Sequence record: OZ035796.1
Strand: one strand, 5' to 3'
From: Felixounavirus NRG857CP1
Length of the DNA: 64,000 nt
The notes beneath the pieces were generated by a model that worked only from the letters and a program-made list of their open reading frames with translations, did not search any database and had not been told where the DNA came from. Positions 1-64,000 of the stretch are shown in pieces (positions within the stretch are counted from its first letter, which is position 1; every line of letters begins with the position of its first letter). Both the position numbers and the translations under genes were made by a program.

Positions 1-78
1 AATAGTGTTGGTGGTGGACAAGCTTTCAACATTGAGCAGCCATCCTTTGTACTGTATGTATGGCAGAGAACAGCTTAA
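1..78 (+). CDS. C-terminal fragment of an upstream gene (partial, runs off window start)
   Basis: Open frame from position 1 to TAA at 76-78, followed by a hairpin plus T-run. Confidence 0.4.
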   Translation, partial: NSVGGGQAFNIEQPSFVLYVWQRTA

Positions 79-87
79 TTTCTTTAC

Positions 88-109
88 AGGGGCTTTATAG
101 CCCCTTTTA
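88..109 (+). terminator. rho-independent terminator candidate
   Basis: AGGGGCT-ttat-AGCCCCT stem-loop followed by TTTTAA. Confidence 0.5.
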
Positions 110-124
110 AGAGGAAAATTTATA

Positions 125-2506
125 ATGGCAGATTACAAATTGAGTGAATTAAACTCAATCGATACAATCCGTTCAGACGACCTTCTTCATGTCAGGGTTA
201 AAAAGAGACCTGAAATGCTGGGTGATGAAGACCGTCGAATGACCTATCAAGACTTCTTAGCATCTTTTAAACTTGAAAGATTTGTTCAGATTACTGGTAG
301 CACTATGGCGGGTGACTTAGGGATTGTTAAGTTACTTTATGGTGGTAAGGTAGTCTTTGACCCAACAGGCTCTTCTGAGATTACTATTGGGGATGTTTTA
401 AAGTCTTTTAAAATCAATGCAAATGGCCTTAAACTAACTATTGCTGACGCTTCAAGGTCGGCAACTGTTTATCATACTCTGAATAAACCAAGCCCTAATG
501 AACTTGGGATGAGAACTAATGAAGAGAATGATGCAAGATATGCAAGGCTTGCTGTGAATAATACCTTTAGAGGTACTCAAGCTATTCTCTCTGACAATGA
601 AGCCCTTATTGTTAAGAATATTACACAAGGGATGCCACTCTATATTCGTGGTCAAGATGCAGATGGCACTAACAGATGGTATCTAGGCAATGATAATAAA
701 GGCACAGACAACCTTGTTTTAAAAAACGTTAAATCTGGTGCATACGTAGCGATTTTAGCTAACCTAATCTCTGTGAATAAATCAATTCAAATCACTGGTC
801 AAGTTCAACCTTCTGATTGGGCTAACTTAGATACTAGATACTTTACTCAGACAGCAGCTAATCAGAGATTTGCGCAGTTAGCTGGTAATAACACATTTAG
901 TGGTTCTAATATTTTTACTAATTTTGTTGTTAAGAAGAATGCTAATGCTATTACTATTCAAAATGTAGATACAACTGCGGCTTTGTATATCCAAGCAAGA
1001 AAGTCAGATGGGACTAATAAGTGGTACATTGGTAATGACGGTGATGAGAACATTGTAAACATCTATAACTATTTAGCAAAAACACAAATCTCATTAGGTA
1101 ACACCATTACCATGAGCAGAACAGTCCAAATTGGTGGTCAAGTTCAACCTTCTGATTGGACTAACATTGACTCTAGATACATTCCAGCAGGAACTTTGAG
1201 TAATCTTGCTAAACTAAGTGATGTAAACACTTTCAGGTATGCACAGGTTATTAAGCAGAATGGTTCATTGTTACAGCTAAAGAACACTACACAAGACAGA
1301 GAGCTTTACTTTGCTGGTCATAATGCTGATGGTGTTAGAAGGTGGTACATCGGTAATGGGGAACCATCCAACCCAACAAGATTTACTATCCGCAACGACA
1401 GAACTGCAACTACGCTTTATATGCAAGACGATTTCTTGTTGGATAAAACTGTCAGAATTACTGGTCAAGTTCAACCTTCAGATTTCTCTAACTTAGATGC
1501 TAGATATTTCTTAAAAACAAAACTGTTAAACCAATCTTTAATGACAAGGACAGCTAATAGACTGGATGACCCATCATCATTCAACAAAGATTGTTCAGGG
1601 TTTGTAAGAAACAACGCTATTGAGCAGGGTCTGAAAGATTTAGCCATCCATGTAGCACATTCTGCTGGTATTGCTCATGCCAGAGGTATTGCTTTTACAT
1701 ATGGGTCTAAAGGTCTTGATGTCTTCACATACGCTTATGGGTCAGATGGAGCATATGTTGGAGAGGCACAGTTGTATTCAACGGCATTTAAACCAGCCCC
1801 TTCAGATATTGGTGCATACACTAAAGCTGAAACTGACCAGAAGATTGCACAGGCAGTAAGTGACTCTACAGACCTTAACAAAATCTATCCAGTAGGTATT
1901 GTAACATGGTTTAACAGTAATGTTGACCCTAATACGGCACTTCCTGGTCTAACTTGGACGTACCTGAACAATGGTGTTGGTAGAACTATCAGAATTGCAG
2001 CAGCAAATGGTTCAGATGTTGCTACAACTGGCGGTTCAGATTCTGTAACGTTAGCTGTTGGTAACTTACCATCACACACCCACAGCTTCTCTGCTACCAC
2101 TTCATCTTTTGATTATGGTACGAAGAGCACTAATAGCACTGGTGGTCATACTCACTCTGTAAGTGGTACAACAAGTGCTGCTGGTAACCACGCTCACCAC
2201 TTAGGTCTGCTATTGGTTAATGGTGGTGATGCTCAGTACGGTTATACAACTGTTAGCAATAACAAGACGAGAACTCTTGACTGGCTTGACAGAACTGATA
2301 ACAAGTTCCCTAACACTAACACAACTGGTAACCATACACACACATGGTCTGGTACTACAAGTAACACTGGTGCTCACACCCACTCTGTAGGTATTGGTGC
2401 TCACACCCATACAGTTAGTGGTAACACTGGTGGTACAGGTTCTGGTTCAGCATTTAGTGTCACTAACCAGTTCTACAAGTTAATGGCTTGGGTGAGAACT
2501 GCTTAA
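125..2506 (+). CDS. tail fiber protein
   Basis: 793 aa; three internal repeats each ending in a [14 protein letters not shown] motif; C-terminal cluster of HxH motifs ([42 protein letters not shown]) like myovirus fiber tips; AAGAGGA Shine-Dalgarno. Confidence 0.75.
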
Positions 2507-2585
2507 TCCCTTGTTGACTGATTGTTAAGATGGTGTTAATATTCTTTATGGGTATTCTCACCATCTTGGCTGATGAGGTGATTAA

Positions 2586-2780
2586 ATGCCTACAATCCTA
2601 GCAATTCTTCTAAAAAATCTAGGTAGCTTCTTCTGGAAACTCATTTTATCCCTTCTAAGTGAATACATGATTGAGAAAGTGTTCTTTAAGCTTGCAAGAT
2701 ACCTTGCGAGTAAAACAGACACACCTATTGATGATGAGTTCGTAGATAACTTAGAAAAAGCTTTTAAGGGGGAGAAATAA
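2586..2780 (+). CDS. small hydrophobic membrane protein
   Basis: 64 aa, hydrophobic N-terminal half; GAGGTGA Shine-Dalgarno; directly downstream of tail fiber. Confidence 0.55.
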   Translation: MPTILAILLKNLGSFFWKLILSLLSEYMIEKVFFKLARYLASKTDTPIDDEFVDNLEKAFKGEK

Positions 2781-3152
2781 ATGAAGTGGCTAGAGGAAGC
2801 TTTTAAAAATAATATTGGTGTAATTGTAGTTGGTATTTTTAGTGTTATTGGGATGTATACCACGATGCAAGTTTCAAGTGGTAAACAAGAAGTGTCTGTC
2901 ACAACAAAGTTACAGCAGCTAGATAATTATTCCAAAAGTAACTATTCAGCTATTCGTGATTTACAGTCTGACATGAGACTGATTCAGCTAGGGATGGAGA
3001 ACCAGAAAGTTCAGTTAGAGAATGTTAAGGGTGAAAACGCAAAACTTACCAAAACTCTTGATAAATTCTCTGACAGTGTGAATAATCTGGCTCAATCAGT
3101 ATCAGCCCTCCAAGCTATTACTGAGAAGAACACAAAGAATACTGAGAAATAA
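2781..3152 (+). CDS. membrane-anchored coiled-coil protein
   Basis: 123 aa; N-terminal TM segment (IGVIVVGIFSVIGMY) then heptad-like Q/L/N-rich region; GGGGGAG Shine-Dalgarno. Confidence 0.55.
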   Translation: MKWLEEAFKNNIGVIVVGIFSVIGMYTTMQVSSGKQEVSVTTKLQQLDNYSKSNYSAIRDLQSDMRLIQLGMENQKVQLENVKGENAKLTKTLDKFSDSVNNLAQSVSALQAITEKNTKNTEK

Positions 3153-3160
3153 AATTTTAA

Positions 3161-3190
3161 GGCTCCTTTTGACGGGAGCCTTTTTTGTTT
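3161..3190. terminator. bidirectional rho-independent terminator candidate
   Basis: GGCTCC...GGGAGCC hairpin followed by TTTTTTGTTTTT; lies between convergent genes. Confidence 0.6.
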
Positions 3191-4090
3191 TTACTTACCT
3201 ACTGACAAAGGTGCTTCAATCTTTCCTGCATGTTTGTAGTTGTTGATGCCACCAATAAAGTCACTTGCAGTAAGATGTTTTAAGTCACTTAAGGTGTTAA
3301 GTTGTACACCAATCTCAAAAGTAGGTGCATGGAACTCTTCATTGTTCATCAGTTCATAAACCTGCTTCATATGGTTCTGGTAAATCTGAGTGTCTCCAAA
3401 GACACCTATCAAGTATCGTGGAGTGTATCCAGTCATCTTACAAAGAACTTCTAAGATGAAGCCATAAGACGCAATATTAAACGGAAGTCCTAAAAATGTG
3501 TCTACAGAACGCTGATACCATTGCAAATCTACTTCACCTTCGTTGGTGATATAAATCTGAAACAGAACATGACAAGGTGCTAAAGCCATCGAGTTTGCTG
3601 CAATATCTGCTGCATTCCAAGCATTAACAAGCATGTAGCGGTCTGTGATATCACCTTTCATCTTTGTTACTAAGGTCTCTAACTGGTCTACAACACAACC
3701 ATTATGACCTTCAAAGTTTCTCCACTGAACCCCGTAGATTCTCCCACCTGCATCTTCTAACCAATCTTGTTCAGAAGAATAATTAGAGCTTAACCAGCGT
3801 TTAAAATCATCTGACCAGATAGTCCAACGCTCCCCATCATTTTCACCCCAAGTACGATAACGGAGTTCACCAAGTTTATTCTCACCATTCAGGAACCATA
3901 AAGCTTCCCCAATAACTTGCCGTGTAAACACCTGTTTAGATGTTAAGAGTGGAAAACCAGTACGCATATCAAAACGAAACTGTGGTGGAGCAAATGCAGA
4001 GATAACATCTCCAGTTCGTGTAGTACGCAGTTCACCAACGGATAAAACATGGTTCAGGATATTTTTGTAACTTGAATCTGCTTGTGACAT
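3191..4090 (-). CDS. thyA: thymidylate synthase
   Basis: 299 aa; ThyA-like sequence throughout, including the LAPCHVLFQ active-site Cys motif. Confidence 0.9.
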   Translation of the reverse strand: MSQADSSYKNILNHVLSVGELRTTRTGDVISAFAPPQFRFDMRTGFPLLTSKQVFTRQVIGEALWFLNGENKLGELRYRTWGENDGERWTIWSDDFKRWLSSNYSSEQDWLEDAGGRIYGVQWRNFEGHNGCVVDQLETLVTKMKGDITDRYMLVNAWNAADIAANSMALAPCHVLFQIYITNEGEVDLQWYQRSVDTFLGLPFNIASYGFILEVLCKMTGYTPRYLIGVFGDTQIYQNHMKQVYELMNNEEFHAPTFEIGVQLNTLSDLKHLTASDFIGGINNYKHAGKIEAPLSVGK

Positions 4091-4091
4091 A

Positions 4092-4637
4092 TCAAAAGTG
4101 TCCTTTTACTTGTGGAACATAAATTTCAAAAGTTGCTTTACCATCCTCTGATGGTTTTGACTGTACCTTTGTAAATACACGGTTATCATACAGCTTCTCA
4201 AAGAAGTTTTCAAAAGGTAAATGTACAGTGACCTCTTCAGTAACTTTATGGAAAACAGTATGGAACACTACATCAGCATATGGTAAAGCATTGACAAGGA
4301 CACCTGCACCACCAATTACAAAGACATCTTCATCAATAGAGCTATCAAGATACTTCAAAAATGCTCCAAATGACTCTTTACTGGCTTTAGCATACATTAC
4401 ATCATCTTTGCCAAAGTCTATGCCTAAGTATGGTACAGAATTTGTTAAGACGAGGTTTGCACGTTCTGGTAATGGTTTACTGCCCAGAGTCTTAAAAGTC
4501 TCGTTACCCATGACTACTAAGTTATTTTTAGTGAGTCTCTTAAACTCTTGCATATCCTGTTTATGTCGAGGCCACGGCATACCAGTTGGAGTACCAAACT
4601 CCCCATTTTCACCACTTGCAAAGATTAATTTAATCAT
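4092..4637 (-). CDS. folA: dihydrofolate reductase
   Basis: 181 aa; N-terminal MIKLIFA...GMPWP DHFR signature; adjacent to thyA as in T4 td/frd. Confidence 0.85.
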   Translation of the reverse strand: MIKLIFASGENGEFGTPTGMPWPRHKQDMQEFKRLTKNNLVVMGNETFKTLGSKPLPERANLVLTNSVPYLGIDFGKDDVMYAKASKESFGAFLKYLDSSIDEDVFVIGGAGVLVNALPYADVVFHTVFHKVTEEVTVHLPFENFFEKLYDNRVFTKVQSKPSEDGKATFEIYVPQVKGHF

Positions 4638-4894
4638 TTTGTAAATCCTTTCTTAATGAACCAGTTGATAACATTCTTCACAGCTTTATTGCTATGGTAG
4701 ATTAAGTGTGGTGTAGGTTGGTATGAACCATAAGCCCAGAAAGCAATGATTTCATTACATCCTGTACACCTTGTACTCTCTTCAGCAATATGACCGTTGA
4801 CTATTTCACTTACCTCACCTTGTAAGTCTGTACACCCACAATGTGGACATCGGATAGGTGTTCCATCAGACTCATAGCAGTGTTCAATTTTCAT
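4634..4894 (-). CDS. small Cys-rich zinc-ribbon protein
   Basis: 86 aa; CPHCGC...CTGC pattern; overlaps the DHFR start by 4 nt. Confidence 0.5.
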   Translation of the reverse strand: MKIEHCYESDGTPIRCPHCGCTDLQGEVSEIVNGHIAEESTRCTGCNEIIAFWAYGSYQPTPHLIYHSNKAVKNVINWFIKKGFTK

Positions 4895-5410
4895 TTATTT
4901 AACCTCAAAAACTGGCTCAAGAACCAATATAAAGTCTACACAGTCATCTTCTTCATCCAGAATACCATCAAAGTTCTTAGGAACGAAGTCGAAGAGGCTC
5001 ATAACAAAACAGTCAGAAGTGACCTTGATAGTTCCTCCCATGTTCTCTACAGTCAACACTGTACGACTTTCTTTTACCTCCCTCAGAAGATTACCCACAA
5101 AGTCATCTAAGAAGTACTTCATCAGTGACTTAAAACCTTTAGGGTAATCTGTACCAGAGTATGTTTCAATCTGAGGAACAAGCTTAACATTTATACTAGT
5201 CTTTGTTAAGAATGTATTAGAGAACATACTATCAGGTAACTTACAAACAGTCTTTCCAGTACCTTCATGTTCAATCTCAACAAAACCAGCTTCATCGCCA
5301 CATGTAACTATTTTAAAAGATGCTTCATTCTCATAATGTGAAGCCATAAACTTTTTAAGCATCTCTTTAAGGAAATCTGCATGAGCATCTTGTAAGTAGA
5401 TATCAATCAT
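4895..5410 (-). CDS. hypothetical protein
   Basis: 171-aa ORF tightly packed in the minus-strand operon. Confidence 0.5.
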   Translation of the reverse strand: MIDIYLQDAHADFLKEMLKKFMASHYENEASFKIVTCGDEAGFVEIEHEGTGKTVCKLPDSMFSNTFLTKTSINVKLVPQIETYSGTDYPKGFKSLMKYFLDDFVGNLLREVKESRTVLTVENMGGTIKVTSDCFVMSLFDFVPKNFDGILDEEDDCVDFILVLEPVFEVK

Positions 5411-5423
5411 AGTTAATCACCTA

Positions 5424-5783
5424 TTATGGGAACAGACACTTAATGTCGTCGTTTTTGAAAACAAAACTCGTGTAGTTATGACCGTCAACATCCAGCCAAA
5501 CAGCCTGAACATCTACACCATCAAGATTCTGGTAAAGCTCTTTGATGAAGTGGTCTTTCACAATCTGACTGCTAGTTGTTTCCAGCTTAATGTTCGAGAT
5601 TGCTGAACCTACAGCCATATAGCCCATGACACGTTTCTTCTCAGTATGCTTAATCTTACCATCTTTGTAAGCCATAATGAGATTGGAGAGAATCTTCACA
5701 CCATAATACTTTTCAAGGTGAGTGGGTACGCCATAAAAACCTAATGCGAAGTTTTCAGAGTGGATAATGTTTTCACGTTTCAT
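5424..5783 (-). CDS. hypothetical protein
   Basis: 119-aa ORF, co-oriented and tightly packed. Confidence 0.5.
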   Translation of the reverse strand: MKRENIIHSENFALGFYGVPTHLEKYYGVKILSNLIMAYKDGKIKHTEKKRVMGYMAVGSAISNIKLETTSSQIVKDHFIKELYQNLDGVDVQAVWLDVDGHNYTSFVFKNDDIKCLFP

Positions 5784-5784
5784 A

Positions 5785-6084
5785 TTAATCTGCCAACCTT
5801 AAATTAAAATTAACACCAAATTTTTCACATACTTCCAACATATACTCAAGGGAAACATTCCCAGTGAGGTGGATTATGTTGGATACACGAGCCTGAGAGA
5901 TACCACAAATTTTAGCAACTTGCTCTTGAGAAAGACCTCTGGATTTAATCTCTCTCTTAAAACGATGTGCAACGAAGTCTCTCATTTCGTCTACATCCAT
6001 TGGACAAATATAACTCTCCATTTCAGCCTCTCTATCAGCCTCCCAATCATCTTGTGGGGCATAAGGGTCAAAAACCTCATTCAT
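5785..6084 (-). CDS. helix-turn-helix (XRE/Cro-like) DNA-binding protein
   Basis: HTH-like segment LSQEQVAKICGISQARVSNIIHL; start moved to the internal ATG at 6082-6084 preceded by GGAAGAAGAAAGA. Confidence 0.5.
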   Translation of the reverse strand: MNEVFDPYAPQDDWEADREAEMESYICPMDVDEMRDFVAHRFKREIKSRGLSQEQVAKICGISQARVSNIIHLTGNVSLEYMLEVCEKFGVNFNLRLAD

Positions 6085-6289
6085 CTTTCTTCTTCCGTTT
6101 GCGTGAAGTGTCAATCAATGAATCTATGTTTGTAGCTCTAACCTTTTCACGTTCATCGTTAAGATAATCATCAAGAGCCTTTTCAATCTGTGAATCATCT
6201 TGACAGATAACTGTAAAGACTGTAAATCCGTCTTTATCGTCAATTATCTTACCATAACCGCTTCTGGGATGTAACTTTTTAAGAGCCAT
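6077..6289 (-). CDS. hypothetical protein
   Basis: 70-aa ORF; 8-nt overlap with the downstream gene. Confidence 0.4.
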   Translation of the reverse strand: MALKKLHPRSGYGKIIDDKDGFTVFTVICQDDSQIEKALDDYLNDEREKVRATNIDSLIDTSRKRKKKDE

Positions 6290-6290
6290 A

Positions 6291-6674
6291 TCAAATACCT
6301 GTGCAGCTTCTGTTTTCTAAGAAATACTCCACACCATACATAGCTTTTTGCATCAAATCTTCTTTAAACTGGATACGATGGTTGAGCATAGCCTGTACAT
6401 CAATATCATCATGGTGCTTCTCTTTAATGTTTGCAGATTGCAGGAAATACTCTGCAAGAACACGATATTGGTAGTCAGTCACCTTATCAGTCATCTCTGT
6501 CAAAGACTCTTCAGAGATTGGTTTAAGTAGCTCACCTTTAGATAGAGCAACACCTTTTACAATATGGCAAGTGTCTTCTGGAACACCTGATAAGTCCACA
6601 TTTGGAAGTTCTGTTGCATTGACTGGTAAATTTATTGCCATAACCATTGCAGCAGCTAATAAAATCTTTTTCAT
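6291..6674 (-). CDS. secreted protein with signal peptide
   Basis: 127 aa; N-terminus MKKILLAAAMVMAINLPVNA is a typical Sec signal. Confidence 0.55.
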   Translation of the reverse strand: MKKILLAAAMVMAINLPVNATELPNVDLSGVPEDTCHIVKGVALSKGELLKPISEESLTEMTDKVTDYQYRVLAEYFLQSANIKEKHHDDIDVQAMLNHRIQFKEDLMQKAMYGVEYFLENRSCTGI

Positions 6675-6699
6675 AATGACCTCAAAGTTATATTAAATT

Positions 6700-7060
6700 T
6701 TGTATTACATTGAGTATAAAAATAAGCTATAACACCTGACTTGTCAACAGATTTTATAGCTTATTTGGCAGATTTTTTATAAGGCTACTGCCATCCTTCC
6801 ATACATTACCTAACCAAGCCGAACATCACACAACCAGACCGAGCCGCACCCCGCCTTATTAAAAGACCCTCTTTAAAGACCTTTTAAAAAGGTGAGTCTC
6901 ATTTTAATGTAGCTGAGACTAACTACCCATACCGAACCTCACCGCACCATACTACACCTGACACCACCTTACACCACCGCACCATACCTGACCGAGCTAC
7001 ACATCACTTAAAAACCCTTTTCAAAGACTCTTAAGTGATGCTGGTGAGTACCCGTTGGTT
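6700..7060. repeat. C/A-rich non-coding region with two diverged direct repeat units
   Basis: Two ~110-bp units share ACCGAAC-TCAC, ACCGAGC, TTAAAA-ACCC-TT, AAAGAC, GGTGAGT blocks; composition is atypical for the window. Confidence 0.45.
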
Positions 7061-7094
7061 TATGCTGCTCAGTATACTCACCAAATTTTCTATG

Positions 7095-7283
7095 TCAACA
7101 ACTTTCTAATAAAGTTTTATGAAGATTTTGCTTAACAACCCGCCTCACATGCCTGTGCTCTTTCTTAATAAAGAGTGACCTCTTCTTGATAGAGCGCCTA
7201 TTCTTGTAAGTATTACTAGGATACTTATCATGAACCGGACAACAGCTACCCGGATTGGTAAACTTGATAATCTCTCTTTTCAC
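7095..7283 (-). CDS. small basic protein
   Basis: 62 aa, K/R-rich; 1-nt overlap with the ligase stop. Confidence 0.45.
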   Translation of the reverse strand: MKREIIKFTNPGSCCPVHDKYPSNTYKNRRSIKKRSLFIKKEHRHVRRVVKQNLHKTLLESC

Positions 7284-8383
7284 TATTCATAATCCCTAAT
7301 AACTAACCCGACAGGGAACTGTAAAGAACCCTTACGAGTCATCTTCTGAAACTGAACCGTTAAAGGCTTCCCGATAAACTCTTCAGGATGTTCAGCAAGA
7401 TACTGTTTCTTCTCGTGTGTAGTCTTCCATGAGACATCTACAAAGACGTTAGGAAGAGTCTCTACAACGAACTTGCCATGACCACGTTTATCGGTCTTTA
7501 CACCAGTCACTTTAAACTCTTCAGTGTGCATCTTCTTATGCTTAATCAAGAAGTATGAACGGTGACAACACTCATAGAAGGAGTCTTCAGAGATTGAGCG
7601 GTACATTGCACCTTCAAACTTAGCTTCAACCCACTTATCATGAGCTTCATCAAACTCTTCCCAAGAATTTACACGGATAGTCTGTACAGGAACCACTCTA
7701 CAGGTATCCCCAAGCTCAACAATAGGTGAGTTATCAATAACTTCACGACGCTCAGGCCAAGATTTTGAATTGTCACAGATATCATACCAGTAGAATTTAA
7801 GAAGGTGACGGTCTGGATTGTCAGCATTCTTAATCATAGATACAATATCTTCTAAGTCCCAGCCATGAGCATAAATCTCTCCATCAAAGTCTTCAACTTG
7901 CGGATGTAATTTAAGCAACAAAAGTAAGTCTGGGATTAGTTCTGCTGGAACGTTGTAAACAGTATTCTCACGAGAATAAGCTGTGAAACTGACTGAATCA
8001 GCATCTCTTGAAATTCTACAACGTACACCATCCAGTTTTGGTTGAGCATCAGCAGGGAACTTCAGATACTTTGCATGACTAACCTTTGCAGCATCATGAG
8101 CAAGCTGTACACCTACCTTCTCAGTATTCTGTGCAGACTCTTTTGTGTAAGCATAACCTTTACGGTCAACTTGCTTTTTATACTTAGCAGCAACTTCAAA
8201 GAGAGCTTGCTGTTCAGCGTTACGCTCATTCTTTTTACCGATGTTTTTCGGTTCTGCTGTGTACTCTTCAAACATCATCTTGCCATTTTCTTTACCATAG
8301 GTTGTAATAACTTTGTCACCTACAGCAACGCATGACCAGACGTTGAAAGAGCCATCTTTATTTTGTTTGTATAGGATTGTCAT
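7283..8383 (-). CDS. ATP-dependent DNA ligase
   Basis: Nucleotidyltransferase motif I (PKLDGVR); size typical of phage ligases; start set at the ATG at 8381-8383 preceded by AGAGGA. Confidence 0.8.
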   Translation of the reverse strand: MTILYKQNKDGSFNVWSCVAVGDKVITTYGKENGKMMFEEYTAEPKNIGKKNERNAEQQALFEVAAKYKKQVDRKGYAYTKESAQNTEKVGVQLAHDAAKVSHAKYLKFPADAQPKLDGVRCRISRDADSVSFTAYSRENTVYNVPAELIPDLLLLLKLHPQVEDFDGEIYAHGWDLEDIVSMIKNADNPDRHLLKFYWYDICDNSKSWPERREVIDNSPIVELGDTCRVVPVQTIRVNSWEEFDEAHDKWVEAKFEGAMYRSISEDSFYECCHRSYFLIKHKKMHTEEFKVTGVKTDKRGHGKFVVETLPNVFVDVSWKTTHEKKQYLAEHPEEFIGKPLTVQFQKMTRKGSLQFPVGLVIRDYE

Positions 8384-8385
8384 TT

Positions 8386-8577
8386 TTATTCCTCTGAGTG
8401 ATACCAAGTATTGCAAGCATTACATGCGTAAAGCTCTAAGTCATTTTTATCTGGTTTATGAAAACAGTTTGCTCCGCAGTGGCAACGAAATGGCTTTCCA
8501 CCAACTGTCAGGACGAAGGACTGAATCTTTCCATCAGGAGTCCGTACAGCATTTTTATACTTATCTTCTTTGTTCAT
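8386..8577 (-). CDS. small zinc-finger protein
   Basis: 63 aa with CHCG...C...CNACN Cys/His cluster. Confidence 0.45.
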   Translation of the reverse strand: MNKEDKYKNAVRTPDGKIQSFVLTVGGKPFRCHCGANCFHKPDKNDLELYACNACNTWYHSEE

Positions 8578-8780
8578 TTCCTCTTGCCACCAATTTCTAC
8601 GTCAATAACTTGAACATCACCAGCAACATCAAACTTATGAATGATGCTTTCCACAGTGTAAGTCCAACCATCAATGCGAACCAACTCACCTTCTCGTGGG
8701 ACGATTGGGTTACGTTGAGCTACCGTTGTAGTAGAGTGAACAACATCATAACAATAGATATAGTTTACTAGGACTTCCAT
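8574..8780 (-). CDS. hypothetical protein
   Basis: ORF 8574-8879 trimmed to the internal ATG at 8778-8780 (GAGGG Shine-Dalgarno) to avoid overlap with the upstream lipoprotein gene. Confidence 0.4.
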   Translation of the reverse strand: MEVLVNYIYCYDVVHSTTTVAQRNPIVPREGELVRIDGWTYTVESIIHKFDVAGDVQVIDVEIGGKRK

Positions 8781-8790
8781 CGTGAAACCC

Positions 8791-9027
8791 TCACTCAATA
8801 ACCGTAGTGTGTGATTGACCATTTTTGCCATAGCTATAAGATGTTGTTGTTTGGGAGTTTGGACATCTGACAACAACAATATCTCTGCTTATAGCATCAC
8901 CATGTAACTTGTATACTCTGCAATCTTGCATCTCTGGTGGGAGGCTGTAAGAAGCATTTTTATCTTCATAAGAAGGGTTGCAGCCAGATAGAAAAATAAC
9001 ACCAAGCGCAATTACTGATTTCCACAT
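8791..9027 (-). CDS. lipoprotein
   Basis: N-terminus MWKSVIALGVIFLSGC has an LSGC lipobox; AGGGG Shine-Dalgarno before the ATG at 9025-9027. Confidence 0.55.
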   Translation of the reverse strand: MWKSVIALGVIFLSGCNPSYEDKNASYSLPPEMQDCRVYKLHGDAISRDIVVVRCPNSQTTTSYSYGKNGQSHTTVIE

Positions 9028-9214
9028 AATACACCCCTGTTTACTGTTCACGATGCTCTACTTCTCTGTATGTACGTCGATAATGAATGATAAGTGGTGC
9101 TAATTCATTGCTTTTAACATTTGAGCGTAACAGTTGCCAGTCAAAACCTTTACCAACTCTTCCATATAAATTAAAAAACTTAACTTTGCGTTTCATTTTC
9201 GGTATCTCCAATAT

Positions 9215-9427
9215 TCAGAGGTTAATATTAATACGTTCGCCCTTAAGGACTCCAGTACGGTCCCTTGCAATCTTACCATCAACAATAAGGATATGCGCAG
9301 ACCTTAAAGAGTCATTATTAAAACCTTTTACGAACTTACTAGGCATCACTACAATAAGCATCTCCTGAATCAACTCTGGAGTATAGCAGTTATCATGAAG
9401 TTGTTGGATAACGTCTGCAAGTGTCAT
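9215..9427 (-). CDS. hypothetical protein
   Basis: ORF 9215-9442 with start moved to the ATG preceded by GGAGA. Confidence 0.45.
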   Translation of the reverse strand: MTLADVIQQLHDNCYTPELIQEMLIVVMPSKFVKGFNNDSLRSAHILIVDGKIARDRTGVLKGERININL

Positions 9428-9633
9428 TTTTGATGTCTCCAATACTCAATGTCAATAAGTTCTTGTGCAATGCTTTTCAGATTACCTTTCAAGAAAACCT
9501 TCTCAGAACCTGAAAGAGATGAATTGTCAATTAACCTGTTCATTCTCTCAAACAACTTCTGCTTACGGTTCTTGATAGTTTCCTTTGAAGCGCCTTTCAT
9601 CATCGCTGCATGGGTTCTTCCACGATGGCTCAT
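9424..9633 (-). CDS. hypothetical basic protein
   Basis: 69-aa ORF, K/R-rich; ATGA-type overlap with neighbour. Confidence 0.45.
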   Translation of the reverse strand: MSHRGRTHAAMMKGASKETIKNRKQKLFERMNRLIDNSSLSGSEKVFLKGNLKSIAQELIDIEYWRHQK

Positions 9634-9684
9634 AAGTCCTCCTATACAAGATATTGTATAAGGTACTCTTCCCTGAGCACCTTG

Positions 9685-10197
9685 TCAACTTAGTTTTGCA
9701 AACTCTCCGTGGAGTTTAATAGCAGCTTCACAGTAAGCTTTATGGGCTTCTTCTGGTGTGTCAAACATACCAAGATGATAGTTTTTACCTTGTAAACGTA
9801 TCATTGCTCGAAACCTTTTACTTATCTTCTGTACACCTTTTGGCAACCCAGATGGGGACTCTCTTGACCGATTGCAAGAGTTTTGTGAAGCTGTACAAAC
9901 CCTTAAATTCAAGTACCTATTGTCCCAACCGTCCCCATTCTTATGGTCAACCTGTAAGGTTTTATCAGGTAGATATCCATCCATATACAAGATAACTAAA
10001 CGATTTGCTTGGTAACCCCTTCCATCAATCAGCAACTGAACTGACTTGTGTCCATCAGTATTTGTTCTGTAGTTTCCAGCCCTCTTACCTCCAAATCTAG
10101 AGTTAAAGTTTGCATTACCTTCTCTAAACTTCCAAGTAAAGACCCCTGTTTCGGGGTCGTAGTCCAATAGCTCCTTAAGACGAATTTCTGTAATCAT
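9685..10197 (-). CDS. HNH homing endonuclease with AP2-like DNA-binding domain
   Basis: LLxYDPETGVFTW N-terminal motif, HKNGDGWDNR-LNLRVCT-QN HNH core, C-terminal AP2-like YRA...G-Y-LG-F motif; free-standing next to the polymerase gene. Confidence 0.75.
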   Translation of the reverse strand: MITEIRLKELLDYDPETGVFTWKFREGNANFNSRFGGKRAGNYRTNTDGHKSVQLLIDGRGYQANRLVILYMDGYLPDKTLQVDHKNGDGWDNRYLNLRVCTASQNSCNRSRESPSGLPKGVQKISKRFRAMIRLQGKNYHLGMFDTPEEAHKAYCEAAIKLHGEFAKLS

Positions 10198-10207
10198 TTC
10201 AACACCA

Positions 10208-12907
10208 TCAATGCACTTCCAACCAGCTCTTACCAACCTTACCTGTGCCAGTTACAAGCGTCTCACTCTTCAAACCTAAATTCTTAGATGCCTGACCATA
10301 CATCCAGTCAGTTATGGCTTTAACTTCTTGAGTCATACTTTCTGGGCACTCCCAACTGTTTTCATCGTGGTATGCCAGCAAAAGCCTAGCACCAATTGCT
10401 GGTTTTCGTCCATTTAATTTTGTCAACCCTTCTTCACATGCTCTTCTACAAGCAAGGTTAATCGCCTCATTTTGAATCTGAGCCTCTGAACCCATGAGCA
10501 AATAATTCAATAACTTATGTGGAGATTTACACCACAACCAAGCTCCAGCAACCTTTACAAAACCCCCTTTAGAGATTGCAGCAGTCTTACCAAACACCTC
10601 TTCAAGTGCCTTTTTAGTTGCTTTGTAGTCAGCTTCCAAGTCATCTAGCAGCTTCTTAATTTTAGGCAAACGAATAAAGTAAGTCTGTTTAGTCAGTGCT
10701 CCTTCCTGAGTAGTTGCAGCTTTAATCGTCTTAGCAAACTTCTCATCACCTGCACCGAACAGCAGTGCATAGATACCATTCTTAGCTTTCTTACGACCTT
10801 TGCTAATCTCATGAAGAAGATTCTCATCCTGAGTAGCTCGACAAGTCAAGATATCCTGCTCATCATTCAAGCTAAAGTAAATACTGTTCAGTGTATGTGC
10901 ATCAGTCCCTGAATAGACAACGTACAGGTCATTCTCAGAGTCATAGCGAAGGTACTTATCAATTTCTGGGTTGAGATACTCATCAAAATGTTTGCAGTAA
11001 TAGCGTCCATCTTCTTGACGAATGAACTCAATCTCTTCTTTACCTTGCGTTACCGCTTTGGTGAAGTCTTTGTCACCCATAAAGTTACAAAGAAGAACTA
11101 GCTGGGCTGAGTTCATGTCTACAGAGACAACGTTAGTCCCTTCCTCACAAATCCACACTGCCCTCATTGGTTCCCCATAGACAGCAGCACCAGACGGTAC
11201 GTTTACAATACCATATTGTGTCATACGTCCAGTTGAAGTACCAAACACCATTGCACCAGCACTAAGGCGACCATCAGGACGAATCTGGTTCAACCAACCT
11301 TTTTCATCATCCTTTGAGTTCTCAATAGTTCTGCGTCTGTGCATCAAAGTGTAGTATTTCGCAATCTTCTGTCCAAGCTCACCTTCAATCGTATCATAAG
11401 ATGATTCAGTAAGTTTTGGTGAAGTACGGATTAAGCAAGGCTCAAGCAAATCTGTGTACTTCTTCACAGACCAGTTATGCTCAATATACTGTACACCTTC
11501 GTGCTCAACATAGCTCAAACCACACCGCTCAACCATTTCCTGCCACTTAGGATGTTTTGTAATCATCTTTTTATTGTCTTTGAAACGACAAACTTTGACA
11601 GGGCGACCATCTGAGTCTTTCTTGTAGTTCCAGTCATCTGGAATCCAACCAACTGATTTCAAGTAGTCTTTAACAACTGCTACCTGAGTCATACGAGAAA
11701 CTTCAAACTCAATTGGTGTATACGGTGCATCAATCAAACCTGTGTAGCGACTTGACTCAAGTTCAAAGTGGTTAACAACGTGACTGTTATAGTACTTCAC
11801 AGTTTTGACTGTTTTTACTGGCTTCCAGTCTTTGCATTTCTTACCAATCTTTGCATTCAACTCATTGCAAATTTCACGAGCATCCTTCATTGCTACAAAA
11901 CCCTCCTTGTACTCTTCACCAGTTACAGAGTTGGTTGGTGTATAGCAATTCCTTTTTTCAATGTTAAAAATCTTTGTAGTTGGCTTACCAAATGGTTTGA
12001 TTTCATAAGTCTGCATCTCACCATTACGTACCTGCTGACGATACTTTGTCTTAGGGTACTTGGTAATTCTTTTCAGTCCATCTGCATGACCAAATGCTTC
12101 AACATACTCATTCCAAGCTTTTGCAAACTCTTCTCCAGTGACTTTACCTTTGGTCTTAATAGTTGGAGGTAGATGTGGTTCAACCTCTGAAGCAAGCTCA
12201 TTAGTCAACTTGTCAAGTTCCTTTACATGGAACTCCATAAGCTCCTTATCAGCTTTCCAACCATTGATAGCTTGTTGACTCATCCAGAAAGATGTTTCTT
12301 TAGCTCGCATGTAAGTTTCATAAGTGTCTATACCACACTTCTTAAGCTTGAGATACTCGTTATCAAGTGCCCGTTTAGTTTTGGCGTTAATACGGATATC
12401 TTCTACAACACGAGTGAAGATTTCTGCATTCCACACACCCCAATGTTCAATCTCTGGTTTACGAACACCAACACGAGCACCCCATGCAGCCAAACCATGA
12501 GCACCTTTATAGCCCTTTGGAGTTGGTCTATCCATCCACTGAACACGAGACTGGATAAGAGAATCCTGAAAGAAATTACTCCACGGTTTACACTTTGGAT
12601 TATCAAAGTTCCATAAATCAGGTGCAATGTGATTGAAAACCCACCAGTCATAACCGAGACCATTGTGGATGCAAAGACGTTTTGCCTTTAACGCAAACTC
12701 AATACCTTCACGTAAGCCACCCTTGATGTACTTAGTGTACTTGTGACCGAGGATAGGCTCATCTGTAAAGACCCATACAGGTGGCTCTTCATCGTCAGAT
12801 TTATAGTCTGCGAAAGCCATTACGTGCACTTTAGTGAACTCAAGGAGTAAACCATCAGTTTCTGTATCACCAACTAAATGTAAGTTTTTAAAATCTACGT
12901 TTTCCAT
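10208..12907 (-). CDS. DNA polymerase, family A, with 3'-5' exonuclease domain
   Basis: 899 aa; Exo I motif DTETDGL near N-terminus; C-terminal YHDE motif C-like; start set at the ATG at 12905-12907 preceded by AGAGGGAG. Confidence 0.85.
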   Translation of the reverse strand: MENVDFKNLHLVGDTETDGLLLEFTKVHVMAFADYKSDDEEPPVWVFTDEPILGHKYTKYIKGGLREGIEFALKAKRLCIHNGLGYDWWVFNHIAPDLWNFDNPKCKPWSNFFQDSLIQSRVQWMDRPTPKGYKGAHGLAAWGARVGVRKPEIEHWGVWNAEIFTRVVEDIRINAKTKRALDNEYLKLKKCGIDTYETYMRAKETSFWMSQQAINGWKADKELMEFHVKELDKLTNELASEVEPHLPPTIKTKGKVTGEEFAKAWNEYVEAFGHADGLKRITKYPKTKYRQQVRNGEMQTYEIKPFGKPTTKIFNIEKRNCYTPTNSVTGEEYKEGFVAMKDAREICNELNAKIGKKCKDWKPVKTVKTVKYYNSHVVNHFELESSRYTGLIDAPYTPIEFEVSRMTQVAVVKDYLKSVGWIPDDWNYKKDSDGRPVKVCRFKDNKKMITKHPKWQEMVERCGLSYVEHEGVQYIEHNWSVKKYTDLLEPCLIRTSPKLTESSYDTIEGELGQKIAKYYTLMHRRRTIENSKDDEKGWLNQIRPDGRLSAGAMVFGTSTGRMTQYGIVNVPSGAAVYGEPMRAVWICEEGTNVVSVDMNSAQLVLLCNFMGDKDFTKAVTQGKEEIEFIRQEDGRYYCKHFDEYLNPEIDKYLRYDSENDLYVVYSGTDAHTLNSIYFSLNDEQDILTCRATQDENLLHEISKGRKKAKNGIYALLFGAGDEKFAKTIKAATTQEGALTKQTYFIRLPKIKKLLDDLEADYKATKKALEEVFGKTAAISKGGFVKVAGAWLWCKSPHKLLNYLLMGSEAQIQNEAINLACRRACEEGLTKLNGRKPAIGARLLLAYHDENSWECPESMTQEVKAITDWMYGQASKNLGLKSETLVTGTGKVGKSWLEVH

Positions 12908-12967
12908 TTTTACTCCCTCTAAAATCATTAACCTCATACATTACTGCAAAAAATTATAAAAAGCAAG

Positions 12968-12996
12968 TTGACAATGCACTTGACAAGGTGTTAATC
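12968..12996 (+). promoter_or_regulatory. sigma70-like promoter candidate with tandem TTGACA and conserved TTGACAAGGTG box
   Basis: TTGACA(12968)-N6-TTGACAAGGTG; possible -10 TTAATC after a 17-nt spacer; divergent intergenic region. Confidence 0.4.
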
Positions 12997-13104
12997 TTTG
13001 CGAAGTGGGTTTTTACTTAAAAGGTTACTTAACAGTTTAACTATACAGATACTTTAAAACTCTTAAAAGATTATTTAATAGCTTTTAAAAAGCTTTAAAG
13101 TATA

Positions 13105-13121
13105 ACGTATAGAATACGTTA
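13105..13121. promoter_or_regulatory. perfect palindrome, operator candidate
   Basis: AACGTAT-AGA-ATACGTT in the divergent intergenic region. Confidence 0.35.
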
Positions 13122-13164
13122 AGATAAAAGATTAAAACTTAATAGTTACTTAAAAGAGGCTTAC

Positions 13165-13587
13165 ATGCAGAAAATGTTTGTTCACCCAGACATAGCTGAC
13201 TTTGTGAGAGCTTTGCAGAAGTTGGAAGAACTTGACATTGCTGCTCAACGGGAATATGCTCACCATCACAGGAGAATGGTTGATATACAACATGAAATAG
13301 AGTTGTCTGAAAACTATGAAGATGACTTAAAATGCTCTGTATTTGAGCATATGAAAGATGTTGCTACAGCGAGGCGTAAAGCTAAAGACACAGTTGCTTT
13401 ACTAGATTCTCTTAAAAAGAGGTTGCAAAGTGGCACAGACCTGTGTAATCTAGCGTCACTGATTAACGATGTTGAAACTTCTTGGGATAGGCACTATTAT
13501 CCACGTTCTGAAAAGACACTTGACTTTTCTTCATCCGAAAACTTAAAATGTTCTAGAAAGAAACTTAACCAACTGAGAGAGAAATAA
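13165..13587 (+). CDS. hypothetical protein
   Basis: 140-aa ORF, first gene of the plus-strand block. Confidence 0.5.
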   Translation: MQKMFVHPDIADFVRALQKLEELDIAAQREYAHHHRRMVDIQHEIELSENYEDDLKCSVFEHMKDVATARRKAKDTVALLDSLKKRLQSGTDLCNLASLINDVETSWDRHYYPRSEKTLDFSSSENLKCSRKKLNQLREK

Positions 13588-13588
13588 T

Positions 13589-14389
13589 ATGAATATCGAT
13601 GTAGAAAAGATGCTTGAAGAGAAAGGTGTTGATGAAGCATTCTTAATCAATGCCGTAGAAAGCATGGCTATGATTCTTCGTGGTAATAACTACACAGAAC
13701 AGTTTATGCCTGCAAGCTATAACTTGCCTGAAGACAAGTCTGATAACAGTGCTTTTGCAGAACAGGTCAACATGATGCTTTGCGACAAAACACTTGCTTT
13801 AGCATCTATCGTTGTAGGTGTTGATGCTCTTGCAGAGTTCATTTTTTATGAGATGCAGAAAAATGACTATATTGCCATGACCACTGAAGAAAAAGACTTG
13901 CTACTACTCGCAGGTAATGATGAACTAATTGACCTGTTAATTTCATCAACTAGTGCTGTTATGGCTGCTCTTGAGAAGCGCATGGAAGAGAAACTTTCAC
14001 GATATGAAAAACTTGATTGGGGCGTAGAAGAATTAAACCCACGAATCAAAGAGATTATACAGCAAACTAAAGAGTCTTTGGAAGAAGCTGTTGAAAATGA
14101 CTCTGTAGCTGATATAGAACCACTTCAGGTGAAAGTTGCGCTGATGATTCCAGCTATCTCCACGATGATGAATATCGTTGCACTAATCCAACTTTCACAG
14201 ATGATGGGTGTGAGTATTGAGTTCATTGAAGAGATGACTGGTGGCGTCAGTATGCAAGCAATCAATGATGTTTTGGTGAACATTGGTGCTTCCATCATTG
14301 AAGAGAAACTACGCATTAACTTCGGTGATGATTTTGTGAAGCAACTCTCAGCTATGGCTGAAAAAGAGTCTGCTGAGCAACTGAACTAA
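13589..14389 (+). CDS. hypothetical acidic protein
   Basis: 266 aa, rich in E/D; tightly coupled to upstream gene. Confidence 0.5.
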   Translation: MNIDVEKMLEEKGVDEAFLINAVESMAMILRGNNYTEQFMPASYNLPEDKSDNSAFAEQVNMMLCDKTLALASIVVGVDALAEFIFYEMQKNDYIAMTTEEKDLLLLAGNDELIDLLISSTSAVMAALEKRMEEKLSRYEKLDWGVEELNPRIKEIIQQTKESLEEAVENDSVADIEPLQVKVALMIPAISTMMNIVALIQLSQMMGVSIEFIEEMTGGVSMQAINDVLVNIGASIIEEKLRINFGDDFVKQLSAMAEKESAEQLN

Positions 14390-14450
14390 GTCTTTATAAA
14401 TCTTACAAGCCTCCTTAGTTGGGGGCTTTTTAGTAATTAATGGAGATAAA

Positions 14451-15194
14451 ATGAGTAATATTATAGCATTTACTGGAAAGGCGCGTTCTGGAAAAGACAC
14501 CTCATGTTCTATTGTGAAGAACATCTTAGAGGATGAGCACGGCTACAATGTTGCAGTAATGGCCTTTGCAGACAACCTTAAACTATCTGCATCAAAGATA
14601 TTTGACTTGACTTGGAATGACCTGTACGGTGAAACTAAAGAGACTCCGCAGGTATTTGACTTATCATATCATGAACTGATGTTTAAAGTTACGGAAGCTA
14701 TGGAGTTCACCTTCAGGGATGAACGTTACCATATGGACTTCAAGCTTATGTCAGAGTTAACCGGACGATTAATCATGGAGCTTAAGAAGGTTGCTAAACC
14801 GACTCTATTGACACGTCTGGGGTTTAGTAAAAAGTATAAATTCTCATCAAGACAAATTCAACAGATTTGGGGTACTGAAGTTGTCCGTAAAGTAATGGGC
14901 GACAAGTTCTGGTCTAAAGACCTTGAAAAAAGAATGGTTAGATTCCATGAAATGTGCTCACTTAGAAATCAATATGGTTTTGTCTTAATCAGTGATTTAA
15001 GATTTGACTCTGAAGCTGAATGGCTGAGTAGATTTGCACACCAAACTATTGAAGTAAAAAGAGACAATGTGGACAAAGTTTCATCACATGTTTCAGAAAA
15101 TGGAATTTCTACAAAATATGAGCGTGACATTATTCATAATAATGGTACTCTTGCAGACCTTGAGAACAAGCTAAGAGCCATCATTAAAGTTTAA
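14451..15194 (+). CDS. deoxynucleoside monophosphate kinase-like P-loop kinase
   Basis: N-terminal IAFTGKARSGKDT P-loop resembling T4 gp1 dNMP kinase; 247 aa. Confidence 0.55.
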   Translation: MSNIIAFTGKARSGKDTSCSIVKNILEDEHGYNVAVMAFADNLKLSASKIFDLTWNDLYGETKETPQVFDLSYHELMFKVTEAMEFTFRDERYHMDFKLMSELTGRLIMELKKVAKPTLLTRLGFSKKYKFSSRQIQQIWGTEVVRKVMGDKFWSKDLEKRMVRFHEMCSLRNQYGFVLISDLRFDSEAEWLSRFAHQTIEVKRDNVDKVSSHVSENGISTKYERDIIHNNGTLADLENKLRAIIKV

Positions 15195-15202
15195 AAGAGA
15201 TA

Positions 15203-15403
15203 ATGAAGATGAGAGTAAAAGACAATTTTAAAGTTATTGACCACCGTTTAGTGGAACTCTCATCTCTTTCCAATGAGGTAATGATTGAACGTCTTAAGAG
15301 AGTTGAATCACGAAGGAAAGAGATTGCAGATGAAATTCATGAACTGGACAAGATTGAAAATGGATTGAAGGCAGAACTACAACGAAGAGGTGCTAATGTC
15401 TAA
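15203..15403 (+). CDS. small coiled-coil protein
   Basis: 66 aa, charged heptad-like. Confidence 0.45.
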   Translation: MKMRVKDNFKVIDHRLVELSSLSNEVMIERLKRVESRRKEIADEIHELDKIENGLKAELQRRGANV

Positions 15404-17381
15404 AGGTCGTAAATTGAAAGAGGCTGGTCAGTTTGTTGGTCATTGCGCATGTCCACGTTGTGGTTCATCAGATGCTGGTTCAATCTATCACCATGACGAT
15501 GATTCTTATTCAATGACTTGCTTTAGTTGTAACAAAGGTTTCCCAGAGTGGGATTTTGATAAAGGACAAATCGTGAGCACTTATTCTACTGGTTCAGACA
15601 ATAAAAACCGTACTTTCCGTGGAATGGATTTAGACGATGTGAAAGAAAACCTTGAAGCAATGGACTTAAAGGACAGGAAGATTCCTGCAAAAGTTCTTGA
15701 GCGTTTGGGTATCAAGGTTGACATTGACAGTGACGGTGAAATTGACGCACATTTCTACCCAACTTACAAACGTAATGAAGATGGTAAGCTAGAACATGTT
15801 GGCTACCGTGTTCGTCACCGTTATCCCGAAGACCATCCAAAAGAACACCTACGTGGTAAGCTAAAAGATTTCTCAGGTGGTGTTGGAGACATTAAAGGTG
15901 AACTGGCAATGTTCGGTTCATGGATTGCTCCAGAAGGTGGTAACCGTCTATTCATCTGGGAAGGTGAGATGGAATGTGCGACAGCAATCTATATGACTTC
16001 TCTTGCGATTAAGGACAAGTCTCGTCGTAAGAATTACTGTCACGTATCTGTCCCATCAGGTGCAAACATTAAGTCTATCAAAGACAACTATCAGTACATC
16101 ACATCATTTGATGAGATTTACTTGTGCTTTGATAACGATGAAGCAGGTGCTAAAGCTACCAAAGAGGCTGCTGGTATCCTACCTATTGAGAAGGTTCGTT
16201 TATTCCAGTATCCAGAGGGTGTAAAAGACCTTAACGAATGGTGGACAAAGTTCTATAAAGAGAAAGATACAGTTCTTGAAGGGTTTAAGCAGCGTATATA
16301 CAATGCACCCCGTTACTGTCCTGCTGGTATCAAGAACTTCGCAGATGGTTTTGAGGCAATGAAGAATCGTGGTCAGATTCCATTGATTCCTTTCCCAGAA
16401 TCATTCGGAGATTTGAACAGACTGACTTATGGTGGTTATGGACTAGGTGAGATTACAACTCTGGCAGCACCATCTTCAGTAGGTAAGTCAGCTTACACTC
16501 GTGAGATGATTTATTCAGCTTGGAAGGAAACCGATTACAATATTGGTGTAATTCCTGTAGAAGATACCTACGAAGAGTTGATGGAGATGCTCTGTGCAAT
16601 CCACCTGAGTAAGCAGATTTCCGAGATTCCTTATGACGAACGTGATTGGGATGAATTAAAGGAAGCACACGCAGAACTATCTAAAGGTCGTCGTATCCAT
16701 ATCGTTGACCATCAAGGGGCAATTGACCAAGATAACCTGCTGGAGTTTGTTGACTATCTTGTTAATAGTTTAGACTGTAAGATTATTATTCTTGACCCTA
16801 TTACGTTGGCTCTGTCACGTTCTGATACGGATGAAGAGGAAGTATTGTCTGAACTATTGCGTCGTTGCAAACGCTACCAGTATGCACAGGTAAACGTCTG
16901 TCACGTTCGTAAGAGTGCAGGTGGTCAGAAGGCTAACTCTGAAGGTGGGGATATCTCTGAAGAGGATATTAAAGGCTCTGGTGCGTATTTCCAGATTTCT
17001 ATGAACAACATTCTGTTAATGCGTAACAAGGTTGACCCAGACCCTGTTAAGAAAAACTTGACAAAAATCAAGCTAACTAAATGTCGCCGTCACGGTAAGT
17101 CAACGGGTATTGCTGGTCATACTTGGTACAATCCAGATACAGGACGCCTCATCAAAGCATCTGGTTGCGGAGTTGACATTGATGGTGCAGCAGAAAATAT
17201 TCGCCAACAGTTTGGTATTGGTGAAGCTGAAGACCATTACGATGACTCTTTACCACATTATGAGGATGAAGTGTTTGACCGTGAGACTGGTGAAGTTTAT
17301 ACTGAAGAGCATCGTCAAAGCTCAACGATTCCACCTGTATTAAGTGAGGATGCAGATGACTGCCCATTCGAAACTGAGTGA
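15396..17381 (+). CDS. bifunctional DNA primase-helicase (T7 gp4-like)
   Basis: N-terminal CxxC...CxxC zinc ribbon, central TOPRIM-like region, DnaB-family Walker A (AAPSSVGKSAYT); AAGAGGTG Shine-Dalgarno before the ATG at 15396. Confidence 0.8.
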   Translation: MSKGRKLKEAGQFVGHCACPRCGSSDAGSIYHHDDDSYSMTCFSCNKGFPEWDFDKGQIVSTYSTGSDNKNRTFRGMDLDDVKENLEAMDLKDRKIPAKVLERLGIKVDIDSDGEIDAHFYPTYKRNEDGKLEHVGYRVRHRYPEDHPKEHLRGKLKDFSGGVGDIKGELAMFGSWIAPEGGNRLFIWEGEMECATAIYMTSLAIKDKSRRKNYCHVSVPSGANIKSIKDNYQYITSFDEIYLCFDNDEAGAKATKEAAGILPIEKVRLFQYPEGVKDLNEWWTKFYKEKDTVLEGFKQRIYNAPRYCPAGIKNFADGFEAMKNRGQIPLIPFPESFGDLNRLTYGGYGLGEITTLAAPSSVGKSAYTREMIYSAWKETDYNIGVIPVEDTYEELMEMLCAIHLSKQISEIPYDERDWDELKEAHAELSKGRRIHIVDHQGAIDQDNLLEFVDYLVNSLDCKIIILDPITLALSRSDTDEEEVLSELLRRCKRYQYAQVNVCHVRKSAGGQKANSEGGDISEEDIKGSGAYFQISMNNILLMRNKVDPDPVKKNLTKIKLTKCRRHGKSTGIAGHTWYNPDTGRLIKASGCGVDIDGAAENIRQQFGIGEAEDHYDDSLPHYEDEVFDRETGEVYTEEHRQSSTIPPVLSEDADDCPFETE

Positions 17382-17637
17382 TAGTTATAAAAGAGAGGGG
17401 TTCACACCCTTCTTTGAAGAAAAAAGTTTAAATAAATTTCAGGAAGAGTGTTTGACAAAGATTGATAGGTTCTATAGAATGCTCCTTATGAAATGCGATG
17501 GGGAAGTTGAGATAAAAGAAGATTTCCACCAAAGCATGATTACAGTCATCATTGCGCTACCTCAGCATAATATTAGCTGGCTGTTTATAATTAAAGAAAA
17601 TGTGTTTGAATATCAAGTATATCGGAGAATATCATGA
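17356..17637 (+). CDS. hypothetical protein
   Basis: ORF 17344-17637; start placed at the ATG preceded by GAGGA; overlaps the helicase 3' end. Confidence 0.4.
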   Translation: MTAHSKLSDSYKREGFTPFFEEKSLNKFQEECLTKIDRFYRMLLMKCDGEVEIKEDFHQSMITVIIALPQHNISWLFIIKENVFEYQVYRRIS

Positions 17638-17783
17638 AACACTCTAAAGCATTTGAAAAAGTTTTTGGGGATTCCTTAAAAGCCACTGCTGGAAAACCAG
17701 CAAAATACTATGAAGAGAAACGTGTAAGAACTGGAAAAACTGCACGTAAAGCAGCTTCTAAAGATAAGCACAACTTCCAGTAA
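17634..17783 (+). CDS. small basic protein (49 aa)
   Basis: ATG at 17634 preceded by GGAGAA; frame runs to TAA at 17781-17783; below the ORF-track cutoff. Confidence 0.4.
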   Translation: MKHSKAFEKVFGDSLKATAGKPAKYYEEKRVRTGKTARKAASKDKHNFQ

Positions 17784-17790
17784 TTAGTAT

Positions 17791-17819
17791 TTGACAATAG
17801 AGTATCAACAAATTAGAAT
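17791..17819 (+). promoter_or_regulatory. sigma70-like promoter candidate
   Basis: TTGACA - 17 nt - TAGAAT upstream of the SSB gene. Confidence 0.5.
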
Positions 17820-17855
17820 TGGTACTCTTCATAAATTGAGATAGAGGTTTAAATA

Positions 17856-18713
17856 ATGTCTAAAGTTGTTAAAATGAAAGCTCCGGTAGAGAAGTACAAC
17901 GGTACTGAACGTCAAACTCTGCGTTACCTGCTGAAAGATGTCTGGTTTTATTACCTGAACACTTCACCACGTCCGGGAAAAGGTAAGTCTATTGATAAGA
18001 AATTCCCAGGAAAAGATTGTAACTACAGTGTGTCAATTCTGGCAGAAGATGGTAACAAGCTGTTTAAAGAGTTTACTAAGTCTAAGAAAAACCCAGAAGG
18101 TTGGGATAAAGTTACTACTGAAGCAGTTGATGCAGATGACTTCGAAGAGAAGTTTGGTTGTAAACCACCTTTTGAAGCAGACACTTACTACATCTTGAAA
18201 GTAAGTCGTGCAGCAGCTTATAAAGATGGTGCTGTATGGACAGCTAAACAGTCATTCCCTGTAATGCTGATTGAAGAAGTAAATGGTAAGCGTGTAGCTG
18301 TTAAGCAGCCGATGAAGAAAATCAAAGCTCAAGCATCTGATAAACATGAAGATGACAAGAACTATGATGTAATCCATCCAGATATTGCAGTTGGTAACGG
18401 TTCTTTTGGTAGTGTGATTCTTTCTACTCACTTCTACACTTTTGAGAACAATGTTCTGACAAAACCTATTCAGGAACAGTTTATCATTGATACTCTTGTA
18501 CCTTACACTGGTGGTAACGGTGCTAATGGCGAGCCTGAACTGGATGAAGATGAACTGGCTATGCTTGGTCTTGATGGTGTTGAAGATAACGGTGAAATCA
18601 CTGAAGAAGACGCAACAGACCATAAACCTTCGAATGCTTCTGATGATGGTGATGATGAAGATTTACCAGACCCAGATGACGAAGAAGATGAAGACTTCGA
18701 TACAGAAGACTAA
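17856..18713 (+). CDS. single-stranded DNA-binding protein
   Basis: 285 aa with a strongly acidic C-terminal tail (DDGDDEDLPDPDDEEDEDFDTED), the hallmark of phage SSBs; sits between helicase and exonuclease. Confidence 0.6.
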   Translation: MSKVVKMKAPVEKYNGTERQTLRYLLKDVWFYYLNTSPRPGKGKSIDKKFPGKDCNYSVSILAEDGNKLFKEFTKSKKNPEGWDKVTTEAVDADDFEEKFGCKPPFEADTYYILKVSRAAAYKDGAVWTAKQSFPVMLIEEVNGKRVAVKQPMKKIKAQASDKHEDDKNYDVIHPDIAVGNGSFGSVILSTHFYTFENNVLTKPIQEQFIIDTLVPYTGGNGANGEPELDEDELAMLGLDGVEDNGEITEEDATDHKPSNASDDGDDEDLPDPDDEEDEDFDTED

Positions 18714-18775
18714 TCTCTAAAAGTTACTTTAAAGCCCCATACTAAGTACAGGGCTTTTTCATATGGAGAGCCATA

Positions 18776-19822
18776 ATGGAGAAGTACACATTAACAAAAC
18801 TTCCCGATTCAGTTACACATGTTTTTATTGACTCTGACAGTATTGCCTATAAAGGTGCTTGTGTAGTTGAGAAAGCAAAATATAAATATGTCAATAAACT
18901 CACAGCAGAAGAATCTGAACCATTTGATAATGCGAAAGATGCTGCAAGATGGTTAGCAGACCAGAGAATCCTTGTGGAAGAACTTGGCCTGACATTTGAT
19001 GAAGATGAATGGGAAAGACAGACTTGGAAAGAAGCTAAGAGTGAAAAAGAAGCTATCATGGCTACTCAACAGGTTCTTCAGGAATGGCTTAAGGTTGTTG
19101 GTAAAGAGAGAACTTGGGTAGGTTACTTAACAGAGAAAGGTGTGCATAAACATAAAGACATTAAAGGTCTTGAGCACCAATATCAAGGTAACCGTAAAGA
19201 TGCTGTCACACCAACACACTTAGTTGCTTGTCGTGAATATCTTCTGTCAAGACCAGAGTTCAAACTCTTAAGGGGAGGCTTCGAAGCCGATTCAATCGTA
19301 ATTGCTAAAGCTGAAAAGATGGGTAAGAAAGCTGCTCTTATGAGTATTGACAAAGACCTTCGACAAGCTGAAGGGACTTATTGTATTGATATGACTTATG
19401 AAAAATCACCACTAATTTTTATCGCTGATAATAATGTTGGTAATATCTGGGATTGCCCTATCAAATCAAAACCAAAAGCTGCAAAAACAGTTGGTGTAGG
19501 TTTTAAATTCTTGTGTTATCAGGCTGTTGCTGGAGATAATGCAGACAACTACTTCGGCCTAAAAGGTGCTGGTAAAGTAGCTGTGATGAATGCTTTAGAG
19601 GGTAAAGAGACCTACAAAGAGTGTCTTGACGCTATCTATGAACTTTATGCTAAAAAAGACTCTTATACCTATGTGTCATGGGATGGACAGACCGTTACAA
19701 AGACGCCGTTAGAGTTAATGGAACAGCATTTCTTCCTAGCTTATCAAGAGCGAAATAAATCAGATATTTTTTCATTTGAAAAGTATGGTTGGACTCCAAA
19801 TGTTGACTCAGCAGATACTTAA
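18776..19822 (+). CDS. 5'-3' exonuclease (T7 gene 6-like)
   Basis: Conserved blocks MSIDKDL and GDNADNYFGLKGAG match the T7 gp6 ISCDKDF / GDITDGYSGIAGWG blocks as recalled; GGAGAG Shine-Dalgarno. Confidence 0.7.
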   Translation: MEKYTLTKLPDSVTHVFIDSDSIAYKGACVVEKAKYKYVNKLTAEESEPFDNAKDAARWLADQRILVEELGLTFDEDEWERQTWKEAKSEKEAIMATQQVLQEWLKVVGKERTWVGYLTEKGVHKHKDIKGLEHQYQGNRKDAVTPTHLVACREYLLSRPEFKLLRGGFEADSIVIAKAEKMGKKAALMSIDKDLRQAEGTYCIDMTYEKSPLIFIADNNVGNIWDCPIKSKPKAAKTVGVGFKFLCYQAVAGDNADNYFGLKGAGKVAVMNALEGKETYKECLDAIYELYAKKDSYTYVSWDGQTVTKTPLELMEQHFFLAYQERNKSDIFSFEKYGWTPNVDSADT

Positions 19823-20300
19823 AGAATATCTACACTATGACCCCGAAACAGGGGTCTTTACGTGGATAAAGAAATCAGCTAAAAGAACAGTTATAGGTTC
19901 CATTGCAGGTACACCACATAAGCGAGGTTATATTAGGATAAAAATTAAAAGAAAACCCTATATGGCTCATGATTTAGCAATCCTGTACACAGACGGTTTC
20001 CTACCTAACAGAGTAGACCATCGAAATGGTATTACTAATGATAATCGGAGATTAAATCTAAGGGTTTGCACACAAGCTGAAAACTCTTGGAATAGAAGAA
20101 CACACTCCAACAACACATCTGGAGTTAAGGGTGTATCTTTCTATAAGGCTAACCAAAAATGGAAGGCCAGAGTTATGACACACGGAGTATCTCACTTTCT
20201 GGGGTATTTTGACAGTATTGAAGATGCCAAAGATGCAGTCACAAAGAAAAGAGAAGAACTACATAAAGAGTTTTCAAATCACGGAGAAGCTTATGAATGA
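19785..20300 (+). CDS. HNH homing endonuclease with AP2-like domain
   Basis: Paralog of the 9685-10197 protein (LKEYLHYDPETGVFTW, VDHRNGITNDNR-LNLRVCTQAEN, AP2-like C-terminus); start ATG uncertain (19785 or 19800). Confidence 0.7.
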   Translation: MVGLQMLTQQILKEYLHYDPETGVFTWIKKSAKRTVIGSIAGTPHKRGYIRIKIKRKPYMAHDLAILYTDGFLPNRVDHRNGITNDNRRLNLRVCTQAENSWNRRTHSNNTSGVKGVSFYKANQKWKARVMTHGVSHFLGYFDSIEDAKDAVTKKREELHKEFSNHGEAYE

Positions 20301-20794
20301 AGATTAAAGGATTTGGCAATTGCCCTACCTACGGTCATTGGGTATCTTTATGTGGGGAAGTTGACCCCACTAAACATTTTGGCTTTGTCTATTTAGTGCA
20401 CTGTAAGAAGACTGGACAATATTATATCGGAAAGAAACAGTTTAACAGTGTGACCAAAAGAAAAGTTGCTGGGAAGACTCGGAAGAAGATAGTCACTAAG
20501 GAAAGTGATTGGATGACTTATGAGACTTCTTCTGAGTATATTAAAAAAGATATTGAGAGTTTTGGAAAAGAATTTTTTGACTTTTACATTATTCAGACCT
20601 ACTACACAAAAGGTGGCCTAGTCTATGGTGAAGCAAACCTTCAACATAAATTCGATGTAATGACAAAAAGGATTGACTCTAAGCTCAGACTCTTCTACAA
20701 TGCCAATATTGCAGCAATTAAGTTTATCACTAAAGAAACTTATGAAGATGCTGAAAAAAGAATCCATAAGGTAATGAAAGCAAATTGTGCTTGA
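20297..20794 (+). CDS. GIY-YIG family endonuclease-like protein
   Basis: FVYLVHCKKTGQYYIGK matches the GIY-x(10)-YIG motif; 165 aa. Confidence 0.6.
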   Translation: MKIKGFGNCPTYGHWVSLCGEVDPTKHFGFVYLVHCKKTGQYYIGKKQFNSVTKRKVAGKTRKKIVTKESDWMTYETSSEYIKKDIESFGKEFFDFYIIQTYYTKGGLVYGEANLQHKFDVMTKRIDSKLRLFYNANIAAIKFITKETYEDAEKRIHKVMKANCA

Positions 20795-20815
20795 TAACTA
20801 TTGAGAGAGAATAAA

Positions 20816-21064
20816 ATGTTTAACAAAAGTAAAGCTGTGAGTCATGTAGCAAAAGTTGACAGCAAGATTGAAGAACTTGAGCGCATCCTTGCAAATGCTA
20901 GAGAGTCAATAATTAAAGAAGTTGAAGCTGTTGAGTCTCAAATGCAGCACCTAATGCTTAAACGTCAAGAGCTACGTGAACATCTAGAATATATTGAAAC
21001 ACGAGAGCTAAAGGTTAACAAATATTTTAAGGAGTCCGAATGTTTAACTCAAGAGAATCAGTAA
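20816..21064 (+). CDS. hypothetical coiled-coil protein
   Basis: ORF with start at the ATG preceded by AGAGAGA. Confidence 0.45.
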   Translation: MFNKSKAVSHVAKVDSKIEELERILANARESIIKEVEAVESQMQHLMLKRQELREHLEYIETRELKVNKYFKESECLTQENQ

Positions 21065-21795
21065 AAAACTGGAACCTTCGTTGTGGAAACACTCAAAAGC
21101 AACCTTACAGTGATGAGTATTGGGAATCTTTAAAATCTCAATCTCTGTGTATGCTTGAAGAAGCAAAAGAGCTTGTAAAAGCAATTGAAGAGAAAGACCC
21201 CATTGAGACACTGGATGCTCAGGCAGATTTGCAATATGTTCTTGACGGTTTGATTTATCTGTCACAACATGACCATAACGGTGCTATGAAAGCTGTTTGC
21301 CATAATAATGACCTGAAGTACACAGATAACTATGAAGAAGCTTTAAAACGTCTTGCAGACATTGAAAAGCGTACTGGTCAAGAGTGTATTATCAGAATGT
21401 CAGTAGTTGATGGTAAAGAGTGGTATGCTATTGTTCGTGCAGCCGATGGGAAGATTATGAAGCAATCAAATCTCCCTAAAGTACAGCTTGGTGAATACAT
21501 TGTAGAACTTGAAAGCCAAGAACTTTTTGTGGTAGTATCTGAGACATGCGTTATTTGCAAAGGTATTGTAGGTAGCTTAAAGGATTTGGGTGTAGATGGT
21601 TTTGTAGAAGTTAATCCAATTACCTCTAAAGCAGATAAAGACTTCTGTAAAGAGAACGGACTATGGATTGCAGATATTGTCTACTATGATGGTGAGCAGT
21701 TCCATGTAACCTCATACCCGAAACTGAATTATGATGCTAATAACCTGAAGTGCTGGTTAAAAGGGGTTGGTTATAATGGATTCACAGAACATTAA
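21040..21795 (+). CDS. hypothetical protein
   Basis: 251-aa ORF; AAGGAG Shine-Dalgarno. Confidence 0.55.
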   Translation: MFNSRESVKNWNLRCGNTQKQPYSDEYWESLKSQSLCMLEEAKELVKAIEEKDPIETLDAQADLQYVLDGLIYLSQHDHNGAMKAVCHNNDLKYTDNYEEALKRLADIEKRTGQECIIRMSVVDGKEWYAIVRAADGKIMKQSNLPKVQLGEYIVELESQELFVVVSETCVICKGIVGSLKDLGVDGFVEVNPITSKADKDFCKENGLWIADIVYYDGEQFHVTSYPKLNYDANNLKCWLKGVGYNGFTEH

Positions 21796-22099
21796 TAAAG
21801 AGGGTGTGGCTCAGAAGAGCCACTTCTCAAACTACAATATTTCTATGACGGTGTTTATGAATGACCCGTTACTAGAAAAATATGGTGAGACTCCAGATAC
21901 ACTTCTGGACAATGAACAAGTTTTAAAAGCAGTCCTGTACAAATACGGTATTGATATTGAGAAAGAGTATTCTTTTGAAATCTGCCAACACAGAAACACT
22001 TTTGGTAAAGTTGTGATGGCTCCACTCTTTATGGGCGTAGAAAGGACTGACTATGGCTGGTTGTATCTGAAAAGAAACTTGGAGAAATACCGTGTCTAA
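21776..22099 (+). CDS. hypothetical protein
   Basis: ORF 21767-22099, start at the internal ATG preceded by AAGGGG. Confidence 0.45.
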   Translation: MDSQNINKEGVAQKSHFSNYNISMTVFMNDPLLEKYGETPDTLLDNEQVLKAVLYKYGIDIEKEYSFEICQHRNTFGKVVMAPLFMGVERTDYGWLYLKRNLEKYRV

Positions 22100-22427
22100 A
22101 GCAAAAAAGCTATCTTATGATGACATTATCTCAGGTGCTAAGTTAGGTGTTGATAGTATCGGACAAGATGTTAAGCACGGAGACACAGTCATGTACTGTG
22201 ATGACCGAAGAGGTAGAAGTGCAATCTTGTTTGGAAGAATTGTTTGCAAGATGAGAGGTAATTACGTTGTTGCAGACATGGATGTGAACGTTACACAAAA
22301 ACTTGAAACAATTATGGATGCTAGCGCACCATCATGGTTCCTAAATTGTATGCACACCTCGTCAGTCACAAAAGTAAGTGATAAGTTTTACGATATGTGG
22401 CAGAATGAGCAAATTTTCAAGATTTAA
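22092..22427 (+). CDS. hypothetical protein
   Basis: 111-aa ORF, co-oriented. Confidence 0.45.
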   Translation: MSKAKKLSYDDIISGAKLGVDSIGQDVKHGDTVMYCDDRRGRSAILFGRIVCKMRGNYVVADMDVNVTQKLETIMDASAPSWFLNCMHTSSVTKVSDKFYDMWQNEQIFKI

Positions 22428-22473
22428 ACTATGGAGCCTCTTCGGAGGCTCTTTTCATCTGTAGGATTCAAAA

Positions 22474-24708
22474 ATGATTAAGACAATTAAAAAATCAAAC
22501 GGTACAGTAGTAAGCTTTGACCCAGAAAGACTGAATAAGTGGGCATCATGGGCAGATAAACGTGGGATTATCTGGTCAGAAGTCACTATGGAAGCCATGA
22601 AACGTGTCTATGAGGGTTGCACTACAAAAGAGATGCACCAAGCCATGATTGATGTTTGTGTTGATAAACAAACTCAAGAGTACTCAGATATGGCTGGACG
22701 ACTGCTTTTGGGTATTATCTACAAAGAAGCCTTTGGAGGCTTTACTAAGGTTCCTACGCTGGTTACCTTCGTTAAAAATATGGAGAGAGCAGGACTTTGG
22801 GAGAAGATGGATTATTCACAGGAAGAGCTTGAATACCTGCAAGGTTACATCGTACACTCAAAAGATATCTCTTACGGTTATGCAGTCTTGAAACAGTTCA
22901 GAGACAAGTATGGTATCCGTGATATTAAAACAGGAAGACTTTTTGAGTCACCACAATTTATGTTTATGGGTATGGCTATGAAAGCCTTTGAGAAGCAACC
23001 AAAGCACCGTAGACTGCAAGATGTTATCAAGCTGTACACTTACCTATCTGACCTGAAGATTAATGCTCCTACGCCTTATTTAAATGGTTTAAGAGCTACT
23101 AAATCAGGTTATGCGTCATGCTGTTTGATTAAGGCGAATGATACTGCTGAATCTCTAGGTATTGCTGCAAAGGTTGCCTATGACATGACCACAAAGCAAG
23201 CTGGTATTGGGATGCTGATGGAGACTCGCACTATTGGTGATGGCATCCGTCAAAATACTATTGAACACATGGGTAAGCTGCCTTATTATAAGCTTGTACG
23301 TTCATCTGTAGAGGCAAACAAACAGAAGAGTCGTGGTGGTTCAGCTAATAACTTCTACACTGCTCTAGACCCGCAGATTGAAGATTTACTGCGTTTGAAG
23401 CACCCTACAACGGTTCCTTCTAAACGTATTAATGAGATGGACTACTCATTCGGCACAAACGATTATTTCTGGCAGTGTGTTCAGTATGATACAGATTGGT
23501 TGCTATTCTCTTACAAAGATGCACCAAAACTCTATGACATGTTCTACACAGCATCTGCTGATGAGTTTGCTATGGCAGTTGGTCACGCAGTACATTCAGG
23601 AGTTAAGCACAGACGAGTAAAGGCTCGTGAAATTGCTAAGCTGTTTATTCAACAGCGTTATGCTACAGGTCGTGTGTATCCATTCTTCACTAACAATGCA
23701 AACACGCATACACCATTTAAAGAGTCATTGAAGATGTCAAATCTTTGTATGGAAATTGTGTTGCCAGTGTATGGTTTTGAGAAAGAGACAGACCTTTACA
23801 GAGATGATGCTGTGAAAGAGGATGGTGAGGTGGCTCTTTGCTTCCTAGCTAGTTTGGTTGCAGGGAGAATTTCAGAAGATGAATACGCTGACGTTGCTTA
23901 TTATGCTCTTGCAATGGTTGACTCCGTTATTGACCTTATGGATTATCCGTATCCGTCGATGCGTAACCATGTTCAGAAGCGTCGTTCTGTTGGGATTGGC
24001 CTTACAAATGTGGCTCATTACCTTGCGAAGAACTACGTGAACTACTCTTCACGAGCAGGTAAAACGAAGCTTCATGAGCTTGCTGAAATGCACTCTTACT
24101 ATCTGCATGAAGCCTCTCTGAGACTTGCTAAAGAGCGTGGTGTTCCAGAGTACATGAAGTTCACTAAGTATCCTGAAGGCTGGGTTCCTCCAAAGACAGC
24201 TAACAAGAAGATTGATGAAAAGCATGATGCAAAACTAAGATATGATTGGGATGACTTAGCACAACGTATCAAAGAGAATGGTGGAATCCGAAACTCTGTA
24301 TTAGAAGCTTACATGCCTAATGAGAGTTCTTCACTAGCAACTAATACGACAAATGGCTTGTACCCAATTCGTGACTTTATTTTAACTAAAAAATCTGCAA
24401 CTGGTAACGTACTGTTTATTGTTCCAGATTATGAAGAGTTGAAGTATGTTTATGAAATTGCTTGGGATATTGACACCTTTGATATGATTGATTGTTATGC
24501 AATTGTTCAAAAGTTCACTGGTCAAGCTATTTCTTCAGACTTCTATGTTGACTATGCAAAGTCTAAGAAGGTATCATTGGCTCAAGCTTTGAAGTACATG
24601 ATTTATGCCAACTCAGTTGGTATGAAAACCATGTACTACCTTAACAGTCGCATTGGTGTAGGTAAATCTGCACTGCAAGATGCTTATTGCGAGGGTTGTG
24701 GTGTTTAG
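22474..24708 (+). CDS. nrdA: ribonucleoside-diphosphate reductase large subunit (class Ia)
   Basis: 744 aa; N-terminal ATP-cone-like region; followed by the R2 subunit and glutaredoxin genes. Confidence 0.85.
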   Translation: MIKTIKKSNGTVVSFDPERLNKWASWADKRGIIWSEVTMEAMKRVYEGCTTKEMHQAMIDVCVDKQTQEYSDMAGRLLLGIIYKEAFGGFTKVPTLVTFVKNMERAGLWEKMDYSQEELEYLQGYIVHSKDISYGYAVLKQFRDKYGIRDIKTGRLFESPQFMFMGMAMKAFEKQPKHRRLQDVIKLYTYLSDLKINAPTPYLNGLRATKSGYASCCLIKANDTAESLGIAAKVAYDMTTKQAGIGMLMETRTIGDGIRQNTIEHMGKLPYYKLVRSSVEANKQKSRGGSANNFYTALDPQIEDLLRLKHPTTVPSKRINEMDYSFGTNDYFWQCVQYDTDWLLFSYKDAPKLYDMFYTASADEFAMAVGHAVHSGVKHRRVKAREIAKLFIQQRYATGRVYPFFTNNANTHTPFKESLKMSNLCMEIVLPVYGFEKETDLYRDDAVKEDGEVALCFLASLVAGRISEDEYADVAYYALAMVDSVIDLMDYPYPSMRNHVQKRRSVGIGLTNVAHYLAKNYVNYSSRAGKTKLHELAEMHSYYLHEASLRLAKERGVPEYMKFTKYPEGWVPPKTANKKIDEKHDAKLRYDWDDLAQRIKENGGIRNSVLEAYMPNESSSLATNTTNGLYPIRDFILTKKSATGNVLFIVPDYEELKYVYEIAWDIDTFDMIDCYAIVQKFTGQAISSDFYVDYAKSKKVSLAQALKYMIYANSVGMKTMYYLNSRIGVGKSALQDAYCEGCGV

Positions 24709-24763
24709 TTTTAATAACTATGAGGGTCGTAAAAGACCCTCTAAAAATAACTTTGGAGAGACC

Positions 24764-25021
24764 ATGAAAGATTTAATAGAAAAACATGAGCGACCTATAT
24801 ACTTGCTCCACAAGCCTCGGAAAACGATGTACTATGTGAGTAGTACAGATATGATGATAAAACAAAAGGATGACTCATGGGTTGCTGGTATCTCTTACAT
24901 CTCCACAGTAGATGGTAAAATCTATGCAAGACCTTATGAGATGTTTAACAAAGAAAATTGGGAAGTTTTAGACAGAAAACAAGCCTCAGAAATGATAAAG
25001 AAAGGAGAAATCACACTATGA
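24764..25021 (+). CDS. hypothetical small protein between nrdA and nrdB
   Basis: 85-aa frame from the ATG at 24764; TGA overlaps the nrdB ATG. Confidence 0.45.
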   Translation: MKDLIEKHERPIYLLHKPRKTMYYVSSTDMMIKQKDDSWVAGISYISTVDGKIYARPYEMFNKENWEVLDRKQASEMIKKGEITL

Positions 25022-26091
25022 TTAACCAGCACCCAATCTTTTTAGGTGGTGAGAGAAAAACTTTTGACTCACTCAATAAGCACTACCCAAAAATCTTTGA
25101 ACTTTATAAACAACAAAAAGCACAAGATTGGTCAGAAGATGAGTTCCCTTTTGAACAATCACGTCTTGATTTTGAGAGTGTCCCAGCATCAATGTCAGGT
25201 GTAATGCTTGAGATTCTTAAGTGGCAATGGGAAGCAGACACTCAAGTTGCTAAGAGCTTGGCATTTGCCTTTGCACCCTTTATCTCTGACGACATCTATG
25301 CAACTGCAATTATGAAGCAGTCTGAGATTGAAAACCTACATGCTCTTACTTACTCAGAGATTGTAAGACAATGTATTAAAAACCCTGAAACAATCTTAGA
25401 TGAGATTAACCAGAATGTTGCTGTGCAAGACCGATTAAAAACTGTGAATCGTGTTCTCGAAGAATTGCTGGATGAGGGTATAAACTATCGACTGAGTTAT
25501 GTCCGTGACTCACTTCTGGACAAAGACCCTTTACACTTCCATAAAGTGATTCTAAAAGGTCTATTTGCAGTGACTGCACTGGAAGGTATTTCTTTTATGG
25601 CATCCTTTGCATGTACTTTTGCACTTGATGCTCAAGATAAATTTCAGGGTATTGCTCAAGCTGTCCAGAAAATTATGCTTGATGAAATCCTTCACACTAA
25701 AATTGATATTGAAGTTTTAAAAGAAACTTTAAGAGATGATGAGTGGCAGAAAGCTTTTCAACAGATTCTTCCAGAGATTAAAGTAATCTTAGATGAAGTA
25801 GTTGAAAGTGAAGAGAAATGGTCGTATTATATCTTCTCCGAAGGACGTGCTGTAGTTGGCTTAAATACAAAGCTTCTTCATGAGTGGGTTTACTATAATG
25901 CTGCACCACTGTATGATATGTTTGGCATTCCCAGAGATTTTGTAGCTCCTAAAGAACCACCTTTGAAGTACATGATTAAGAAGATGGAAATTGATAAAGA
26001 GCAGAATGCTAATCAGGAGCAACAGAACGGTGCGTACCTATTGAATACTGTTGTAGATGATTTGAATAGTGGATTTTTAGAGGTTCCTTAA
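25018..26091 (+). CDS. nrdB: ribonucleoside-diphosphate reductase small subunit
   Basis: Ferritin-like R2 protein; start at the ATG at 25018 preceded by AAAGGAGA. Confidence 0.8.
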   Translation: MINQHPIFLGGERKTFDSLNKHYPKIFELYKQQKAQDWSEDEFPFEQSRLDFESVPASMSGVMLEILKWQWEADTQVAKSLAFAFAPFISDDIYATAIMKQSEIENLHALTYSEIVRQCIKNPETILDEINQNVAVQDRLKTVNRVLEELLDEGINYRLSYVRDSLLDKDPLHFHKVILKGLFAVTALEGISFMASFACTFALDAQDKFQGIAQAVQKIMLDEILHTKIDIEVLKETLRDDEWQKAFQQILPEIKVILDEVVESEEKWSYYIFSEGRAVVGLNTKLLHEWVYYNAAPLYDMFGIPRDFVAPKEPPLKYMIKKMEIDKEQNANQEQQNGAYLLNTVVDDLNSGFLEVP

Positions 26092-26333
26092 TGACTTATG
26101 TAATTTACTCCAAAACTGGATGCCCTCAGTGTGAGACTGCAAAGAATTTTGCAAAAGCTCGTGGTATTGACCATGTTGTGAGAATGTTAGGGCAGGATTA
26201 TGAACTGTCAGACCTGATGGATATTGCACAGATGCCAGTTCGTCAGATGCCATTCATCATGAAGACTGATGGTCAAAATCTAAAACCTGTTGGGATGCTA
26301 CAGAATTTTATGGCAGAGGTGAATAATGCTTAA
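26091..26333 (+). CDS. glutaredoxin-like protein (NrdH-like redoxin)
   Basis: 80 aa with CPQC active-site motif near the N-terminus; directly after nrdB. Confidence 0.75.
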   Translation: MTYVIYSKTGCPQCETAKNFAKARGIDHVVRMLGQDYELSDLMDIAQMPVRQMPFIMKTDGQNLKPVGMLQNFMAEVNNA

Positions 26334-26532
26334 ACGCCTTTGGGAAGGTTTGGTTGTTGATGCACCAGCCATTGTGATTGGTATGCTTGTTGTTAACCTA
26401 TTTACTGATTTTGAACAAGGTTCATTGTTTGGAGCCATGCTATTATGGGTTATCTTTGAAATATTAGAGATACAGCTAGGCATCACTGAAAAACTAAGAG
26501 AAATCTTTGCGAAGTTTTCTAAAAAGATTTAA
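26326..26532 (+). CDS. small membrane protein
   Basis: 68 aa, two hydrophobic segments. Confidence 0.45.
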   Translation: MLKRLWEGLVVDAPAIVIGMLVVNLFTDFEQGSLFGAMLLWVIFEILEIQLGITEKLREIFAKFSKKI

Positions 26533-26538
26533 AATGAA

Positions 26539-26562
26539 AGGGTCTCTTCGGAGACCTTTTTA
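26539..26562 (+). terminator. rho-independent terminator candidate
   Basis: GGGTCTC-ttcg-GAGACC hairpin followed by TTTTT. Confidence 0.55.
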
Positions 26563-26580
26563 GCATGTAAAGGGGCAATA

Positions 26581-28725
26581 ATGAACAAAGTACAGATTAT
26601 TAAAAAGAATGGCTCACTTGAAGAACCTGATATCAAAAAAGTTTTAGCAGCAGTCACAAAATCAGCTAACAGAGTTGGTTATAAAGAGCTTCCACCAGAT
26701 GTTACTCAAGCTCTTGAGTCAGCATTTATGAGGATTCTGGTAAAGTCCACTAAGCAGAATAATTTGCTAATTTCGGTAAATGATATTCACAGTATTGTTG
26801 AGGGTGCTTTGGCAGAAGTCAATCACGAGATTTATGAGTCTTACTCAACATATAGAAATTACCGTAAAGAAGTTGCTCAAAATTGGGATGAACTCTACCA
26901 GAAGACTAAAGATACACTCTTCTTAGGTGACCGTGAAAATGCTAACTTTGACAGTAGTTTAATTTCTACAAAAGGTTCAATTATTCGTGGTTATCTGACT
27001 AAAGAAATCTTTAAACAGTACCATTTAACACCAGAGGAACTGGAAGCCATTGAAAAAGGATTTATCTATATCCATGATTTAAGAGACCTGATTTTTGGTG
27101 GTATCAACTGTTGCCTGTTTGACATTGGTAAAGTCCTGAAAGGTGGCTTTGAAATGTCTGGCATCGAATATTGTGAACCAAAGTCTGTGCTGTCGGCCTT
27201 ACAGGTTATTGGTGACGTAGTTCTTTCAGCAACTGCACAACAATTTGGTGGCTTTACTTTAGCAGAGATTGATAAGGTACTTGTACCGTATGCTAAGAAG
27301 TCTCTACGCTATCATGCTGAGAAAGCAGCATCTTATGGTATTCCTAAAGAACATTACCACAATTATGTCATGGAGCAGCTACAGATTGAACTGACTCAAG
27401 GTTTCCAGTCACTTGAAATGAAACTAAACACTGTACCTTGTAGCCGTGGGGATTTTGCATTCACAACTTTGACATTCGGGTTACTTGACTCAGATATGTC
27501 CAATGAAGATAACCGACTGCAATATATGATTGCAAGTACCCTCCTAGATGTTCGTATGAATGGTCAAGGTAAGAGCAAGAAACCTGTTGTATTCCCTAAA
27601 CTGGTTTATATTTATGACCAGAAGAGACATGATGAAAATATCTGTCAAAGTCACCTGTACAGTAAAGCTATTGAGTGTTGCTCTAAAGCAATGTATCCAG
27701 ACTTCTTAAGTGTATCTGGTCATGGTGCTGTAGCAGAGGCTTTTGAGCGTTCTGGCAAGGTTATTTCGCCGATGGGTTGCCGAGCGTTCTTATCTCCGTA
27801 TCTTAACGAGAATGGGGAAGAGTTCTACGTTGGTCGTGCTAACATTGGTGCTGTATCTTTGAACTTACCAATGATTTACCAGTATTCTAAAGAGAATGGT
27901 TTAGATTTCTGGAAAGAGCTTGATAAGTACCTAGAGATGATTCGTAGTTTCCACAAGAAACGTTACGAAATGATTGCTAATATGCCAGCAAGTTCTAACC
28001 CTCTTGCATTTACACAAGGTGGTCTGTACAAAGGAACTAAGAAGCCTACTGACAAGGTTGGTTGGGATATTGTGAAGTCCTTCACAGCTTCTTTTGGTGT
28101 TACTGCGCTTGATGAGCTATCTGTTCTTGCTGAAGGTAAACGACTTCATGAAGTTGGAAGCTGTAGTTTTGCATACGATGTTCTGGCATACATCAACATG
28201 AAAACTGAAGAGTTTAAAAATGAAGATGGCTTCTTATATGCCGTCTATGGTACTCCAGCAGAATCACTTTGCGGAACTCAGTTAAAACAGTTCAGAGATA
28301 TGTTTGGCGTTATCAAAGGTGTTTCTGATAAGGAATACTTTACAAACAGTTTCCATATGAATGTTGCAGCAGACATCTCACCATTTAAGAAGCAGGACTT
28401 AGAAGAGCCATTCTTCCATATCTGTAGAGGTGGTAGAATCCAGTATGTCAGGGTAGCTAATCCAGAAAACTTAACAGCACTTAAAAGTTGTATTACCAGA
28501 GGGATGTTGAAAGGTTTCTATCAGGGGCTTAACTTTGACTTAGCAATCTGTGAACATTGTGGTAACAGACCAAAGGCTGATGTTGAAGAATGTGAGGTTT
28601 GTCATTCACACGATATCTCTGTGATTAACAGGGTGTGCGGGTACTTGTCATTCACAAAAATTAAAGGTCAGTCTCGAATGAATGACGCTAAGATGGCAGA
28701 AATTAAGGATAGGGTTTCTATGTAG
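26581..28725 (+). CDS. nrdD: anaerobic ribonucleoside-triphosphate reductase (class III)
   Basis: 714 aa; C-terminal glycyl-radical motif RVCGYLS preceded by a Cys cluster (CEHCG...CEVCH). Confidence 0.85.
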   Translation: MNKVQIIKKNGSLEEPDIKKVLAAVTKSANRVGYKELPPDVTQALESAFMRILVKSTKQNNLLISVNDIHSIVEGALAEVNHEIYESYSTYRNYRKEVAQNWDELYQKTKDTLFLGDRENANFDSSLISTKGSIIRGYLTKEIFKQYHLTPEELEAIEKGFIYIHDLRDLIFGGINCCLFDIGKVLKGGFEMSGIEYCEPKSVLSALQVIGDVVLSATAQQFGGFTLAEIDKVLVPYAKKSLRYHAEKAASYGIPKEHYHNYVMEQLQIELTQGFQSLEMKLNTVPCSRGDFAFTTLTFGLLDSDMSNEDNRLQYMIASTLLDVRMNGQGKSKKPVVFPKLVYIYDQKRHDENICQSHLYSKAIECCSKAMYPDFLSVSGHGAVAEAFERSGKVISPMGCRAFLSPYLNENGEEFYVGRANIGAVSLNLPMIYQYSKENGLDFWKELDKYLEMIRSFHKKRYEMIANMPASSNPLAFTQGGLYKGTKKPTDKVGWDIVKSFTASFGVTALDELSVLAEGKRLHEVGSCSFAYDVLAYINMKTEEFKNEDGFLYAVYGTPAESLCGTQLKQFRDMFGVIKGVSDKEYFTNSFHMNVAADISPFKKQDLEEPFFHICRGGRIQYVRVANPENLTALKSCITRGMLKGFYQGLNFDLAICEHCGNRPKADVEECEVCHSHDISVINRVCGYLSFTKIKGQSRMNDAKMAEIKDRVSM

Positions 28726-28732
28726 AATACAA

Positions 28733-29296
28733 ATGAATTACGAACTAATATATAATGCAATTATTAAAAAGGCACATTCTGAAAGGGGTGTGCCTCTCAC
28801 ATACTACAAATGTCAAGGTAAGGGTTATGAAAGACACCATATCATACCAGTATGTCTAGGTGGCGATAAAATTAGTGGAGATAACATTGCTTTACTTACA
28901 CCTAGAGAGCATTATATAGCTCATAAATTACTGGTTAAGATGTATCCAAACAATCATAAGTTATGGTTTGCATGGAGCAGGTTAGCTCATGATGGCCTAG
29001 ATAGGAAAATATCATCCAGAGACTATGAAAAGGTAAGGGCTTTAAACTCGAAAGCTCTATCGATTGTGAATAAAGGTAGGGTTTTCACTGAAGAGCATCG
29101 AAGACGATTAGGAGAAGCTCAAATAGGTAATACAAAGTCAAAAGGTTGTAAAAGGTCTATGGAAACAAGGAAGAAGATGTCAGAAGCCGGAAAAAAGCCA
29201 AAGAAAAAGAAAACTTGCCCGCATTGTGGCATGACTGGTGGTGCTGGTAACATGACTCGATATCATTTTGACAATTGTAAGAAAAAAAAAAAATAA
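28733..29296 (+). CDS. HNH homing endonuclease
   Basis: HHIIPVCLGG...N HNH core and a NUMOD-like FTEEHRRRLGEAQIGN segment; K-rich C-terminus; inserted between nrdD and nrdG. Confidence 0.7.
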   Translation: MNYELIYNAIIKKAHSERGVPLTYYKCQGKGYERHHIIPVCLGGDKISGDNIALLTPREHYIAHKLLVKMYPNNHKLWFAWSRLAHDGLDRKISSRDYEKVRALNSKALSIVNKGRVFTEEHRRRLGEAQIGNTKSKGCKRSMETRKKMSEAGKKPKKKKTCPHCGMTGGAGNMTRYHFDNCKKKKK

Positions 29297-29309
29297 CCTT
29301 ATGTAAAAC

Positions 29310-29340
29310 TTGACAAGGTGGTGTGGGTCTTGATAGGCTT
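29310..29340 (+). promoter_or_regulatory. promoter candidate carrying the conserved TTGACAAGGTG box
   Basis: TTGACAAGGTG followed 18 nt later by TAGGCT; same box as at 12980 and 55780. Confidence 0.4.
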
Positions 29341-29368
29341 ACATCACCTTTTTATTTGGAGTTACATT

Positions 29369-29704
29369 ATGGACTTGTGGCTTTATGTAGCAGTTTGTGG
29401 GATTGTATGTCTGATAATCTTATTTATTCTTGGAATAATGCGATTTAGAGACATCATACAGTCAGATTTTTTGCCTGAGTTTGCCATGATGGTTGGAGTT
29501 ATTGCACTTTGTGTCTTGGCGGTGTTCTATTCATACAAAACTGTGATATGGATGAAGTCAAACAATTGTGTAAAAACTCATCAACATCGTGAGGTTACTT
29601 ATTTTGTGAGTGTACTTAGTGGGAACACCACTGTACTTGTCCCACAAACTTCTGTAGAGTATCTTTACACATGTGATAATGGTAAAACTATATGGTGGAA
29701 TTAA
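29369..29704 (+). CDS. membrane protein
   Basis: ORF 29318-29704 trimmed to the ATG at 29369 (GGAG Shine-Dalgarno); two hydrophobic helices. Confidence 0.5.
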   Translation: MDLWLYVAVCGIVCLIILFILGIMRFRDIIQSDFLPEFAMMVGVIALCVLAVFYSYKTVIWMKSNNCVKTHQHREVTYFVSVLSGNTTVLVPQTSVEYLYTCDNGKTIWWN

Positions 29705-29706
29705 CA

Positions 29707-29907
29707 ATGGCAACACTCTTAAAGGTATTGACACCCACACTACACATAGTAATCTTCTTCTTTGGGGTTAGTGTTATGGTATGGGGTTTTTCAGACCCAC
29801 AATGGAGTTTCTCATATCATGGTCAGATGGATTTATGGTCATGCTTCAAACCATTTTTAGGGTTAGTCATAGCATTCAGTGCATTACCAACTAAGGTGAA
29901 ATTATGA
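29707..29907 (+). CDS. small membrane protein
   Basis: Start ATG immediately after the upstream stop; hydrophobic segments. Confidence 0.45.
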   Translation: MATLLKVLTPTLHIVIFFFGVSVMVWGFSDPQWSFSYHGQMDLWSCFKPFLGLVIAFSALPTKVKL

Positions 29908-30299
29908 TTAAGTTGAGTCAAAAACAGTTAGAGTGGATTAAAGATTATGCCTCAGAGTGTGGCTCTTGTGAAAAGAATCACGTAAGATACTCAACATTCC
30001 ACACGGTCTTCACATTGTATATCGGCGACAATGTTCTAAGTGATTCTGTAGAAGATGGTGTAGCATTGCCTAATGAATTGCTTGACAAATTAGCTGTAGT
30101 CACTGGAACTTGGTCTGAAGAAGATGGTCACGAACTATCTGATGATGTTGTCTTCTACAGTCTTGAAAACATCATGAATCCAGAGTACATTATGCTAATG
30201 ACTTGCGCACAAGATTGTGTACCATTACAAAACTTCATTAAAGAGCACTGTGAAGAATTTATTACTAAACAGGTTCCTTGTCAGGTGGTGTTTGAATGA
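29904..30299 (+). CDS. hypothetical Cys-containing protein
   Basis: 131-aa ORF, ATGA overlap with upstream gene. Confidence 0.5.
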   Translation: MIKLSQKQLEWIKDYASECGSCEKNHVRYSTFHTVFTLYIGDNVLSDSVEDGVALPNELLDKLAVVTGTWSEEDGHELSDDVVFYSLENIMNPEYIMLMTCAQDCVPLQNFIKEHCEEFITKQVPCQVVFE

Positions 30300-30358
30300 G
30301 TAAAACAATTCGAAGAAAAGGTTTAAAGAACGTTTATATTTATTGGTGAGGTAACTAG

Positions 30359-30844
30359 ATGAATTACATGGAGATTAGGCCATTTGACACAGCTAATGGT
30401 GAAGGGGTTCGTGTAAGCCTCTTCGTAGCTGGTTGTAAGCATCACTGCGAAGGCTGCTTTAACAGGGAGTCTTGGAAGTTTAATGCTGGTAAAGAGTTTA
30501 CTTATGCAAACCTCTACGGTATCATTAAGTTAATGGATGATGAGGCCATCAGTGGGTTGTCAATACTCGGTGGAGAGCCTCTGGATGATAGAAATATTCA
30601 AGAGGTTACCAACATATGCAAGCGTATTAAAACTGTTTATCCAGAAAAGTCTATATGGCTTTGGACAGGTTTTCAGTTACATGAAAAAATTCACCTTGAT
30701 GTGATGAAATATGTTGACGTGGTGATTGATGGTAAGTATGATTCATCTAAACCAACAGTTAAACCGTATCGTGGTTCAGATAACCAAAACCTCTGGAGAA
30801 AAGAGTACGGATGGCAAGGTGATTGTCAGTGGAGAGCAGAGTGA
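30359..30844 (+). CDS. nrdG: anaerobic ribonucleotide reductase activating protein (radical SAM)
   Basis: N-terminus MNY...GxGxRxSLFVAGCKHHCEGC carries the CxxxCxxC radical-SAM cluster motif; N-terminus resembles E. coli NrdG as recalled. Confidence 0.8.
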   Translation: MNYMEIRPFDTANGEGVRVSLFVAGCKHHCEGCFNRESWKFNAGKEFTYANLYGIIKLMDDEAISGLSILGGEPLDDRNIQEVTNICKRIKTVYPEKSIWLWTGFQLHEKIHLDVMKYVDVVIDGKYDSSKPTVKPYRGSDNQNLWRKEYGWQGDCQWRAE

Positions 30845-30939
30845 TTATTCTGGCAAATGGACTAAGGTATAACTCCAATTGGTATCACTGAAGAAGAACT
30901 TCATAAGTTCTGTATTAAACTTTAATGAGAGAGGCTAAA

Positions 30940-31206
30940 ATGGGAATTTTAGGTAATATGAAAGCTGGCTTCTTGAAGGCACTGGCAAAAGCAGCAGCAA
31001 TCATTTCTATGACTGGAAAGCAGGTTGGTGTAGATGCTTCAGCAGTTGCACAAGTTCTTACAAGCCAAATTGAACAGCAACCTTACATCTATGTAGGCCG
31101 TGGCAAAGGTGGTAAGAAACAAGCCCACCGTCCGTCTGGTGCAGCAGCTATTAAACGAGCAGCCAAGAAAGCTCGTAACCGTAAACGTAATAAGAAGGCT
31201 AAATAA
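30940..31206 (+). CDS. small basic protein
   Basis: C-terminus highly K/R-rich; start ATG preceded by GAGAGAGG. Confidence 0.45.
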   Translation: MGILGNMKAGFLKALAKAAAIISMTGKQVGVDASAVAQVLTSQIEQQPYIYVGRGKGGKKQAHRPSGAAAIKRAAKKARNRKRNKKAK

Positions 31207-31208
31207 TC

Positions 31209-31529
31209 ATGAGCAAAGTTTATAACACTCGCAAATTACAGATTTTCGTACTGTGCCAGTTTATGGCTAAAGAATACAACTTCTACTATTGCGGCACAGG
31301 TTTTATTAGTGATGATGATGGCTCATACCTTCCATTCAAAGAAGCTGTGAAGCTCTTTAATGAAGAGGAAAGCTCTAAGAAAGATATTGAAAAGGTGAAA
31401 CTGACCTACAGCAAGAAAGATAAGAAGATTATCTGCCTAGATAACTTTGTAAAAGTTACTGGAAAAGCAAAAGAGCTTATGGATGAGAGTGAGATTCCAT
31501 TCACAAGCCTCTTGAAAGTAGCTCAGTAA
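31209..31529 (+). CDS. hypothetical protein
   Basis: 106-aa ORF. Confidence 0.45.
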   Translation: MSKVYNTRKLQIFVLCQFMAKEYNFYYCGTGFISDDDGSYLPFKEAVKLFNEEESSKKDIEKVKLTYSKKDKKIICLDNFVKVTGKAKELMDESEIPFTSLLKVAQ

Positions 31530-31541
31530 ACAGATACTATA

Positions 31542-31567
31542 GGGGAACTGTAAAGGTTCCCTTTTTA
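31542..31567 (+). terminator. rho-independent terminator candidate
   Basis: GGGGAAC-loop-GTTCCC followed by TTTTT. Confidence 0.55.
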
Positions 31568-31580
31568 TTTTGGAGGTAAA

Positions 31581-32096
31581 ATGTATCTGTCAAACCTGAA
31601 ACGTTCGGTTGCAATGTCAGTTCTAAGACTCAGCTTTGATGAGCGTCAAGAATTTATAGACTCCCACAAATATGACCCTTCAAATTCTAATCACATGGTT
31701 CTTTGGAATCGTGATAACTTCCGTGAAAGAGCACTTGTCCGTTATTACCCACACTACACAATAGATAACCTGTATGAATGGTGTGTTGTGAAGAACACCA
31801 TTGCAACACTGAACAATCTTTGCAGGTATACGGGTAAGCAAACATTTACACTAGGCCACCACAAACCTGTTACAAAGGGTGGTGAGCATCACTGTGCAAA
31901 CTGGTTTATCCAGACTAAACTTGATAACCAGAAGCAAGGAGATAACCTTCTAAGCACACCTAAGATGACCTATGAAGAGCAAGAGAAATATATCAAAAAC
32001 AATATGCCAGATGTGCTTGACAACAACTATACAGATTTGGCAATATCTCTCCTGTTGAAGTTCGAGACAGTTTATAGGGCAACTTACAATGGCTAA
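31581..32096 (+). CDS. hypothetical protein
   Basis: 171-aa ORF; GGAGG Shine-Dalgarno. Confidence 0.5.
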   Translation: MYLSNLKRSVAMSVLRLSFDERQEFIDSHKYDPSNSNHMVLWNRDNFRERALVRYYPHYTIDNLYEWCVVKNTIATLNNLCRYTGKQTFTLGHHKPVTKGGEHHCANWFIQTKLDNQKQGDNLLSTPKMTYEEQEKYIKNNMPDVLDNNYTDLAISLLLKFETVYRATYNG

Positions 32097-32367
32097 AGAA
32101 AAGTGGGAGATTTTACCATTAGTCAGTGAAGGTGGTAATGGTTGTGAGATGTACATGATACGTGGTCATGTCCCAGAGCCAATTGCACTTGAGATGGTAA
32201 ACAACTTTACAGATGGTTCTTACAAAGACTTAGGCGAACCAACTGTCAAGCAACAATGGGTTAAACCTGTACCAGACAGCACAGGTAACTGTAGTGTACT
32301 TTATCACGTTGTAGACCCTGCAAAATGCAAATCTGCAATGGCAGTAACAAACGTAACTTTTGATTGA
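32089..32367 (+). CDS. hypothetical protein
   Basis: 92-aa ORF. Confidence 0.45.
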   Translation: MAKEKWEILPLVSEGGNGCEMYMIRGHVPEPIALEMVNNFTDGSYKDLGEPTVKQQWVKPVPDSTGNCSVLYHVVDPAKCKSAMAVTNVTFD

Positions 32368-32378
32368 GAGAGAAAACT

Positions 32379-33260
32379 ATGAAAACATCTATCCGTGTTA
32401 CAGTTCATTCACCAACTAAAGGGACTCATGAAGAAGAGTTTAACATCATCCAATTTCCTTCTGGTGAGATTGGTGGACACTTTTCGCCAGAGTTTGTTGA
32501 TTTCACTGCTTATGCAGCATCATCCATCAACAATGTGATTATGATTGTAAAAGGTTATGATAAGGACACATTGTTTGCTGTGGCACTTGCTAAAGAAGCA
32601 ATTGATGATTTAATTCCTCATGATTATGCTTTAAAGACTGTCATCTTTTACTACTTACCAAATGCACGATATGACCGTCACATGTTTAAAGGCGACGCAG
32701 CAGCTTTAAAGGTTTTTGCTAAACAGGTAAATGCAATGGGATTTGGTGCAGTCTGTGCAGTTGACCCTCACAGTTACGTTCCAGATAACCTGTTTAACTG
32801 CTTCCAGAGTATTCCTCAAAAGGAGATTGCAGTCCACTATGCAAATGACCCACTGGTTGATTACTTAGTAGCCCCAGATGCAGGTGCTGCTAAGAAGGTT
32901 GCAGAGACAGCTAAAGAGGTGGATAAACCATATATCACAATGTCTAAGGTGCGTAACCTTAAGACTGGTGAAATTACTGGTATGCGAATCCTTGATGATG
33001 TTGATTTGACAGATAAAACCGTCATGATTCTGGATGATATCTGTGATGGTGGTCGAACCTTCATAGAAGCAGCTAGACATCTTCGTGAAGCAGGTGCAAA
33101 ACGTGTGGAACTCTATGTAACACATGGTATCTTCTCTAAAGATGTTGAAAACCTTCTTGACAATGGCATTGACCACATCTACACTACAAACTCTTTAGGG
33201 GAAGCTAAAGACCGTGGCTTAACACATTATGGTCAAGTTACTGTAGCAAACCTTGATTAA
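32379..33260 (+). CDS. ribose-phosphate pyrophosphokinase-like enzyme (PRPP synthetase family)
   Basis: Phosphoribosyltransferase-type nucleotide-binding loop VMILDDICDGGRT; size and layout of Prs; immediately upstream of the NAMPT-like gene. Confidence 0.65.
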   Translation: MKTSIRVTVHSPTKGTHEEEFNIIQFPSGEIGGHFSPEFVDFTAYAASSINNVIMIVKGYDKDTLFAVALAKEAIDDLIPHDYALKTVIFYYLPNARYDRHMFKGDAAALKVFAKQVNAMGFGAVCAVDPHSYVPDNLFNCFQSIPQKEIAVHYANDPLVDYLVAPDAGAAKKVAETAKEVDKPYITMSKVRNLKTGEITGMRILDDVDLTDKTVMILDDICDGGRTFIEAARHLREAGAKRVELYVTHGIFSKDVENLLDNGIDHIYTTNSLGEAKDRGLTHYGQVTVANLD

Positions 33261-33269
33261 AACTTTATA

Positions 33270-33290
33270 GGGGCTTAAAAGCCCCATTTT
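33270..33290 (+). terminator. hairpin, weak terminator or processing site candidate
   Basis: GGGGCT-taaaa-GCCCC followed by ATTTT. Confidence 0.4.
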
Positions 33291-33305
33291 GAGAGAGATT
33301 AAAAG

Positions 33306-35087
33306 ATGACTAAATCACTTTATGCAGTACCAGCAGGTTTAAACGCAGATGCTTACAAATCTGGTCACATTTACCAGTATCCTAGTGCAACAGAATACTT
33401 GATGTTCAACCTGACACCACGTAGTGATAAATGGTTTAACAGCCCTTTAGCAATTGACGGTGTAGTGGCTTTTGGTATTCAACGTTTTGTTAAAGATTAC
33501 TTGATAGACCACTGGAATGCCACTTTCTTTGAACGTGATAAAAAAGAAGCCATTGATGAAATCTTAGAAGTCATGAATGGTGTTCTGGGTAAAGATGCTA
33601 TCGGTCGAGAGCATTGGGAAGCACTTCACGACTTAGGTTATCTACCAGTTGAAGTATACGCTGTAGAAGAAGGCACAGTTGTTCCAATGCGTGTCCCGAT
33701 GATTGTCTTTCAGAACACTGTTTCAGGTTTTCATTGGGTAGCAGGTTATCTGGAAGATGCTTTCTCTGCTGAAATTTGGAAGGCTTGCACCATTGCAACT
33801 ATTGCATTGCATTACAAACGCATCTGTAAGAAGTGGGCTGAACTTACTTGTGACAATGACTTACATTTACCTTATCAGTGCCATGATTTTGCTATGCGTG
33901 GTATGTCCGGCTTTACTGATGACGCATTTAACGCTGTAGGCCACTTAACCAGCTTTAAAGGAACTGATAGCTTCCCTGCTGTGTATACGGCTAAACGAAT
34001 CTATGGACAGCCTTACCCAATCTCTGATATTGGTAGCTCTGTACCAGCCACTGAGCACTCTGTAATGTGTGCAAACATTGCTTGGGAAGGTGGTAATGAG
34101 TTGATTGAAGAAGAAAGACGCTTTAAAGGTGAGTTACAAACCTTCCGTCGCTTCTTAACAGAAACTTACCCAACTGGTATTGCAAGTGTTGTTTCAGACA
34201 CTTATAACTTCTGGAGAACTGTGTCAGAAATTTTACCAGCACTTCGTAAAGAAATTATGGAACGTGATGGCAAACTGGTAATTCGTCCTGACTCTGGAGA
34301 CCCTGTACATATTGTCACAGGTTATAAAGCAATCCACTTAGAATGTGCTAAGAAGGCTTATTATGAACATCTTAGCAAGCTGGAAGCTAGTGATACAATG
34401 CTAAGCTCTGTCCTGAACATGAAGCTTGAAAACATCAACTATGGTATTGCTGGATGGCTACTGTCAGAAGGCTACGAAATGGTTGTTGACAGAGAAGACT
34501 TTGAAGTTGCTGATACAGTGATGTTGAAAAATGCTTATATGGTTGGTTCTGCAAACGTTGTAACACGTCCTATAGCTGAGATTGATGGAGCTATTAAGAC
34601 TCTGTATAACATCTTTGGAGGAACTATTAACTCTAAAGGTTTTAAGGTACTTGATGAGCACATTGGCCTTATCTATGGCGACTCTATCACGTTGGAACGT
34701 GCAAACGAAATCCTGAAGCGTCTGTATGAAATGGGTTTTGCAAGCTCTAACGTAGTTTTTGGTGTAGGTTCTTACACTTATCAGTACATGACTCGTGACA
34801 CCTTTGCATTTGCTGTTAAAGCAACTCTTGCAAGCATCGGTGGTAAAGAGATTATGCTTGCAAAAGACCCTAAAACAGATAGTGGTGTTAAGAAATCTGC
34901 CTTTGGTGGTGTAGCACCTATGTGGGATGGTGATAAGCTGAAAGCTGTAGATGGCTACGGATTCCAGAGTTTTGCAGATGTACTTGACCACCCAGCTTGT
35001 GCTTTACGTTTAGTCTTTAGTGACTCTGAGCAGTTTGGTTACACAACTCTTGGTGATATTCGAAATAATATTGACAAGCAGCTTTAA
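33306..35087 (+). CDS. nicotinamide phosphoribosyltransferase-like enzyme (NAMPT/NadV family)
   Basis: 593 aa; N-terminal region (Y-A-V-P-A...D-A-Y-K-S-G-H-I-Y-Q-Y-P) resembles NAMPT family N-termini as recalled; paired with the Prs-like gene. Confidence 0.6.
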   Translation: MTKSLYAVPAGLNADAYKSGHIYQYPSATEYLMFNLTPRSDKWFNSPLAIDGVVAFGIQRFVKDYLIDHWNATFFERDKKEAIDEILEVMNGVLGKDAIGREHWEALHDLGYLPVEVYAVEEGTVVPMRVPMIVFQNTVSGFHWVAGYLEDAFSAEIWKACTIATIALHYKRICKKWAELTCDNDLHLPYQCHDFAMRGMSGFTDDAFNAVGHLTSFKGTDSFPAVYTAKRIYGQPYPISDIGSSVPATEHSVMCANIAWEGGNELIEEERRFKGELQTFRRFLTETYPTGIASVVSDTYNFWRTVSEILPALRKEIMERDGKLVIRPDSGDPVHIVTGYKAIHLECAKKAYYEHLSKLEASDTMLSSVLNMKLENINYGIAGWLLSEGYEMVVDREDFEVADTVMLKNAYMVGSANVVTRPIAEIDGAIKTLYNIFGGTINSKGFKVLDEHIGLIYGDSITLERANEILKRLYEMGFASSNVVFGVGSYTYQYMTRDTFAFAVKATLASIGGKEIMLAKDPKTDSGVKKSAFGGVAPMWDGDKLKAVDGYGFQSFADVLDHPACALRLVFSDSEQFGYTTLGDIRNNIDKQL

Positions 35088-35102
35088 AAGTATATGATAA
35101 GA

Positions 35103-35125
35103 GGCTCCTACGGGAGCCTTTTTAA
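35103..35125 (+). terminator. rho-independent terminator candidate
   Basis: GGCTCC-tacg-GGAGCC followed by TTTTT. Confidence 0.6.
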
Positions 35126-35140
35126 TTTCTGGAGAAAACT

Positions 35141-35476
35141 ATGAAAATCAAAGAGATGAACATCAACATTGTCTTAGAAGAACGTTGGGAGAACATCAAG
35201 AAGCCTGAAGATGGTCATAAGTTCCTTAACAAAATCTTGGTAGCAGCTAAAGAAGAACTGACTGGCAAGGTCGCAGCAGCAATCACAATAAAGGTCTGCG
35301 TAAAAGGTCTTCCGCAACATCACCAATTTGCACTTGACGAGTTTAAAGAGAGCTTCTACAATCCAAACAAACAGATGCTTGAAAGTAACTTTGCAGTGTC
35401 TACAAGTATTGTCCATGACAGAAGCTTTATCCTTTACAAGAATATGAGAGGTGAGTCATGCAAGCATATTGGATAG
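35141..35476 (+). CDS. hypothetical protein
   Basis: 111-aa ORF. Confidence 0.5.
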   Translation: MKIKEMNINIVLEERWENIKKPEDGHKFLNKILVAAKEELTGKVAAAITIKVCVKGLPQHHQFALDEFKESFYNPNKQMLESNFAVSTSIVHDRSFILYKNMRGESCKHIG

Positions 35477-35634
35477 AAATTTTACTGTCACTTGGTAGTG
35501 TAGCAGTATTTGTTTACCTCCTTTGTAAGTACTTTGCAGAGCACAAAAAATGTGACTACTGTAATGGAGAGGGGTACATAAGGGCAGGATGTTGCCCTAT
35601 GTGTGGTGGTTCTGGTAAAATGTTTAATAAGTAA
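35458..35634 (+). CDS. small membrane-anchored zinc-ribbon protein (58 aa)
   Basis: ATG at 35458 preceded by GAGAGGTGAG; hydrophobic N-terminus then CDYCNGEG...CPMCGG; below ORF-track cutoff. Confidence 0.45.
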   Translation: MQAYWIEILLSLGSVAVFVYLLCKYFAEHKKCDYCNGEGYIRAGCCPMCGGSGKMFNK

Positions 35635-35662
35635 TTTAACAGTAAACTGAGAGGAAAGTATT

Positions 35663-38029
35663 ATGCGCATGGTAAACGACCACGCAGAAGTGATTAAGAG
35701 TTCAACTTCTTTAGAGACGTCTCAAGCACAGATTACAATGACACCTGAAATGTTCAGCCTTTTGAGTTCTGGTGTATATACCTTTAAAGAAAGGGCAGTG
35801 ATTCGTGAACTGTCATGTAACGCAGTAGATGCTCAGAAAGAAGCTGGAAAAGAGAATATCCCGTTCCATGTGCATTTACCTACTCGTTTTGAGCCTTACT
35901 TTGAAGTCCGTGATTTTGGAACTGGATTGACTCATGATAAAGTTATGAGTTTGTACCTAAACTACGGGGCTTCTACGAAGAATGACTCTAATGATTACAT
36001 TGGTGCAATGGGTATCGGCTCAAAATCTCCATTTGCAATTGCTCAGTCATTCACAGTATCTAGCTATGTTGACGGTGTTGTTAATAAGTACTCAGTTTAC
36101 CTTGAGAATGGTATCCCTCAAGTAACTAAGCTTACTACCAACCCAACAAAGGAACCTAATGGCTTAGCTGTACGTGTAGCAGTTGCTGACCATCGTATCT
36201 CAAAATTCTTTGAAGAAGCTGGTCACGTATACTCATACTTTGCTGTAAAACCAGAAAGCAATATCGAGTATGACGATGTATTAGCAGATATGAACGTCAT
36301 TGCCCGTGAAGAAGGTGTTTATGATGCCATGATTCATAAGCAAAGCTGGCGTTCTAGTAGTAACAGGACAGAGTTTAATGTGGTGATGGGTAACATTGCA
36401 TACCCTGTTAACATGGAAGCATTACTTGGTGATGATTTCTTCAAAGTCTTGCCAGAATTTTTCCGTAGGAGCGTAGACCTTGTAAACATCTACATGCCTA
36501 TTGGTTCAGTTGCTATTGCAGCTTCTCGTGAAGCATTGCAGATGAATGACACGACAAAAAATGTTATCATTGAGGCTACTAAAAAGATAACTGAAGCAAT
36601 TACAAAGGATGTTATCAAGAAAGTTAATAGCCAACCTACACTCATGGATGCTGCACAGGCTTATGCTGAGTTACGTTTGAACTCACGAGAGATGTTTAAT
36701 GCTGTGTGTACAAAGCTAGAGTGGGGAGGTGTTAAGCTTGATTCTCTGGAAGAAGAATTACTAAACATTCGTCGTGGAATTATCTACGCAGAGGACGGCT
36801 CAGTCATCTATGAACGTGACGGCAAAGGTAATATTAAGGTTGACAGTAAAGGAAACAACATTCCTAAAGTGGACTACCTATACAATCCAGTTGCTTATGT
36901 TAAGTTCAACTCTTTAGAGAGTAAGATTCGTGCAACAGCACTTTCCTACACTCAAGAGGCGAGCATGTTCAATATCTTTGGTGCAATGCGTAAAAGTCAA
37001 ATTGAACAGTTTTTGTTCGTGATTAATGACCGTCGCAATAAAAACGGTACTGAGAAGACTGTAGGACGCAATCAAATCTTGCGTGGTGCATGTCGAGATT
37101 ATGCCAGTGAGTCGAATCTGTTTCACAGATACAATGGTATTGTGTTTGTATTCTCGACTGAAAAAGAGTTAGATGATTTAATCAATCTACATAAACTTGA
37201 TAAAAGCTTGTTAAAGATTGTGAAAATGTCTGATAAGGAGCACCATTACCAGCGCAAAGAAGCTGTAAGGGGTGTTGTAAAACTCTGGAAAGCTGTTCCA
37301 GCAGAAGGTGTAGCTTCCTATAAAGAGGTTTCAGAGGACTTTGATACAATTGAAGAACCTCAGCTTTACATTAAGGCAGTTGGTGACACAGTTGATGGCG
37401 AATGTTTTTGCTCATCTCCAGAAGATGTAGCCAAGTCAGTTGCTAATGTTACAGGGAAGACAGTCTATGTTTTCCGAAAAGCAAATTGGAAAAAGATACC
37501 AGAAGACTGGATTGAAGTAGATGAGAAACTCTTGAACGACAGCTTAACTGATGTTCATTGGATTAATCATAACAGGTATATGACACGTATCTATATGAAT
37601 GGTGTCCTTGACCTTACAAGCAGTTGGATTATTGCCAGAAACTTTACGTTCAATAACAGGAAGATTTCTCGTGGCTATTGCTATTCACGGGATACAAACA
37701 AAACTATCTTCCTAGAAGGAAATGAAGATGCTGTAGAGGCAATGTTCGGTAAAATCCAATACGTTGCTGCACCATTTGCATACACTTATACTATTAGTGT
37801 ATTGAAAACTTTGAAAGACTGTCTTGACAATGATACAAAGCTTTACAAGAAAATTAAGAAAGCTGGTGACCGTATGGTCATTAAGGTGACAAACTACCTT
37901 TCAAAAAGAAAACAAGAAAACTTCTTGCTTTCTCATTTAGATTGGAATAAAGTGTCACCCATCGAAGTGAGTAAGTTCTTAGGCTTTGATGTAAAATGTG
38001 TTCCAGAAGGGACTACAATTTATGATTAA
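35663..38029 (+). CDS. rIIA: rIIA-like protein
   Basis: 788 aa; N-terminal GHKL/HATPase-like motifs (ELSCNAVDA, RDFGTGLT, GAMGIGSKS); directly upstream of a clear rIIB homolog. Confidence 0.7.
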   Translation: MRMVNDHAEVIKSSTSLETSQAQITMTPEMFSLLSSGVYTFKERAVIRELSCNAVDAQKEAGKENIPFHVHLPTRFEPYFEVRDFGTGLTHDKVMSLYLNYGASTKNDSNDYIGAMGIGSKSPFAIAQSFTVSSYVDGVVNKYSVYLENGIPQVTKLTTNPTKEPNGLAVRVAVADHRISKFFEEAGHVYSYFAVKPESNIEYDDVLADMNVIAREEGVYDAMIHKQSWRSSSNRTEFNVVMGNIAYPVNMEALLGDDFFKVLPEFFRRSVDLVNIYMPIGSVAIAASREALQMNDTTKNVIIEATKKITEAITKDVIKKVNSQPTLMDAAQAYAELRLNSREMFNAVCTKLEWGGVKLDSLEEELLNIRRGIIYAEDGSVIYERDGKGNIKVDSKGNNIPKVDYLYNPVAYVKFNSLESKIRATALSYTQEASMFNIFGAMRKSQIEQFLFVINDRRNKNGTEKTVGRNQILRGACRDYASESNLFHRYNGIVFVFSTEKELDDLINLHKLDKSLLKIVKMSDKEHHYQRKEAVRGVVKLWKAVPAEGVASYKEVSEDFDTIEEPQLYIKAVGDTVDGECFCSSPEDVAKSVANVTGKTVYVFRKANWKKIPEDWIEVDEKLLNDSLTDVHWINHNRYMTRIYMNGVLDLTSSWIIARNFTFNNRKISRGYCYSRDTNKTIFLEGNEDAVEAMFGKIQYVAAPFAYTYTISVLKTLKDCLDNDTKLYKKIKKAGDRMVIKVTNYLSKRKQENFLLSHLDWNKVSPIEVSKFLGFDVKCVPEGTTIYD

Positions 38030-38108
38030 AGTGTTTGACAAGGGGCTTTGAAGCCCCTTAAAATAGCATCACAAAATGATTTATTAACTAACAAGAGAGA
38101 GTAATAAG

Positions 38109-39218
38109 ATGACTACTAAAACTAAAGCACAGATTGACGCAGAAATTTACAAACTGGTTAAAGAGGGCAAGCTGACTAAAACCGCTATTGCACAGAAATT
38201 TAACACCTCAACCCGTTCAGTCGGTCGTGCTGTAGAGCGTCATGAAGCAACCTTAAAAGGGAATAAGAAGGTGACTTCTACACCAGCTACGAAGACTTTG
38301 AAGCAAGTTGCCAAGACCTTTAAAAAGAAAGCTGGCAAACCAGTTGAAAAGGTCGTTAAAGATGCTGTACAGAAAGCTCCAGTAAATAAACTACATGAAG
38401 CTATGCAGAAAGATGACAAGATTGAGTACATGATTACTGGTGACTCTGTAATTATGACTTACGGTTCAGAATCTGAAATTGTTGAGTCTACTCATCCGAA
38501 CTATCAAGAGATTGTAGTTCATGTTGTGAAAGGTGAGTTCAAGAAAGCTTTCGAACTGATGAACATTCGTAAGTCTATCGAAAACTTCACTCAGGGTGCT
38601 ATCACAATCAAAGGTGACAAGTTATTCTACGGTGCTGTTGAGATGCGTTCTACTCTGGTTGACCGTATTCTTCACATGATGAAGACTGGAGATAAAGGTT
38701 TTGAACGCCTTGTAATGTTCTTTGAAAAACTGATGGAAAACCCATCTAAAGATTCCGTAGAACAACTTTGGGGCTTCGTATCTCACCTTGATGTTGAAAT
38801 TGATGAAGAAGGCTACATCATTGGTTGGAAGAAAGTCTCTACTCGTGAAGGCAAGCTGGTTGACTCCCACACCTACAGAGTACCTAATGATTTGGGTAAC
38901 ATTGTAGAAATGCCACGTTGGATGGTTGATAATAACCGTAACGTGACTTGCTCTCAAGGTCTTCACGTTGGTGCTTGGGATTATGTTCGCTGCTTCTCAG
39001 GTGATACAATTCTTAAGGTTCGTGTTCATCCACGAGACGTTGTATCCGTACCAACTGATTACAACGATATGAAGATGCGTTCATCACGTTATGAAGTTGC
39101 AGCAATCGTTGATAATCAACGTAAAGTACTGAAAGCATGGGATGGTAAGACTGAAGCTTTACATGTCATCGTTGGTACTGCTGGTGAACTTATCTCTCAG
39201 CGTAAACGTGAAAGCTAA
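38109..39218 (+). CDS. rIIB: rIIB-like protein
   Basis: C-terminal half aligns block-by-block with T4 rIIB as recalled (LFYGAVEMRSTLVDRIL, CSQGLHV, VRVHPRDVVSVPTDYNDMKMRSSRYEV). Confidence 0.8.
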   Translation: MTTKTKAQIDAEIYKLVKEGKLTKTAIAQKFNTSTRSVGRAVERHEATLKGNKKVTSTPATKTLKQVAKTFKKKAGKPVEKVVKDAVQKAPVNKLHEAMQKDDKIEYMITGDSVIMTYGSESEIVESTHPNYQEIVVHVVKGEFKKAFELMNIRKSIENFTQGAITIKGDKLFYGAVEMRSTLVDRILHMMKTGDKGFERLVMFFEKLMENPSKDSVEQLWGFVSHLDVEIDEEGYIIGWKKVSTREGKLVDSHTYRVPNDLGNIVEMPRWMVDNNRNVTCSQGLHVGAWDYVRCFSGDTILKVRVHPRDVVSVPTDYNDMKMRSSRYEVAAIVDNQRKVLKAWDGKTEALHVIVGTAGELISQRKRES

Positions 39219-39234
39219 TAAGTAATTTCTTAAA

Positions 39235-39258
39235 AGGCTGCTTCGGCGGCCTTTTTTA
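39235..39258 (+). terminator. rho-independent terminator candidate
   Basis: AGGCTGC-ttcg-GCGGCCT hairpin followed by TTTTTT. Confidence 0.55.
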
Positions 39259-39287
39259 TTTGTGTTTTGTGCAGAGTGCTGTATAAT
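39259..39287 (+). promoter_or_regulatory. promoter candidate (extended -10)
   Basis: TGTATAAT at 39280-39287 with a weak -35 (TTTGTG) 17 nt upstream. Confidence 0.4.
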
Positions 39288-39318
39288 TGTTGTCACGATA
39301 AACTAAACAGGAGAACCA

Positions 39319-39867
39319 ATGAAGAAATTGATTCTAGGTTTGTGCTTAATGTTTACAGCACACTTATCTTATGCAGTTGACTGCCCAGAGCTATCAATTA
39401 GCCAAAAAGTAAACATGTTAAAAGCTTACCAGTATGGTGAGAATAACATGGGTAAAGGTTGGGGTATAACTCTAGCTGCTATAGCCTTACAAGAGTCAGA
39501 GTTAGGTCTGAAGGTAGAGAATAAAAAGACACATGATTATGGTATTTTCCAGAATCACTTGAAGACTGTTGTAAAGCGTAACAAAATTAGCCCTAATGTG
39601 GCTAAAAAGAAACTCTTAAAAGATTTTGACTATGCTGCGAAGGAAACGCACAAAGAACTTGAGTTTTGGACAAAGGTGCATGGTCAGCCAAAGTCAAAGA
39701 GGACTTTACAAAAAGTTTTAGCATCATATAATGCTGGGTATTCGTACAGAATCCCTAAAGCTAAGAAGTATTCTCAAGATGTCTATAACAACATGAAAGT
39801 TATTGCTCAATGTGAATTTGCAACAAACATTTCTAAGGTAAATCATGAAAAAATTAAGAAAGTCTGA
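39319..39867 (+). CDS. secreted lytic transglycosylase-like protein (SLT-domain)
   Basis: Signal peptide MKKLILGLCLMFTAHLSYA; AIALQESELG...YGIFQ matches the SLT catalytic ES...GLMQ-type pattern. Confidence 0.6.
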   Translation: MKKLILGLCLMFTAHLSYAVDCPELSISQKVNMLKAYQYGENNMGKGWGITLAAIALQESELGLKVENKKTHDYGIFQNHLKTVVKRNKISPNVAKKKLLKDFDYAAKETHKELEFWTKVHGQPKSKRTLQKVLASYNAGYSYRIPKAKKYSQDVYNNMKVIAQCEFATNISKVNHEKIKKV

Positions 39868-40540
39868 TGAAGTACTGTGTCATGCTTATGACTTACATCC
39901 TCATGAGTTAGGTCTTGATTCCTGTGTATGGACTCCAGAACAGTGTAGGGATTTTGAAGACACCGCAAGAGAGGTTGTATGTTCACTCGAAGAGTTCCAC
40001 ACATCAGAGCCAATTGTTAATGTTGTAGATAAAGAGACTGGACAAGCTATAGGTGTAAGTCGTGATAGCTTAGTCATAGTCAATAAAGACCTTGTAGAAA
40101 AAGGGAATCTCATCTTAGCAGATATTGATGGTGTTCTTACAAATTTTAATCACGAAGATTGTTCAACGGAATTGACTGACGGTTCATTCTCGCAGTATAC
40201 CAATCTTCTTGATTCTGTAAGAGCAAAGCCGACGTATGTTTTCAATATCATTGATGCAATTGCTAATCATGCTGCTGTTGGACTCTTGACAGCGAGAGGT
40301 GAATCTCAGAGAATACCTACTGAGATGTTTTTAAGGCACAACATAGAGCATGACTACATGCTTTTTATGCGTGGTTTTGGAACTAACTCTATAAGTGCAG
40401 AAAGTTTGAAAGTGAGGATGATTCAGTCTTGCATCCTGCCTTACTTTAATATAGTATGTTTTATAGAAGACACAGAGAAGAATGTGCAGAAGGTGAACAG
40501 AATCCTTCCACACATTAAAACCATGTTAGTTAAACATTGA
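39845..40540 (+). CDS. HAD-family hydrolase-like protein
   Basis: HAD motif I-like LILADIDGVLTNF and downstream LLTARGE; start uncertain (overlaps upstream gene). Confidence 0.45.
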   Translation: MKKLRKSDEVLCHAYDLHPHELGLDSCVWTPEQCRDFEDTAREVVCSLEEFHTSEPIVNVVDKETGQAIGVSRDSLVIVNKDLVEKGNLILADIDGVLTNFNHEDCSTELTDGSFSQYTNLLDSVRAKPTYVFNIIDAIANHAAVGLLTARGESQRIPTEMFLRHNIEHDYMLFMRGFGTNSISAESLKVRMIQSCILPYFNIVCFIEDTEKNVQKVNRILPHIKTMLVKH

Positions 40541-40550
40541 GAGAAAACTT

Positions 40551-41015
40551 ATGAACAATATCATTACGGTAGCACTGGACGATACGGTAAACAAATCTGC
40601 AATAGTTCGTAAAATGATTCAAGGTAACTTTGAAGGTAAAATTTTTCGTGCTGTTAATGTAAAAGCTGATGGCAGCATTCGTGAATATCGTGCATTATTG
40701 AATGTTAAAAAACACGTAAAAGGTGCTGGTTCAACTACTGCACACAAAGAAAACCTGATGACTATCTATGATATGGGCAAGGCTTCAGAGTTAGGTGCTG
40801 AAGGTATCGTTAAAGAAGGTGCTCCGTATCGCTCTTTCAATCTGGAAACTACTCTTATGCTTTCCTTTACAAGTGGTTCTAAAACAATCACTTATCTCTT
40901 TACTGATGCTGCAACGGTATCTGCTATTAAGGATAGCACTGTCAAAGCTGGCGTAGTTGCTGCTGCAAAAGCTTCTTCGATGGCTGCGAATATCCTTGCT
41001 AAAGTCCTCGGTTAA
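40551..41015 (+). CDS. hypothetical protein
   Basis: 154-aa ORF, Ala-rich C-terminus. Confidence 0.5.
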   Translation: MNNIITVALDDTVNKSAIVRKMIQGNFEGKIFRAVNVKADGSIREYRALLNVKKHVKGAGSTTAHKENLMTIYDMGKASELGAEGIVKEGAPYRSFNLETTLMLSFTSGSKTITYLFTDAATVSAIKDSTVKAGVVAAAKASSMAANILAKVLG

Positions 41016-41027
41016 GGTTAAGATACA

Positions 41028-41050
41028 GGCTCCTTCGGGAGCCTTTTTCA
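41028..41050 (+). terminator. rho-independent terminator candidate
   Basis: GGCTCC-ttcg-GGAGCC followed by TTTTT. Confidence 0.6.
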
Positions 41051-41067
41051 TTTTAGGAGATTGTTAA

Positions 41068-41415
41068 ATGACATTTAAAGAGTTCTGTCAAGCTACTTTC
41101 ATAATTGTTTTCTTAGTTGGTGCAGGTGTCTGGGGAGGATACTCTTACAGAGACTATCAAGTTGCTGAAACTGAGCTAAATAATGAGAAACTAATAAGTG
41201 TTGCTAAAGATGCTTATCAGGAAGGTTTAGCCACACTCAGCACCAATTACAAAAATGATTTGAAAGATGTGCTTGCTAAGAATAAGCATACAAAAGAGGT
41301 ACTAACATATGAAAAAACTAAGCCAGAGTTTTATAATGTTTGTGTTACTGATAACTATGTCAGGGTGTTCAACGAACAAAGTGAGCAGTACATTCAAAAA
41401 CTCCCAAGTAAGTGA
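41068..41415 (+). CDS. i-spanin-like protein (Rz-like)
   Basis: N-terminal TM helix then charged coiled-coil-like region; its 3' end overlaps a lipoprotein gene in another frame. Confidence 0.5.
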   Translation: MTFKEFCQATFIIVFLVGAGVWGGYSYRDYQVAETELNNEKLISVAKDAYQEGLATLSTNYKNDLKDVLAKNKHTKEVLTYEKTKPEFYNVCVTDNYVRVFNEQSEQYIQKLPSK

Positions 41416-41578
41416 GGGTGATAAGTACACCCAAGAAGAATCACGGTATATCATCAAAGGCAACACAGGCAGCGATGTAGCAGCAGCCCTTGAGTTCTAT
41501 CGTGACGGCTTTTACCAGTGCACAATCAAAGCTAACAACCTTATTGACATGATTTTATTAGGGAATAAGCAGCAATGA
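41309..41578 (+). CDS. o-spanin-like lipoprotein (Rz1-like)
   Basis: MKKLSQSFIMFVLLITMSGC with lipobox; ORF overlaps the upstream gene by 107 nt out of frame. Confidence 0.5.
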   Translation: MKKLSQSFIMFVLLITMSGCSTNKVSSTFKNSQVSEGDKYTQEESRYIIKGNTGSDVAAALEFYRDGFYQCTIKANNLIDMILLGNKQQ

Positions 41579-41844
41579 CAGAGAATCAAGATACTTTTTA
41601 CGTAGAAGGGTACTTACTGTTACCACGACCAAAAGAGACTTATATGCGAATTGATTTCTCACCAACCATTATGGATAATGTGATGTGCCATATCTTTATG
41701 CAAGGTGTCACAGCACAGCTTAAACATGTTGGTAAAGAGTGCAAAATAAAGGTTGACACTCATCCAGAAATCAAAGAGAATCACTACACATGGTTCTTAC
41801 CAGATTCTAAAGAAATCTTAGCAGTTCTTAAAACGAGGAAGTAA
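41575..41844 (+). CDS. hypothetical protein
   Basis: 89-aa ORF. Confidence 0.45.
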   Translation: MTENQDTFYVEGYLLLPRPKETYMRIDFSPTIMDNVMCHIFMQGVTAQLKHVGKECKIKVDTHPEIKENHYTWFLPDSKEILAVLKTRK

Positions 41845-41846
41845 CT

Positions 41847-42173
41847 ATGCAGATTAATGGAAGAGACTTTGTAGCCGTTTACTATGAGAAAGGTAAAGAA
41901 GTTGGCGTAGCACAAGTATCTTATGGCAATGGTAAGTGGCTATATGGAACAATCGCAGTAGTAGGAACAAGAAGTGATACAAAAACCTTTAAAGATTGTG
42001 TTGACCTTCTTGAAGAATCCATCCAGAATCATTGGTGTCTGATATGGATGACTGATAACGAAGTGATGGAGCGTTTCAAAAAGATTGATATCAACATTGA
42101 CAGTATTGAGCATGTTGATTTATATGAACTAACTGAGAAGGTAAACTATGAAAGTAATACTAGCCAGAGATAA
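41847..42173 (+). CDS. hypothetical protein
   Basis: 108-aa ORF. Confidence 0.45.
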   Translation: MQINGRDFVAVYYEKGKEVGVAQVSYGNGKWLYGTIAVVGTRSDTKTFKDCVDLLEESIQNHWCLIWMTDNEVMERFKKIDINIDSIEHVDLYELTEKVNYESNTSQR

Positions 42174-42375
42174 AAAGACACGAAAACTTATAAGGTCAGC
42201 AGTATTCATTGGACGAAATGAGGTCATCCCATTTACAGCAAATGATGTGATAGCTTACAGGAAGAACTTAGTATTCACTGACTGCTTACGTGGCTTCATC
42301 TCTGAACCATTGGAAGACTTTAAAAGTCGTTGTGGTAAAGGTATCATCATTCAAGAGGCAATTATTCATGGCTGA
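42148..42375 (+). CDS. hypothetical protein
   Basis: 75-aa ORF. Confidence 0.4.
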   Translation: MKVILARDKKTRKLIRSAVFIGRNEVIPFTANDVIAYRKNLVFTDCLRGFISEPLEDFKSRCGKGIIIQEAIIHG

Positions 42376-42568
42376 CTTCTGTAAAGACTGTTCTATCGAA
42401 ATGTTCGGACGTGATACAGGTGACTTAAAAGGTCTTATCACTGAAGATGATTTTAAAGCTGGTTATGCAATGCCAGTAATCTGTGAAGGTTGTGGGTGCA
42501 TCTGGGTAGACCATGAGGGGCAACGTGTAAAACCTTCAGAAGATAAAGAATCTTGGGAGAGATGCTAA
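42368..42568 (+). CDS. small Cys-rich protein
   Basis: ORF 42290-42568 trimmed to the ATG at 42368; CKDC...CEGCGC. Confidence 0.4.
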   Translation: MADFCKDCSIEMFGRDTGDLKGLITEDDFKAGYAMPVICEGCGCIWVDHEGQRVKPSEDKESWERC

Positions 42569-43354
42569 ATGGGTATTGTAAAAATCATCAATGGTGATAT
42601 CTTTGCTGCATTTGATAAAGGTAAGTTTGACATCATTGGTCATGGTTGTAACTGCATGAACCTAATGGGCGCAGGTATCGCTGACAAGATTTCTAAACTT
42701 TACCCAAAAGCATATGAGACCGATACAGAAGTTTATCTCTATGCAGGTGGTATAGGTCACAAACCCTGTGAGAATTTACTAGGTAATTTCTCTGTAGCAC
42801 GCTTAAAACAAGGTCGTATAGCTAACCTTTACACTCAGCTTAAGACTGGTAAAGATGCCCGATACAGTGCTTTAGAGTCATCTTTGAAACAGCTTAACAG
42901 ATACTGTGAAGTCAATCAGTTGAAGAAAGTTGGTTTACCTATGATTGGTGTAGGTATCGGTGGACTTGACCCTCAAGCCGTCACAGTTATCATCAATCAG
43001 GTGATGAAGAGTGTAGATGTTTATCTATATGTCTATGAAGGAGAGATGTACCACAAGTTACTCTCAGGTTGGAAGAACTACTGTGAACCAGAATACTTTG
43101 CAGGTGTAGCAGTGTTCACAGATAACGCAGTTACCCTCTTCAGACGAAGAAAAGGTAAGATACATCAAAGTAACCCTCCGGTTGAAAAGATGTCTCTAAG
43201 TAACGCTCTAGTTACCCACCTGTCAAAGAGCAATCACAGAATTGCTGTAACATTTGGTAGTGATGCAGAAGCTTATATCTATGCAAGAACTGATGAGGAT
43301 ATTGAGGCAATCTTCTCTTCACCAGAAGTTACCTTCTTAGACGCAAAGAACTAA
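42569..43354 (+). CDS. macro-domain protein (ADP-ribose binding/hydrolase family)
   Basis: N-terminal IINGDIF...FDIIGHGCNCMNLMGAGIADKI resembles the macro-domain VQGDIT...NAAN...GGGGV-GAIH region as recalled; 261 aa with extra C-terminal region. Confidence 0.55.
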   Translation: MGIVKIINGDIFAAFDKGKFDIIGHGCNCMNLMGAGIADKISKLYPKAYETDTEVYLYAGGIGHKPCENLLGNFSVARLKQGRIANLYTQLKTGKDARYSALESSLKQLNRYCEVNQLKKVGLPMIGVGIGGLDPQAVTVIINQVMKSVDVYLYVYEGEMYHKLLSGWKNYCEPEYFAGVAVFTDNAVTLFRRRKGKIHQSNPPVEKMSLSNALVTHLSKSNHRIAVTFGSDAEAYIYARTDEDIEAIFSSPEVTFLDAKN

Positions 43355-43422
43355 GAAACTCTGTAGGATATCCACAATAGCCTAAGCCTTTCTTATCTGG
43401 TAAATTTTTCAGGTAAGGAGGG

Positions 43423-43610
43423 CTTTTTCATTTCAGATTTGTGCAGGTAGATTTCTCTACAGAACTCTATAGAGAAAATTTTGAACTCCAAAGAGAAAAT
43501 TCATTTTCAAACTGTGCAGGTAATCTCCAAAGAGCTTTTTCATTTTCAAAACGTGCAGACCCCGCTCAGGTCGGGCAAGAAAAATCATTTTAGAATTGTG
43601 CAGGTAGGTT
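43423..43610. repeat. four direct repeats (~28 nt, core TCATTTTCA-A-TGTGCAGGTA)
   Basis: Copies near 43428, 43501, 43550 and 43586 with irregular spacing (73, 49, 36 nt); non-coding. Confidence 0.6.
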
Positions 43611-43626
43611 TTTATAGACAGCCAGC

Positions 43627-43661
43627 CCAACCCCTCTCCCCCTCTTACTCCCCCTCTCCCC
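43627..43661. repeat. C/T-rich homopyrimidine tract
   Basis: CCCAACCCCTCTCCCCCTCTTACTCCCCCTCTCCCC; exceptional in this AT-rich sequence. Confidence 0.6.
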
Positions 43662-43782
43662 AAAAGTCAAGAGAAAAATTTGTAGCGGATTGAAAAATAA
43701 TTCTTGATTTGCGTTCTGTTTTGTGGTAGTCGTGCGCACCCGTTTCATTACAGTTTTGCCAAAAATATTTTTAAAATTTTTA

Positions 43783-43811
43783 TTGACTCTTTGAACGTGG
43801 TTATCTAATAT
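43783..43811 (+). promoter_or_regulatory. sigma70-like promoter of the small-gene array
   Basis: TTGACT - 17 nt - TAATAT, followed by the conserved GGGGAGGG-AATGACC-(T)TCCCC leader hairpin and AGGAGA Shine-Dalgarno. Confidence 0.55.
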
Positions 43812-43874
43812 TTACATCAACGGGGAGGGAATGACCTTTCCCACTAAATAAAATCCTAAACTGGAGATTCAAAA

Positions 43875-44063
43875 ATGGCATCAAGAAAAATTAAAGTTGG
43901 CGATGAGGTTAACATTAAGCACGAATACTCTTACAAAATGCTAACTATACGCTCTTATAAGGTTTATCAGGTGGAAGCTATCCACAAAGATAATACTTTT
44001 TCCTTAAAAGGGTATAGCGAACGTTTCCCTGCTGAACTCTTTGAGAAATGGAGCGCGAAATAA
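43875..44063 (+). CDS. small hypothetical protein (array gene 1)
   Basis: 62 aa; conserved leader TAAACTGGAGATTCAAAAATG. Confidence 0.5.
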   Translation: MASRKIKVGDEVNIKHEYSYKMLTIRSYKVYQVEAIHKDNTFSLKGYSERFPAELFEKWSAK

Positions 44064-44269
44064 TGCTTTACAGTCGTGAATTGATGGTTACAACTAACGT
44101 TAACACAAAGGTAAAACGTTTTTACATGCAAATTTGTGGCGTATGGTCTAGAATATCAGAAGCTGACTATTGCAACTATGTAGAAACAGCTATAAACTCT
44201 AATTGCTACCTTACAAGAAATACTAAGAATTTTACAAGGCAAACAGCGATTTACTATTACGATAAATAA
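44063..44269 (+). CDS. small hypothetical protein (array gene 2)
   Basis: TAATG overlap with upstream stop (translational coupling); 68 aa. Confidence 0.45.
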   Translation: MLYSRELMVTTNVNTKVKRFYMQICGVWSRISEADYCNYVETAINSNCYLTRNTKNFTRQTAIYYYDK

Positions 44270-44276
44270 AAAGTAC

Positions 44277-44312
44277 TTTACATGGGGCTTATAGTTCGAT
44301 AAAGTAAGCCCC
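44277..44312 (+). promoter_or_regulatory. promoter/hairpin module type B
   Basis: TTTACA - 17 nt - TAAAGT with GGGGCTTA...TAAGCCCC inverted repeat across the spacer; diverged copies near 44754 and 45360. Confidence 0.45.
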
Positions 44313-44359
44313 AGATAAAGAGCTTTACCAAATTAACCCTTAAACTAGGAGATTCAAAA

Positions 44360-44740
44360 ATGGCATATCGTGCACCTAAATTCATCAACAAAGACAACTT
44401 TCGCAACGCACTGGAGAAGTCACTTGATGAAAATTTTAAAGGCAACATTATCGTTGTTCACGCATTCAATTTTAAGTATGATGTAAACGGGAATAGAATC
44501 AACCATTACACGGCAACCATGTTAGATGGCACACTATCAAGTGAAAAAGCTGTACTGAATGCACTTGCTGGACGTGGTAAAAACCTGATAAAATGCGATA
44601 AGAGACGTTATCAGGGTGGCGCATATGGTTATGATGATGCTATTTATCATCTTGAAAATATGGGCTATCAAGTAGAAAAAGCTGGAGCATCACAAATCAT
44701 CGGCAGTGACGGCTATGTGACAATTTTCAAAATTAACTGA
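44360..44740 (+). CDS. hypothetical protein (array gene 3)
   Basis: 126 aa; conserved leader CTTAAACTAGGAGATTCAAAAATG. Confidence 0.5.
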   Translation: MAYRAPKFINKDNFRNALEKSLDENFKGNIIVVHAFNFKYDVNGNRINHYTATMLDGTLSSEKAVLNALAGRGKNLIKCDKRRYQGGAYGYDDAIYHLENMGYQVEKAGASQIIGSDGYVTIFKIN

Positions 44741-44835
44741 TAAAGTACTTTACAAGGGGCTTAAAAGTTGGTATCTTAAGCCCCAGATAAAGAGCTTTAC
44801 CACTAAATCAAGTCCTTAAACTAGGAGATTCAAAA

Positions 44836-45348
44836 ATGAAAACTGTAGACGCTACCTTTGAAGTTGTAAAAGAAAAATTTTCCATCATTTACGAAGCTGT
44901 TAATTGCTACGAAGCAAGCCATAACCTTGATAATTGGGAATTTACAGATGACCATCAAGGCGGTGTGACTGTTAAAAATCCTAACTATCAGCATAATGCA
45001 TTTAAATATGCAATCCCTTTGCATTACAGCCTTAAACAGCTTTCTAGTGACTATGCAAAACAAGGCCGGGAAAATCCATCAAAAGAGGCTTACGCAAGCT
45101 TACAGAAAGAACTAGAAAGAGATTTAGAGGCTTCAGAGTACAACCTTGCCGCGAAAGTTGTGGATGCAAACGGTAACACGGTTTTAGAAAGTTTTTATCT
45201 TGGTTATGCTTTCGATTGGTGCTATCGTGACGGCGATGATTTAGAGGATAGACTAAAAGAAGAGGTGAACAATTCAGACGCAGAATCTGAAGTATTAGAA
45301 CGTTTGGAATCACTAAAAGATTCAGTGATGAATATCTTTAAGAACTAA
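44836..45348 (+). CDS. hypothetical acidic protein (array gene 4)
   Basis: 170 aa; same conserved leader. Confidence 0.5.
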   Translation: MKTVDATFEVVKEKFSIIYEAVNCYEASHNLDNWEFTDDHQGGVTVKNPNYQHNAFKYAIPLHYSLKQLSSDYAKQGRENPSKEAYASLQKELERDLEASEYNLAAKVVDANGNTVLESFYLGYAFDWCYRDGDDLEDRLKEEVNNSDAESEVLERLESLKDSVMNIFKN

Positions 45349-45440
45349 ATAGATTTCTTTACACGGGGTTATCAAGCTGGTAGGATAGCCCCAGATAAAG
45401 AGATTTATCAAATAAAGTCCTTAAACTAGGAGATTCTAAA

Positions 45441-45737
45441 ATGAAATTATCAAATCAAGTGCGTGAAAATCTAAGCAAATTACTCAACAAAATTGATTTC
45501 ATTGAAACATCAAGGAATAGTCATGATGTTATGGAATGGTTACACGGCAAAATAAAAGGCCGTCGTGTAGTGATTTGCTTATGGAACAGTTGCAGGGAGT
45601 ATAAAAAACCTGTATTGCAAGTTAATATCTATGATGATACTTTTAAAAGTCCTGTAAAGTCTGAAAGTGATTTACTAGATTCTTATGAGATAACTGTAAA
45701 TGGCAAAGTGTCACGTAAAGAGGAAGCACTATGTTAA
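45441..45737 (+). CDS. hypothetical protein (array gene 5)
   Basis: 98 aa; same conserved leader (variant GATTCTAAAATG). Confidence 0.5.
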   Translation: MKLSNQVRENLSKLLNKIDFIETSRNSHDVMEWLHGKIKGRRVVICLWNSCREYKKPVLQVNIYDDTFKSPVKSESDLLDSYEITVNGKVSRKEEALC

Positions 45738-46063
45738 TGATGGGTATCACTGCAATCATTGCTATTATGGCGCTATATAAGGCGTACAGCGCCTACAATC
45801 TGGCAAGTAAGGCAATCACGCAACAGGTCAATAATAGCCTTGTAATGAGTTTTCTGGAGCGTTTAAGTGATGAACAAATAAAACGGTTAGAAATGAGCTT
45901 CAGATTTCAATCAAAAACTTATCAAATCAGCGACATTTTCAAAGATAATTTTCAGCTTGTCGATGATTATAACTCTCTGATAAATGCTTTAAATATCAGC
46001 GACTTAAAAGACTATTACACTATAATTGTCCAAGAACTGAACAAACGAAAAAATTTCTCTTGA
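45731..46063 (+). CDS. small membrane protein (array gene 6)
   Basis: 110 aa, N-terminal TM helix; start overlaps upstream stop. Confidence 0.45.
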   Translation: MLMMGITAIIAIMALYKAYSAYNLASKAITQQVNNSLVMSFLERLSDEQIKRLEMSFRFQSKTYQISDIFKDNFQLVDDYNSLINALNISDLKDYYTIIVQELNKRKNFS

Positions 46064-46088
46064 TTTTAGTTTTAAAAACAAGTAAATT
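46060..46088 (+). promoter_or_regulatory. sigma70-like promoter candidate
   Basis: TTGATT - 17 nt - TAAATT followed by the GGGGAGGG-AATGA-CCTTCCCC leader hairpin. Confidence 0.5.
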
Positions 46089-46152
46089 ACTAATCAACGG
46101 GGAGGGAATGACCTTCCCCACTAAGTAAAATCCTTAAACTAGGAGAGTCAAA

Positions 46153-46683
46153 ATGAACAAGTTTAAAGCTATCAACTTCATTCGTTCAAATGCTGTAATG
46201 TCTAAGCCTGTAAAAGATACATATGAATTTCGTTGTAATGGGGTACACTTTGCAACCATCACTAAGTCAGAAAACGGGGCTTATTATGTACATCGTCGTA
46301 ATGTTGCAACCGTTGTAGTCTCTCACTTTATGCAAGCTGTAGCGGAATTATTACCGTTATTCTTAGAGATTTACTTAGATGAGTGTAAAAACGTTCACAA
46401 CCACGTTAAAAACCTTTTAAACGGTTATAAAATGGCTTATGAACGTTCTATCAAGTCACTAAACAAGTTTTACAATGCACCTGCAAATACTGTTTCAATG
46501 GCTTATGATGTAAACGGTGAGTTAGTTAGTCTCTTTAAAGTGGAAGAAATTAAACTGTATAATCTACGTCCTAGTGGTTACTCTAAGACTCTTGGTGAAG
46601 GTTTAACGTTCAATATCAAGAACTTAGAAAAAACTTTAAAAGATATTGAAAAAGATATTGACGAGACACTTAAAAGTCTGTAA
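46153..46683 (+). CDS. hypothetical protein (array gene 7)
   Basis: 176 aa; leader AGGAGAGTCAAAATG. Confidence 0.5.
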   Translation: MNKFKAINFIRSNAVMSKPVKDTYEFRCNGVHFATITKSENGAYYVHRRNVATVVVSHFMQAVAELLPLFLEIYLDECKNVHNHVKNLLNGYKMAYERSIKSLNKFYNAPANTVSMAYDVNGELVSLFKVEEIKLYNLRPSGYSKTLGEGLTFNIKNLEKTLKDIEKDIDETLKSL

Positions 46684-46686
46684 ATT
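46658..46686 (+). promoter_or_regulatory. sigma70-like promoter candidate
   Basis: TTGACG - 17 nt - TAAATT then the conserved leader hairpin; -10 overlaps the upstream stop codon. Confidence 0.5.
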
Positions 46687-46751
46687 GTCAATCAACGGGG
46701 AGGGAATGACCTTCCCCACTAAATAAAACCCTTAAACTAGGAGATTCAAAA

Positions 46752-47000
46752 ATGGCAACTATCCGCGCTACTGTTAACGAGTTCGGTTTTTCTTCTCTGG
46801 ATGTTAAATTTGACATTGCAGGCACTGATAACGCCTTTGAAATGGTGAAATGTCTTATCAGTCAGACCATCAAAGATTATAATCCTTCGGATGAGTTCTG
46901 GGAGGAAACAAAACAAGAAGTTCTCAAGGATGGTTATACTTATCACTATTGGGGAGAAAAAATCGTCTCCCTGTACTACAACAAACAAGATTATAACTAA
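46752..47000 (+). CDS. small hypothetical protein (array gene 8)
   Basis: 82 aa; conserved leader. Confidence 0.5.
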   Translation: MATIRATVNEFGFSSLDVKFDIAGTDNAFEMVKCLISQTIKDYNPSDEFWEETKQEVLKDGYTYHYWGEKIVSLYYNKQDYN

Positions 47001-47038
47001 TCGACGCAGCGGGGCTATTTAGCCCCAGATACCTGAAC

Positions 47039-47062
47039 AGCCCCTTAAAATGGGGCTTTTTT
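47039..47062 (+). terminator. rho-independent terminator
   Basis: AGCCCC-ttaaaat-GGGGCT followed by TTTTTT; an additional GGGGCT-attt-AGCCCC hairpin lies just upstream. Confidence 0.65.
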
Positions 47063-48706
47063 ACGTCTATGTAATAGCCTCTATTCAATCCTTTTCCTTT
47101 CCTTTCCAGAATCTATCCCACTGATTCAATAGAATCTTATCAGACCTTAAAAGCAATAACTCTATAGTCTACTCTATAACCTCTTATCAAATCAACTTAA
47201 ATAAAAGCCAATAACCCCAGAAAGGGGATGGCCCATTTAAACGCTCTATAAAGCTCTATAACAGCCTTATCAACCTAACTTAAGGGATTGCATTAACTCA
47301 CCCTTAAAAACCCTTTATAAAGCTTCTCAGAGCCTTAAAAGAATCTTATAAGGGTGTAAGCTTTATCATCTCATTAGTATTCTTGTGAATAACTAAACAA
47401 CCCCTTGATAGTCACTAAAAAGTATGTTATAGGGGGCTTTAAAGTTACTTTGAAGTAGCTTAAAAGTTACGTAAAAGAGGTTATAAAGTTACGTAAATGC
47501 TAGCCCCCTTAACATTTTCTTAACAATTTCTTAACAACCCCCTACATAGTTATGCTTGTTAGAGACTTGTTAGCCCCTTGTTAAATCTCTGTTAAGACCA
47601 CGTAAAAGCCTTGTAAGAACCTTTGACATAGCCTTAAAAGCTCCTGTAAAGCCCTATAAAGAGCTATCCATACAGTTGAGGGGTAGATACTAGGAAGAGA
47701 TTTAAAAGAGCTTACAAGGAGCTATAGAGAGCTTTTAAAGGGTATGTTTAGAGAATCACTAAGAAAGAGAGGGAACGATAAGAAAAGAGTAGTGACCATG
47801 TTAATAGCTTGTTAAAAAGATTAAACACTTGTTAAAAACTTGTTAATTATCTTAACAAAATAACTCTTAAAAATTAACTTGTTAGCTCTTGTTAGTCATC
47901 TGTTAAGATTCTGTAAAGCCCATGTATCAACTGTTAAGAAACTGTTAAGCCCTTGTTAGCTCTGTTAAGAATCTGTTAAGACCTTTGAAGAGTTGTTAAG
48001 AAGATGTTAGAACTGTTGAGAGATTGTTAATGATATTTTAAAATTTTGCAAAGTACTTGTAAGGGAGCTGTTAAGGGCTACCAAGCAGATATACATCTTC
48101 TACAGATATTTTTGAGTTCCTTCAAAGACCCTAAAAAAATGACTTGATATTCCTATTTTATAAAAATTTTAAAATTCTGAATAATTACCTATACAGTCTT
48201 TTAAAAATACAGGCATAAACAGGCTTATAAGATACCTTGTTAGTACCGTGTTAGACCTTGTGAGATAAGGTCTGTAAAGATATTCCTGTTAAGTTTGTTA
48301 AAACAGTCTATATAGAGGCTTAGTAATACCTAGTGAACACCTATAGAGGGTAACATAGCTGACATAATGGGTTACTGTTAAGTAACACAGATAACCTAGA
48401 GATTAAGAGGTGTATAGGGGGCTTCTAAGAGGGTATAGAGAGATGGTTAAGGTGATTGTATAGGCTGTTAAGAAGGCTTGTTAGAAGAGTGTTTAGAAGG
48501 GCTATACAGAGGGGCTATTAAGACCACTAGATAGTTACTAAGATACTATATAGTACTATATAACTATATATAGAGAGTAAGCTTAAGAAGGTTGTTAAGA
48601 AGGGTAGATATTTTATTCACATATGATGGTGACCCAGAGGTTGGGACAACCGATGAAATTTTATAAAAATTAAAAAGCCCCCAATTAAGGAGGCTCTTAA
48701 GATATT
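47063..48706. repeat. ORF-free ~1.6-kb island dense in short iterated motifs
   Basis: No ORF of 60 aa or more on either strand; dozens of (C)TTGTTAG / CTGTTAAG / GTTAAGA and CCTTAAAAG / CTATAAAGAGCT copies; lies between convergent transcription units. Confidence 0.7.
48675..48700 (-). terminator. rho-independent terminator candidate (minus strand)
   Basis: On the minus strand AGCCTCC-ttaatt-GGGGGCT followed by TTTTT, just downstream of the last minus-strand gene. Confidence 0.5.
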
Positions 48707-49255
48707 TTAAATCAGTGTTTCCAGAACTGTCTTCAGTGATGACTTGGTTGTCTGATAAAAATGAGTAAATCCATTGTTGTTATCGAATACCTGCATCATG
48801 ATATCATCTCCCTTGATTGGGTACACTCGGATATCATAGTGGAATCCATTAAAGATAGCAGAGCCATTACAGAATGAACTAAAGTCATCAACTGAGATGT
48901 ACTCTTCGTGACCTGTGATTTTTATACAGACACCTTTACTCGGTCTCTTAGGGTTGATATCTTCCATGATAGACATGCTCTGTCCACCAAGAGATACCAT
49001 AGTGACCACTTTACGGTTCTTCTGTTTAAAGTACATCTTAACTTTCTGTAAAGTGTCTTCATAGAACGGATAAGACCTTTCTACAAAGATTCCTTCAAGT
49101 GGCTCTTTACCATTTTCAACTTCTCTGTTATGCCGTACTGCAAAGATAATTTGTTGGAACCAGTCAAGATTTTCTTCGGAGAGTGCTTCCCGAATATCAT
49201 TCCAGTCAAGGACTAGGTAGTTGCCTTCAACATCTTTTAAGTTATCTTTTTCCAT
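48707..49255 (-). CDS. hypothetical protein
   Basis: ORF 48707-49312; start tentatively moved to an internal ATG to remove the 44-nt overlap. Confidence 0.45.
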   Translation of the reverse strand: MEKDNLKDVEGNYLVLDWNDIREALSEENLDWFQQIIFAVRHNREVENGKEPLEGIFVERSYPFYEDTLQKVKMYFKQKNRKVVTMVSLGGQSMSIMEDINPKRPSKGVCIKITGHEEYISVDDFSSFCNGSAIFNGFHYDIRVYPIKGDDIMMQVFDNNNGFTHFYQTTKSSLKTVLETLI

Positions 49256-49268
49256 ATCTATCACACCA

Positions 49269-49733
49269 TTATCGTAAAACTTGGTAGTCTGGTACTGCAA
49301 ACTTGTTGTCATTGTTTTTAATGAGGTCTTCTTCTGTTACTAAGAATGTAAGACCACACAAGTGTGTATAGCGGCTATCATACTCAAATATTTTAAGTAA
49401 GTATTTACCATCATGATAGACAGATTCTACTACACCTTTTGCAACAATCTTTCCGGTCTTGAAGTCTTTAAGACGGTATACATTACCAACTTTAGGGACT
49501 GTTTTCACTTCAGGTTCTTTTAGCTTCTCACCAACTTCTACATCACCTAGTAAGTGAGAACTTTCAAACGCTACATATTGCATATAAGCTTCTGAGCATT
49601 CCCAGATAAAACAATGTACAAGAACCTTAGCAGCATGTCTTGAACAGCTCAACTTATCACAAATCTCTTTGTACATCTCATCTTTAGTTGAGTTGTCAAG
49701 CATTGCTTTTTGGACTACTTCTTTAATTTTCAT
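49269..49733 (-). CDS. hypothetical protein
   Basis: 154-aa ORF. Confidence 0.5.
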   Translation of the reverse strand: MKIKEVVQKAMLDNSTKDEMYKEICDKLSCSRHAAKVLVHCFIWECSEAYMQYVAFESSHLLGDVEVGEKLKEPEVKTVPKVGNVYRLKDFKTGKIVAKGVVESVYHDGKYLLKIFEYDSRYTHLCGLTFLVTEEDLIKNNDNKFAVPDYQVLR

Positions 49734-49785
49734 TTCGCTACCTTCTAAGTTTCTACAAAGGGGCTATCAAGTAACCCCTAAGTTA

Positions 49786-50010
49786 TTACTCAGACTTTTC
49801 AGTCTTCTTATCGGATTTCTTACTAGTCTTCTTCTCAGCTTTCTGTTCAGGCTCCTTCTCAGAAGTTGCCTTAATAACCATATCAAGAAGCTCTGATAAG
49901 TCACTCTTCAGCAAAGTAACAGGCTGCTCGTTGTAGAAGTTTTTGTCAAGATAAACTTTGAACTCTTCTATAGAAGGAAATCCAAAAATTGGTACAGGTG
50001 TCTTAATCAT
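49786..50010 (-). CDS. small protein with Lys-rich C-terminus
   Basis: 74-aa ORF. Confidence 0.45.
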   Translation of the reverse strand: MIKTPVPIFGFPSIEEFKVYLDKNFYNEQPVTLLKSDLSELLDMVIKATSEKEPEQKAEKKTSKKSDKKTEKSE

Positions 50011-50086
50011 TACTTAGTTTCTCCATAGGCATCTTTTAAGATTGCCTTGTTAATCATTTCAGCGATTGCAAAACGAACACATACAG

Positions 50087-50590
50087 CTATAATTGTAGGT
50101 TGCATTCTTTACTTACCTCTTCAAGTTTAACCTCAGAGTCCTTGAGTCGTTTCTTATGAACTCTGAATCTCATTAGTGCGATGATGATACCAACTAAAGG
50201 GACAGCATACAAGTACCAAACATCATATACCTTTGCAGTAATCTGTGTAATGGTTAAGTCTTGAGCTATGGAACTGATTGCTGATACGGCTAGTAATGTT
50301 GCTAGGAAAAATGCCAGTACCATGACAATACTTAAACAACCTCTGGCATGGTGTTCATGCTTAATGCACTTATTCTTTTCGTCAACAACCCTGTTGTAGT
50401 CGTTTGTAAAGTCTCTGTAGAAAGCTTTCAAGTATTCTTTATTGTAGCCTTCAAAGCAACCTGTACCGTACCAATAATCACCACCAAAATGTGCTATGAT
50501 ACCAGTATCTCCATTTGGTTTTGTTACTCTTAGGGAAGTATGATGGCGAGTATCCTGATAATCTATCTTGTATCTTTCTTCGTAAATCAT
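50087..50590 (-). CDS. membrane protein
   Basis: C-terminal two TM helices; start at internal ATG giving an ATGA overlap. Confidence 0.5.
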   Translation of the reverse strand: MIYEERYKIDYQDTRHHTSLRVTKPNGDTGIIAHFGGDYWYGTGCFEGYNKEYLKAFYRDFTNDYNRVVDEKNKCIKHEHHARGCLSIVMVLAFFLATLLAVSAISSIAQDLTITQITAKVYDVWYLYAVPLVGIIIALMRFRVHKKRLKDSEVKLEEVSKECNLQL

Positions 50591-50820
50591 TTTCCAACCC
50601 CTCTCAATCGTTTGTTCCACTCAAGGTCAACAAGTCTTTGCAGGACTTTCCCTCTAGGTGTTACACCTTTTAAGTCTGCATCGTAGCAACGGTAAAAGTC
50701 ACCTTCAGCGTGTTTACCATAGCATTTTCTGATATTCTGACTTCTACGGTATTGTTCTAATAGAGACAGTCTGTAGTAATCTTCAACTGTAGTTAGTTTT
50801 TTCATTCTTTCACCACGCAT
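50587..50820 (-). CDS. hypothetical protein
   Basis: 77-aa ORF. Confidence 0.45.
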   Translation of the reverse strand: MRGERMKKLTTVEDYYRLSLLEQYRRSQNIRKCYGKHAEGDFYRCYDADLKGVTPRGKVLQRLVDLEWNKRLRGVGK

Positions 50821-50888
50821 CTTCTTAAGAAACTAAAAAGGGAACTACCTCTCGATAGCCCCCATCATAGTTAACATTGTATATTTGG

Positions 50889-51470
50889 TCAAGAGTATTT
50901 TTTAGGCAGTAATGCGCTTCTCTTGTTACTCTCTTCACTCAATAGTGCGATAAAATCGTCACCTTTGCCTTTCCACGGGCTGAATGAAGGGATATGTTCA
51001 CGAATAGCCTCAATAACCGTCTTAAGTGCTGTATTTTTCATCCACCAGTCAGAATCTGCTGATGCTACAACATAGTACCCGCCATCATCAGTAAGGATTG
51101 GCTCTGAGATACATGGTGAAATCAGAGTGGTGATGATTGAACCATTGTTCATATAGTATGTACGCTTCATAACCTTTTCAAGAAGCTTGTGAAGGTCACC
51201 AAACAGTGTTACAAGCTCTTTGTGGTCAATGTCTTTTTCGAGATTTGCTCGATACTTCAAAAGTGCAGCATCAACTTCTCTGTCATTAAACTTGAAGTAC
51301 TGAACTTCCTCAACAAGACAAACACTGATGTTGTTAACATTCATAGTCAACTTGCAAACTTTTGCAGGAGAATTGATATTTGGTTGAAAAAGTGCAATAC
51401 ACCCTTCAATGTTTCCAAAATGTTGTACTAATGTCACTTGTGGAGTGATACTCTGTTGCTCTTCGGACAT
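50889..51470 (-). CDS. hypothetical protein
   Basis: 193-aa ORF. Confidence 0.5.
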   Translation of the reverse strand: MSEEQQSITPQVTLVQHFGNIEGCIALFQPNINSPAKVCKLTMNVNNISVCLVEEVQYFKFNDREVDAALLKYRANLEKDIDHKELVTLFGDLHKLLEKVMKRTYYMNNGSIITTLISPCISEPILTDDGGYYVVASADSDWWMKNTALKTVIEAIREHIPSFSPWKGKGDDFIALLSEESNKRSALLPKKYS

Positions 51471-51814
51471 TACAGTTTCCTCATTAAATACTTTTTAAGT
51501 TGTGTGTTAGGTTTCTCAAAAACTTCTATAGAAGATATCTTAACAGATTCACCACGCATACCTGTGTGTTTGAATATATAGTACTCTAACATCCCTATAT
51601 ACTTTGCTGGTAAGTCATGCTTGACATACACCGTTACAGAGTCTTCAAACTCAACAACCTTTGTACCATCTTTGTAGTTAAACTCTTTAGGATGGTCGTA
51701 GTTGTCGATATCGTACATTAAAAAGAGTCTTTTCCGTTGCATGTCAAGCTTATTGGTTAAAGACTCTTTGATGTCTGAGAAGTTTTTGTACACTGTGACA
51801 TGGAGCTTACTCAT
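51470..51814 (-). CDS. hypothetical protein
   Basis: 114-aa ORF, 1-nt overlap. Confidence 0.5.
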   Translation of the reverse strand: MSKLHVTVYKNFSDIKESLTNKLDMQRKRLFLMYDIDNYDHPKEFNYKDGTKVVEFEDSVTVYVKHDLPAKYIGMLEYYIFKHTGMRGESVKISSIEVFEKPNTQLKKYLMRKL

Positions 51815-52100
51815 CGTTAAACTCTCTGACGAAGAAATAGTTGACTTTGTTATTACCTACCATAAGGTCAAAGCAGGTGTTCTCAAAAGGTTTGTTGTAG
51901 GCATCATATGACGTGTACGTATCAGCTACTTGTTTGGTATTGAGCTTTTTACTTGATGGATTTAAGAGGCCACCGTATAGTTTCTTGATAGCCTCTTCTA
52001 CAACAGACCAGATAATTTCGTCAGTAATTTCTTCGTACAGGTCAAGTTCACGCTCTAGTGAGAAGTCACAAATTGGGAAAATAACCTGTACTTTACTCAT
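51807..52100 (-). CDS. hypothetical protein
   Basis: 97-aa ORF. Confidence 0.45.
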   Translation of the reverse strand: MSKVQVIFPICDFSLERELDLYEEITDEIIWSVVEEAIKKLYGGLLNPSSKKLNTKQVADTYTSYDAYNKPFENTCFDLMVGNNKVNYFFVREFNDE

Positions 52101-52504
52101 TAACGAATAACCTGTGTGACTTGAATTGCTTCAGTTACGGACAATTCACCTACTTTCTCTTCTTTGATAAAAGTGAAGGTGAGTTCAACAGGTTCTTCTT
52201 CTTCTTCTTCTTGCTCAACTGGAACACCATTAAGCTCATCAAAGATTGATTTGGTTGTCCAGTCTTCACCACCATCTGGGTAGTGGATTGCGTAGAGAGG
52301 GAACTCCCTGTCAAACCAACCAAATACAGGGCAGCCATCTTCATCATCTCGCATTCGATGAAGGGTGCTTCCAGACCCTGTAAAACGAAGGAATAAATCT
52401 CCGTTGCACTTGAATATTACTGCGTCGGCAAAACCAATGTCTTCTCGACCATCATGGCCAAACGTGTCTACCTTTACTTGAATATCTCTAACATCTTTAT
52501 TCAT
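52100..52504 (-). CDS. hypothetical acidic protein
   Basis: 134-aa ORF with a poly-E stretch. Confidence 0.5.
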   Translation of the reverse strand: MNKDVRDIQVKVDTFGHDGREDIGFADAVIFKCNGDLFLRFTGSGSTLHRMRDDEDGCPVFGWFDREFPLYAIHYPDGGEDWTTKSIFDELNGVPVEQEEEEEEPVELTFTFIKEEKVGELSVTEAIQVTQVIR

Positions 52505-52895
52505 AAAAACCTCTCTCTGCTTGTTCGATTTTCGCTTTTAGAACTTCACACCGTTCAATGTGATATCTGGCTTCATGCTCATGTGTCGCCAAAGTTCTTT
52601 CAAGAATGGTTTTATAGTAACCTGCAAGCTGCTCTCTTGTCAATGGGTTCTCTGAAATAATATCAAGGCCACTTTCACCTAGAGTATTAAATTGTCCATG
52701 CTCATTTACATGGTAAGTCTCAAATTTGAATAAACCGTTATTAGCAGCCTCAATAGGTGAGAGTTCAACCAACTCAACGGTGAACATTGTATGTACCCTA
52801 TCACCAACTGTAACAATGTTACTTCCAATGATGCGTACAAGCGAACCATTACGAGTGTACTTAAAAGTCCCAAAGTCACTAGCCCAAAGCTTCAT
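52497..52895 (-). CDS. hypothetical protein
   Basis: 132-aa ORF. Confidence 0.5.
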   Translation of the reverse strand: MKLWASDFGTFKYTRNGSLVRIIGSNIVTVGDRVHTMFTVELVELSPIEAANNGLFKFETYHVNEHGQFNTLGESGLDIISENPLTREQLAGYYKTILERTLATHEHEARYHIERCEVLKAKIEQAERGFYE

Positions 52896-52908
52896 AATTT
52901 TCTCCTTA

Positions 52909-52936
52909 GAAAATAAAAAAGGCTCCCGAAGGAGCC
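52909..52936 (-). terminator. rho-independent terminator (minus strand)
   Basis: On the minus strand GGCTCC-ttcg-GGAGCC followed by TTTTTTATTTT, directly after the lysozyme stop. Confidence 0.6.
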
Positions 52937-52946
52937 TATGAAGATA

Positions 52947-53411
52947 TTACTTTGGGTATACACTGTCAAGATAAATGTCAGCTTCCATTCTACGTCTGTT
53001 TTTCAGACCGTTTGAAGTGACCTTCTTACCCTTAACTGTAACCTTGTTCCACCACTGCATAGCTTCTGCACAACCTACCTTATTACCAGCATTGTGTCGC
53101 TTGATAAATGTAGAATCCTGCATAGCTGTGATACCGATGTTGTATGTTTCACTTACAAGTGCATCGAACTCATTCTGAGAAGTTGGAACCTTGATAGCTT
53201 TATTCACTGCTGCAACGAACTTCTCAACATCTGCAAGAAGATACTGTTCAGCTTGTTCGGCAGTAATTTTCATACCCATCTTAACAGGTTTTCCGTCAAT
53301 ACGGATTGTACCATACCCGATTGTCGGGATTCCGGCAGAGTCTTCGTAAGCCTCTAACTTCAGACCTTCAAAGAACTTAATAGCTTCTAGACCTTTTCTT
53401 GAGAGTTGCAT
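52947..53411 (-). CDS. endolysin, T4-type lysozyme (GH24-like)
   Basis: FEGLKLEAYEDSAGIPTIGYG matches the catalytic E...D...T region of T4 lysozyme ([21 protein letters not shown]) as recalled. Confidence 0.8.
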   Translation of the reverse strand: MQLSRKGLEAIKFFEGLKLEAYEDSAGIPTIGYGTIRIDGKPVKMGMKITAEQAEQYLLADVEKFVAAVNKAIKVPTSQNEFDALVSETYNIGITAMQDSTFIKRHNAGNKVGCAEAMQWWNKVTVKGKKVTSNGLKNRRRMEADIYLDSVYPK

Positions 53412-54292
53412 TATGCCTCCCCTGCTGGGTTAACTGTAACCGTTGCTGCATTAGATGTTACAGAGCCACCTGCGCCAGTAACTACACAGGTGTAGCTTCC
53501 TGCATCAGCAGTGGTTGCACCTTCTTTGGTGTAAGTTGCAGCAGTTGCATCGAGGATGTCTTCCTCACCTTTCTTCCATTGGTAACCTGTCGCACCTGTT
53601 GCCACAACATTCAGCGTTAAGGTCTCACCTTCAGTGATTTCTTGATTGGTTGGCTGTTGAGTGATAACTGGTAAAGCTTTCACAGTAACGGTTGCAGGGC
53701 TAGAAGTGACAGAACCACCTGCACCTGTTACAACGCAAGTGTATGAACCAGCATCAGAAGGTGCTACAGACTGTTTTGTGTAGGTTGCAGATGTGGCGCT
53801 AGTGATATTCTCACCATCCTTTTTCCATTGATATCCAGTGGCATTAGTTGCAATAATGCTTAGGGTAAGTGTACCACCTTCATTTACTGTTTGATTGGTT
53901 GGTTGCTGAGTAATTGATGGTGGCTTGATAGCATCCTTCAACTTAGCATTCAACATTGAGAATGGTTTAACTCTTGCCAACCATTCACAATAAACTGTAT
54001 CAACGTCTTTACCATTGATAATTGCATATTGTAAGTCCATGAAGAAGTCAGAGGTTCTCATTTGAGCACCAATGCTGTAAAGCAACTCATCACTAAATGG
54101 AACTTTGTAGTCTGGTTTGTAGTCAAACTCATCGACTTCTGCAATATCAGCTTCAGGCCAATACGAACTGTAGGTAAGCGGTAAAATAGCCTCTTGATAT
54201 GTTCTAAAATCATATCTCTTACCAGCCTTTACGTTTGCAATGAAGCCCTTCACAAACTCTTTGAAGTCTGGGTAAGTCTTTGCTTTAATCAT
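53411..54292 (-). CDS. protein with two tandem Ig-like domains
   Basis: Two ~88-aa repeats (ITQQPTNQ...GYQWKK...AGSYTCVVTGAGGSVTS...ATVTV) with Ig-type W and Y-x-C positions; N-terminal ~120 aa paralogous to the next gene. Confidence 0.6.
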   Translation of the reverse strand: MIKAKTYPDFKEFVKGFIANVKAGKRYDFRTYQEAILPLTYSSYWPEADIAEVDEFDYKPDYKVPFSDELLYSIGAQMRTSDFFMDLQYAIINGKDVDTVYCEWLARVKPFSMLNAKLKDAIKPPSITQQPTNQTVNEGGTLTLSIIATNATGYQWKKDGENITSATSATYTKQSVAPSDAGSYTCVVTGAGGSVTSSPATVTVKALPVITQQPTNQEITEGETLTLNVVATGATGYQWKKGEEDILDATAATYTKEGATTADAGSYTCVVTGAGGSVTSNAATVTVNPAGEA

Positions 54293-54660
54293 TTCTTTTT
54301 AGCCTCTAAATGTGCGTTTAGTCTAAAATAACCTTTGTGATGCGGAGATACGTCACCAACAACAATACCTTTAACCTTATAACCTTTACCAATTACATAC
54401 TGGATATCCATAAGGAATCTTCCAAGACCAACAATATGGAACATTGGATATAATAGATTCTCAGAGTCTGGAATATTGATTTCGGGTTTGTAGGTTCGAT
54501 GTTCGATTGTTGGTGTAATATCTTCTTCAGGCCATTTGCTGAGTCTCCATGTCAAAGGTGTTGGGATAACATCATTAAGGCTGTACCTTTCACCATTTTG
54601 CACGGAATTGACATAGGATTGTAGGAAGCAATAAAAGTCTTTTGCACTCTTAGCTTCCAT
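54289..54660 (-). CDS. hypothetical protein, paralog of the N-terminal domain of the Ig-like protein
   Basis: Shared blocks (RY, YKP, LLY, F-MD-QY-I) with 53411-54292. Confidence 0.5.
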   Translation of the reverse strand: MEAKSAKDFYCFLQSYVNSVQNGERYSLNDVIPTPLTWRLSKWPEEDITPTIEHRTYKPEINIPDSENLLYPMFHIVGLGRFLMDIQYVIGKGYKVKGIVVGDVSPHHKGYFRLNAHLEAKKK

Positions 54661-54707
54661 TAAATATCCTTATAAATAGTTAAAGGGGCATCAGCCCCTA
54701 TTCACAC

Positions 54708-55298
54708 TTAAGCTTTGGTCTTAAGTAGGTTCTTAAGTTTTTTAAGATTCATACTCTCATCAAACTTAAAACCAAATCCATTGACATAATCAATGAACTC
54801 GGATTTCTTACTGAGTGACAATGCGTAACTCATATCAAAGTTCTTACTTGTTTCTGCGTCTGGACTAGAGTTCACATCAAATGAAATTTCCGTAGGCTCT
54901 TGCTTACTTTTTCTCATATTATCAACCAACAAACATGTATAGTTTGCTGGATAGAAATTTACACTACCATCAACGTAGCTGTACTTATTATTATGGATAA
55001 GGTTGGAAAAGACCTTAAGGAATGTTTCTGAGTCGTGGCAAACAAGTTTGAATTGGCTGCTCTCTCCAAGCGCAACTAATGAGTACGGACTTTCACTATC
55101 AAAGTCATAATTTGGATTTGATGCCGTTACTGTTACACGCATCAAGTTATTAGCAATGGTCTTCTGTTTAAAAGAATTTTGAACATAGTGAAGACCTCTA
55201 TCACACTGATTGACTAGCTCTTTAAGTAGGTCATTTGCATATGGCGAATTAATTGATACAGAGCCATCACTATTGTAATTAAAACTTACTGTTAACAT
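54708..55298 (-). CDS. hypothetical protein
   Basis: 196-aa ORF. Confidence 0.5.
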   Translation of the reverse strand: MLTVSFNYNSDGSVSINSPYANDLLKELVNQCDRGLHYVQNSFKQKTIANNLMRVTVTASNPNYDFDSESPYSLVALGESSQFKLVCHDSETFLKVFSNLIHNNKYSYVDGSVNFYPANYTCLLVDNMRKSKQEPTEISFDVNSSPDAETSKNFDMSYALSLSKKSEFIDYVNGFGFKFDESMNLKKLKNLLKTKA

Positions 55299-55525
55299 TT
55301 TTCAGTTCTCCTGCGATTTATAATTTTGCTGCAATAGAGAAACGAAGTAAACTCACTGGAAGAAACCATTAAGTGTTGTTCACTAGATTGAGCCATTGCC
55401 CTGAAATACATTCCAGTCAAAGCATCATAGTGACTATTCTTTCCAATTGAGGTTATATAGCCATGACTCTTTGCAGTTTGATATAAATCTATAATATCTG
55501 CGATTTCTAATTGGGAACTACACAT
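55292..55525 (-). CDS. hypothetical protein
   Basis: 77-aa ORF. Confidence 0.4.
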   Translation of the reverse strand: MCSSQLEIADIIDLYQTAKSHGYITSIGKNSHYDALTGMYFRAMAQSSEQHLMVSSSEFTSFLYCSKIINRRRTEKC

Positions 55526-55689
55526 AGATAATCCTCTTGTCTTCTGTAATTTTGAAAGAACAGGTACAGACCAATTTCAGAGGATGAATAGTAGAGTAAC
55601 TCTACCCTTTTTGATTCCTTACAGTGATTGGTATTTTTACCTTTCTTCGGGTTGTTTGATTTTCTCATTAAGTCTCCTTTGTAGAACAA
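55507..55689 (-). CDS. small basic protein
   Basis: 60-aa ORF; start uncertain. Confidence 0.35.
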   Translation of the reverse strand: MFYKGDLMRKSNNPKKGKNTNHCKESKRVELLYYSSSEIGLYLFFQNYRRQEDYLCVVPN

Positions 55690-55767
55690 GGCAGACCTAC
55701 AGCTTTAAGTAAGATGGTACAGTAATCCATACAACAAGTCAAGAACTATTGCAAGTTAAAAAAGTTG

Positions 55768-55796
55768 TTGACAAAGTACTTGACAAGGTGTAGGCT
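55768..55796 (+). promoter_or_regulatory. promoter candidate with tandem TTGACA and conserved TTGACAAGGTG box
   Basis: TTGACA(55768)-N6-TTGACAAGGTG then TAGGCT 17 nt after the first hexamer; divergent intergenic region. Confidence 0.4.
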
Positions 55797-55849
55797 TATA
55801 AATACTTAGAAGATAACTTAAAAGGTTCCTCTAAAAAGGCTATTTAAAC

Positions 55850-55869
55850 AGATATCTTTCTGGATATCT
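55850..55869. promoter_or_regulatory. palindrome, operator candidate
   Basis: AGATATC-tttctg-GATATCT. Confidence 0.3.
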
Positions 55870-55917
55870 ATCTTTTATCTTAAAAGCCTTTTAAGAGGTC
55901 TTATAAGAGGCATACCA

Positions 55918-56289
55918 ATGAAAAACAGAACAAACAAAGGCCAGTTTAAAAAAGGCCAGTCTGGAAACCCATCTGGAAGACCAAAAGGCTCTCGTAACAA
56001 AAGCTCACTTGTAAAAGCTCAACTGACCATTGATAATTCTGCTGAGTTTGCTGCAAAGTTGTTTGAGGCGATTGTTACAAGGGACGCTGCTAAGCTTGCA
56101 GAGTTCGGTTTAAACACAGATGACGTAACCATCAAGAGCATGATTGAGGTCGGTAAAACTATCATGACTCACTCAGCAGGTGAGATGAAAGCAATTGCAG
56201 CAGATACTAAGAAAACCCCTGATAATGGTGGTCAGCCACAGACAGATAACAAACCAACGTTCTCTGCTGTAGCTACTCTCAAAAAATAA
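55918..56289 (+). CDS. hypothetical protein
   Basis: 123 aa; N-terminal basic G-rich segment KGQFKKGQSGNPSGRPKGSRNK. Confidence 0.5.
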   Translation: MKNRTNKGQFKKGQSGNPSGRPKGSRNKSSLVKAQLTIDNSAEFAAKLFEAIVTRDAAKLAEFGLNTDDVTIKSMIEVGKTIMTHSAGEMKAIAADTKKTPDNGGQPQTDNKPTFSAVATLKK

Positions 56290-56301
56290 TTTTAAAAGGT
56301 G

Positions 56302-56336
56302 TTGACAGACTCTACAAAGTTGCTCTAAAGTCTGTC
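56302..56336 (+). promoter_or_regulatory. sigma70-like promoter with overlapping dyad
   Basis: TTGACA - 18 nt - TAAAGT; GACAGACT...AGTCTGTC inverted repeat spans the promoter. Confidence 0.5.
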
Positions 56337-56371
56337 ACATCAAACAACAAAATGAGAGAAGAGAGTAAAAT

Positions 56372-57787
56372 ATGAGCGAGTTATTTAAACATGCGCACCT
56401 TCATGCAGGTCGAACTGAAAATGGTGCTGTAAACCATACTTCATCAATGTCTGCTCTGGTAGACTTCTACAAAGCCGCTGGCTCAAGCCGTAGCAATGTA
56501 GAAATCTTACCAGACCTGTTCTACAAAGCTTTGCGTGAGGATGTTGATGTTGCAGTTCGTATTTTACTGCATATGCGAGATGTACGAGAAGGCATGGGTG
56601 AGCGTAAAGCTTTCCGAACTGTTTTACTTCAAGCGATTGAAGATAAAGTTTTAGAACCTACACAGGTTCTTCGCATTATGGATAAGATTGCAGAACTTGG
56701 TCGTTTTGATGACTTCAAAATCTTCGTAGGTACTCGTTTCGAGACAGATGCCTTCAAACATTTAGAAGCAGCATTACTAGACCCTGCAACAGCAGGTTTA
56801 GCAGCTAAGTGGTTGCCACGAGTAAAACCACGCCACAAACAGTTTGTAAAACGTTTCTGTAAATTTGCAAACTTAAGCGAGAAGGAGTATCGCACACTGT
56901 TATCTGCACTGTCTGATACGGTTGAGCAAAAAATCTCTGCTAATGAGTTTGGTAAGATTGACTACAGCAAGATTCCTTCACTCGCTGCTGCACGTTACCA
57001 AAAACTCTTTAACCGTAAAGATGGAGAACGTTACAAAGCTTACATCGAATCACTCTCAAAGGGTGAGGCTAAGATTAACGCTGGTGCTGTTTACCCATAT
57101 GATGTGATTAAATCTATCAAGCATGGTAATGCAGATGTTGCTAATGAGCAGTGGAAAGCACTACCAAACTGGATGGCAGAAGGTGAGAACATCTTATGTA
57201 TGACTGATGTCTCAAGTTCAATGTCTTTGGTGAACTTTGGTTCAATTACTGCCCTTGATATTGGTGTATCACTTGCCTTGTATGTAGCAGAACGCAATAC
57301 AGGTTGCTTTAAAGATGAGTTAATGGTCTATTCAACAAACCCTCATTTCATTGAACTGAGTGGTGATTTACGAAACCGTCATCGTCAGGTAATGCGTCAT
57401 GTTGAATATGGTTCAACTAACTTACAAGCAGCTTTTGACCGTATTCTTGAAATAGGTAAGAGAAACAACTTGACTCAGAAAGATATGCCAAGTAAGCTTA
57501 TCATCTTCTCTGATATGGAGTTCAATCAGGTTGATGGTGCAAATGGTCGTACAAACTTTGAAGCAATTCAGAGTAAGTACAAAAAAGCTGGATACGAAAT
57601 GCCACAACTAGTATTCTGGTACTTAGCAAACCGTAATGGTACTTGCGAAGTATCTGTTAAGGATAATGGTGTAGCAATGGTATCAGGGTTCTCTCCAGCC
57701 ACTTTAAAAGCTCTGCTTGGTGGTGAGAAGTTTGACCCAATCAGCGTAATGCTCAAAGCAGTAATGATTGACCGTTACATCTGGTAA
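56372..57787 (+). CDS. vWA-domain protein with N-terminal helical domain (possible Ro60/TROVE-like architecture)
   Basis: 471 aa; C-terminal vWA fold with MIDAS-type DxSxS (MTDVSSSM), later STNLQ and LIIFSDMEF elements; the N-terminal ~270 aa was not assignable by eye. Confidence 0.5.
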   Translation: MSELFKHAHLHAGRTENGAVNHTSSMSALVDFYKAAGSSRSNVEILPDLFYKALREDVDVAVRILLHMRDVREGMGERKAFRTVLLQAIEDKVLEPTQVLRIMDKIAELGRFDDFKIFVGTRFETDAFKHLEAALLDPATAGLAAKWLPRVKPRHKQFVKRFCKFANLSEKEYRTLLSALSDTVEQKISANEFGKIDYSKIPSLAAARYQKLFNRKDGERYKAYIESLSKGEAKINAGAVYPYDVIKSIKHGNADVANEQWKALPNWMAEGENILCMTDVSSSMSLVNFGSITALDIGVSLALYVAERNTGCFKDELMVYSTNPHFIELSGDLRNRHRQVMRHVEYGSTNLQAAFDRILEIGKRNNLTQKDMPSKLIIFSDMEFNQVDGANGRTNFEAIQSKYKKAGYEMPQLVFWYLANRNGTCEVSVKDNGVAMVSGFSPATLKALLGGEKFDPISVMLKAVMIDRYIW

Positions 57788-57804
57788 AAAGTTTTAAAAA
57801 GGGT

Positions 57805-57833
57805 ATTGACAATGTGTTTAATACCCTTTAATA
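57805..57833 (+). promoter_or_regulatory. sigma70-like promoter heading the tRNA cluster
   Basis: TTGACA - 17 nt - TAATAT; GGGTATT...AATACCC dyad overlaps it. Confidence 0.55.
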
Positions 57834-57896
57834 TGTCCTACATAGAAACGAAATGAGAGCTTTTCTAAGATACTGAAAAATATTTTAAAAAAGTTC

Positions 57897-57926
57897 TTGA
57901 CAACCACTAAAAAATAATGTTAAAGT
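57897..57926 (+). promoter_or_regulatory. second sigma70-like promoter upstream of the tRNA cluster
   Basis: TTGACA - 18 nt - TAAAGT; CCACT...AGTGG dyad. Confidence 0.5.
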
Positions 57927-57952
57927 GGTTACATAGAGTTTGAAAAGTTTAT

Positions 57953-58029
57953 CTCTGTTTAGCTCAGCTTGGTAGAGCGTTCCGTTTGGGGCGGTAAGGC
58001 CGGAGGTTCAAGTCCTCCAACAGAGACCA
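57953..58029 (+). tRNA. tRNA-Pro (anticodon TGG)
   Basis: Hand-folded cloverleaf: 7-bp acceptor CTCTGTT/AACAGAG, D-arm GCTC/GAGC, anticodon loop TTTGGGG, T-arm GGAGG-TTCAAGT-CCTCC, encoded CCA. Confidence 0.7.
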
Positions 58030-58036
58030 AATTAAT

Positions 58037-58114
58037 GTTCCAGTAGACAAAACGGTAAAGTCACCACTCTTTCAAAGTGGATATTTGAGGGTTCAAATCC
58101 CTTCTGGAACGCCA
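58037..58114 (+). tRNA. tRNA-Glu (anticodon TTC)
   Basis: Acceptor GTTCCAG/CTGGAAC, anticodon stem CCACT/AGTGG with loop CTTTCAA, T-loop TTCAAAT, CCA. Confidence 0.7.
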
Positions 58115-58121
58115 GTTTTGA

Positions 58122-58194
58122 CAGAAGACCAATTACAGCAAACTTAATCTTATTCATCTGAAGCTAAATCGGACAAAGAAGAGATTTGGTCTGG
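58122..58194 (+). ncRNA. conserved stem element A1 (CAGAAGACCA...TGGTCTGG)
   Basis: 20-nt conserved 5' box CAGAAGACCAATTACAGCAA and downstream complementary TGGTCTGG; member of a 4-copy family with covarying stem bases. Confidence 0.4.
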
Positions 58195-58206
58195 TCATTA
58201 AGAATT

Positions 58207-58281
58207 GCGGGTATAGAGAAAGGGCGTCTCACATGTCTCATTAGCATGGTATCGGCAGGTTCGACTCCTGCACCCGCCTCC
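58207..58281 (+). tRNA. tRNA with CAT anticodon (Met or Ile2)
   Basis: Anticodon stem CATGT/GCATG with loop CTCATTA; T-arm GCAGG-TTCGACT-CCTGC; acceptor GCGGGT/ACCCGC. Confidence 0.6.
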
Positions 58282-58288
58282 AATTTTG

Positions 58289-58348
58289 CAGAAGACCGTA
58301 TGCAGCAATAAACTACTTTTTGCGGATAAAAGAAAAAACACGGTCTGG
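58289..58348 (+). ncRNA. conserved stem element A2 (CAGAAGACCG...CGGTCTGG)
   Basis: Same 5' box with A-to-G change matched by T-to-C in the 3' partner (covariation). Confidence 0.4.
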
Positions 58349-58359
58349 CAATGTATTAA

Positions 58360-58436
58360 GGTTAGGAAGCACATAAGGTATGTGCGGTCGCCTGTTAAGC
58401 GAATGGCACAGGGTTCGAATCCCTGACTAACCGCCA
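58360..58436 (+). tRNA. tRNA-Asn (anticodon GTT)
   Basis: Acceptor GGTTAGG/ACTAACC, D-stem GCAC/GTGC, anticodon loop CTGTTAA, T-arm CAGGG-TTCGAAT-CCCTG, CCA. Confidence 0.65.
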
Positions 58437-58445
58437 AATTTAAAT

Positions 58446-58533
58446 GTGTCGTTATCCCGTAGATGGTAGCGGTGGGGACTGTAAATCCCTTGTCATTGAG
58501 ACTCGGTAGGTTCGACTCCTACACGGCACACCA
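58446..58533 (+). tRNA. tRNA-Tyr (anticodon GTA), long variable arm
   Basis: 88 nt; acceptor GTGTCGT/ACGGCAC; anticodon stem GGGGA/TCCCT with loop CTGTAAA; long variable arm; T-loop TTCGACT; CCA. Confidence 0.7.
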
Positions 58534-58539
58534 AATAAA

Positions 58540-58616
58540 GGTTATGTAGTTTAACTGGATAAAATACTCCCCTGTCACGGGAGATGATGTGAGTTCAAGT
58601 CTCATCGTAACCGCCA
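58540..58616 (+). tRNA. tRNA-Asp (anticodon GTC)
   Basis: Acceptor GGTTATG/CGTAACC; anticodon stem CTCCC/GGGAG with loop CTGTCAC; T-loop TTCAAGT; CCA. Confidence 0.7.
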
Positions 58617-58677
58617 ATTTTGAGAGGGCTATTTAGCTCCTCCCTTAAAGAGTTCTTACGAGTATTCTTTAAAGGAG

Positions 58678-58754
58678 CAGAAGACCAATTACAGCAAGTA
58701 CGTATGATATTTTCAAGCCAATTTAATTTTGAAAAAATTTAAAACTTGGTCTGG
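58678..58754 (+). ncRNA. conserved stem element A3 (CAGAAGACCA...TGGTCTGG)
   Basis: Third copy of the conserved box with matching 3' partner. Confidence 0.4.
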
Positions 58755-58767
58755 CTCAACAAATTTA

Positions 58768-64000: not shown

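What the first reader, a model, noticed from the sequence alone, without database searches (positions are those of the whole stretch)
6700..7060. C/A-rich intergenic block with two diverged direct repeat units
A 420-bp gap between minus-strand genes has strong strand compositional skew and two ~110-bp degenerate repeat units. It is non-coding and differs in composition from its surroundings. It could be a promoter or regulatory region for the downstream operon, an origin, or a small-RNA locus.
Basis: seen in the sequence. Interest (0 to 1): 0.45.

Follow-up and report, generated by a model that had tools for sequence, protein, structure and literature searches.

The report
Effector-less VIPR guide-RNA array in phage
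The C/A-rich gap encodes, on the other strand, two guide RNAs of the recently described phage VIPR system, which recognises DNA through GGY-NN pentamer repeats, but this phage has lost the protein that uses them.

Summary
The 420-bp gap (6675-7094) lies in a Felixounavirus genome, 100% identical to NRG857CP1. Read on the minus (gene-sense) strand, the two C/A-rich blocks are tracts of 15 and 11 pentamers, (G/D)-G-Y-N-N, in strict 5-nt register. A conserved hairpin precedes each tract and a conserved 38-nt pseudoknotted tail follows it. Two sigma-70-like promoters bracket the pair.

In 23 related phages the hairpins, tails and promoters are nearly invariant. The NN dinucleotides are hypervariable and tract length is a multiple of 5 in 74 of 76 cases. 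This is the architecture of vrRNAs of VIPR systems (bioRxiv 10.64898/2026.04.26.720920). The locus is syntenic with the paper's model locus in phage SUSP1.

Under the published 1-nt-skip rule, the longer guide matches the tape-measure gene of the E. coli satellite that this VIPR clade targets. It matches 23-26 of 30 NN bases, in frame, with the skipped base at the wobble position. No target was found for the shorter guide.

Unlike SUSP1, this phage has no vipr or vap gene anywhere in its genome. The array is effector-less, most likely after recombination between the repeated tail/hairpin modules. About half of related phage records appear to be in the same state. This is a new member of a known, very recently described kind.

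The parts
7071..7098 (-). Promoter P1: TTGACA (7098..7093), 16-nt spacer, TATACT (7076..7071). It lies at the 3' end of small ORF 7095..7283 and presumably drives the vrRNA array.
   Evidence: The consensus scan gives 11 of 12 matches. The sequence is identical to that upstream of SUSP1 vrRNA1, which the paper detected by sRNA-seq.
7043..7082 (-). Inverted repeat H0 (GGTGAGTA...TACTCACC) overlapping the -10 element of P1. Its function is unknown.
   Evidence: Read directly from the sequence. It is conserved in relatives and in SUSP1.
7002..7040 (-). Hairpin H1a (CATCACTTAA-loop-TTAAGTGATG), the 5' flank of vrRNA-B. The loop GAGTCTT..GGGTTT is conserved.
   Evidence: Inverted repeat I14 is 100% complementary. 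Folding gives -15.5 kcal/mol, z = -4.9. It is conserved in all relatives.
6929..7003 (-). vrRNA-B guide tract of 15 GGYNN units. The NN series is GT TC CA AT GC GG AA GG CA GT AT GC GA TC AT.
   Evidence: The identical tract occurs in L010, and near-identical ones in the vipr-positive loci L016 and L020. It matches the satellite tape-measure gene at 23-26 of 30 NN bases.
6891..6928 (-). vrRNA-B 3' tail (type 1): an H-type pseudoknot. Stem 1 is GTAG/CTAC and stem 2 is AGTCTCA/TGAGACT. CTTTTT follows.
   Evidence: Covariation across the four basic tail types (17 variants): 9 of 12 pairs change on both sides and 91% of cells are paired, against 26-44% when the partners are slid.
6854..6892 (-). 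Hairpin H1b (CCTTTTTAAAAG-loop-CTTTTAATAAGG), the spacer between the two vrRNAs and the 5' flank of vrRNA-A.
   Evidence: Inverted repeat I9. Folding gives -11.6 kcal/mol, z = -2.6. L017 shows compensated stem changes.
6801..6855 (-). vrRNA-A guide tract of 11 units, more degenerate (GGC x3, TGT x3). The NN series is GG GC TC CT TG GA TC TT TA AA AT.
   Evidence: It is identical to the last guide of vipr-positive locus L021 and differs by 1 nt from that of L012. No target at 80% or better was found.
6763..6800 (-). vrRNA-A 3' tail (type 2): a pseudoknot with stem 1 AAGG/CCTT and stem 2 TGGCAG/CTGCCA.
   Evidence: Same columns and pairs as tail 1, with compensatory changes. It is identical to the tail of the last SUSP1 vrRNA.
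6719..6766 (-). A 19-bp-stem hairpin followed by TTTTT (terminator-like), carrying the -35 TTGACA of promoter P2 in its loop. P2 serves the downstream gene 6291..6674.
   Evidence: Inverted repeat I1. The promoter scan gives 10 of 12 matches. Folding gives -17.2 kcal/mol, z = -5.7.
6291..6674 (-). Downstream flanking gene (127 aa, signal-peptide-like N-terminus). It is the homologue of wV8 gene 93 and marks the 3' border of the VIPR locus in relatives.
7095..8416 (-). Upstream flank: the DNA ligase gene (7283..8416) and a 62-codon ORF (7095..7283). In SUSP1 and wV8, vipr and vap lie between this flank and gene 93. Here they are absent.

Best explanation
The block is a two-gene array of VIPR guide RNAs (vrRNAs) of the SUSP1 clade (type II VIPR), encoded on the minus strand. 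Each vrRNA is a tract of GGYNN pentamers (15 and 11 units) followed by a conserved 38-nt pseudoknotted tail. Hairpins precede the tracts, and promoter P1 lies upstream of the pair.

In complete systems, as shown in the cited preprint, a small RAMP-fold protein (Vipr) binds the vrRNA. The conserved GGY triplets are handled by the protein, while the NN dinucleotides pair with double-stranded DNA that reads NN-x-NN-x (one skipped base per unit). This silences a competing mobile element.

Here the 15-unit guide is addressed to the tape-measure gene of an E. coli satellite element, with the skipped base on the codon wobble position.

This phage lacks vipr and vap. I infer that they were deleted by recombination between the repeated tail/hairpin modules that flank them. 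The promoter context of the first vrRNA and the 3' context of the last vrRNA are identical to those in SUSP1, so the two RNAs are probably still made. They cannot act unless Vipr is supplied in trans.

Shown here: the anatomy, the conservation pattern, the synteny, the absence of vipr, and the target match. Taken from the paper: expression, Vipr binding and the silencing mechanism. Inferred: the deletion history and the present activity.
For: - **Repeat pattern.** Over 753 pentamers from 24 loci, position 1 is G 87%, position 2 is G 99%, position 3 is T 93% or C 7%, and positions 4-5 are any base. These tracts were selected with a GGT-based score, so the frequencies at positions 1-3 are partly built in. 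The anchor-defined tracts give GGY 73-77% and xGY 98%. All tracts lie on the gene-sense strand.
- **Register.** Tract length is a multiple of 5 in 74 of 76 cases.
- **Conservation.** Flanks are 95-100% conserved while the tracts cannot be aligned.
- **Tail.** The pseudoknot is supported by covariation.
- **Literature.** The preprint describes vrRNAs as 9-16 YNNGG repeats plus an invariant pseudoknotted tail, about 100 nt, with one vrRNA upstream and three downstream of vipr-vap in SUSP1.
- **Synteny.** My parse of the SUSP1 locus gives exactly one upstream and three downstream tracts, the same promoters, and the same flanking genes as the window.
- **Target of vrRNA-B.** It matches the same in-frame site of the satellite tape-measure gene in 7 of 9 satellites at 23-26 of 30 bases. 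One of these, L033, carries WP_096972664.1, the accession the paper names. The best match in the phage's own genome is 19 of 30. P(>=25/30) is 3e-11 per site.
- **Rule check.** 31 of 49 guides from complete loci and 7 of 13 from effector-less loci reach 80% in nine satellites. Shuffled-unit controls reach it in 1 of 49 and 0 of 13.
- **Absence of vipr and vap.** tblastn against the whole phage genome finds neither protein. A 48-sequence profile of the 195-aa protein also finds nothing: positive control E = 6e-82, best hit in the phage E = 1.6.
- **Deletion junction.** The tract B side resembles the upstream arrays of L016 and L020. The tail 1 (CTCACC) - H1b (AAAGAGGG) - tract A side is identical to the downstream array of L021 and near-identical to that of L012.
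Against: - There is no expression data for this phage.
- No Vipr is encoded, so the described mechanism cannot run in cis.
- vrRNA-A has no identified target, and only 8 of its 11 units are GGY.
- The last two units of vrRNA-B mismatch every satellite examined.
- The H1 hairpins are not accounted for in the text of the preprint.
- The mechanistic part rests on one recent preprint, not yet peer reviewed.
- A Vipr of a very distant type would escape my profile search.
Confidence: 0.85

Rival explanations
1. The guide-only array is kept by selection rather than being a deletion scar. Its RNAs would be loaded onto Vipr made by a co-infecting vipr-positive relative. That would either borrow the defence against the satellite or act as decoys that occupy a competitor's Vipr.
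For: About half of the phage records that hold this intergenic region lack vipr: 230 records against 118 with Vipr above 90% identity. Every effector-less locus examined still has 1-2 intact tracts. GGY integrity is equal in effector-less and complete loci (73% vs 77%; xGY 98% in both). Effector-less guides hit satellites as often as guides from complete loci (7 of 13 vs 31 of 49). Satellites that lack vipr also carry a tract with a phage-like tail, and the paper reports satellite vrRNAs. That is a precedent for use in trans.
Against: Guide A of this window is identical, and guide B near-identical, to guides in vipr-positive relatives, so their integrity may simply reflect a recent deletion. 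Direct repeats of 40-80 bp flanking the cassette make recurrent deletion easy. Both one-unit and two-unit scars exist, as expected from different crossover points. There is no evidence for co-infection dependence.
Confidence: 0.12
2. It is a binding platform for a ring-shaped or filament-forming RNA- or ssDNA-binding protein unrelated to VIPR. The model is the TRAP attenuator, where 11 (G/U)AG triplets are spaced by 2-3 nt. It would regulate the downstream operon.
For: A conserved triplet recurs every 5 nt with free spacers, upstream of an operon and between promoters and terminator-like hairpins.
Against: The triplet is GGY, not (G/U)AG. The published VIPR system explains the pattern, the tail, the synteny and the target matches of the NN bases. 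A pure protein-binding platform would not predict that the NN bases match satellite genes in frame.
Confidence: 0.02
3. It is a replication origin or R-loop initiation zone: a promoter followed by a G-rich non-template strand, as at phage T4 origins or ColE1.
For: A strong sigma-70-like promoter is followed by about 75 nt with a G-rich coding strand.
Against: G-richness alone does not need a strict 5-nt register, hypervariable NN bases or a conserved pseudoknot tail. Copy number varies from 1 to 6 units per locus. No origin features were found here.
Confidence: 0.01

Closest known systems
vrRNAs of the type II VIPR system of Escherichia phage SUSP1 (bioRxiv 10.64898/2026.04.26.720920)
   Same: It sits in the same genomic slot, between the DNA ligase gene and the homologue of wV8 gene 93. 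It has the same P1 and P2 promoters, the same hairpins, the same GGYNN tracts (9-19 units), the same pseudoknotted tails and the same class of target (E. coli satellite genes, 1-nt skip on the wobble base).
   Different: There is no vipr and no vap in the locus or elsewhere in the genome. There are two vrRNAs rather than four. Expression is not shown for this phage.
vrRNA genes carried by the E. coli satellite elements themselves (paper; loci L031 and L033 here)
   Same: A guide gene sits in a genome that has no vipr, so any activity must depend on Vipr from another genome.
   Different: A satellite always meets its helper phage. A virulent phage would need a co-infecting relative. The satellite tail is the T3-like variant with its own compensated stem 2.
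Orphan CRISPR arrays and phage-borne mini-arrays or solitary repeat units (from my own knowledge)
   Same: Guide-encoding arrays occur without adjacent effector genes. Conserved structured repeat modules alternate with variable targeting segments.
   Different: The guide is a gapped code (NN every 5 nt) rather than a contiguous spacer. No Cas1/Cas2 acquisition machinery is known. The repeat module here is a tail plus hairpin of about 75 nt.
TRAP-binding (G/U)AG repeats of the Bacillus trp leader (from my own knowledge)
   Same: A conserved triplet recurs roughly every 5 nt with free spacers, and is read by an oligomeric protein.
   Different: The triplet differs (GGY). The spacers carry base-pairing information for a DNA target. 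The partner protein has a RAMP fold and is not TRAP.

Membership tests
VIPR vrRNA (type II, SUSP1 clade) | 9-16 tandem YNNGG/GGYNN units with conserved GGY and hypervariable NN | tested here: met
   There are 15 and 11 units. The position weight matrix over 753 units gives G .87, G .99, T .93 / C .07, N, N. NN bases cannot be aligned between phages whose flanks are 95-100% identical.
VIPR vrRNA (type II, SUSP1 clade) | Invariant 3' tail with a conserved pseudoknot | tested here: met
   A 38-nt tail follows each tract. Across 17 tail variants of four basic types, 9 of 12 pairs show changes on both sides and 91% of cells are paired, against 26-44% in slid controls. Only about four independent tail lineages exist, so the number of events is small.
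VIPR vrRNA (type II, SUSP1 clade) | Encoded in the intergenic DNA that flanks a vipr (RAMP) gene | tested here: not met
   The locus is syntenic with SUSP1. However, vipr and vap are absent from the window and from the rest of genome OZ035806.1 by tblastn, and vipr also by profile HMM.
VIPR vrRNA (type II, SUSP1 clade) | NN dinucleotides match a natural DNA target under the 1-nt-skip rule (at least 80% of NN bases) | tested here: met
   vrRNA-B matches 26/30 (87%) in L032, 25/30 in L033-L036, 24/30 in L038 and 23/30 in L031. The site is always the same in-frame position of the satellite tape-measure gene.
VIPR vrRNA (type II, SUSP1 clade) | The same target test, applied to the second guide (vrRNA-A) | tested here: inconclusive
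   The best match is 15/22 in nine satellites and 16/22 in the phage itself, which is background level. Exact-pattern scans of IMG/VR and of species-representative genomes found nothing. The paper also found targets for only 20 of 41 guides.
VIPR vrRNA (type II, SUSP1 clade) | No self-targeting of the carrier genome | tested here: met
   The best self matches are 19/30 (vrRNA-B) and 16/22 (vrRNA-A) over the whole 87-kb genome.
VIPR vrRNA (type II, SUSP1 clade) | Expressed as an RNA of about 100 nt that co-purifies with Vipr | not testable with these tools
   The only evidence is indirect. P1 and the 5' flank of vrRNA-B are identical to those of the expressed SUSP1 vrRNA1, and the 3' flank of vrRNA-A is identical to that of the last SUSP1 vrRNA. 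The predicted sizes are 113 and 93 nt.
Complete VIPR system | A vipr gene encoding a small RAMP-fold protein | tested here: not met
Complete VIPR system | An accessory vap gene next to vipr | tested here: not met
   The 146-aa vap homologue is absent by tblastn.
Rfam families (any) | A match to a curated covariance model | tested here: not met
   Only chance-level hits were found, far below the gathering scores. vrRNAs are not in Rfam 15.
TRAP-type attenuator RNA | (G/U)AG triplets spaced by 2-3 nt, overlapping an antiterminator | tested here: not met
   The triplet is GGY with G invariant at position 2. No TRAP-like gene was sought beyond the Pfam scan of the two cassette proteins, which gave no meaningful match.

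The most novel reading that the evidence does not exclude
Guide-only vrRNA arrays, present in roughly half of Felixounavirus genomes, may not be scars. They may be kept because their RNAs work with Vipr made by another genome in the same cell. In that case they would either borrow anti-satellite defence or act as decoys that occupy a rival's Vipr. This would be an RNA-only strategy in phage-phage-satellite conflict.
Probability: 0.12. Interest if true: 0.75.

Novelty: new member of a known kind. Interest (0 to 1): 0.5.

Why it matters
VIPR is a newly reported way of recognising DNA with RNA. It uses a gapped code carried by pentamer repeats and read by a protein proposed to be an ancestor of the CRISPR RAMPs. 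This window shows that a tool-less reader can spot the signature as a strand-skewed non-coding block.

The published 1-nt-skip rule and its satellite targets can also be reproduced independently from raw sequence. In nine satellites, 31 of 49 guides from complete loci and 7 of 13 from effector-less loci reached the 80% threshold, against 1 of 62 shuffled controls.

The window also exposes something the text of the preprint does not discuss. Many close relatives, including this phage, keep intact-looking, satellite-matching guides without the effector gene. Whether that reflects frequent recent deletion or a guide-only lifestyle can be tested directly. The answer bears on how such systems are gained, lost and shared among co-infecting viruses.

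Tried and rejected
- **Rfam.** A search at a permissive E-value gave only chance hits.
- **TRAP-like RNA platform.** I considered it because of the 5-nt triplet periodicity. It does not fit the triplet and is superseded by the VIPR identification.
- **Rho loading site on the plus-strand RNA (C-rich, G-poor).** I considered it, but it does not explain the strict register, the tails or the NN-to-target matches.
- **R-loop origin or two-tetrad G-quadruplex.** I considered both. Neither has specific support.
- **Coding potential.** A 5-nt period is incompatible with codons. The short ORF that starts in hairpin H1a is not conserved.
- **BLAST of the array against 5,426 complete E. coli genomes.** No match, so host copies of the conserved modules are not detectable this way.
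- **Exact 1-nt-skip pattern scans.**
  - Full vrRNA-B pattern in IMG/VR: 0 hits.
  - Full vrRNA-A pattern in IMG/VR: 0 hits.
  - Full vrRNA-A pattern in GTDB species representatives: 0 hits.
  - The 12-unit core of vrRNA-B in GTDB species representatives: 0 hits.
  - The last result is expected, because the satellites are strain-specific. Targets appeared only after I located the satellites through their phage-like baseplate gene and scanned them locally with mismatches allowed.
- **Pfam scan of the two cassette proteins.** Nothing useful.
- **Literature searches on Felixounavirus transcriptomes and on the Felix O1, wV8 and UAB_Phi87 genome papers.** No description of this element. The wV8 record merely labels part of it 'DR_4', and some other records label it 'repeat_region'.

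Full report
**1. What is there**

The window is a Felixounavirus genome segment, 100% identical to OZ035806.1 NRG857CP1. The finding lies in a run of minus-strand early genes. DNA ligase (7283..8416) and a 62-codon ORF (7095..7283) lie upstream, and a 127-codon gene (6291..6674) lies downstream. The gap is exactly 420 bp. GC skew reaches -0.50 and GC content rises to 0.48, against about 0.38 nearby.

Read on the minus, gene-sense strand, the two C/A-rich blocks become runs of pentamers beginning with GGT. The 5' to 3' order on that strand is as follows:
- Promoter P1: TTGACA, 16-nt spacer, TATACT (11 of 12 matches), at 7098..7071.
- Inverted repeat H0, over the -10 element.
- Hairpin H1a, 7040..7002.
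- Tract B, 7003..6929 (15 pentamers).
- Tail 1, 6928..6891.
- Hairpin H1b, 6892..6854.
- Tract A, 6855..6801 (11 pentamers).
- Tail 2, 6800..6763.
- A long hairpin followed by TTTTT, 6766..6720, that carries the -35 element of promoter P2 in its loop.

A scan of both strands of the whole 64-kb window for such pentamer tracts finds only this locus.

**2. Conservation pattern**

I fetched 23 IMG/VR loci through the downstream gene, together with wV8, humlepung, UAB_Phi87 and phiSUSP1.
- The promoters, hairpins and tails are almost invariant. The tracts between them cannot be aligned, even between phages whose flanks are 95-100% identical.
- The register is still strictly kept. The distance from the end of the hairpin to the start of the tail is a multiple of 5 in 74 of 76 cases, giving 9-19 units.
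- Over 753 pentamers, position 1 is G 87% (otherwise T or A), position 2 is G 99%, position 3 is T 93% or C 7%, and positions 4-5 are free. The tract detector scored GGT, so part of this bias at positions 1-3 is built in. The anchor-defined tracts give GGY 73-77% and xGY 98%.
- All tracts lie on the gene-sense strand.
- The tails come in four sequence types that fit one H-type pseudoknot. 9 of 12 pairs change on both sides, and 91% of cells are paired, against 26-44% when the partners are slid. The number of independent lineages is small.
- The hairpins are stable: H1a -15.5 kcal/mol (z -4.9), H1b -11.6 (z -2.6), P2 hairpin -17.2 (z -5.7). The predicted mature RNAs are no more structured than shuffles, as expected for a guide segment.

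**3. Identification**

Before searching the literature I had considered a TRAP-like protein-binding RNA, a Rho loading site on the opposite strand, an R-loop origin and G-quadruplexes.

A full-text search for pentanucleotide repeats in phage intergenic regions returned a June 2026 preprint, bioRxiv 10.64898/2026.04.26.720920. [quoted passage not shown]
- A small RAMP-fold protein, Vipr, plus an accessory gene, vap.
- vrRNAs made of 9-16 YNNGG repeats, with GGY conserved and NN hypervariable, followed by an invariant tail that forms a pseudoknot in the SUSP1 clade. They are about 100 nt long.
- In phage SUSP1, one vrRNA lies upstream and three lie downstream of the two genes. All four were detected by small-RNA sequencing and co-purify with Vipr.
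- Targets are double-stranded DNA, read by the NN dinucleotides with one skipped base per unit. In the SUSP1 clade they lie mostly in an E. coli satellite phage.

My parse of the phiSUSP1 record gives the following order: ligase, the same small ORF, the same P1, H1a, one tract, a tail, a 195-codon gene, a 146-codon gene, a terminator, three tract-tail units, the same P2, and the homologue of the window's downstream gene. This is exactly the published layout, in exactly the window's slot.

**4. Target test**

I located the satellites in E. coli chromosomes through their phage-like baseplate gene. 474 of 5,426 genomes carry it. I fetched nine of them. One, L033, carries WP_096972664.1 and WP_096972663.1, the accessions the paper names.

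Results for the two window guides under the 1-nt-skip rule:
- Tract B matches one site in the satellite tape-measure gene: 26/30 in L032, 25/30 in L033 to L036, 24/30 in L038 and 23/30 in L031.
- The NN bases fall on codon positions 1-2 and the skipped base on the wobble position.
- Two satellites have a diverged site (19/30).
- The background maximum is 20/30, and the phage's own genome gives at most 19/30.
- P(>=25/30) is 3e-11 per site.
- Tract A has no match above background.

As a general check of the rule, I ran all unique guides against the nine satellites. The 80% threshold was reached by 31 of 49 guides from complete loci and 7 of 13 from effector-less loci. Shuffled-unit controls reached it in 1 of 49 and 0 of 13.

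**5. What differs here: no effector**

- In the window the two genes between the units are missing.
- tblastn with both proteins against the window and the rest of the genome (L028, L029) finds nothing.
- A profile of 48 Vipr homologues also finds nothing. The positive control scores E = 6e-82 and the best hit in the phage scores E = 1.6.
- Among the IMG/VR loci, 14 are complete and 8 are effector-less, in addition to the window.
- In GenBank phages, 230 records hold the intergenic region but only 118 hold a Vipr above 90% identical. The deficit is largest among Salmonella phages. These counts are approximate.
- Effector-less loci have one or two units. They always start with the P1-linked hairpin and end with the P2-linked tail. 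This is what recombination between the repeated hairpin or tail modules on either side of the cassette would leave behind.
- In the window, the left part (P1, H1a, tract B) resembles the upstream arrays of the vipr-positive loci L016 and L020. The right part (tail 1 ending CTCACC, H1b with AAAGAGGG, tract A, tail 2) is identical to the downstream array of L021 and differs from that of L012 by 1 nt in tract A. This places the junction in tail 1.
- Guide A is identical, and guide B nearly identical, to guides in vipr-positive relatives, so the loss looks recent.
- GGY integrity is the same in effector-less and complete loci (73% vs 77% GGY; 98% xGY in both). This fits either recent loss or selection and cannot separate the two.
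- The satellites also lack vipr. Two of them nevertheless carry their own tract with a phage-like tail that has compensated stem changes. The paper reports satellite vrRNAs as well.

**6. Mechanism and status of each step**

Shown here:
- the anatomy;
- the conservation pattern;
- the covariation in the tail;
- the synteny with SUSP1;
- the RAMP fold of the partner protein in relatives;
- the absence of that protein in this phage;
- the in-frame match of vrRNA-B to the satellite, and the absence of self-targeting.

Taken from the preprint:
- vrRNAs are expressed;
- they bind Vipr;
- they direct it to double-stranded DNA under the 1-nt-skip rule;
- binding silences transcription.

Inferred:
- P1 still drives the two RNAs here;
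- the H1 hairpins are spacer or processing elements, a role the paper's text does not describe;
- the cassette was deleted by repeat recombination;
- the RNAs are inactive unless Vipr comes from another genome.

**7. Verdict**

The finding is real. It belongs to a kind that has been known only since mid-2026. It is a new member of that kind, in the same clade and the same slot as the model system, so it is not categorically new.

Its interest lies in two things. It provides an independent sequence-only confirmation of the code and its targets. It also shows the common effector-less state, which can be tested experimentally.

Noticed in passing
window 43400-43800: A non-coding stretch between plus-strand genes holds about four copies of a motif of about 27 nt (TTTTCATTTTCAAAACTGTGCAGGTA-like). 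It also holds a very C-rich run (43620-43665, CCAGCCCAACCCCTCTCCCCCTCTTACTCCCCCTCTCCCC) and a 21-nt tandem repeat at 43462-43501. It could be a genome end, a packaging site or an origin region.
   Followed up: no
window 46700-48700: About 2 kb has no ORF of 100 codons or more, between the end of a plus-strand block and the start of a minus-strand block. It contains tandem repeats of 22, 11, 31 and 62 nt built on TGTTAAGA (47436-48030) and a G-rich, C-poor stretch (48390-48520) with repeated GTTAAGA/TAGAAG words. Candidates are terminal repeat, packaging region or origin.
   Followed up: no
window 57953-63585: A cluster of 25 tRNA genes on the plus strand, typical of Felix O1-like phages.
   Followed up: no
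L031 6871-6915 (-) and L033 2546-2610 (-): E. coli satellite elements, integrated next to tonB/yciI or in the DUF72 gene near yecN, carry their own GGYNN tract of 9 and 13 units. It is followed by a phage-like tail (GGGTGGATTGTCGTAGCCACGTTAAAAATCGAC) with a compensated second stem. They have no vipr or vap homologue.
   Followed up: partly
L037 and L039 (satellites of O111:H21 and O157:H7 strains): The tape-measure site matched by vrRNA-B is diverged in these two satellites. L039 matches only 19/30 at the homologous position. L037 also reaches only 19/30, at an unrelated position. These could be escape variants.
   Followed up: no
window 7095-7283 (-): A 62-codon ORF (GTG start) rich in basic residues and with a CC...H motif directly follows the ligase gene and ends inside the -35 element of P1. 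The same sequence is present but unannotated in phiSUSP1. UAB_Phi87 instead has a different small hydrophobic ORF at this spot, so the position downstream of ligase is variable.
   Followed up: no
window 7002-7040 and 6854-6892; L005-L027: The hairpins that precede each tract share a conserved loop (GTCTT...GAGGGTYTTT) on three different stems. The third version sits just upstream of vipr in complete loci, without a tract after it. The text of the preprint does not describe their role (processing signal, or protein binding?).
   Followed up: partly
GenBank records MN850564.1, EU877232.1, JN225449.1: Existing annotations label parts of the vrRNA tracts only as 'repeat_region' or 'DR_4'. UAB_Phi87 carries two short overlapping 'hypothetical protein' CDS (Phi87_107 and Phi87_108) between the ligase gene and the first vrRNA unit, overlapping P1 and H0. 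At least the plus-strand one (Phi87_108) is probably spurious.
   Followed up: no
one search hits H144-H150: Vipr homologues at 23-44% identity occur in Gordonia, Mycobacterium, Pseudomonas, Vibrio and Listonella phages (for example phiHSIC ORF22, LittleE gp34). This agrees with the wide distribution reported for VIPR.
   Followed up: no

What the first reader, a model, noticed from the sequence alone, without database searches (positions are those of the whole stretch)
32379..35087. Adjacent PRPP-synthetase-like and NAMPT-like genes: candidate NAD+ reconstitution (anti-defense) pair
A ribose-phosphate pyrophosphokinase-family enzyme is encoded immediately upstream of a nicotinamide phosphoribosyltransferase-family enzyme. 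Phage-encoded pairs of this kind have been reported to rebuild NAD+ and so counter NAD+-depleting host defenses, either as classical salvage or via the ADPR-pyrophosphate route. Which chemistry this pair uses cannot be told by eye. The NAMPT-like protein is 593 aa, which seems long for the family from memory.
Basis: partly seen in the sequence, partly recalled or inferred. Interest (0 to 1): 0.7.

Follow-up and report, generated by a model that had tools for sequence, protein, structure and literature searches.

The report
Known phage NAD+ rebuilding gene pair
These two adjacent phage genes are near-copies of the gene pair in which the NARP1 pathway was discovered, which rebuilds NAD+ from ADP-ribose and nicotinamide after bacterial defences destroy it, so the finding is correct but already explained.

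Summary
Window 32379-33260 encodes a 293-aa PRPP-synthetase-like protein. After a 45-nt gap, 33306-35087 encodes a 593-aa NAMPT-like protein.

The window is a Felixounavirus (100% identical to NRG857CP1). The pair is the positional ortholog of genes 79-80 of Felixounavirus Bas63, the operon in which NARP1 (Adps + Namat) was discovered. The NAMPT-like protein is 98% identical to Bas63 gp80 and the Prs-like protein 78% identical to gp79. Lengths and neighbours are the same.

- The Prs-like protein keeps the Adps catalytic lysine, acceptor residues, DDICDG PP loop and C-terminal truncation.
- The NAMPT-like protein keeps the catalytic core and the Namat-specific motif GSYTYQYMTRD.
- Its best structural match is the Namat crystal structure.

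The "long" length is real. It comes mainly from a confidently folded ~88-aa subdomain inserted after the catalytic Arg/Asp strand. Bas63 and related phages share it, and it has no detectable sequence or fold relatives.

A side lead: a Macro-domain protein 7.5 kb downstream is distantly homologous to the operon-encoded ADPR-1''-P phosphatase of NARP1-AP phages.

Verdict: already known; low interest.

The parts
31541..31563 (+). Terminator-like hairpin that probably marks the upstream end of the transcription unit. The unit holds two small unknown ORFs (31581-32096 and 32089-32367) and the gene pair.
   Evidence: Consensus scan. This is a pattern match only; function is not shown.
32379..33260 (+). 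Adps (ADP-ribose pyrophosphate synthetase), a PRPP-synthetase-like enzyme of 293 aa.
   Evidence: 78% identical over the full length, without gaps, to Bas63 gp79. 115-116 bits to ICP1 Adps and Quinn gp174 against 61.6 bits to E. coli Prs.
32934..32960 (+). Adps catalytic beta-hairpin segment ITMSKVRNL. It contains Lys190, equivalent to ICP1 Adps Lys185 and SpbetaL1 Lys162.
   Evidence: Alignment mapping. The role of the lysine comes from PMC13586617 and the 2024 preprint.
33033..33062 (+). Adps-type PP loop DDICDGGRTF. Canonical E. coli Prs has DDMIDTGGTL here.
   Evidence: DD[IL]CD is present in every Adps-like homolog aligned.
33270..33285 (+). GC-rich stem-loop GGGGCTTAAAAGCCCC followed by ATTTTG, in the 45-nt gap between the two genes. 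Possibly a leaky terminator or an mRNA-stabilising element.
   Evidence: Fold of -12.6 kcal/mol, z = -3.36. The stem is identical in Bas63 with one loop change. Function is inferred.
33306..35087 (+). Namat (nicotinamide ADP-ribose transferase), a NAMPT-like enzyme of 593 aa.
   Evidence: 98% identical to Bas63 gp80. AF2 model has pLDDT 93.5. Best structural matches are the Namat crystal structures 9w5x/9w5w, target TM 0.95.
33417..33455 (+). Namat selectivity-clamp loop (SCL) PRSDKWFNSPLAI, with Lys42-Trp43 at the adenine-stacking position.
   Evidence: The sequence is identical to Bas63. The rule for Lys/Tyr followed by the stacking residue is from PMC12774641.
34044..34064 (+). PATEHSV motif with the conserved catalytic histidine (His251).
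   Evidence: The motif is nearly invariant across the 37 aligned homologs, with A, T, E, H and V invariant.
34323..34586 (+). Lineage-specific ~88-aa alpha/beta subdomain (aa 340-427). It is inserted between the catalytic RPDSGDP strand and the next helix, and is the main reason the protein is 593 aa.
34767..34799 (+). Namat selectivity-clamp helix motif (SCH) GSYTYQYMTRD. It fits the published Namat signature GSX-phi-X-phi-X-phi-TRD, with aromatic residues at the X positions.
   Evidence: The motif definition is from PMC12774641. Nampts have GAQTYQRNTRD (HdNadV) and GGALLQKVDRD (Xanthomonas).
35099..35122 (+). Terminator-like hairpin (10-bp stem followed by a T run), 12 nt after the Namat stop codon.
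   Evidence: sequence.
42569..43354 (+). Unlinked Macro-domain protein (261 aa: a Macro domain of about 1-156 plus an unknown ~100-aa C-terminal extension). It is a possible accessory enzyme acting on ADP-ribose derivatives. A link to the pair is NOT shown.
   Evidence: Pfam Macro, E 3.7e-7. 97% identical to bas63_0095, annotated 'putative phosphatase'. 28% identity, E 5e-14, end to end with Vibrio phage Quinn gp175, which lies between Adps and Namat.

Best explanation
The pair is a NARP1 operon (NAD+ reconstitution pathway 1).

When a bacterial defence system such as SIR2-HerA, DSR1/2, type I Thoeris or SEFIR cleaves NAD+ into ADP-ribose and nicotinamide, two steps follow:
1. The first enzyme (Adps, 32379-33260) transfers the beta-gamma pyrophosphate of ATP onto the terminal ribose of ADP-ribose, giving ADPR-pyrophosphate and AMP.
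2. The second enzyme (Namat, 33306-35087) displaces that pyrophosphate with nicotinamide and so regenerates NAD+ directly.

This uses no NMN intermediate and no host salvage enzymes. The phage thereby restores the NAD+ pool and escapes abortive infection.

Shown here: orthology, gene order, and conservation of catalytic and specificity residues. Shown by others in the sister phage Bas63 and with SpbetaL1 and ICP1 enzymes: the chemistry and the anti-defence phenotype. Inferred: that this window's proteins do the same.
For: (1) The window is a Felixounavirus, 100% identical to OZ035806.1. Bas63, in which NARP1 was discovered, is also a Felixounavirus and has the same synteny: NrdG ... two small ORFs - gene 79 - gene 80 ... 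rIIA - rIIB.

(2) Protein identity to Bas63 is 78% for gp79 and 98% for gp80. Both are full length without gaps.

(3) Published Bas63 data:
- Deleting genes 79-80 gives about 20-fold fewer plaques on SIR2-HerA cells and deeper NAD+ depletion.
- The rescue is independent of host pncC and nadR.
- ADPR-PP (m/z 720.010) is seen only in defended cells infected by the wild type.

(4) Adps-specific features are present:
- Catalytic Lys190.
- Acceptor residues R97, H131, D167, D219, D220 and D223.
- The PP loop DDICDGGRTF, with DD[IL]CD in all aligned Adps-like homologs, against DDMIDTGGT in E. coli Prs.
- A C-terminus about 20 aa shorter than Prs.
- It scores below every NCBIfam Prs equivalog cutoff.
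- It scores 115-116 bits to ICP1 Adps and Quinn gp174 against 61.6 bits to E. coli Prs.

(5) Namat-specific features are present:
- All mapped SpbetaL1 ligand-contact residues are conserved or conservatively replaced.
- The SCH motif is GSYTYQYMTRD and the SCL is K42-W43, as in Bas63.
- The top structural hits are the Namat crystal structures, ahead of HdNadV and human NAMPT.

(6) No NMN adenylyltransferase, Nudix or NadR-like domain was found in 28 window ORFs scanned with Pfam. None is annotated in Bas63 in the stretches read (record positions 1-68000 of 87100).
Against: - No biochemistry exists for this exact allele of Adps. Its N-terminal two-thirds differs substantially from Bas63 gp79 (57-87% aa identity per 30-aa block).
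- Bas63 Adps itself was never purified; the in vitro work used SpbetaL1 and ICP1 enzymes at about 36% identity.
- The two aromatic residues that stack the ADPR adenine in ICP1 Adps (Phe18', Phe92) align to His17 and Met102 here and in Bas63. That part of the alignment is uncertain.
- Namat enzymes can also make NMN from PRPP in vitro, so some classical activity is not excluded.
- I built no formal phylogeny separating the Adps and Prs clades.
- The role of the 88-aa Namat insert is unknown.
Confidence: 0.93

Rival explanations
1. Classical salvage. The first enzyme is a true PRPP synthetase that makes PRPP from ribose-5-phosphate. The second is a true Nampt that makes NMN. Host or phage NMN adenylyltransferase then converts NMN to NAD+ (a NARP2-like logic).
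For: Generic Pfam, PHROG and NCBIfam names say Prs and Nampt/NAPRTase. Almost all deposited annotations use those names. Namat can produce NMN from PRPP in vitro.
Against: - The orthologous Bas63 operon works in a pncC/nadR double-deletion host and produces ADPR-PP.
- The Prs-like protein fails all Prs equivalog cutoffs and has the Adps PP loop and C-terminal truncation.
- The NAMPT-like protein has the aromatic SCH motif that Nampts lack.
- No NMNAT, Nudix or NadR-like gene was found.
Confidence: 0.04
2. Nucleotide-supply genes. The pair boosts PRPP and pyridine nucleotide pools for phage DNA replication in general, as part of the neighbouring nucleotide-metabolism block (Nrd genes, thymidylate synthase, DHFR), with no role in immunity.
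For: The pair sits just downstream of nrdA/B/D/G in a nucleotide-metabolism region.
Against: In the 2024 study, the ADPR-PP product of the orthologous operon appears only when the defence system is present, and the deletion phenotype was reported on defended cells compared with controls. The specificity motifs point to ADPR-derived substrates.
Confidence: 0.02
3. Extended pathway in trans (an addition to NARP1, not an alternative). The unlinked Macro-domain protein at 42569-43354 acts as an ADPR-1''-phosphate phosphatase (Adpp). It would feed ADPR to Adps, so the phage effectively runs NARP1-AP and can also resist aRES-type NAD+ cleavage.
For: - Its Macro domain aligns end to end with Quinn gp175 (28% identity, E 5e-14), which lies between Adps and Namat in a Thalassavirus, the genus of phage Gary in which Adpp was characterised.
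- The gene is conserved about 7 kb downstream of the pair in Bas63 and in a distant Yersinia phage.
- The published Adpp survey looked only within two genes of NARP1.
Against: - The window protein is closer (33-35% identity) to Macro proteins of T-even-like phages. Macro homologs occur in 2839 phage records against 1259 with Adps, so the family is not tied to NARP1.
- Its best solved relatives are OARD1/TARG1-type deacylases; Poa1p-type phosphatases match only marginally.
- The conserved position may simply reflect synteny.
- It has an extra ~100-aa C-terminal part of unknown function.
Confidence: 0.2

Closest known systems
NARP1 operon of Escherichia phage JohannRWettstein (Bas63), genes bas63_0079 (Adps) and bas63_0080 (Namat); Osterman et al., bioRxiv 10.1101/2024.02.11.579819
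   Same: Same genus, gene order, gene lengths (293 and 593 aa), neighbours and intergenic hairpin. Namat is 98% identical, including the 88-aa insert, the SCL and the SCH. All mapped Adps active-site residues are identical.
   Different: Adps is only 78% identical. The 5' two-thirds of the gene is a mosaic block at 61-79% nt identity, with dS near saturation and dN/dS about 0.13, between flanks at 91-98%. The window carries the commoner of two Felixounavirus alleles. Bas63 has an extra 345-nt gene (bas63_0081) just after Namat that the window lacks.
SpbetaL1 Namat (crystal structures 9w5w and 9w5x; PMC12774641)
   Same: Same fold (target TM 0.95), catalytic core, SCH motif type and ligand-contact residues.
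   Different: SpbetaL1 Namat is 491 aa. It lacks the ~88-aa subdomain (aa 340-427) and the ~15-aa insertion after the catalytic His. Its SCL uses Arg40, where the window has Lys42-Trp43. About 38% identity by structural alignment.
Vibrio phage ICP1 Adps (structures described in PMC13586617)
   Same: PRPS-like two-domain enzyme of about 280-293 aa. It shares the catalytic Lys on the beta-hairpin, the acceptor Arg/His/Asp residues, the DDICDG PP loop and the loss of the C-terminal alpha11-alpha12 module.
   Different: About 36% identity. PP-loop tail is GGRT against GAAS. The ICP1 adenine-stacking Phe18 and Phe92 align to His17 and Met102. The lid residue Phe223 aligns to Glu230.
NARP1-AP (Adps-Adpp-Namat) of Thalassavirus phages Gary and Quinn; bioRxiv 10.64898/2026.01.28.702374
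   Same: Homologous Adps and Namat. The genome also encodes a homologous Macro domain.
   Different: In the window, no gene lies between Adps and Namat (45-nt gap). The Macro gene is 7.5 kb away, roughly 15 genes (as counted in Bas63), and has an extra C-terminal extension.
Canonical class I PRPP synthetase (E. coli Prs) and canonical Nampt (H. ducreyi NadV 9ke8, Xanthomonas 7yqo, human NAMPT); NARP2 of KVP40
   Same: Same superfamily folds and shared core catalytic residues.
   Different: Prs side: different PP loop, missing C-terminal regulatory/filament module, scores below the equivalog cutoffs. Nampt side: aromatic adenine clamp present, and no NMNAT partner found.

Membership tests
NARP1: Adps | Catalytic lysine on the beta-hairpin (ICP1 Lys185, SpbetaL1 Lys162) | tested here: met
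   Lys190 in ITMSKVRNL, identical in Bas63. A K-x-R pattern appears in the commonest hairpin variants of the aligned homologs.
NARP1: Adps | Conserved acceptor-site residues (ICP1 Arg87, His121, Asp161, Asp212, Asp213, Asp216) | tested here: met
   R97, H131, D167, D219, D220 and D223.
NARP1: Adps | Remodelled PP loop used for ATP donor binding, conserved across Adps homologs | tested here: met
   DDICDGGRTF. DD[IL]CD is in all aligned Adps-like homologs, against DDMIDTGGT in E. coli Prs.
NARP1: Adps | Loss of the C-terminal alpha11-alpha12 module of PRPS | tested here: met
   293 aa. There are 24 residues after alignment position 270, against 44 in E. coli Prs. The homolog median length is 286 aa.
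NARP1: Adps | Aromatic stacking of the ADPR adenine (ICP1 Phe18' and Phe92) | tested here: inconclusive
   These align to His17 and Met102 here and in Bas63. The N-terminal alignment to ICP1 is weak.
NARP1: Adps | Belongs to the Adps clade rather than the Prs clade | tested here: met
   115-116 bits to ICP1 Adps and Quinn gp174 against 61.6 bits to E. coli Prs. Below all Prs equivalog cutoffs. No formal tree was built.
NARP1: Namat | Nampt-like catalytic core (SpbetaL1 D13', Y15', F189, R192, D215, catalytic His, R306, D308, G360-D361) | tested here: met
   D15, Y17, F195, R198, D221, H251, R327, D329, G458 and D459.
NARP1: Namat | SCH signature GSX-phi-X-phi-X-phi-TRD with aromatic X residues that clamp adenine | tested here: met
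   GSYTYQYMTRD at aa 488-498. Nampts lack the aromatic residues.
NARP1: Namat | SCL loop that supplies a stacking residue (Arg at position 3, or Lys/Tyr followed by the stacking residue) | tested here: met
   S40-D41-K42-W43, identical to Bas63, which the paper cites as its example of the Lys/Tyr class.
NARP1: operon | adps immediately next to namat on a phage genome | tested here: met
   45-nt gap, same strand, bracketed by terminator-like hairpins.
NARP1: activity | ADPR + ATP gives ADPR-PP; ADPR-PP + nicotinamide gives NAD+; rescue from NAD+-depleting defence | not testable with these tools
   Shown in vivo for the Bas63 ortholog and in vitro for SpbetaL1 and ICP1 enzymes.
Canonical PRPP synthetase (Prs) | Reaches the NCBIfam equivalog score cutoffs for ribose-phosphate diphosphokinase | tested here: not met
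   Scores of 39-104 bits against cutoffs of 296-536. Only the broad TIGR01251 subfamily model passes, at 121.9 against 113.
Canonical PRPP synthetase (Prs) | DDMIDTGGT-type PP loop and the C-terminal regulatory/filament helices | tested here: not met
NARP2 (Nampt + bifunctional Nmnat/Nudix) | An NMN adenylyltransferase partner in the genome, and a Nampt-type (non-aromatic) SCH-equivalent | tested here: not met
   No such domain in the 28 ORFs scanned, and the SCH is aromatic. Only 64 of about 87 kb of the genome is in the window.
NARP1-AP | A Macro-domain ADPR-1''-P phosphatase (Adpp) within the NARP1 operon (within two genes) | tested here: not met
   No ORF lies between or beside the pair with a Macro domain. 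A homologous Macro gene lies 7.5 kb downstream.
NARP3 (PnuC-like transporter + NadR-like enzyme) | PnuC and NadR-like domains | tested here: not met
   The pair has Prs and NAPRTase-family domains only. The NARP3 definition is from PMC13464706.

The most novel reading that the evidence does not exclude
Two residual features are not covered by the papers I could search.

(a) The Namat of Felixounavirus-like phages carries a confidently folded ~88-aa subdomain with no sequence or fold relatives. It is inserted straight after the catalytic Arg/Asp strand. It could be a lid, a regulatory element or an Adps-docking element that modifies how NARP1 works in this lineage.

(b) The unlinked but syntenically conserved Macro-domain protein could act as an Adpp in trans. 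That would make these phages functionally NARP1-AP, and so resistant to aRES, even though surveys restricted to the operon count them as plain NARP1.

The probability given is for at least one of these being functionally true.
Probability: 0.25. Interest if true: 0.45.

Novelty: already known. Interest (0 to 1): 0.2.

Why it matters
The pair is a clean and correctly spotted example of phage counter-defence by metabolite reconstitution. However, it is essentially the published founding example, in a sister phage of the same genus.

Its practical value is for annotation. About 250 Felixounavirus records still label these genes 'ribose-phosphate pyrophosphokinase' and 'nicotinamide/nicotinate phosphoribosyltransferase'. 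By orthology and motif conservation they should be read as Adps and Namat.

Two questions remain open and are cheap to test:
- What the lineage-specific Namat subdomain does.
- Whether the distal Macro protein extends the pathway to ADPR-1''-phosphate.

Neither changes the main verdict.

Tried and rejected
- Guessing the Bas63 accession took five wrong records before MZ501086 was found.
- Pfam on the insert alone gave only DUF4528 at E 0.056, 13.8 bits against a cutoff of 27. I rejected this as chance.
- The AlphaFold database library (afdb50) was not available.
- The insert profile search returned a 1880-aa protein at E 4e-22. That protein is built of about 15 near-identical repeats, each matched weakly (94.8 bits over 15 stretches). 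I rejected it as repeat-inflated.
- I considered positive selection as the cause of the Adps divergence from Bas63. I rejected it because dN/dS is about 0.13 with near-saturated dS in a sharply bounded block, which indicates recombinational allele replacement.
- I looked for the mutated Adpp residues to test on the window Macro protein. The paper's text does not give them.
- I could not place the insert relative to the active site or the dimer interface, because model coordinates are not exposed to the scripting tool.
- I did not build a Prs/Adps tree, because only one canonical Prs sequence was in hand.
Full report
**Observation**

Two same-strand ORFs occupy exactly the stated coordinates.
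- ORF A runs 32379-33260 and gives 293 aa from the ATG. The mechanical ORF list starts at an in-frame TTG at 32364. The preceding ORF's stop is at 32365-32367, and a GAGAGAG purine-rich motif sits just upstream of the ATG. Bas63 is annotated from the equivalent ATG.
- ORF B runs 33306-35087 and gives 593 aa.

ORF A matches PHROG 619 'ribose-phosphate pyrophosphokinase' (E 5e-96), Pfam Pribosyltran and Pribosyl_synth, and TIGR01251. ORF B matches PHROG 448 'nicotinamide phosphoribosyl transferase' (E 9e-202), Pfam NAPRTase and NAMPT_N, and NF006629.

**Genome and context**

The 3.5-kb region is 100% identical to Felixounavirus NRG857CP1. It is 90-97% identical to more than 200 Escherichia, Salmonella, Shigella and Citrobacter Felixounavirus records.

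Neighbouring genes fit that genus:
- nrdG upstream and rIIA/rIIB downstream.
- A 25-gene tRNA cluster at 57953-63585.

Terminator-like hairpins at 31541-31563 and 35099-35122 bracket a putative transcription unit. It holds two small ORFs of unknown function (31581-32096 and 32089-32367) plus the pair. These are pattern matches only.

A GC-rich stem-loop at 33270-33285 lies in the 45-nt gap between the two genes. It folds at -12.6 kcal/mol (z = -3.4), and its stem is identical in Bas63.

**Identity with the published system**

NARP1 was discovered in genes 79-80 of BASEL phage Bas63 (JohannRWettstein), another Felixounavirus (bioRxiv 10.1101/2024.02.11.579819). I located the record (MZ501086) and the genes. 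bas63_0079 and bas63_0080 have the same lengths as the window genes (882 and 1782 nt) and the same neighbours.
- ORF B is 98% identical to gp80 over all 593 residues.
- ORF A is 78% identical to gp79, full length and without gaps.

The published work on Bas63 reports the following:
- Deleting the operon lowers plating about 20-fold on SIR2-HerA cells and deepens NAD+ depletion.
- The rescue does not need host pncC or nadR.
- ADPR-pyrophosphate appears only in defended cells infected by the wild type.

In vitro chemistry was shown with SpbetaL1 enzymes and later with ICP1 Adps:
- ADPR + ATP gives ADPR-PP.
- ADPR-PP + nicotinamide gives NAD+, with a preference for ADPR-PP over PRPP.

**Which chemistry: the Prs-like enzyme**

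I mapped the ICP1 Adps structure residues (PMC13586617) onto the window protein.

| Feature | ICP1 Adps | Window protein |
|---|---|---|
| Catalytic lysine | Lys185 | Lys190 |
| Acceptor residues | R87, H121, D161, D212, D213, D216 | R97, H131, D167, D219, D220, D223 |

All of these are identical in Bas63 gp79.

Other Adps features are also present:
- The PP loop reads DDICDGGRTF. DD[IL]CD occurs in every aligned Adps-like homolog, whereas E. coli Prs has DDMIDTGGT.
- The protein ends about 20 residues before E. coli Prs. This matches the loss of the alpha11-alpha12 module, which the paper calls a family signature.
- It fails every NCBIfam Prs equivalog cutoff: 39-104 bits against cutoffs of 296-536.
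- It scores 115-116 bits against ICP1 Adps and Quinn gp174, compared with 61.6 bits against E. coli Prs.

One feature is not conserved. The ICP1 adenine-stacking Phe18' and Phe92 align to His17 and Met102, here and in Bas63. That part of the alignment is unreliable.

**Which chemistry: the NAMPT-like enzyme**

I used SpbetaL1 Namat crystal numbering, reconstructed from the PDB alignments. All ligand-contact residues are identical or conservatively replaced:
- D15, Y17, F195, R198, D221, H251, R327, D329, G458, D459, G488, S489, Y490, Y494, T496, R497 and D498.
- Ser190 becomes Ala196 and Ala362 becomes Ser460.

PMC12774641 defines the Namat signature as GSX-phi-X-phi-X-phi-TRD, with aromatic X residues that clamp the adenine. 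The sequences compare as follows:

| Protein | SCH motif |
|---|---|
| Window | GSYTYQYMTRD |
| H. ducreyi NadV (Nampt) | GAQTYQRNTRD |
| Xanthomonas Nampt | GGALLQKVDRD |

The variable SCL loop reads S-D-K42-W43, identical to Bas63. The paper cites Bas63 as its example of the Lys/Tyr class, in which the following residue stacks on adenine.

An AlphaFold2 model built on 37 sequences has mean pLDDT 93.5 and pTM 0.91. Its best Foldseek matches in the PDB are the Namat structures 9w5x and 9w5w (E about 1e-54, target TM 0.95). These rank ahead of HdNadV and human NAMPT.

No NMNAT, Nudix or NadR-like domain was found in 28 window ORFs scanned with Pfam. The pair therefore uses the ADPR-PP route (NARP1), not classical salvage.

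**Why the protein is 593 aa**

Relative to the 491-aa SpbetaL1 Namat, the window protein has:
- A ~15-aa insertion after the catalytic His motif, within aa 256-278.
- A ~88-aa insertion at aa 340-427, directly after the RPDSGDP strand that carries Arg327 and Asp329.

Both sites vary in length across the family: 7-46 aa at the first site and 19-101 aa at the second. The long form (582-610 aa) is shared by Bas63 and by relatives down to about 46% identity. These lie on phage contigs of roughly 70-92 kb and include Yersinia, Pectobacterium and Salmonella phages.

The large insert is predicted as a compact alpha/beta subdomain. pLDDT is about 94-96 within the full model and 91.8 when modelled alone with 18 homologous segments.

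The insert has no detectable relatives:
- No Pfam match.
- No Foldseek match in the viral structure library; the best E is 0.18.
- A profile of the insert finds only long-form Namats among 1.84 billion representative proteins, apart from one repeat-inflated artefact.

The Namat structure paper aligned and modelled Bas63 Namat, but its text does not discuss this insert.

Both insertion points immediately follow catalytic residues. I therefore infer that the inserts lie on the catalytic face of the barrel.

**Adps allele mosaic**

The lower identity of Adps to Bas63 is confined to a sharply bounded block at about 32331-32930. That block has 61-79% nt identity, while the flanks have 91-98%. Its synonymous sites are near saturation (dS about 1.8) and dN/dS is about 0.13. 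This pattern indicates recombinational replacement by a diverged allele under purifying selection, not adaptive change.

Phage records fall into two allele groups:
- About 154 records at 90% or more to the window.
- 94 records at 60-80%. The sampled members at 76-78% are Felixounavirus-like coliphages, and Bas63's allele (78%) falls in this band.

**Side lead: a Macro-domain protein**

ORF 42569-43354 (261 aa) has a Pfam Macro domain (E 3.7e-7). It is 97% identical to bas63_0095, annotated 'putative phosphatase'.

Evidence suggesting a link to NARP1:
- A 2026 preprint describes NARP1-AP, in which a Macro-domain ADPR-1''-phosphate phosphatase (Adpp) lies inside the NARP1 operon of 15% of NARP1 phages. 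This lets them resist aRES, which cleaves NAD+ to ADPR-1''-P.
- That survey considered only genes within two positions of NARP1.
- Vibrio phage Quinn belongs to Thalassavirus, the genus of phage Gary in which Adpp was characterised. Quinn has the Adps-Macro-Namat layout.
- Quinn's 158-aa Macro protein aligns end to end with the window protein's first 156 residues (28% identity, E 5e-14).
- A distant Yersinia phage keeps a 252-aa Macro gene at the same relative position.

Evidence against a dedicated link:
- The window protein is closer (33-35% identity) to Macro proteins of T-even-like phages.
- The family occurs in 2839 phage records, against 1259 with Adps.
- Its best solved relatives are OARD1/TARG1-type enzymes.

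I rate this a testable lead with about 0.2 probability, not a finding.

**Verdict**

The system is already known: it is essentially the founding NARP1 example in a sister phage. Interest is low. Two small open points remain, the function of the Namat insert and a possible Adpp acting in trans.

Noticed in passing
window 42569-43354 (+): A 261-aa protein with an N-terminal Macro domain and an unknown ~100-aa C-terminal extension. It is the ortholog of bas63_0095. It is distantly homologous (28% identity, E 5e-14) to the Macro protein that sits between Adps and Namat in Vibrio phage Quinn (the NARP1-AP layout). It is conserved at the same relative position in a distant Yersinia phage.
   Followed up: partly
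window 34323-34586 (aa 340-427 of the Namat-like protein): A confidently folded ~88-aa alpha/beta subdomain specific to Felixounavirus-like Namats. It has no sequence or fold relatives and is not discussed in the Namat structure paper.
   Followed up: yes
window ~32331-32930 versus Bas63 (L007 ~3199-3798): The 5' two-thirds of adps is a sharply bounded mosaic block (61-79% nt identity, dS about 1.8, dN/dS about 0.13) between flanks at 91-98%. Two Adps alleles circulate in Felixounaviruses.
   Followed up: yes
window 33270-33285: A conserved GC-rich stem-loop followed by ATTTTG in the adps-namat intergenic gap (z = -3.4; stem identical in Bas63). Both genes are preceded by the same TTGAGAGAGA motif.
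   Followed up: partly
window ~35135-35143 versus L007 6009-6353: Bas63 carries an extra 345-nt gene (bas63_0081) immediately downstream of namat that is absent from the window. Some other Felixounaviruses show the same ~350-bp indel (matches in two pieces).
   Followed up: no
window 31581-32096 and 32089-32367: Two overlapping small ORFs (PHROG 3500 with weak HNH-endonuclease similarity, and PHROG 4726) lie in the same putative transcription unit just upstream of adps. They are conserved in Bas63 as genes 77-78. Function unknown.
   Followed up: no
window 26581-29296: NrdD appears as one uninterrupted 714-aa ORF here, followed by a 204-aa ORF. In Bas63, nrdD is annotated as joined from two pieces around a homing-endonuclease gene. 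HNH and GIY-YIG endonuclease ORFs also sit at 19776-20794.
   Followed up: no
window 56372-57787 (+) and 53411-54292 (-): A 471-aa protein with DUF7788, DUF2828 and weak VWA-like domains, and a 293-aa protein with immunoglobulin-like domains. Both lie outside the finding.
   Followed up: no
window 57953-63585: A cluster of 25 tRNA genes on the + strand.
   Followed up: no
proteins P0072-P0114 and P0190-P0240: Short-form (~496 aa) Namat-like proteins with an aromatic SCH motif, and ~285-aa Adps-like proteins, occur on Mb-sized contigs of Klebsiella, Cronobacter, Kosakonia and related Enterobacteriaceae. This is consistent with the reported bacterial NARP1 homologs. Adjacency was not checked.
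   Followed up: no
L008 4353-5672 (Vibrio phage ICP1 record MW794165): The 439-aa ORF downstream of ICP1 adps is annotated as a hypothetical protein. It did not match my regular expression for the Namat SCH motif. Its relationship to Namat was not examined.
   Followed up: no

What the first reader, a model, noticed from the sequence alone, without database searches (positions are those of the whole stretch)
43423..43661. Four direct repeats and a homopyrimidine tract upstream of the small-gene array
Four copies of a ~28-nt unit (core TCATTTTCA-A-TGTGCAGGTA) with shrinking spacing (73, 49, 36 nt) are followed by a 35-nt C/T-only tract. Both features are unusual for this sequence and sit just before the first array promoter. 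The spacing is too irregular for CRISPR; a regulatory binding array is more likely.
Basis: seen in the sequence. Interest (0 to 1): 0.5.

Follow-up and report, generated by a model that had tools for sequence, protein, structure and literature searches.

The report
Conserved binding-site repeats in Felix O1-like phages
Four same-direction copies of a 22-base motif in a non-coding gap of a Felix O1-type phage genome are real and are kept across a whole phage subfamily, so they look like docking sites for a DNA-binding protein, but what they do is not yet known.

Summary
The window is a Felixounavirus genome (100% identical over 43000-44400 to OZ035806.1). The four repeats are real: TCATTT(T)-N6/7-GTGCA cores start at 43428, 43501, 43540 and 43585, all on the + strand. 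The spacing is 73/39/45, not the reported 73/49/36. The motif occurs nowhere else in the genome.

The array sits in a 520-bp non-coding gap. Upstream are a macro-domain gene and its terminator. Downstream is the first sigma-70 promoter of the small-gene array. This layout recurs in Felixouna-, Susp-, Moogle- and Kolesnikvirus (Erwinia phage phiEa21-4) and in a more distant 88-kb contig.

The copies are islands of conservation (80-95% mean pairwise identity, against 52-59% in the flanks). Copy-specific features are shared between genera.

The C/T tract is real: 31 nt with one A, a perfect mirror repeat. It is polymorphic, because about a third of the distinct Felix-type arrays fetched carry an unrelated sequence there.

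The element is not CRISPR, not a gene, not a structured RNA and not the genome terminus. The 580-613-bp terminal repeat lies 3.9 kb downstream.

Best reading: a once-per-genome array of protein-binding sites. The most likely role is an origin-type nucleoprotein site, with a transcription boundary or operator as a close rival. The function is inferred, not shown.

The parts
42569..43354 (+). Macro-domain ('putative phosphatase', Tk.4-like) gene, last gene of the long rightward operon. It is the conserved left neighbour of the element.
   Evidence: Pfam Macro domain, E = 3.7e-07. The same neighbour is present in ASO1A, phiEa21-4, Sf13, mistaenkt and L027.
43384..43425 (+). Rho-independent terminator of the upstream operon. 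Its T-run runs straight into copy 1.
   Evidence: 17-pair stem followed by TTTTCATTT. Annotated as a terminator in ASO1A, XTG1 and wV8. The fusion of terminator and copy 1 is kept even where the gene and terminator are a diverged allele.
43428..43449 (+). Repeat copy 1: TCATTTCAGATTTGTGCAGGTA
   Evidence: Mean pairwise identity 89% among 26 distinct relatives.
43485..43495 (+). ACTCCAAAGAG box ahead of copy 2. A second copy (TCTCCAAAGAG) lies at 43524-43534 ahead of copy 3.
   Evidence: (family D1). Mean identity 84% and 91%.
43501..43522 (+). Repeat copy 2: TCATTTTCAAACTGTGCAGGTA
   Evidence: Absent in the ECML-1/L017 lineage, which keeps copies 1, 3 and 4.
43540..43561 (+). Repeat copy 3: TCATTTTCAAAACGTGCAGACC, the most divergent copy within the genome
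   Evidence: 100% identical to copy 3 of a Suspvirus but only 59-77% identical to its own sister copies.
43585..43606 (+). Repeat copy 4: TCATTTTAGAATTGTGCAGGTA
   Evidence: Mean identity 95%, the best-conserved stretch of the region.
43631..43661 (+). Homopyrimidine mirror repeat CCCCTCTCCCCCTC-TTA-CTCCCCCTCTCCCC. On the - strand it reads as a G4-type motif, GGGG-AGA-GGGGG-AGTAAGA-GGGGG-AGA-GGGG. It is a polymorphic neighbour of the array.
   Evidence: Sequence. Mean identity only 58%. About a third of the distinct arrays fetched carry the unrelated segment TGTCGCCATTTCTCACAAGGCTACCACATC instead.
43662..43713 (.). Second conserved block, AAAAGTCAAGAGAAAAATTTGTAGCGGATTGAAAAATAATTCTTGA. On the - strand, 43670-43665 reads TTGACT, a possible -35 of a leftward promoter that would point into the array.
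   Evidence: 91% mean identity, nearly invariant columns. Unique in the window. At the same place phiEa21-4 has a 10-of-12 leftward promoter, TTGACG-18-TATACT. In this window the -10 would be TAAGAG, which is weak, so the promoter is inferred.
43760..43812 (+). A/T-rich upstream stretch plus the first sigma-70-type promoter (TTGACT-17-TAATAT) of the small-gene array
   Evidence: Annotated as a promoter in ASO1A. Duplex stability is in the lowest 0.5-1.2% of the window but is not the minimum.

Best explanation
Shown: this is a single-copy cis-acting DNA element conserved across the phage subfamily Ounavirinae. It has three to five (here four) same-orientation sites. Each site has two invariant blocks, TCATTT and GTGCA, about one helical turn apart. 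The element sits in the 520-bp non-coding region that separates the long rightward operon (nucleotide metabolism, rII, lysis, macro-domain gene) from the small-gene array driven by host-type promoters at the right end of the genome.

Inferred, fairly confident: the sites are docking sites for a sequence-specific DNA-binding protein, probably phage-encoded, and together they form one nucleoprotein complex per genome.

Inferred, low confidence, but my preferred mechanism: the complex marks a replication origin of the iteron type. An initiator or loader would bind the four sites. Transcription from the flanking promoters (the rightward early promoter at 43783 and a possible leftward one whose -35 is at 43670-43665) would help open or prime the DNA.

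The C/T mirror-repeat tract is a dispensable, polymorphic neighbour. It may tune the leftward promoter or act as a C-rich read-through stop, but it is not part of the core element.
For: - The repeats are real and far above chance.
- The motif is unique in the whole genome.
- The paired motif is absent from bacterial genomes except as unrelated tandem repeats, with none in enterobacteria. In viral and metagenome collections the true homologues come from Ounavirinae-type contigs, mostly about 81-94 kb, plus short fragments.
- The syntenic position and the spacing are conserved: 73/39/45 in Felixouna- and Suspvirus, 75/41/45 in Mooglevirus, 37/37/39 in Erwinia phage phiEa21-4.
- The copies are conservation islands (80-95% against 52-59% in the flanks). 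TCATTT and GTGCA carry the full 2 bits of information over 22 copies from six lineages.
- Copy-specific features are shared between genera: copy 3 and copy 4 are 100% identical between Felix- and Susp-type phages, while sister copies within a genome are 59-91% alike. Each site therefore seems individually constrained.
- Copy 1 stays fused to the terminator even where the upstream gene and terminator are a diverged allele.
- There is no conserved ORF, no Rfam hit and no consensus RNA fold.
- For the origin reading: uniqueness fits a once-per-genome cis site. The direct repeats are asymmetric, as iterons are. Promoters flank the array on the downstream side. In the distant relative L027, five copies are followed directly by about 170 bp of A/T-rich TTAACA-word DNA, the classic iterons-plus-unwinding-region layout.
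Against: - No binding protein has been identified. The only Pfam DNA-binding hit found among about 40 ORFs scanned is a Cro/C1-type HTH protein at 5785-6114, and that type usually binds palindromes.
- The replisome is T7-like (PolA and a gp4-type primase-helicase), and no initiator was recognised. Such phages can start replication from promoters plus A/T-rich DNA, without iterons.
- A better unwinding region lies elsewhere. The divergent promoter gap at 12938-13164, next to the polymerase gene, and the terminal-repeat zone are the least stable DNA in the window. The stretch beside the array reaches only the 98.8-99.5th percentile.
- GC skew follows the direction of transcription and gives no information on an origin.
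- DnaA boxes are not enriched here.
- The leftward promoter is weak in this window (-10 TAAGAG).
- No experimental data on this region were found in the papers searched. The Bas63 knockout screen has no intergenic scores.
Confidence: 0.33

Rival explanations
1. Transcription boundary or operator array. A phage regulator would bind the four sites just past the operon terminator. It would either block read-through into the early small-gene array, or repress or roadblock a leftward promoter that would otherwise make antisense RNA over the upstream operon. This resembles the multi-site switch regions between divergent phage promoters, such as the phi29 p4 sites (from my own knowledge).
For: - The array lies exactly between a terminator and promoters, and copy 1 overlaps the terminator T-run in every lineage.
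- The invariant block 43662-43713 holds a - strand TTGACT at the place where phiEa21-4 has a strong leftward promoter. This would put the sites about +30 to +210 downstream of that start.
- An HTH_3 protein exists at 5785-6114. Bas63 gene 35, labelled 'putative transcriptional regulator', scores as essential. I take it to be the counterpart from its position between the thymidylate synthase and ligase genes; this was not checked by sequence comparison.
- The C-rich, G-poor tract could serve as a Rho loading site for read-through RNA (sequence).
Against: - The sites are 177-355 bp from the rightward -35.
- None of the other promoters of the array carries the motif, so it cannot control the array as a whole.
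- The leftward promoter is weak in this phage.
- The sites are asymmetric direct repeats, which is unusual for Cro/C1-type regulators.
Confidence: 0.3
2. DNA-entry pause or anchoring site. It would mark the inner edge of a first-entering right-terminal segment, analogous to the injection stop signal of phage T5.
For: - The physical right end is at about 48082. The array therefore lies about 4.5 kb from it here, and about 7 kb from it in OZ035806.1 and UAB_Phi87. That is 5-8% of the genome.
- The array sits just inside the last host-type promoter of a block of small genes transcribed outward, as in the T5 left terminal repeat.
- The T5 stop signal is likewise a repeat-rich untranslated region (preprint 10.1101/866236, abstract).
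Against: - Two-step entry has not been reported for Felix O1-type phages in the papers searched.
- The element lies outside the terminal repeat, unlike in T5.
- It shares no motif with the T5 stop region, and DnaA boxes are not enriched.
- It is not known which end of the genome enters first.
Confidence: 0.07
3. RNA-level element: part of a 3' UTR, an antisense RNA, or a Rho-utilisation site. The repeats would be RNA-binding-protein sites and the C-rich tract the Rho entry site.
For: The C/T tract is strongly C-rich and G-poor on the + strand. A leftward transcript through the repeats is conceivable.
Against: - A strong intrinsic terminator precedes the repeats.
- No Rfam family matches.
- The consensus fold energy is -1 kcal/mol with no informative covariation.
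- The tract is missing in about a third of the distinct relatives fetched.
Confidence: 0.07
4. Packaging or terminus-related site: a terminase recognition site or part of the terminal repeat.
For: Short repeat arrays flank the termini of terminal-repeat phages such as T7 (my own knowledge). One GenBank record (Andreotti) begins inside the C/T tract.
Against: - The 613-bp terminal repeat of Ro111lw is identical at both ends of its record and maps to window 47503-48082.
- The SpeI sites of UAB_Phi87 predict terminal fragments of about 4431 and 2751 bp at that place. The published values are 4322 and 2819 bp (PMC4837284).
- The distance from the array to the terminus varies from 3.9 to about 6.6 kb between isolates.
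Confidence: 0.03
5. Functionless remnant: decayed tandem duplication or a recombination scar between modules.
For: Module boundaries fall inside the array. The ECML-1 lineage diverges upstream of copy 3, and there are two alleles right after copy 4.
Against: The copies are the best-conserved bases of the region, over genus-level divergence and with fixed spacing. A neutral remnant would decay like the flanks.
Confidence: 0.05

Closest known systems
Iteron-type replication origins (lambda ori, P1 oriR, iteron plasmids; T4 oriE with its early-promoter transcript plus iterons). Cited from my own knowledge.
   Same: Several asymmetric direct repeats of about 20 bp in one orientation. Unique in the genome. 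Non-coding. Flanked by promoters and A/T-rich DNA. Individual copies differ from each other and are individually conserved.
   Different: The sites are spaced 37-75 bp apart rather than abutting. No cognate initiator gene has been recognised. No DnaA boxes are enriched. The least stable DNA of the genome lies elsewhere. Origin activity has not been tested.
Phage T5 injection stop signal (iss)
   Same: A repeat-rich untranslated region at the inner edge of a terminal block of early genes that use host promoters, 5-8% of the genome from the end.
   Different: The T5 iss lies inside the 10-kb terminal repeat and is built around DnaA boxes and palindromes. Here the element is outside the roughly 0.6-kb terminal repeat, shares no motif with T5 and has no DnaA-box cluster. 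Two-step entry is unknown for this phage group.
Multi-site transcriptional switch regions between phage promoters (e.g. phi29 p4 sites; lambda operators). Cited from my own knowledge.
   Same: Three to five individually tuned sites in a promoter-bearing intergenic region.
   Different: The sites are direct and asymmetric, they lie far from the rightward promoter, and no regulator has been matched to them.
CRISPR array
   Same: Short repeats with intervening sequence.
   Different: The repeats are only 59-91% alike. The gaps are 17-51 nt and are conserved between genera. There are four copies at fixed orthologous positions.
Short-word repeat arrays at the termini of terminal-repeat phages (T7-type)
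   Same: Such arrays exist in this genome (CTGTTAAG and CTTAAAAG words).
   Different: They are at 47.06-48.68 kb, around the real terminal repeat, and use different words from the element studied.

Membership tests
CRISPR array | Near-identical repeats of 23-47 nt | tested here: not met
   The 22-nt cores are 59-91% identical to each other.
CRISPR array | Spacers of about 26-72 nt that differ between strains | tested here: not met
   The gaps between the 22-nt cores are 51, 17 and 23 nt. They are conserved across Felixouna-, Susp- and Mooglevirus.
Iteron-type replication origin | At least three direct repeats of about 17-22 bp in one orientation, unique in the replicon | tested here: met
   Four copies on the + strand, none elsewhere in the genome.
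Iteron-type replication origin | Adjacent A/T-rich unwinding region | tested here: inconclusive
   43741-43790 is at the 98.8-99.5th percentile of instability, but it doubles as the upstream element of a promoter. The minima of the window are at 48.1-48.5 kb and 13.0-13.1 kb. L027 has a 170-bp A/T-rich zone right after its copies.
Iteron-type replication origin | Cognate initiator (Rep/O-type) gene | tested here: not met
   None was recognised by Pfam or PHROGs among about 40 ORFs scanned. The replisome is PolA plus a T7 gp4-like primase-helicase. An unrecognised initiator is not excluded.
Iteron-type replication origin | Replication starts there | not testable with these tools
   This needs marker-frequency sequencing, 2-D gels or a plasmid origin assay.
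Terminal repeat / packaging site | Coincides with the physical genome ends | tested here: not met
   The terminal repeat maps to 47503-48082. This is consistent with the Bal31/SpeI data for UAB_Phi87.
T5-type injection stop signal | Lies in the untranslated part of the terminal repeat and has a cluster of DnaA boxes | tested here: not met
   The element is outside the terminal repeat. There are 2 one-mismatch DnaA boxes in 520 bp, against a background of 1.5 per kb.
T5-type injection stop signal | DNA entry halts there until early proteins are made | not testable with these tools
   No report of two-step entry for Felix O1-type phages was found in the papers searched.
Operator array of a transcription regulator | Sites overlap or adjoin the regulated promoter | tested here: inconclusive
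   The sites are 177-355 bp upstream of the rightward -35. They would lie downstream of a putative leftward promoter that is strong in phiEa21-4 but weak here.
Structured non-coding RNA | Conserved secondary structure or membership of a known family | tested here: not met
   No Rfam hit better than E = 1.3. Consensus fold energy -1.04 kcal/mol.
H-DNA / G-quadruplex-forming tract (C/T tract only) | Homopurine-homopyrimidine mirror repeat, or four G runs of at least 3 with loops of at most 7 nt | tested here: met
   There are 14-nt mirror arms around TTA. The - strand reads GGGG-AGA-GGGGG-AGTAAGA-GGGGG-AGA-GGGG. Whether the structure forms in the cell cannot be tested here, and the tract is absent in about a third of the distinct relatives fetched.

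The most novel reading that the evidence does not exclude
The array is the cis-acting site of a process not yet described for Felix O1-type phages. One option is a T5-like pause or anchor for the incoming DNA, which would define a right-terminal 'first-step' segment of host-takeover genes. The other is an iteron-plus-promoter origin bound by a still-unrecognised initiator family in phages with a T7-type replisome.
Probability: 0.1. Interest if true: 0.75.

Novelty: new member of a known kind. Interest (0 to 1): 0.42.

Why it matters
Felix O1-type phages are classic Salmonella typing phages. They are widely used as biocontrol and therapy candidates and as engineering chassis (e.g. Bas63). Even so, none of the papers I could search describes their origin of replication, their early-gene control or this non-coding region.

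A unique cis-element conserved across the subfamily is the obvious place to look for the origin or a master control site. It must be kept intact when genomes are refactored or rebooted. It also gives a simple probe for fishing out its binding protein. If it proved to be an entry-pause site or a new origin type, it would extend mechanisms now known only from T5 or T4.

Tried and rejected
- Genome terminus or terminal repeat: rejected. Ro111lw's identical 613-bp ends and the UAB_Phi87 SpeI map place the ends at window 47503-48082.
- CRISPR: rejected on repeat identity and on conserved 'spacers'.
- Protein-coding gene: rejected. Open frames occur on both strands, but they shift between genera (spacing 39 vs 41 vs 37) and are absent in L027. 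The annotated ORFs Sf13_gp58, mistaenkt_18 and wV8 gene 13 are probably spurious.
- Known RNA family or conserved RNA fold: nothing found. One of the eight sequences (L013) was taken at wrong coordinates, which does not change the result.
- DnaA-box cluster: not enriched in E. coli/Salmonella phages. Only in Erwinia phage phiEa21-4 is the 3' half of each unit (CTATGCACA) a one-mismatch DnaA box.
- Sigma-70 promoters inside the units: no consistent -35/-10 geometry in Felix-type phages. The hits in phiEa21-4 depend on its tighter spacing.
- By-eye comparison with IHF, Fis, CRP, Fur, LexA and MotA-box consensus sequences: no convincing match (my own inspection, not a test).
- Motif at the other promoters or elsewhere in the genome: none.
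- Host-genome counterpart: the paired motif in 185,579 species genomes gave only unrelated tandem repeats.
- Helical phasing: 73/39/45 puts copies 1, 2 and 4 roughly in phase, but 37/37/39 in phiEa21-4 does not, so no claim is made.
- Literature: no description of the element was found. One search was wasted by a loose term setting. The Bas63 knockout data hold no intergenic scores.
- Scans for a cognate DNA-binding protein among neighbouring small genes: no domain hits.

Full report
**Identity and setting.** The stretch 43000-44400 is 100% identical to Felixounavirus NRG857CP1 (OZ035806.1) and 89-99% identical to many Felix O1-type phages of Escherichia, Salmonella and Shigella. The finding lies in a 520-bp gap without genes, 43355-43874. 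On its left is a macro-domain gene (42569-43354; Pfam Macro). This is the last gene of a long rightward operon carrying ribonucleotide reductases, NAMPT, rIIA/B, lysin, polynucleotide kinase and spanins. It is followed by a 17-pair intrinsic terminator at 43384-43425. On the right is a sigma-70-type promoter, TTGACT-17-TAATAT at 43783-43811 (annotated in ASO1A). This is the first promoter of an array of small genes of unknown function, in which several further genes are preceded by repeated promoter-hairpin cassettes.

**The observation.** Four copies of a bipartite motif are present on the + strand, at 43428, 43501, 43540 and 43585. The 22-nt consensus with up to 3 mismatches, and the skeleton TCATTT-N7-GTGCAG, find nothing comparable elsewhere in the window. 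The expected number of skeleton hits with one mismatch is 0.40. The remaining 20 kb of the genome and a 2.6-kb segment that OZ035806.1 has in addition also lack the motif. The spacing is 73/39/45, not 73/49/36. The pyrimidine tract is 31 nt with one A (43631-43661), or 36 nt with three A. It is a perfect mirror repeat, and on the - strand it reads as a four-run G-quadruplex motif.

**Conservation.** A distant-mode search found the gap in 288 phage records. Erwinia phages of another genus matched only window 43500-43602, which is copies 2-4. Reading the homologous loci shows the same layout everywhere: macro gene, terminator, three to five copies, a variable low-complexity stretch, a sigma-70 promoter, then small genes. 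I checked this in Suspvirus (mistaenkt), Mooglevirus (Sf13), Kolesnikvirus (phiEa21-4, unit TCATTTTCAATTTGTGCATAGG) and an 88-kb viral contig, L027, with five copies.

A pattern scan for two neighbouring units found 31 viral contigs. All but two (a 10-kb contig, L019, and a 62-kb one) are 51-94 kb long, mostly 84-94 kb, and L019 is an unrelated 50-bp repeat. In metagenomes and in 185,579 species genomes, every other hit is an unrelated tandem repeat that fits the pattern by chance. None is enterobacterial.

The spacing is fixed within lineages: 73/39/45, 75/41/45 and 37/37/39. Among 26 distinct sequences the copies average 80-95% pairwise identity. The end of the coding region, the gap before the terminator, the spacer after copy 4 and the C/T tract average only 52-59%. 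Over 22 copies from six lineages, TCATTT and GTGCA carry the full 2 bits of information. Copies 3 and 4 are identical between Felix- and Susp-type phages, although sister copies within one genome are only 59-91% alike. Each site is therefore conserved for itself rather than homogenised with its neighbours. In the ECML-1/phiWec174 lineage the macro gene and its terminator are a diverged allele and copy 2 is missing, yet copy 1 is still fused to the terminator T-run.

**The C/T tract is separable from the repeats.** About a third of the distinct Felix-type arrays fetched, including VpaE1, carry an unrelated segment (TGTCGCCATTTCTCACAAGGCTACCACATC) in its place and keep the repeats unchanged. Immediately after it comes a second, nearly invariant block, 43662-43713 (91% identity), which is also unique in the window. 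On the - strand it holds TTGACT at 43670-43665. At the corresponding place phiEa21-4 has a 10-of-12 leftward promoter, TTGACG-18-TATACT. In this window the matching -10 would be TAAGAG, inside the purine-rich strand of the tract, so a leftward promoter pointing into the repeats is possible but weak.

**What it is not.**
- It is not CRISPR, for the reasons given under the membership tests.
- It is not a gene. Open frames exist on both strands, but they change frame between genera and vanish in L027.
- It is not a known or structured RNA.
- It is not the genome end. Felix O1-type phages have short direct terminal repeats: 608 bp in UAB_Phi87 by Bal31 and run-off sequencing (PMC4837284), 613 bp in Ro111lw (PMC6454146) and 581 bp in Pr103Blw (PMC8303462). 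The Ro111lw record starts and ends with the same 613 bp, and this maps to window 47503-48082. In UAB_Phi87 the SpeI sites around the homologous place predict terminal fragments of about 4431 and 2751 bp, against published values of 4322 and 2819 bp. The physical ends are therefore 3.9-4.5 kb to the right of the array, inside a 1.6-kb non-coding zone full of CTGTTAAG-type words.

**Mechanism.** What is shown is a unique, strongly conserved, non-coding array of asymmetric direct repeats with two invariant blocks about one helical turn apart. That is the signature of a protein-binding array. Because it occurs once per genome, and the other promoters of the small-gene array lack it, it is more likely a once-per-genome cis site than a general early-promoter operator.

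Of the once-per-genome functions, packaging is excluded by position. An origin of the iteron type fits the anatomy best: direct repeats, flanking promoters, and in L027 an adjoining A/T-rich zone. I rank it first. The support is thin, however:
- No initiator gene was recognised.
- The replisome is T7-like.
- The least stable DNA lies at the termini and in the divergent gap at 13 kb.
- DnaA boxes are not enriched.

A transcription boundary or operator role is nearly as likely. It would act as a roadblock behind the terminator, or control a leftward promoter. A Cro/C1-type HTH protein at 5785-6114 is the only candidate binder found. Bas63 gene 35, 'putative transcriptional regulator', scores as essential in a knockout screen; I take it to be the counterpart from its map position only.

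A T5-like entry-pause site is an attractive analogy. The array sits 5-8% of the genome from the right end, just inside a block of outward-transcribed genes with host-type promoters. It fails the sequence-level features of the T5 signal, and no biology supports it so far.

**Novelty and score.** No paper in the searchable library describes the element. Annotated records show nothing there, or only doubtful small ORFs. It is best filed as a new, unannotated member of a known kind, namely iteron- or operator-type binding-site arrays. It is of moderate interest: useful for anyone studying or engineering Felix O1-type phages, and only surprising if one of the less likely readings proves true.

Noticed in passing
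window 47060-48680 (terminal repeat at about 47503-48082): A 1.6-kb non-coding zone packed with short words (CTGTTAAG, CTTAACA, CTTAAAAG, CTATAAAG) and several tandem arrays. It holds the direct terminal repeat and the least stable duplex DNA of the window. Genes converge on it from both sides.
   Followed up: partly
window 44270-44330, 44742-44802, 46075-46159, 46680-46754: The small-gene array carries repeated cassettes in which a promoter (TTTACA-17-TAAAGT) sits inside a hairpin followed by a shared ribosome-binding region. OZ035806.1 has 2.57 kb more small genes inserted between two such cassettes, so the cassettes seem to mediate gain and loss of genes.
   Followed up: partly
window 43631-43661 and homologous loci (e.g. 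L037 VpaE1, L112 phiWec174): There are two unrelated alleles directly after repeat copy 4: the C/T mirror repeat, or TGTCGCCATTTCTCACAAGGCTACCACATC. They are distributed mosaically among otherwise similar phages. The second allele would give a better leftward -10 (TGG-TAGCCT).
   Followed up: partly
L009 (Erwinia phage phiEa21-4) 1489-1640: In this genus the 3' half of every unit (CTATGCACA on the - strand) is a one-mismatch DnaA box. The tighter 37-39-bp spacing also creates sigma-70-like TTGCCA-17-TAAAAT matches on the - strand. Neither holds for the E. coli/Salmonella phages.
   Followed up: partly
window 5785-6114 (- strand): A 109-aa Cro/C1-type HTH protein (Pfam HTH_3, E = 6e-10). Bas63 gene 35, 'putative transcriptional regulator', which I take to be its counterpart from map position only, behaves as essential in a published knockout screen. 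It is the only recognisable sequence-specific DNA-binding protein found among about 40 ORFs scanned.
   Followed up: no
window 12938-13164: A divergent promoter gap between the DNA polymerase gene (- strand) and the rightward operon. It is very A/T-rich, has CTTAAAAG-type words and coincides with the GC-skew turning point. It is an alternative candidate for the origin.
   Followed up: no
L003 (phage Andreotti, MN850610.1) record positions 1-23: This GenBank record starts inside the C/T tract and is about 4 kb shorter than its relatives. This suggests an assembly break at the homopyrimidine run rather than a real end.
   Followed up: no
L010 760-1038 (Sf13_gp58), L011 879-1187 (mistaenkt_18), L004 1587-1751 (wV8 gene 13): Small ORFs are annotated across the repeat array in public records. 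They lie on different strands and in different frames, and are probably not genes.
   Followed up: yes
window 57953-63585: A cluster of 25 tRNA genes on the + strand, typical of Felix O1-type phages.
   Followed up: no
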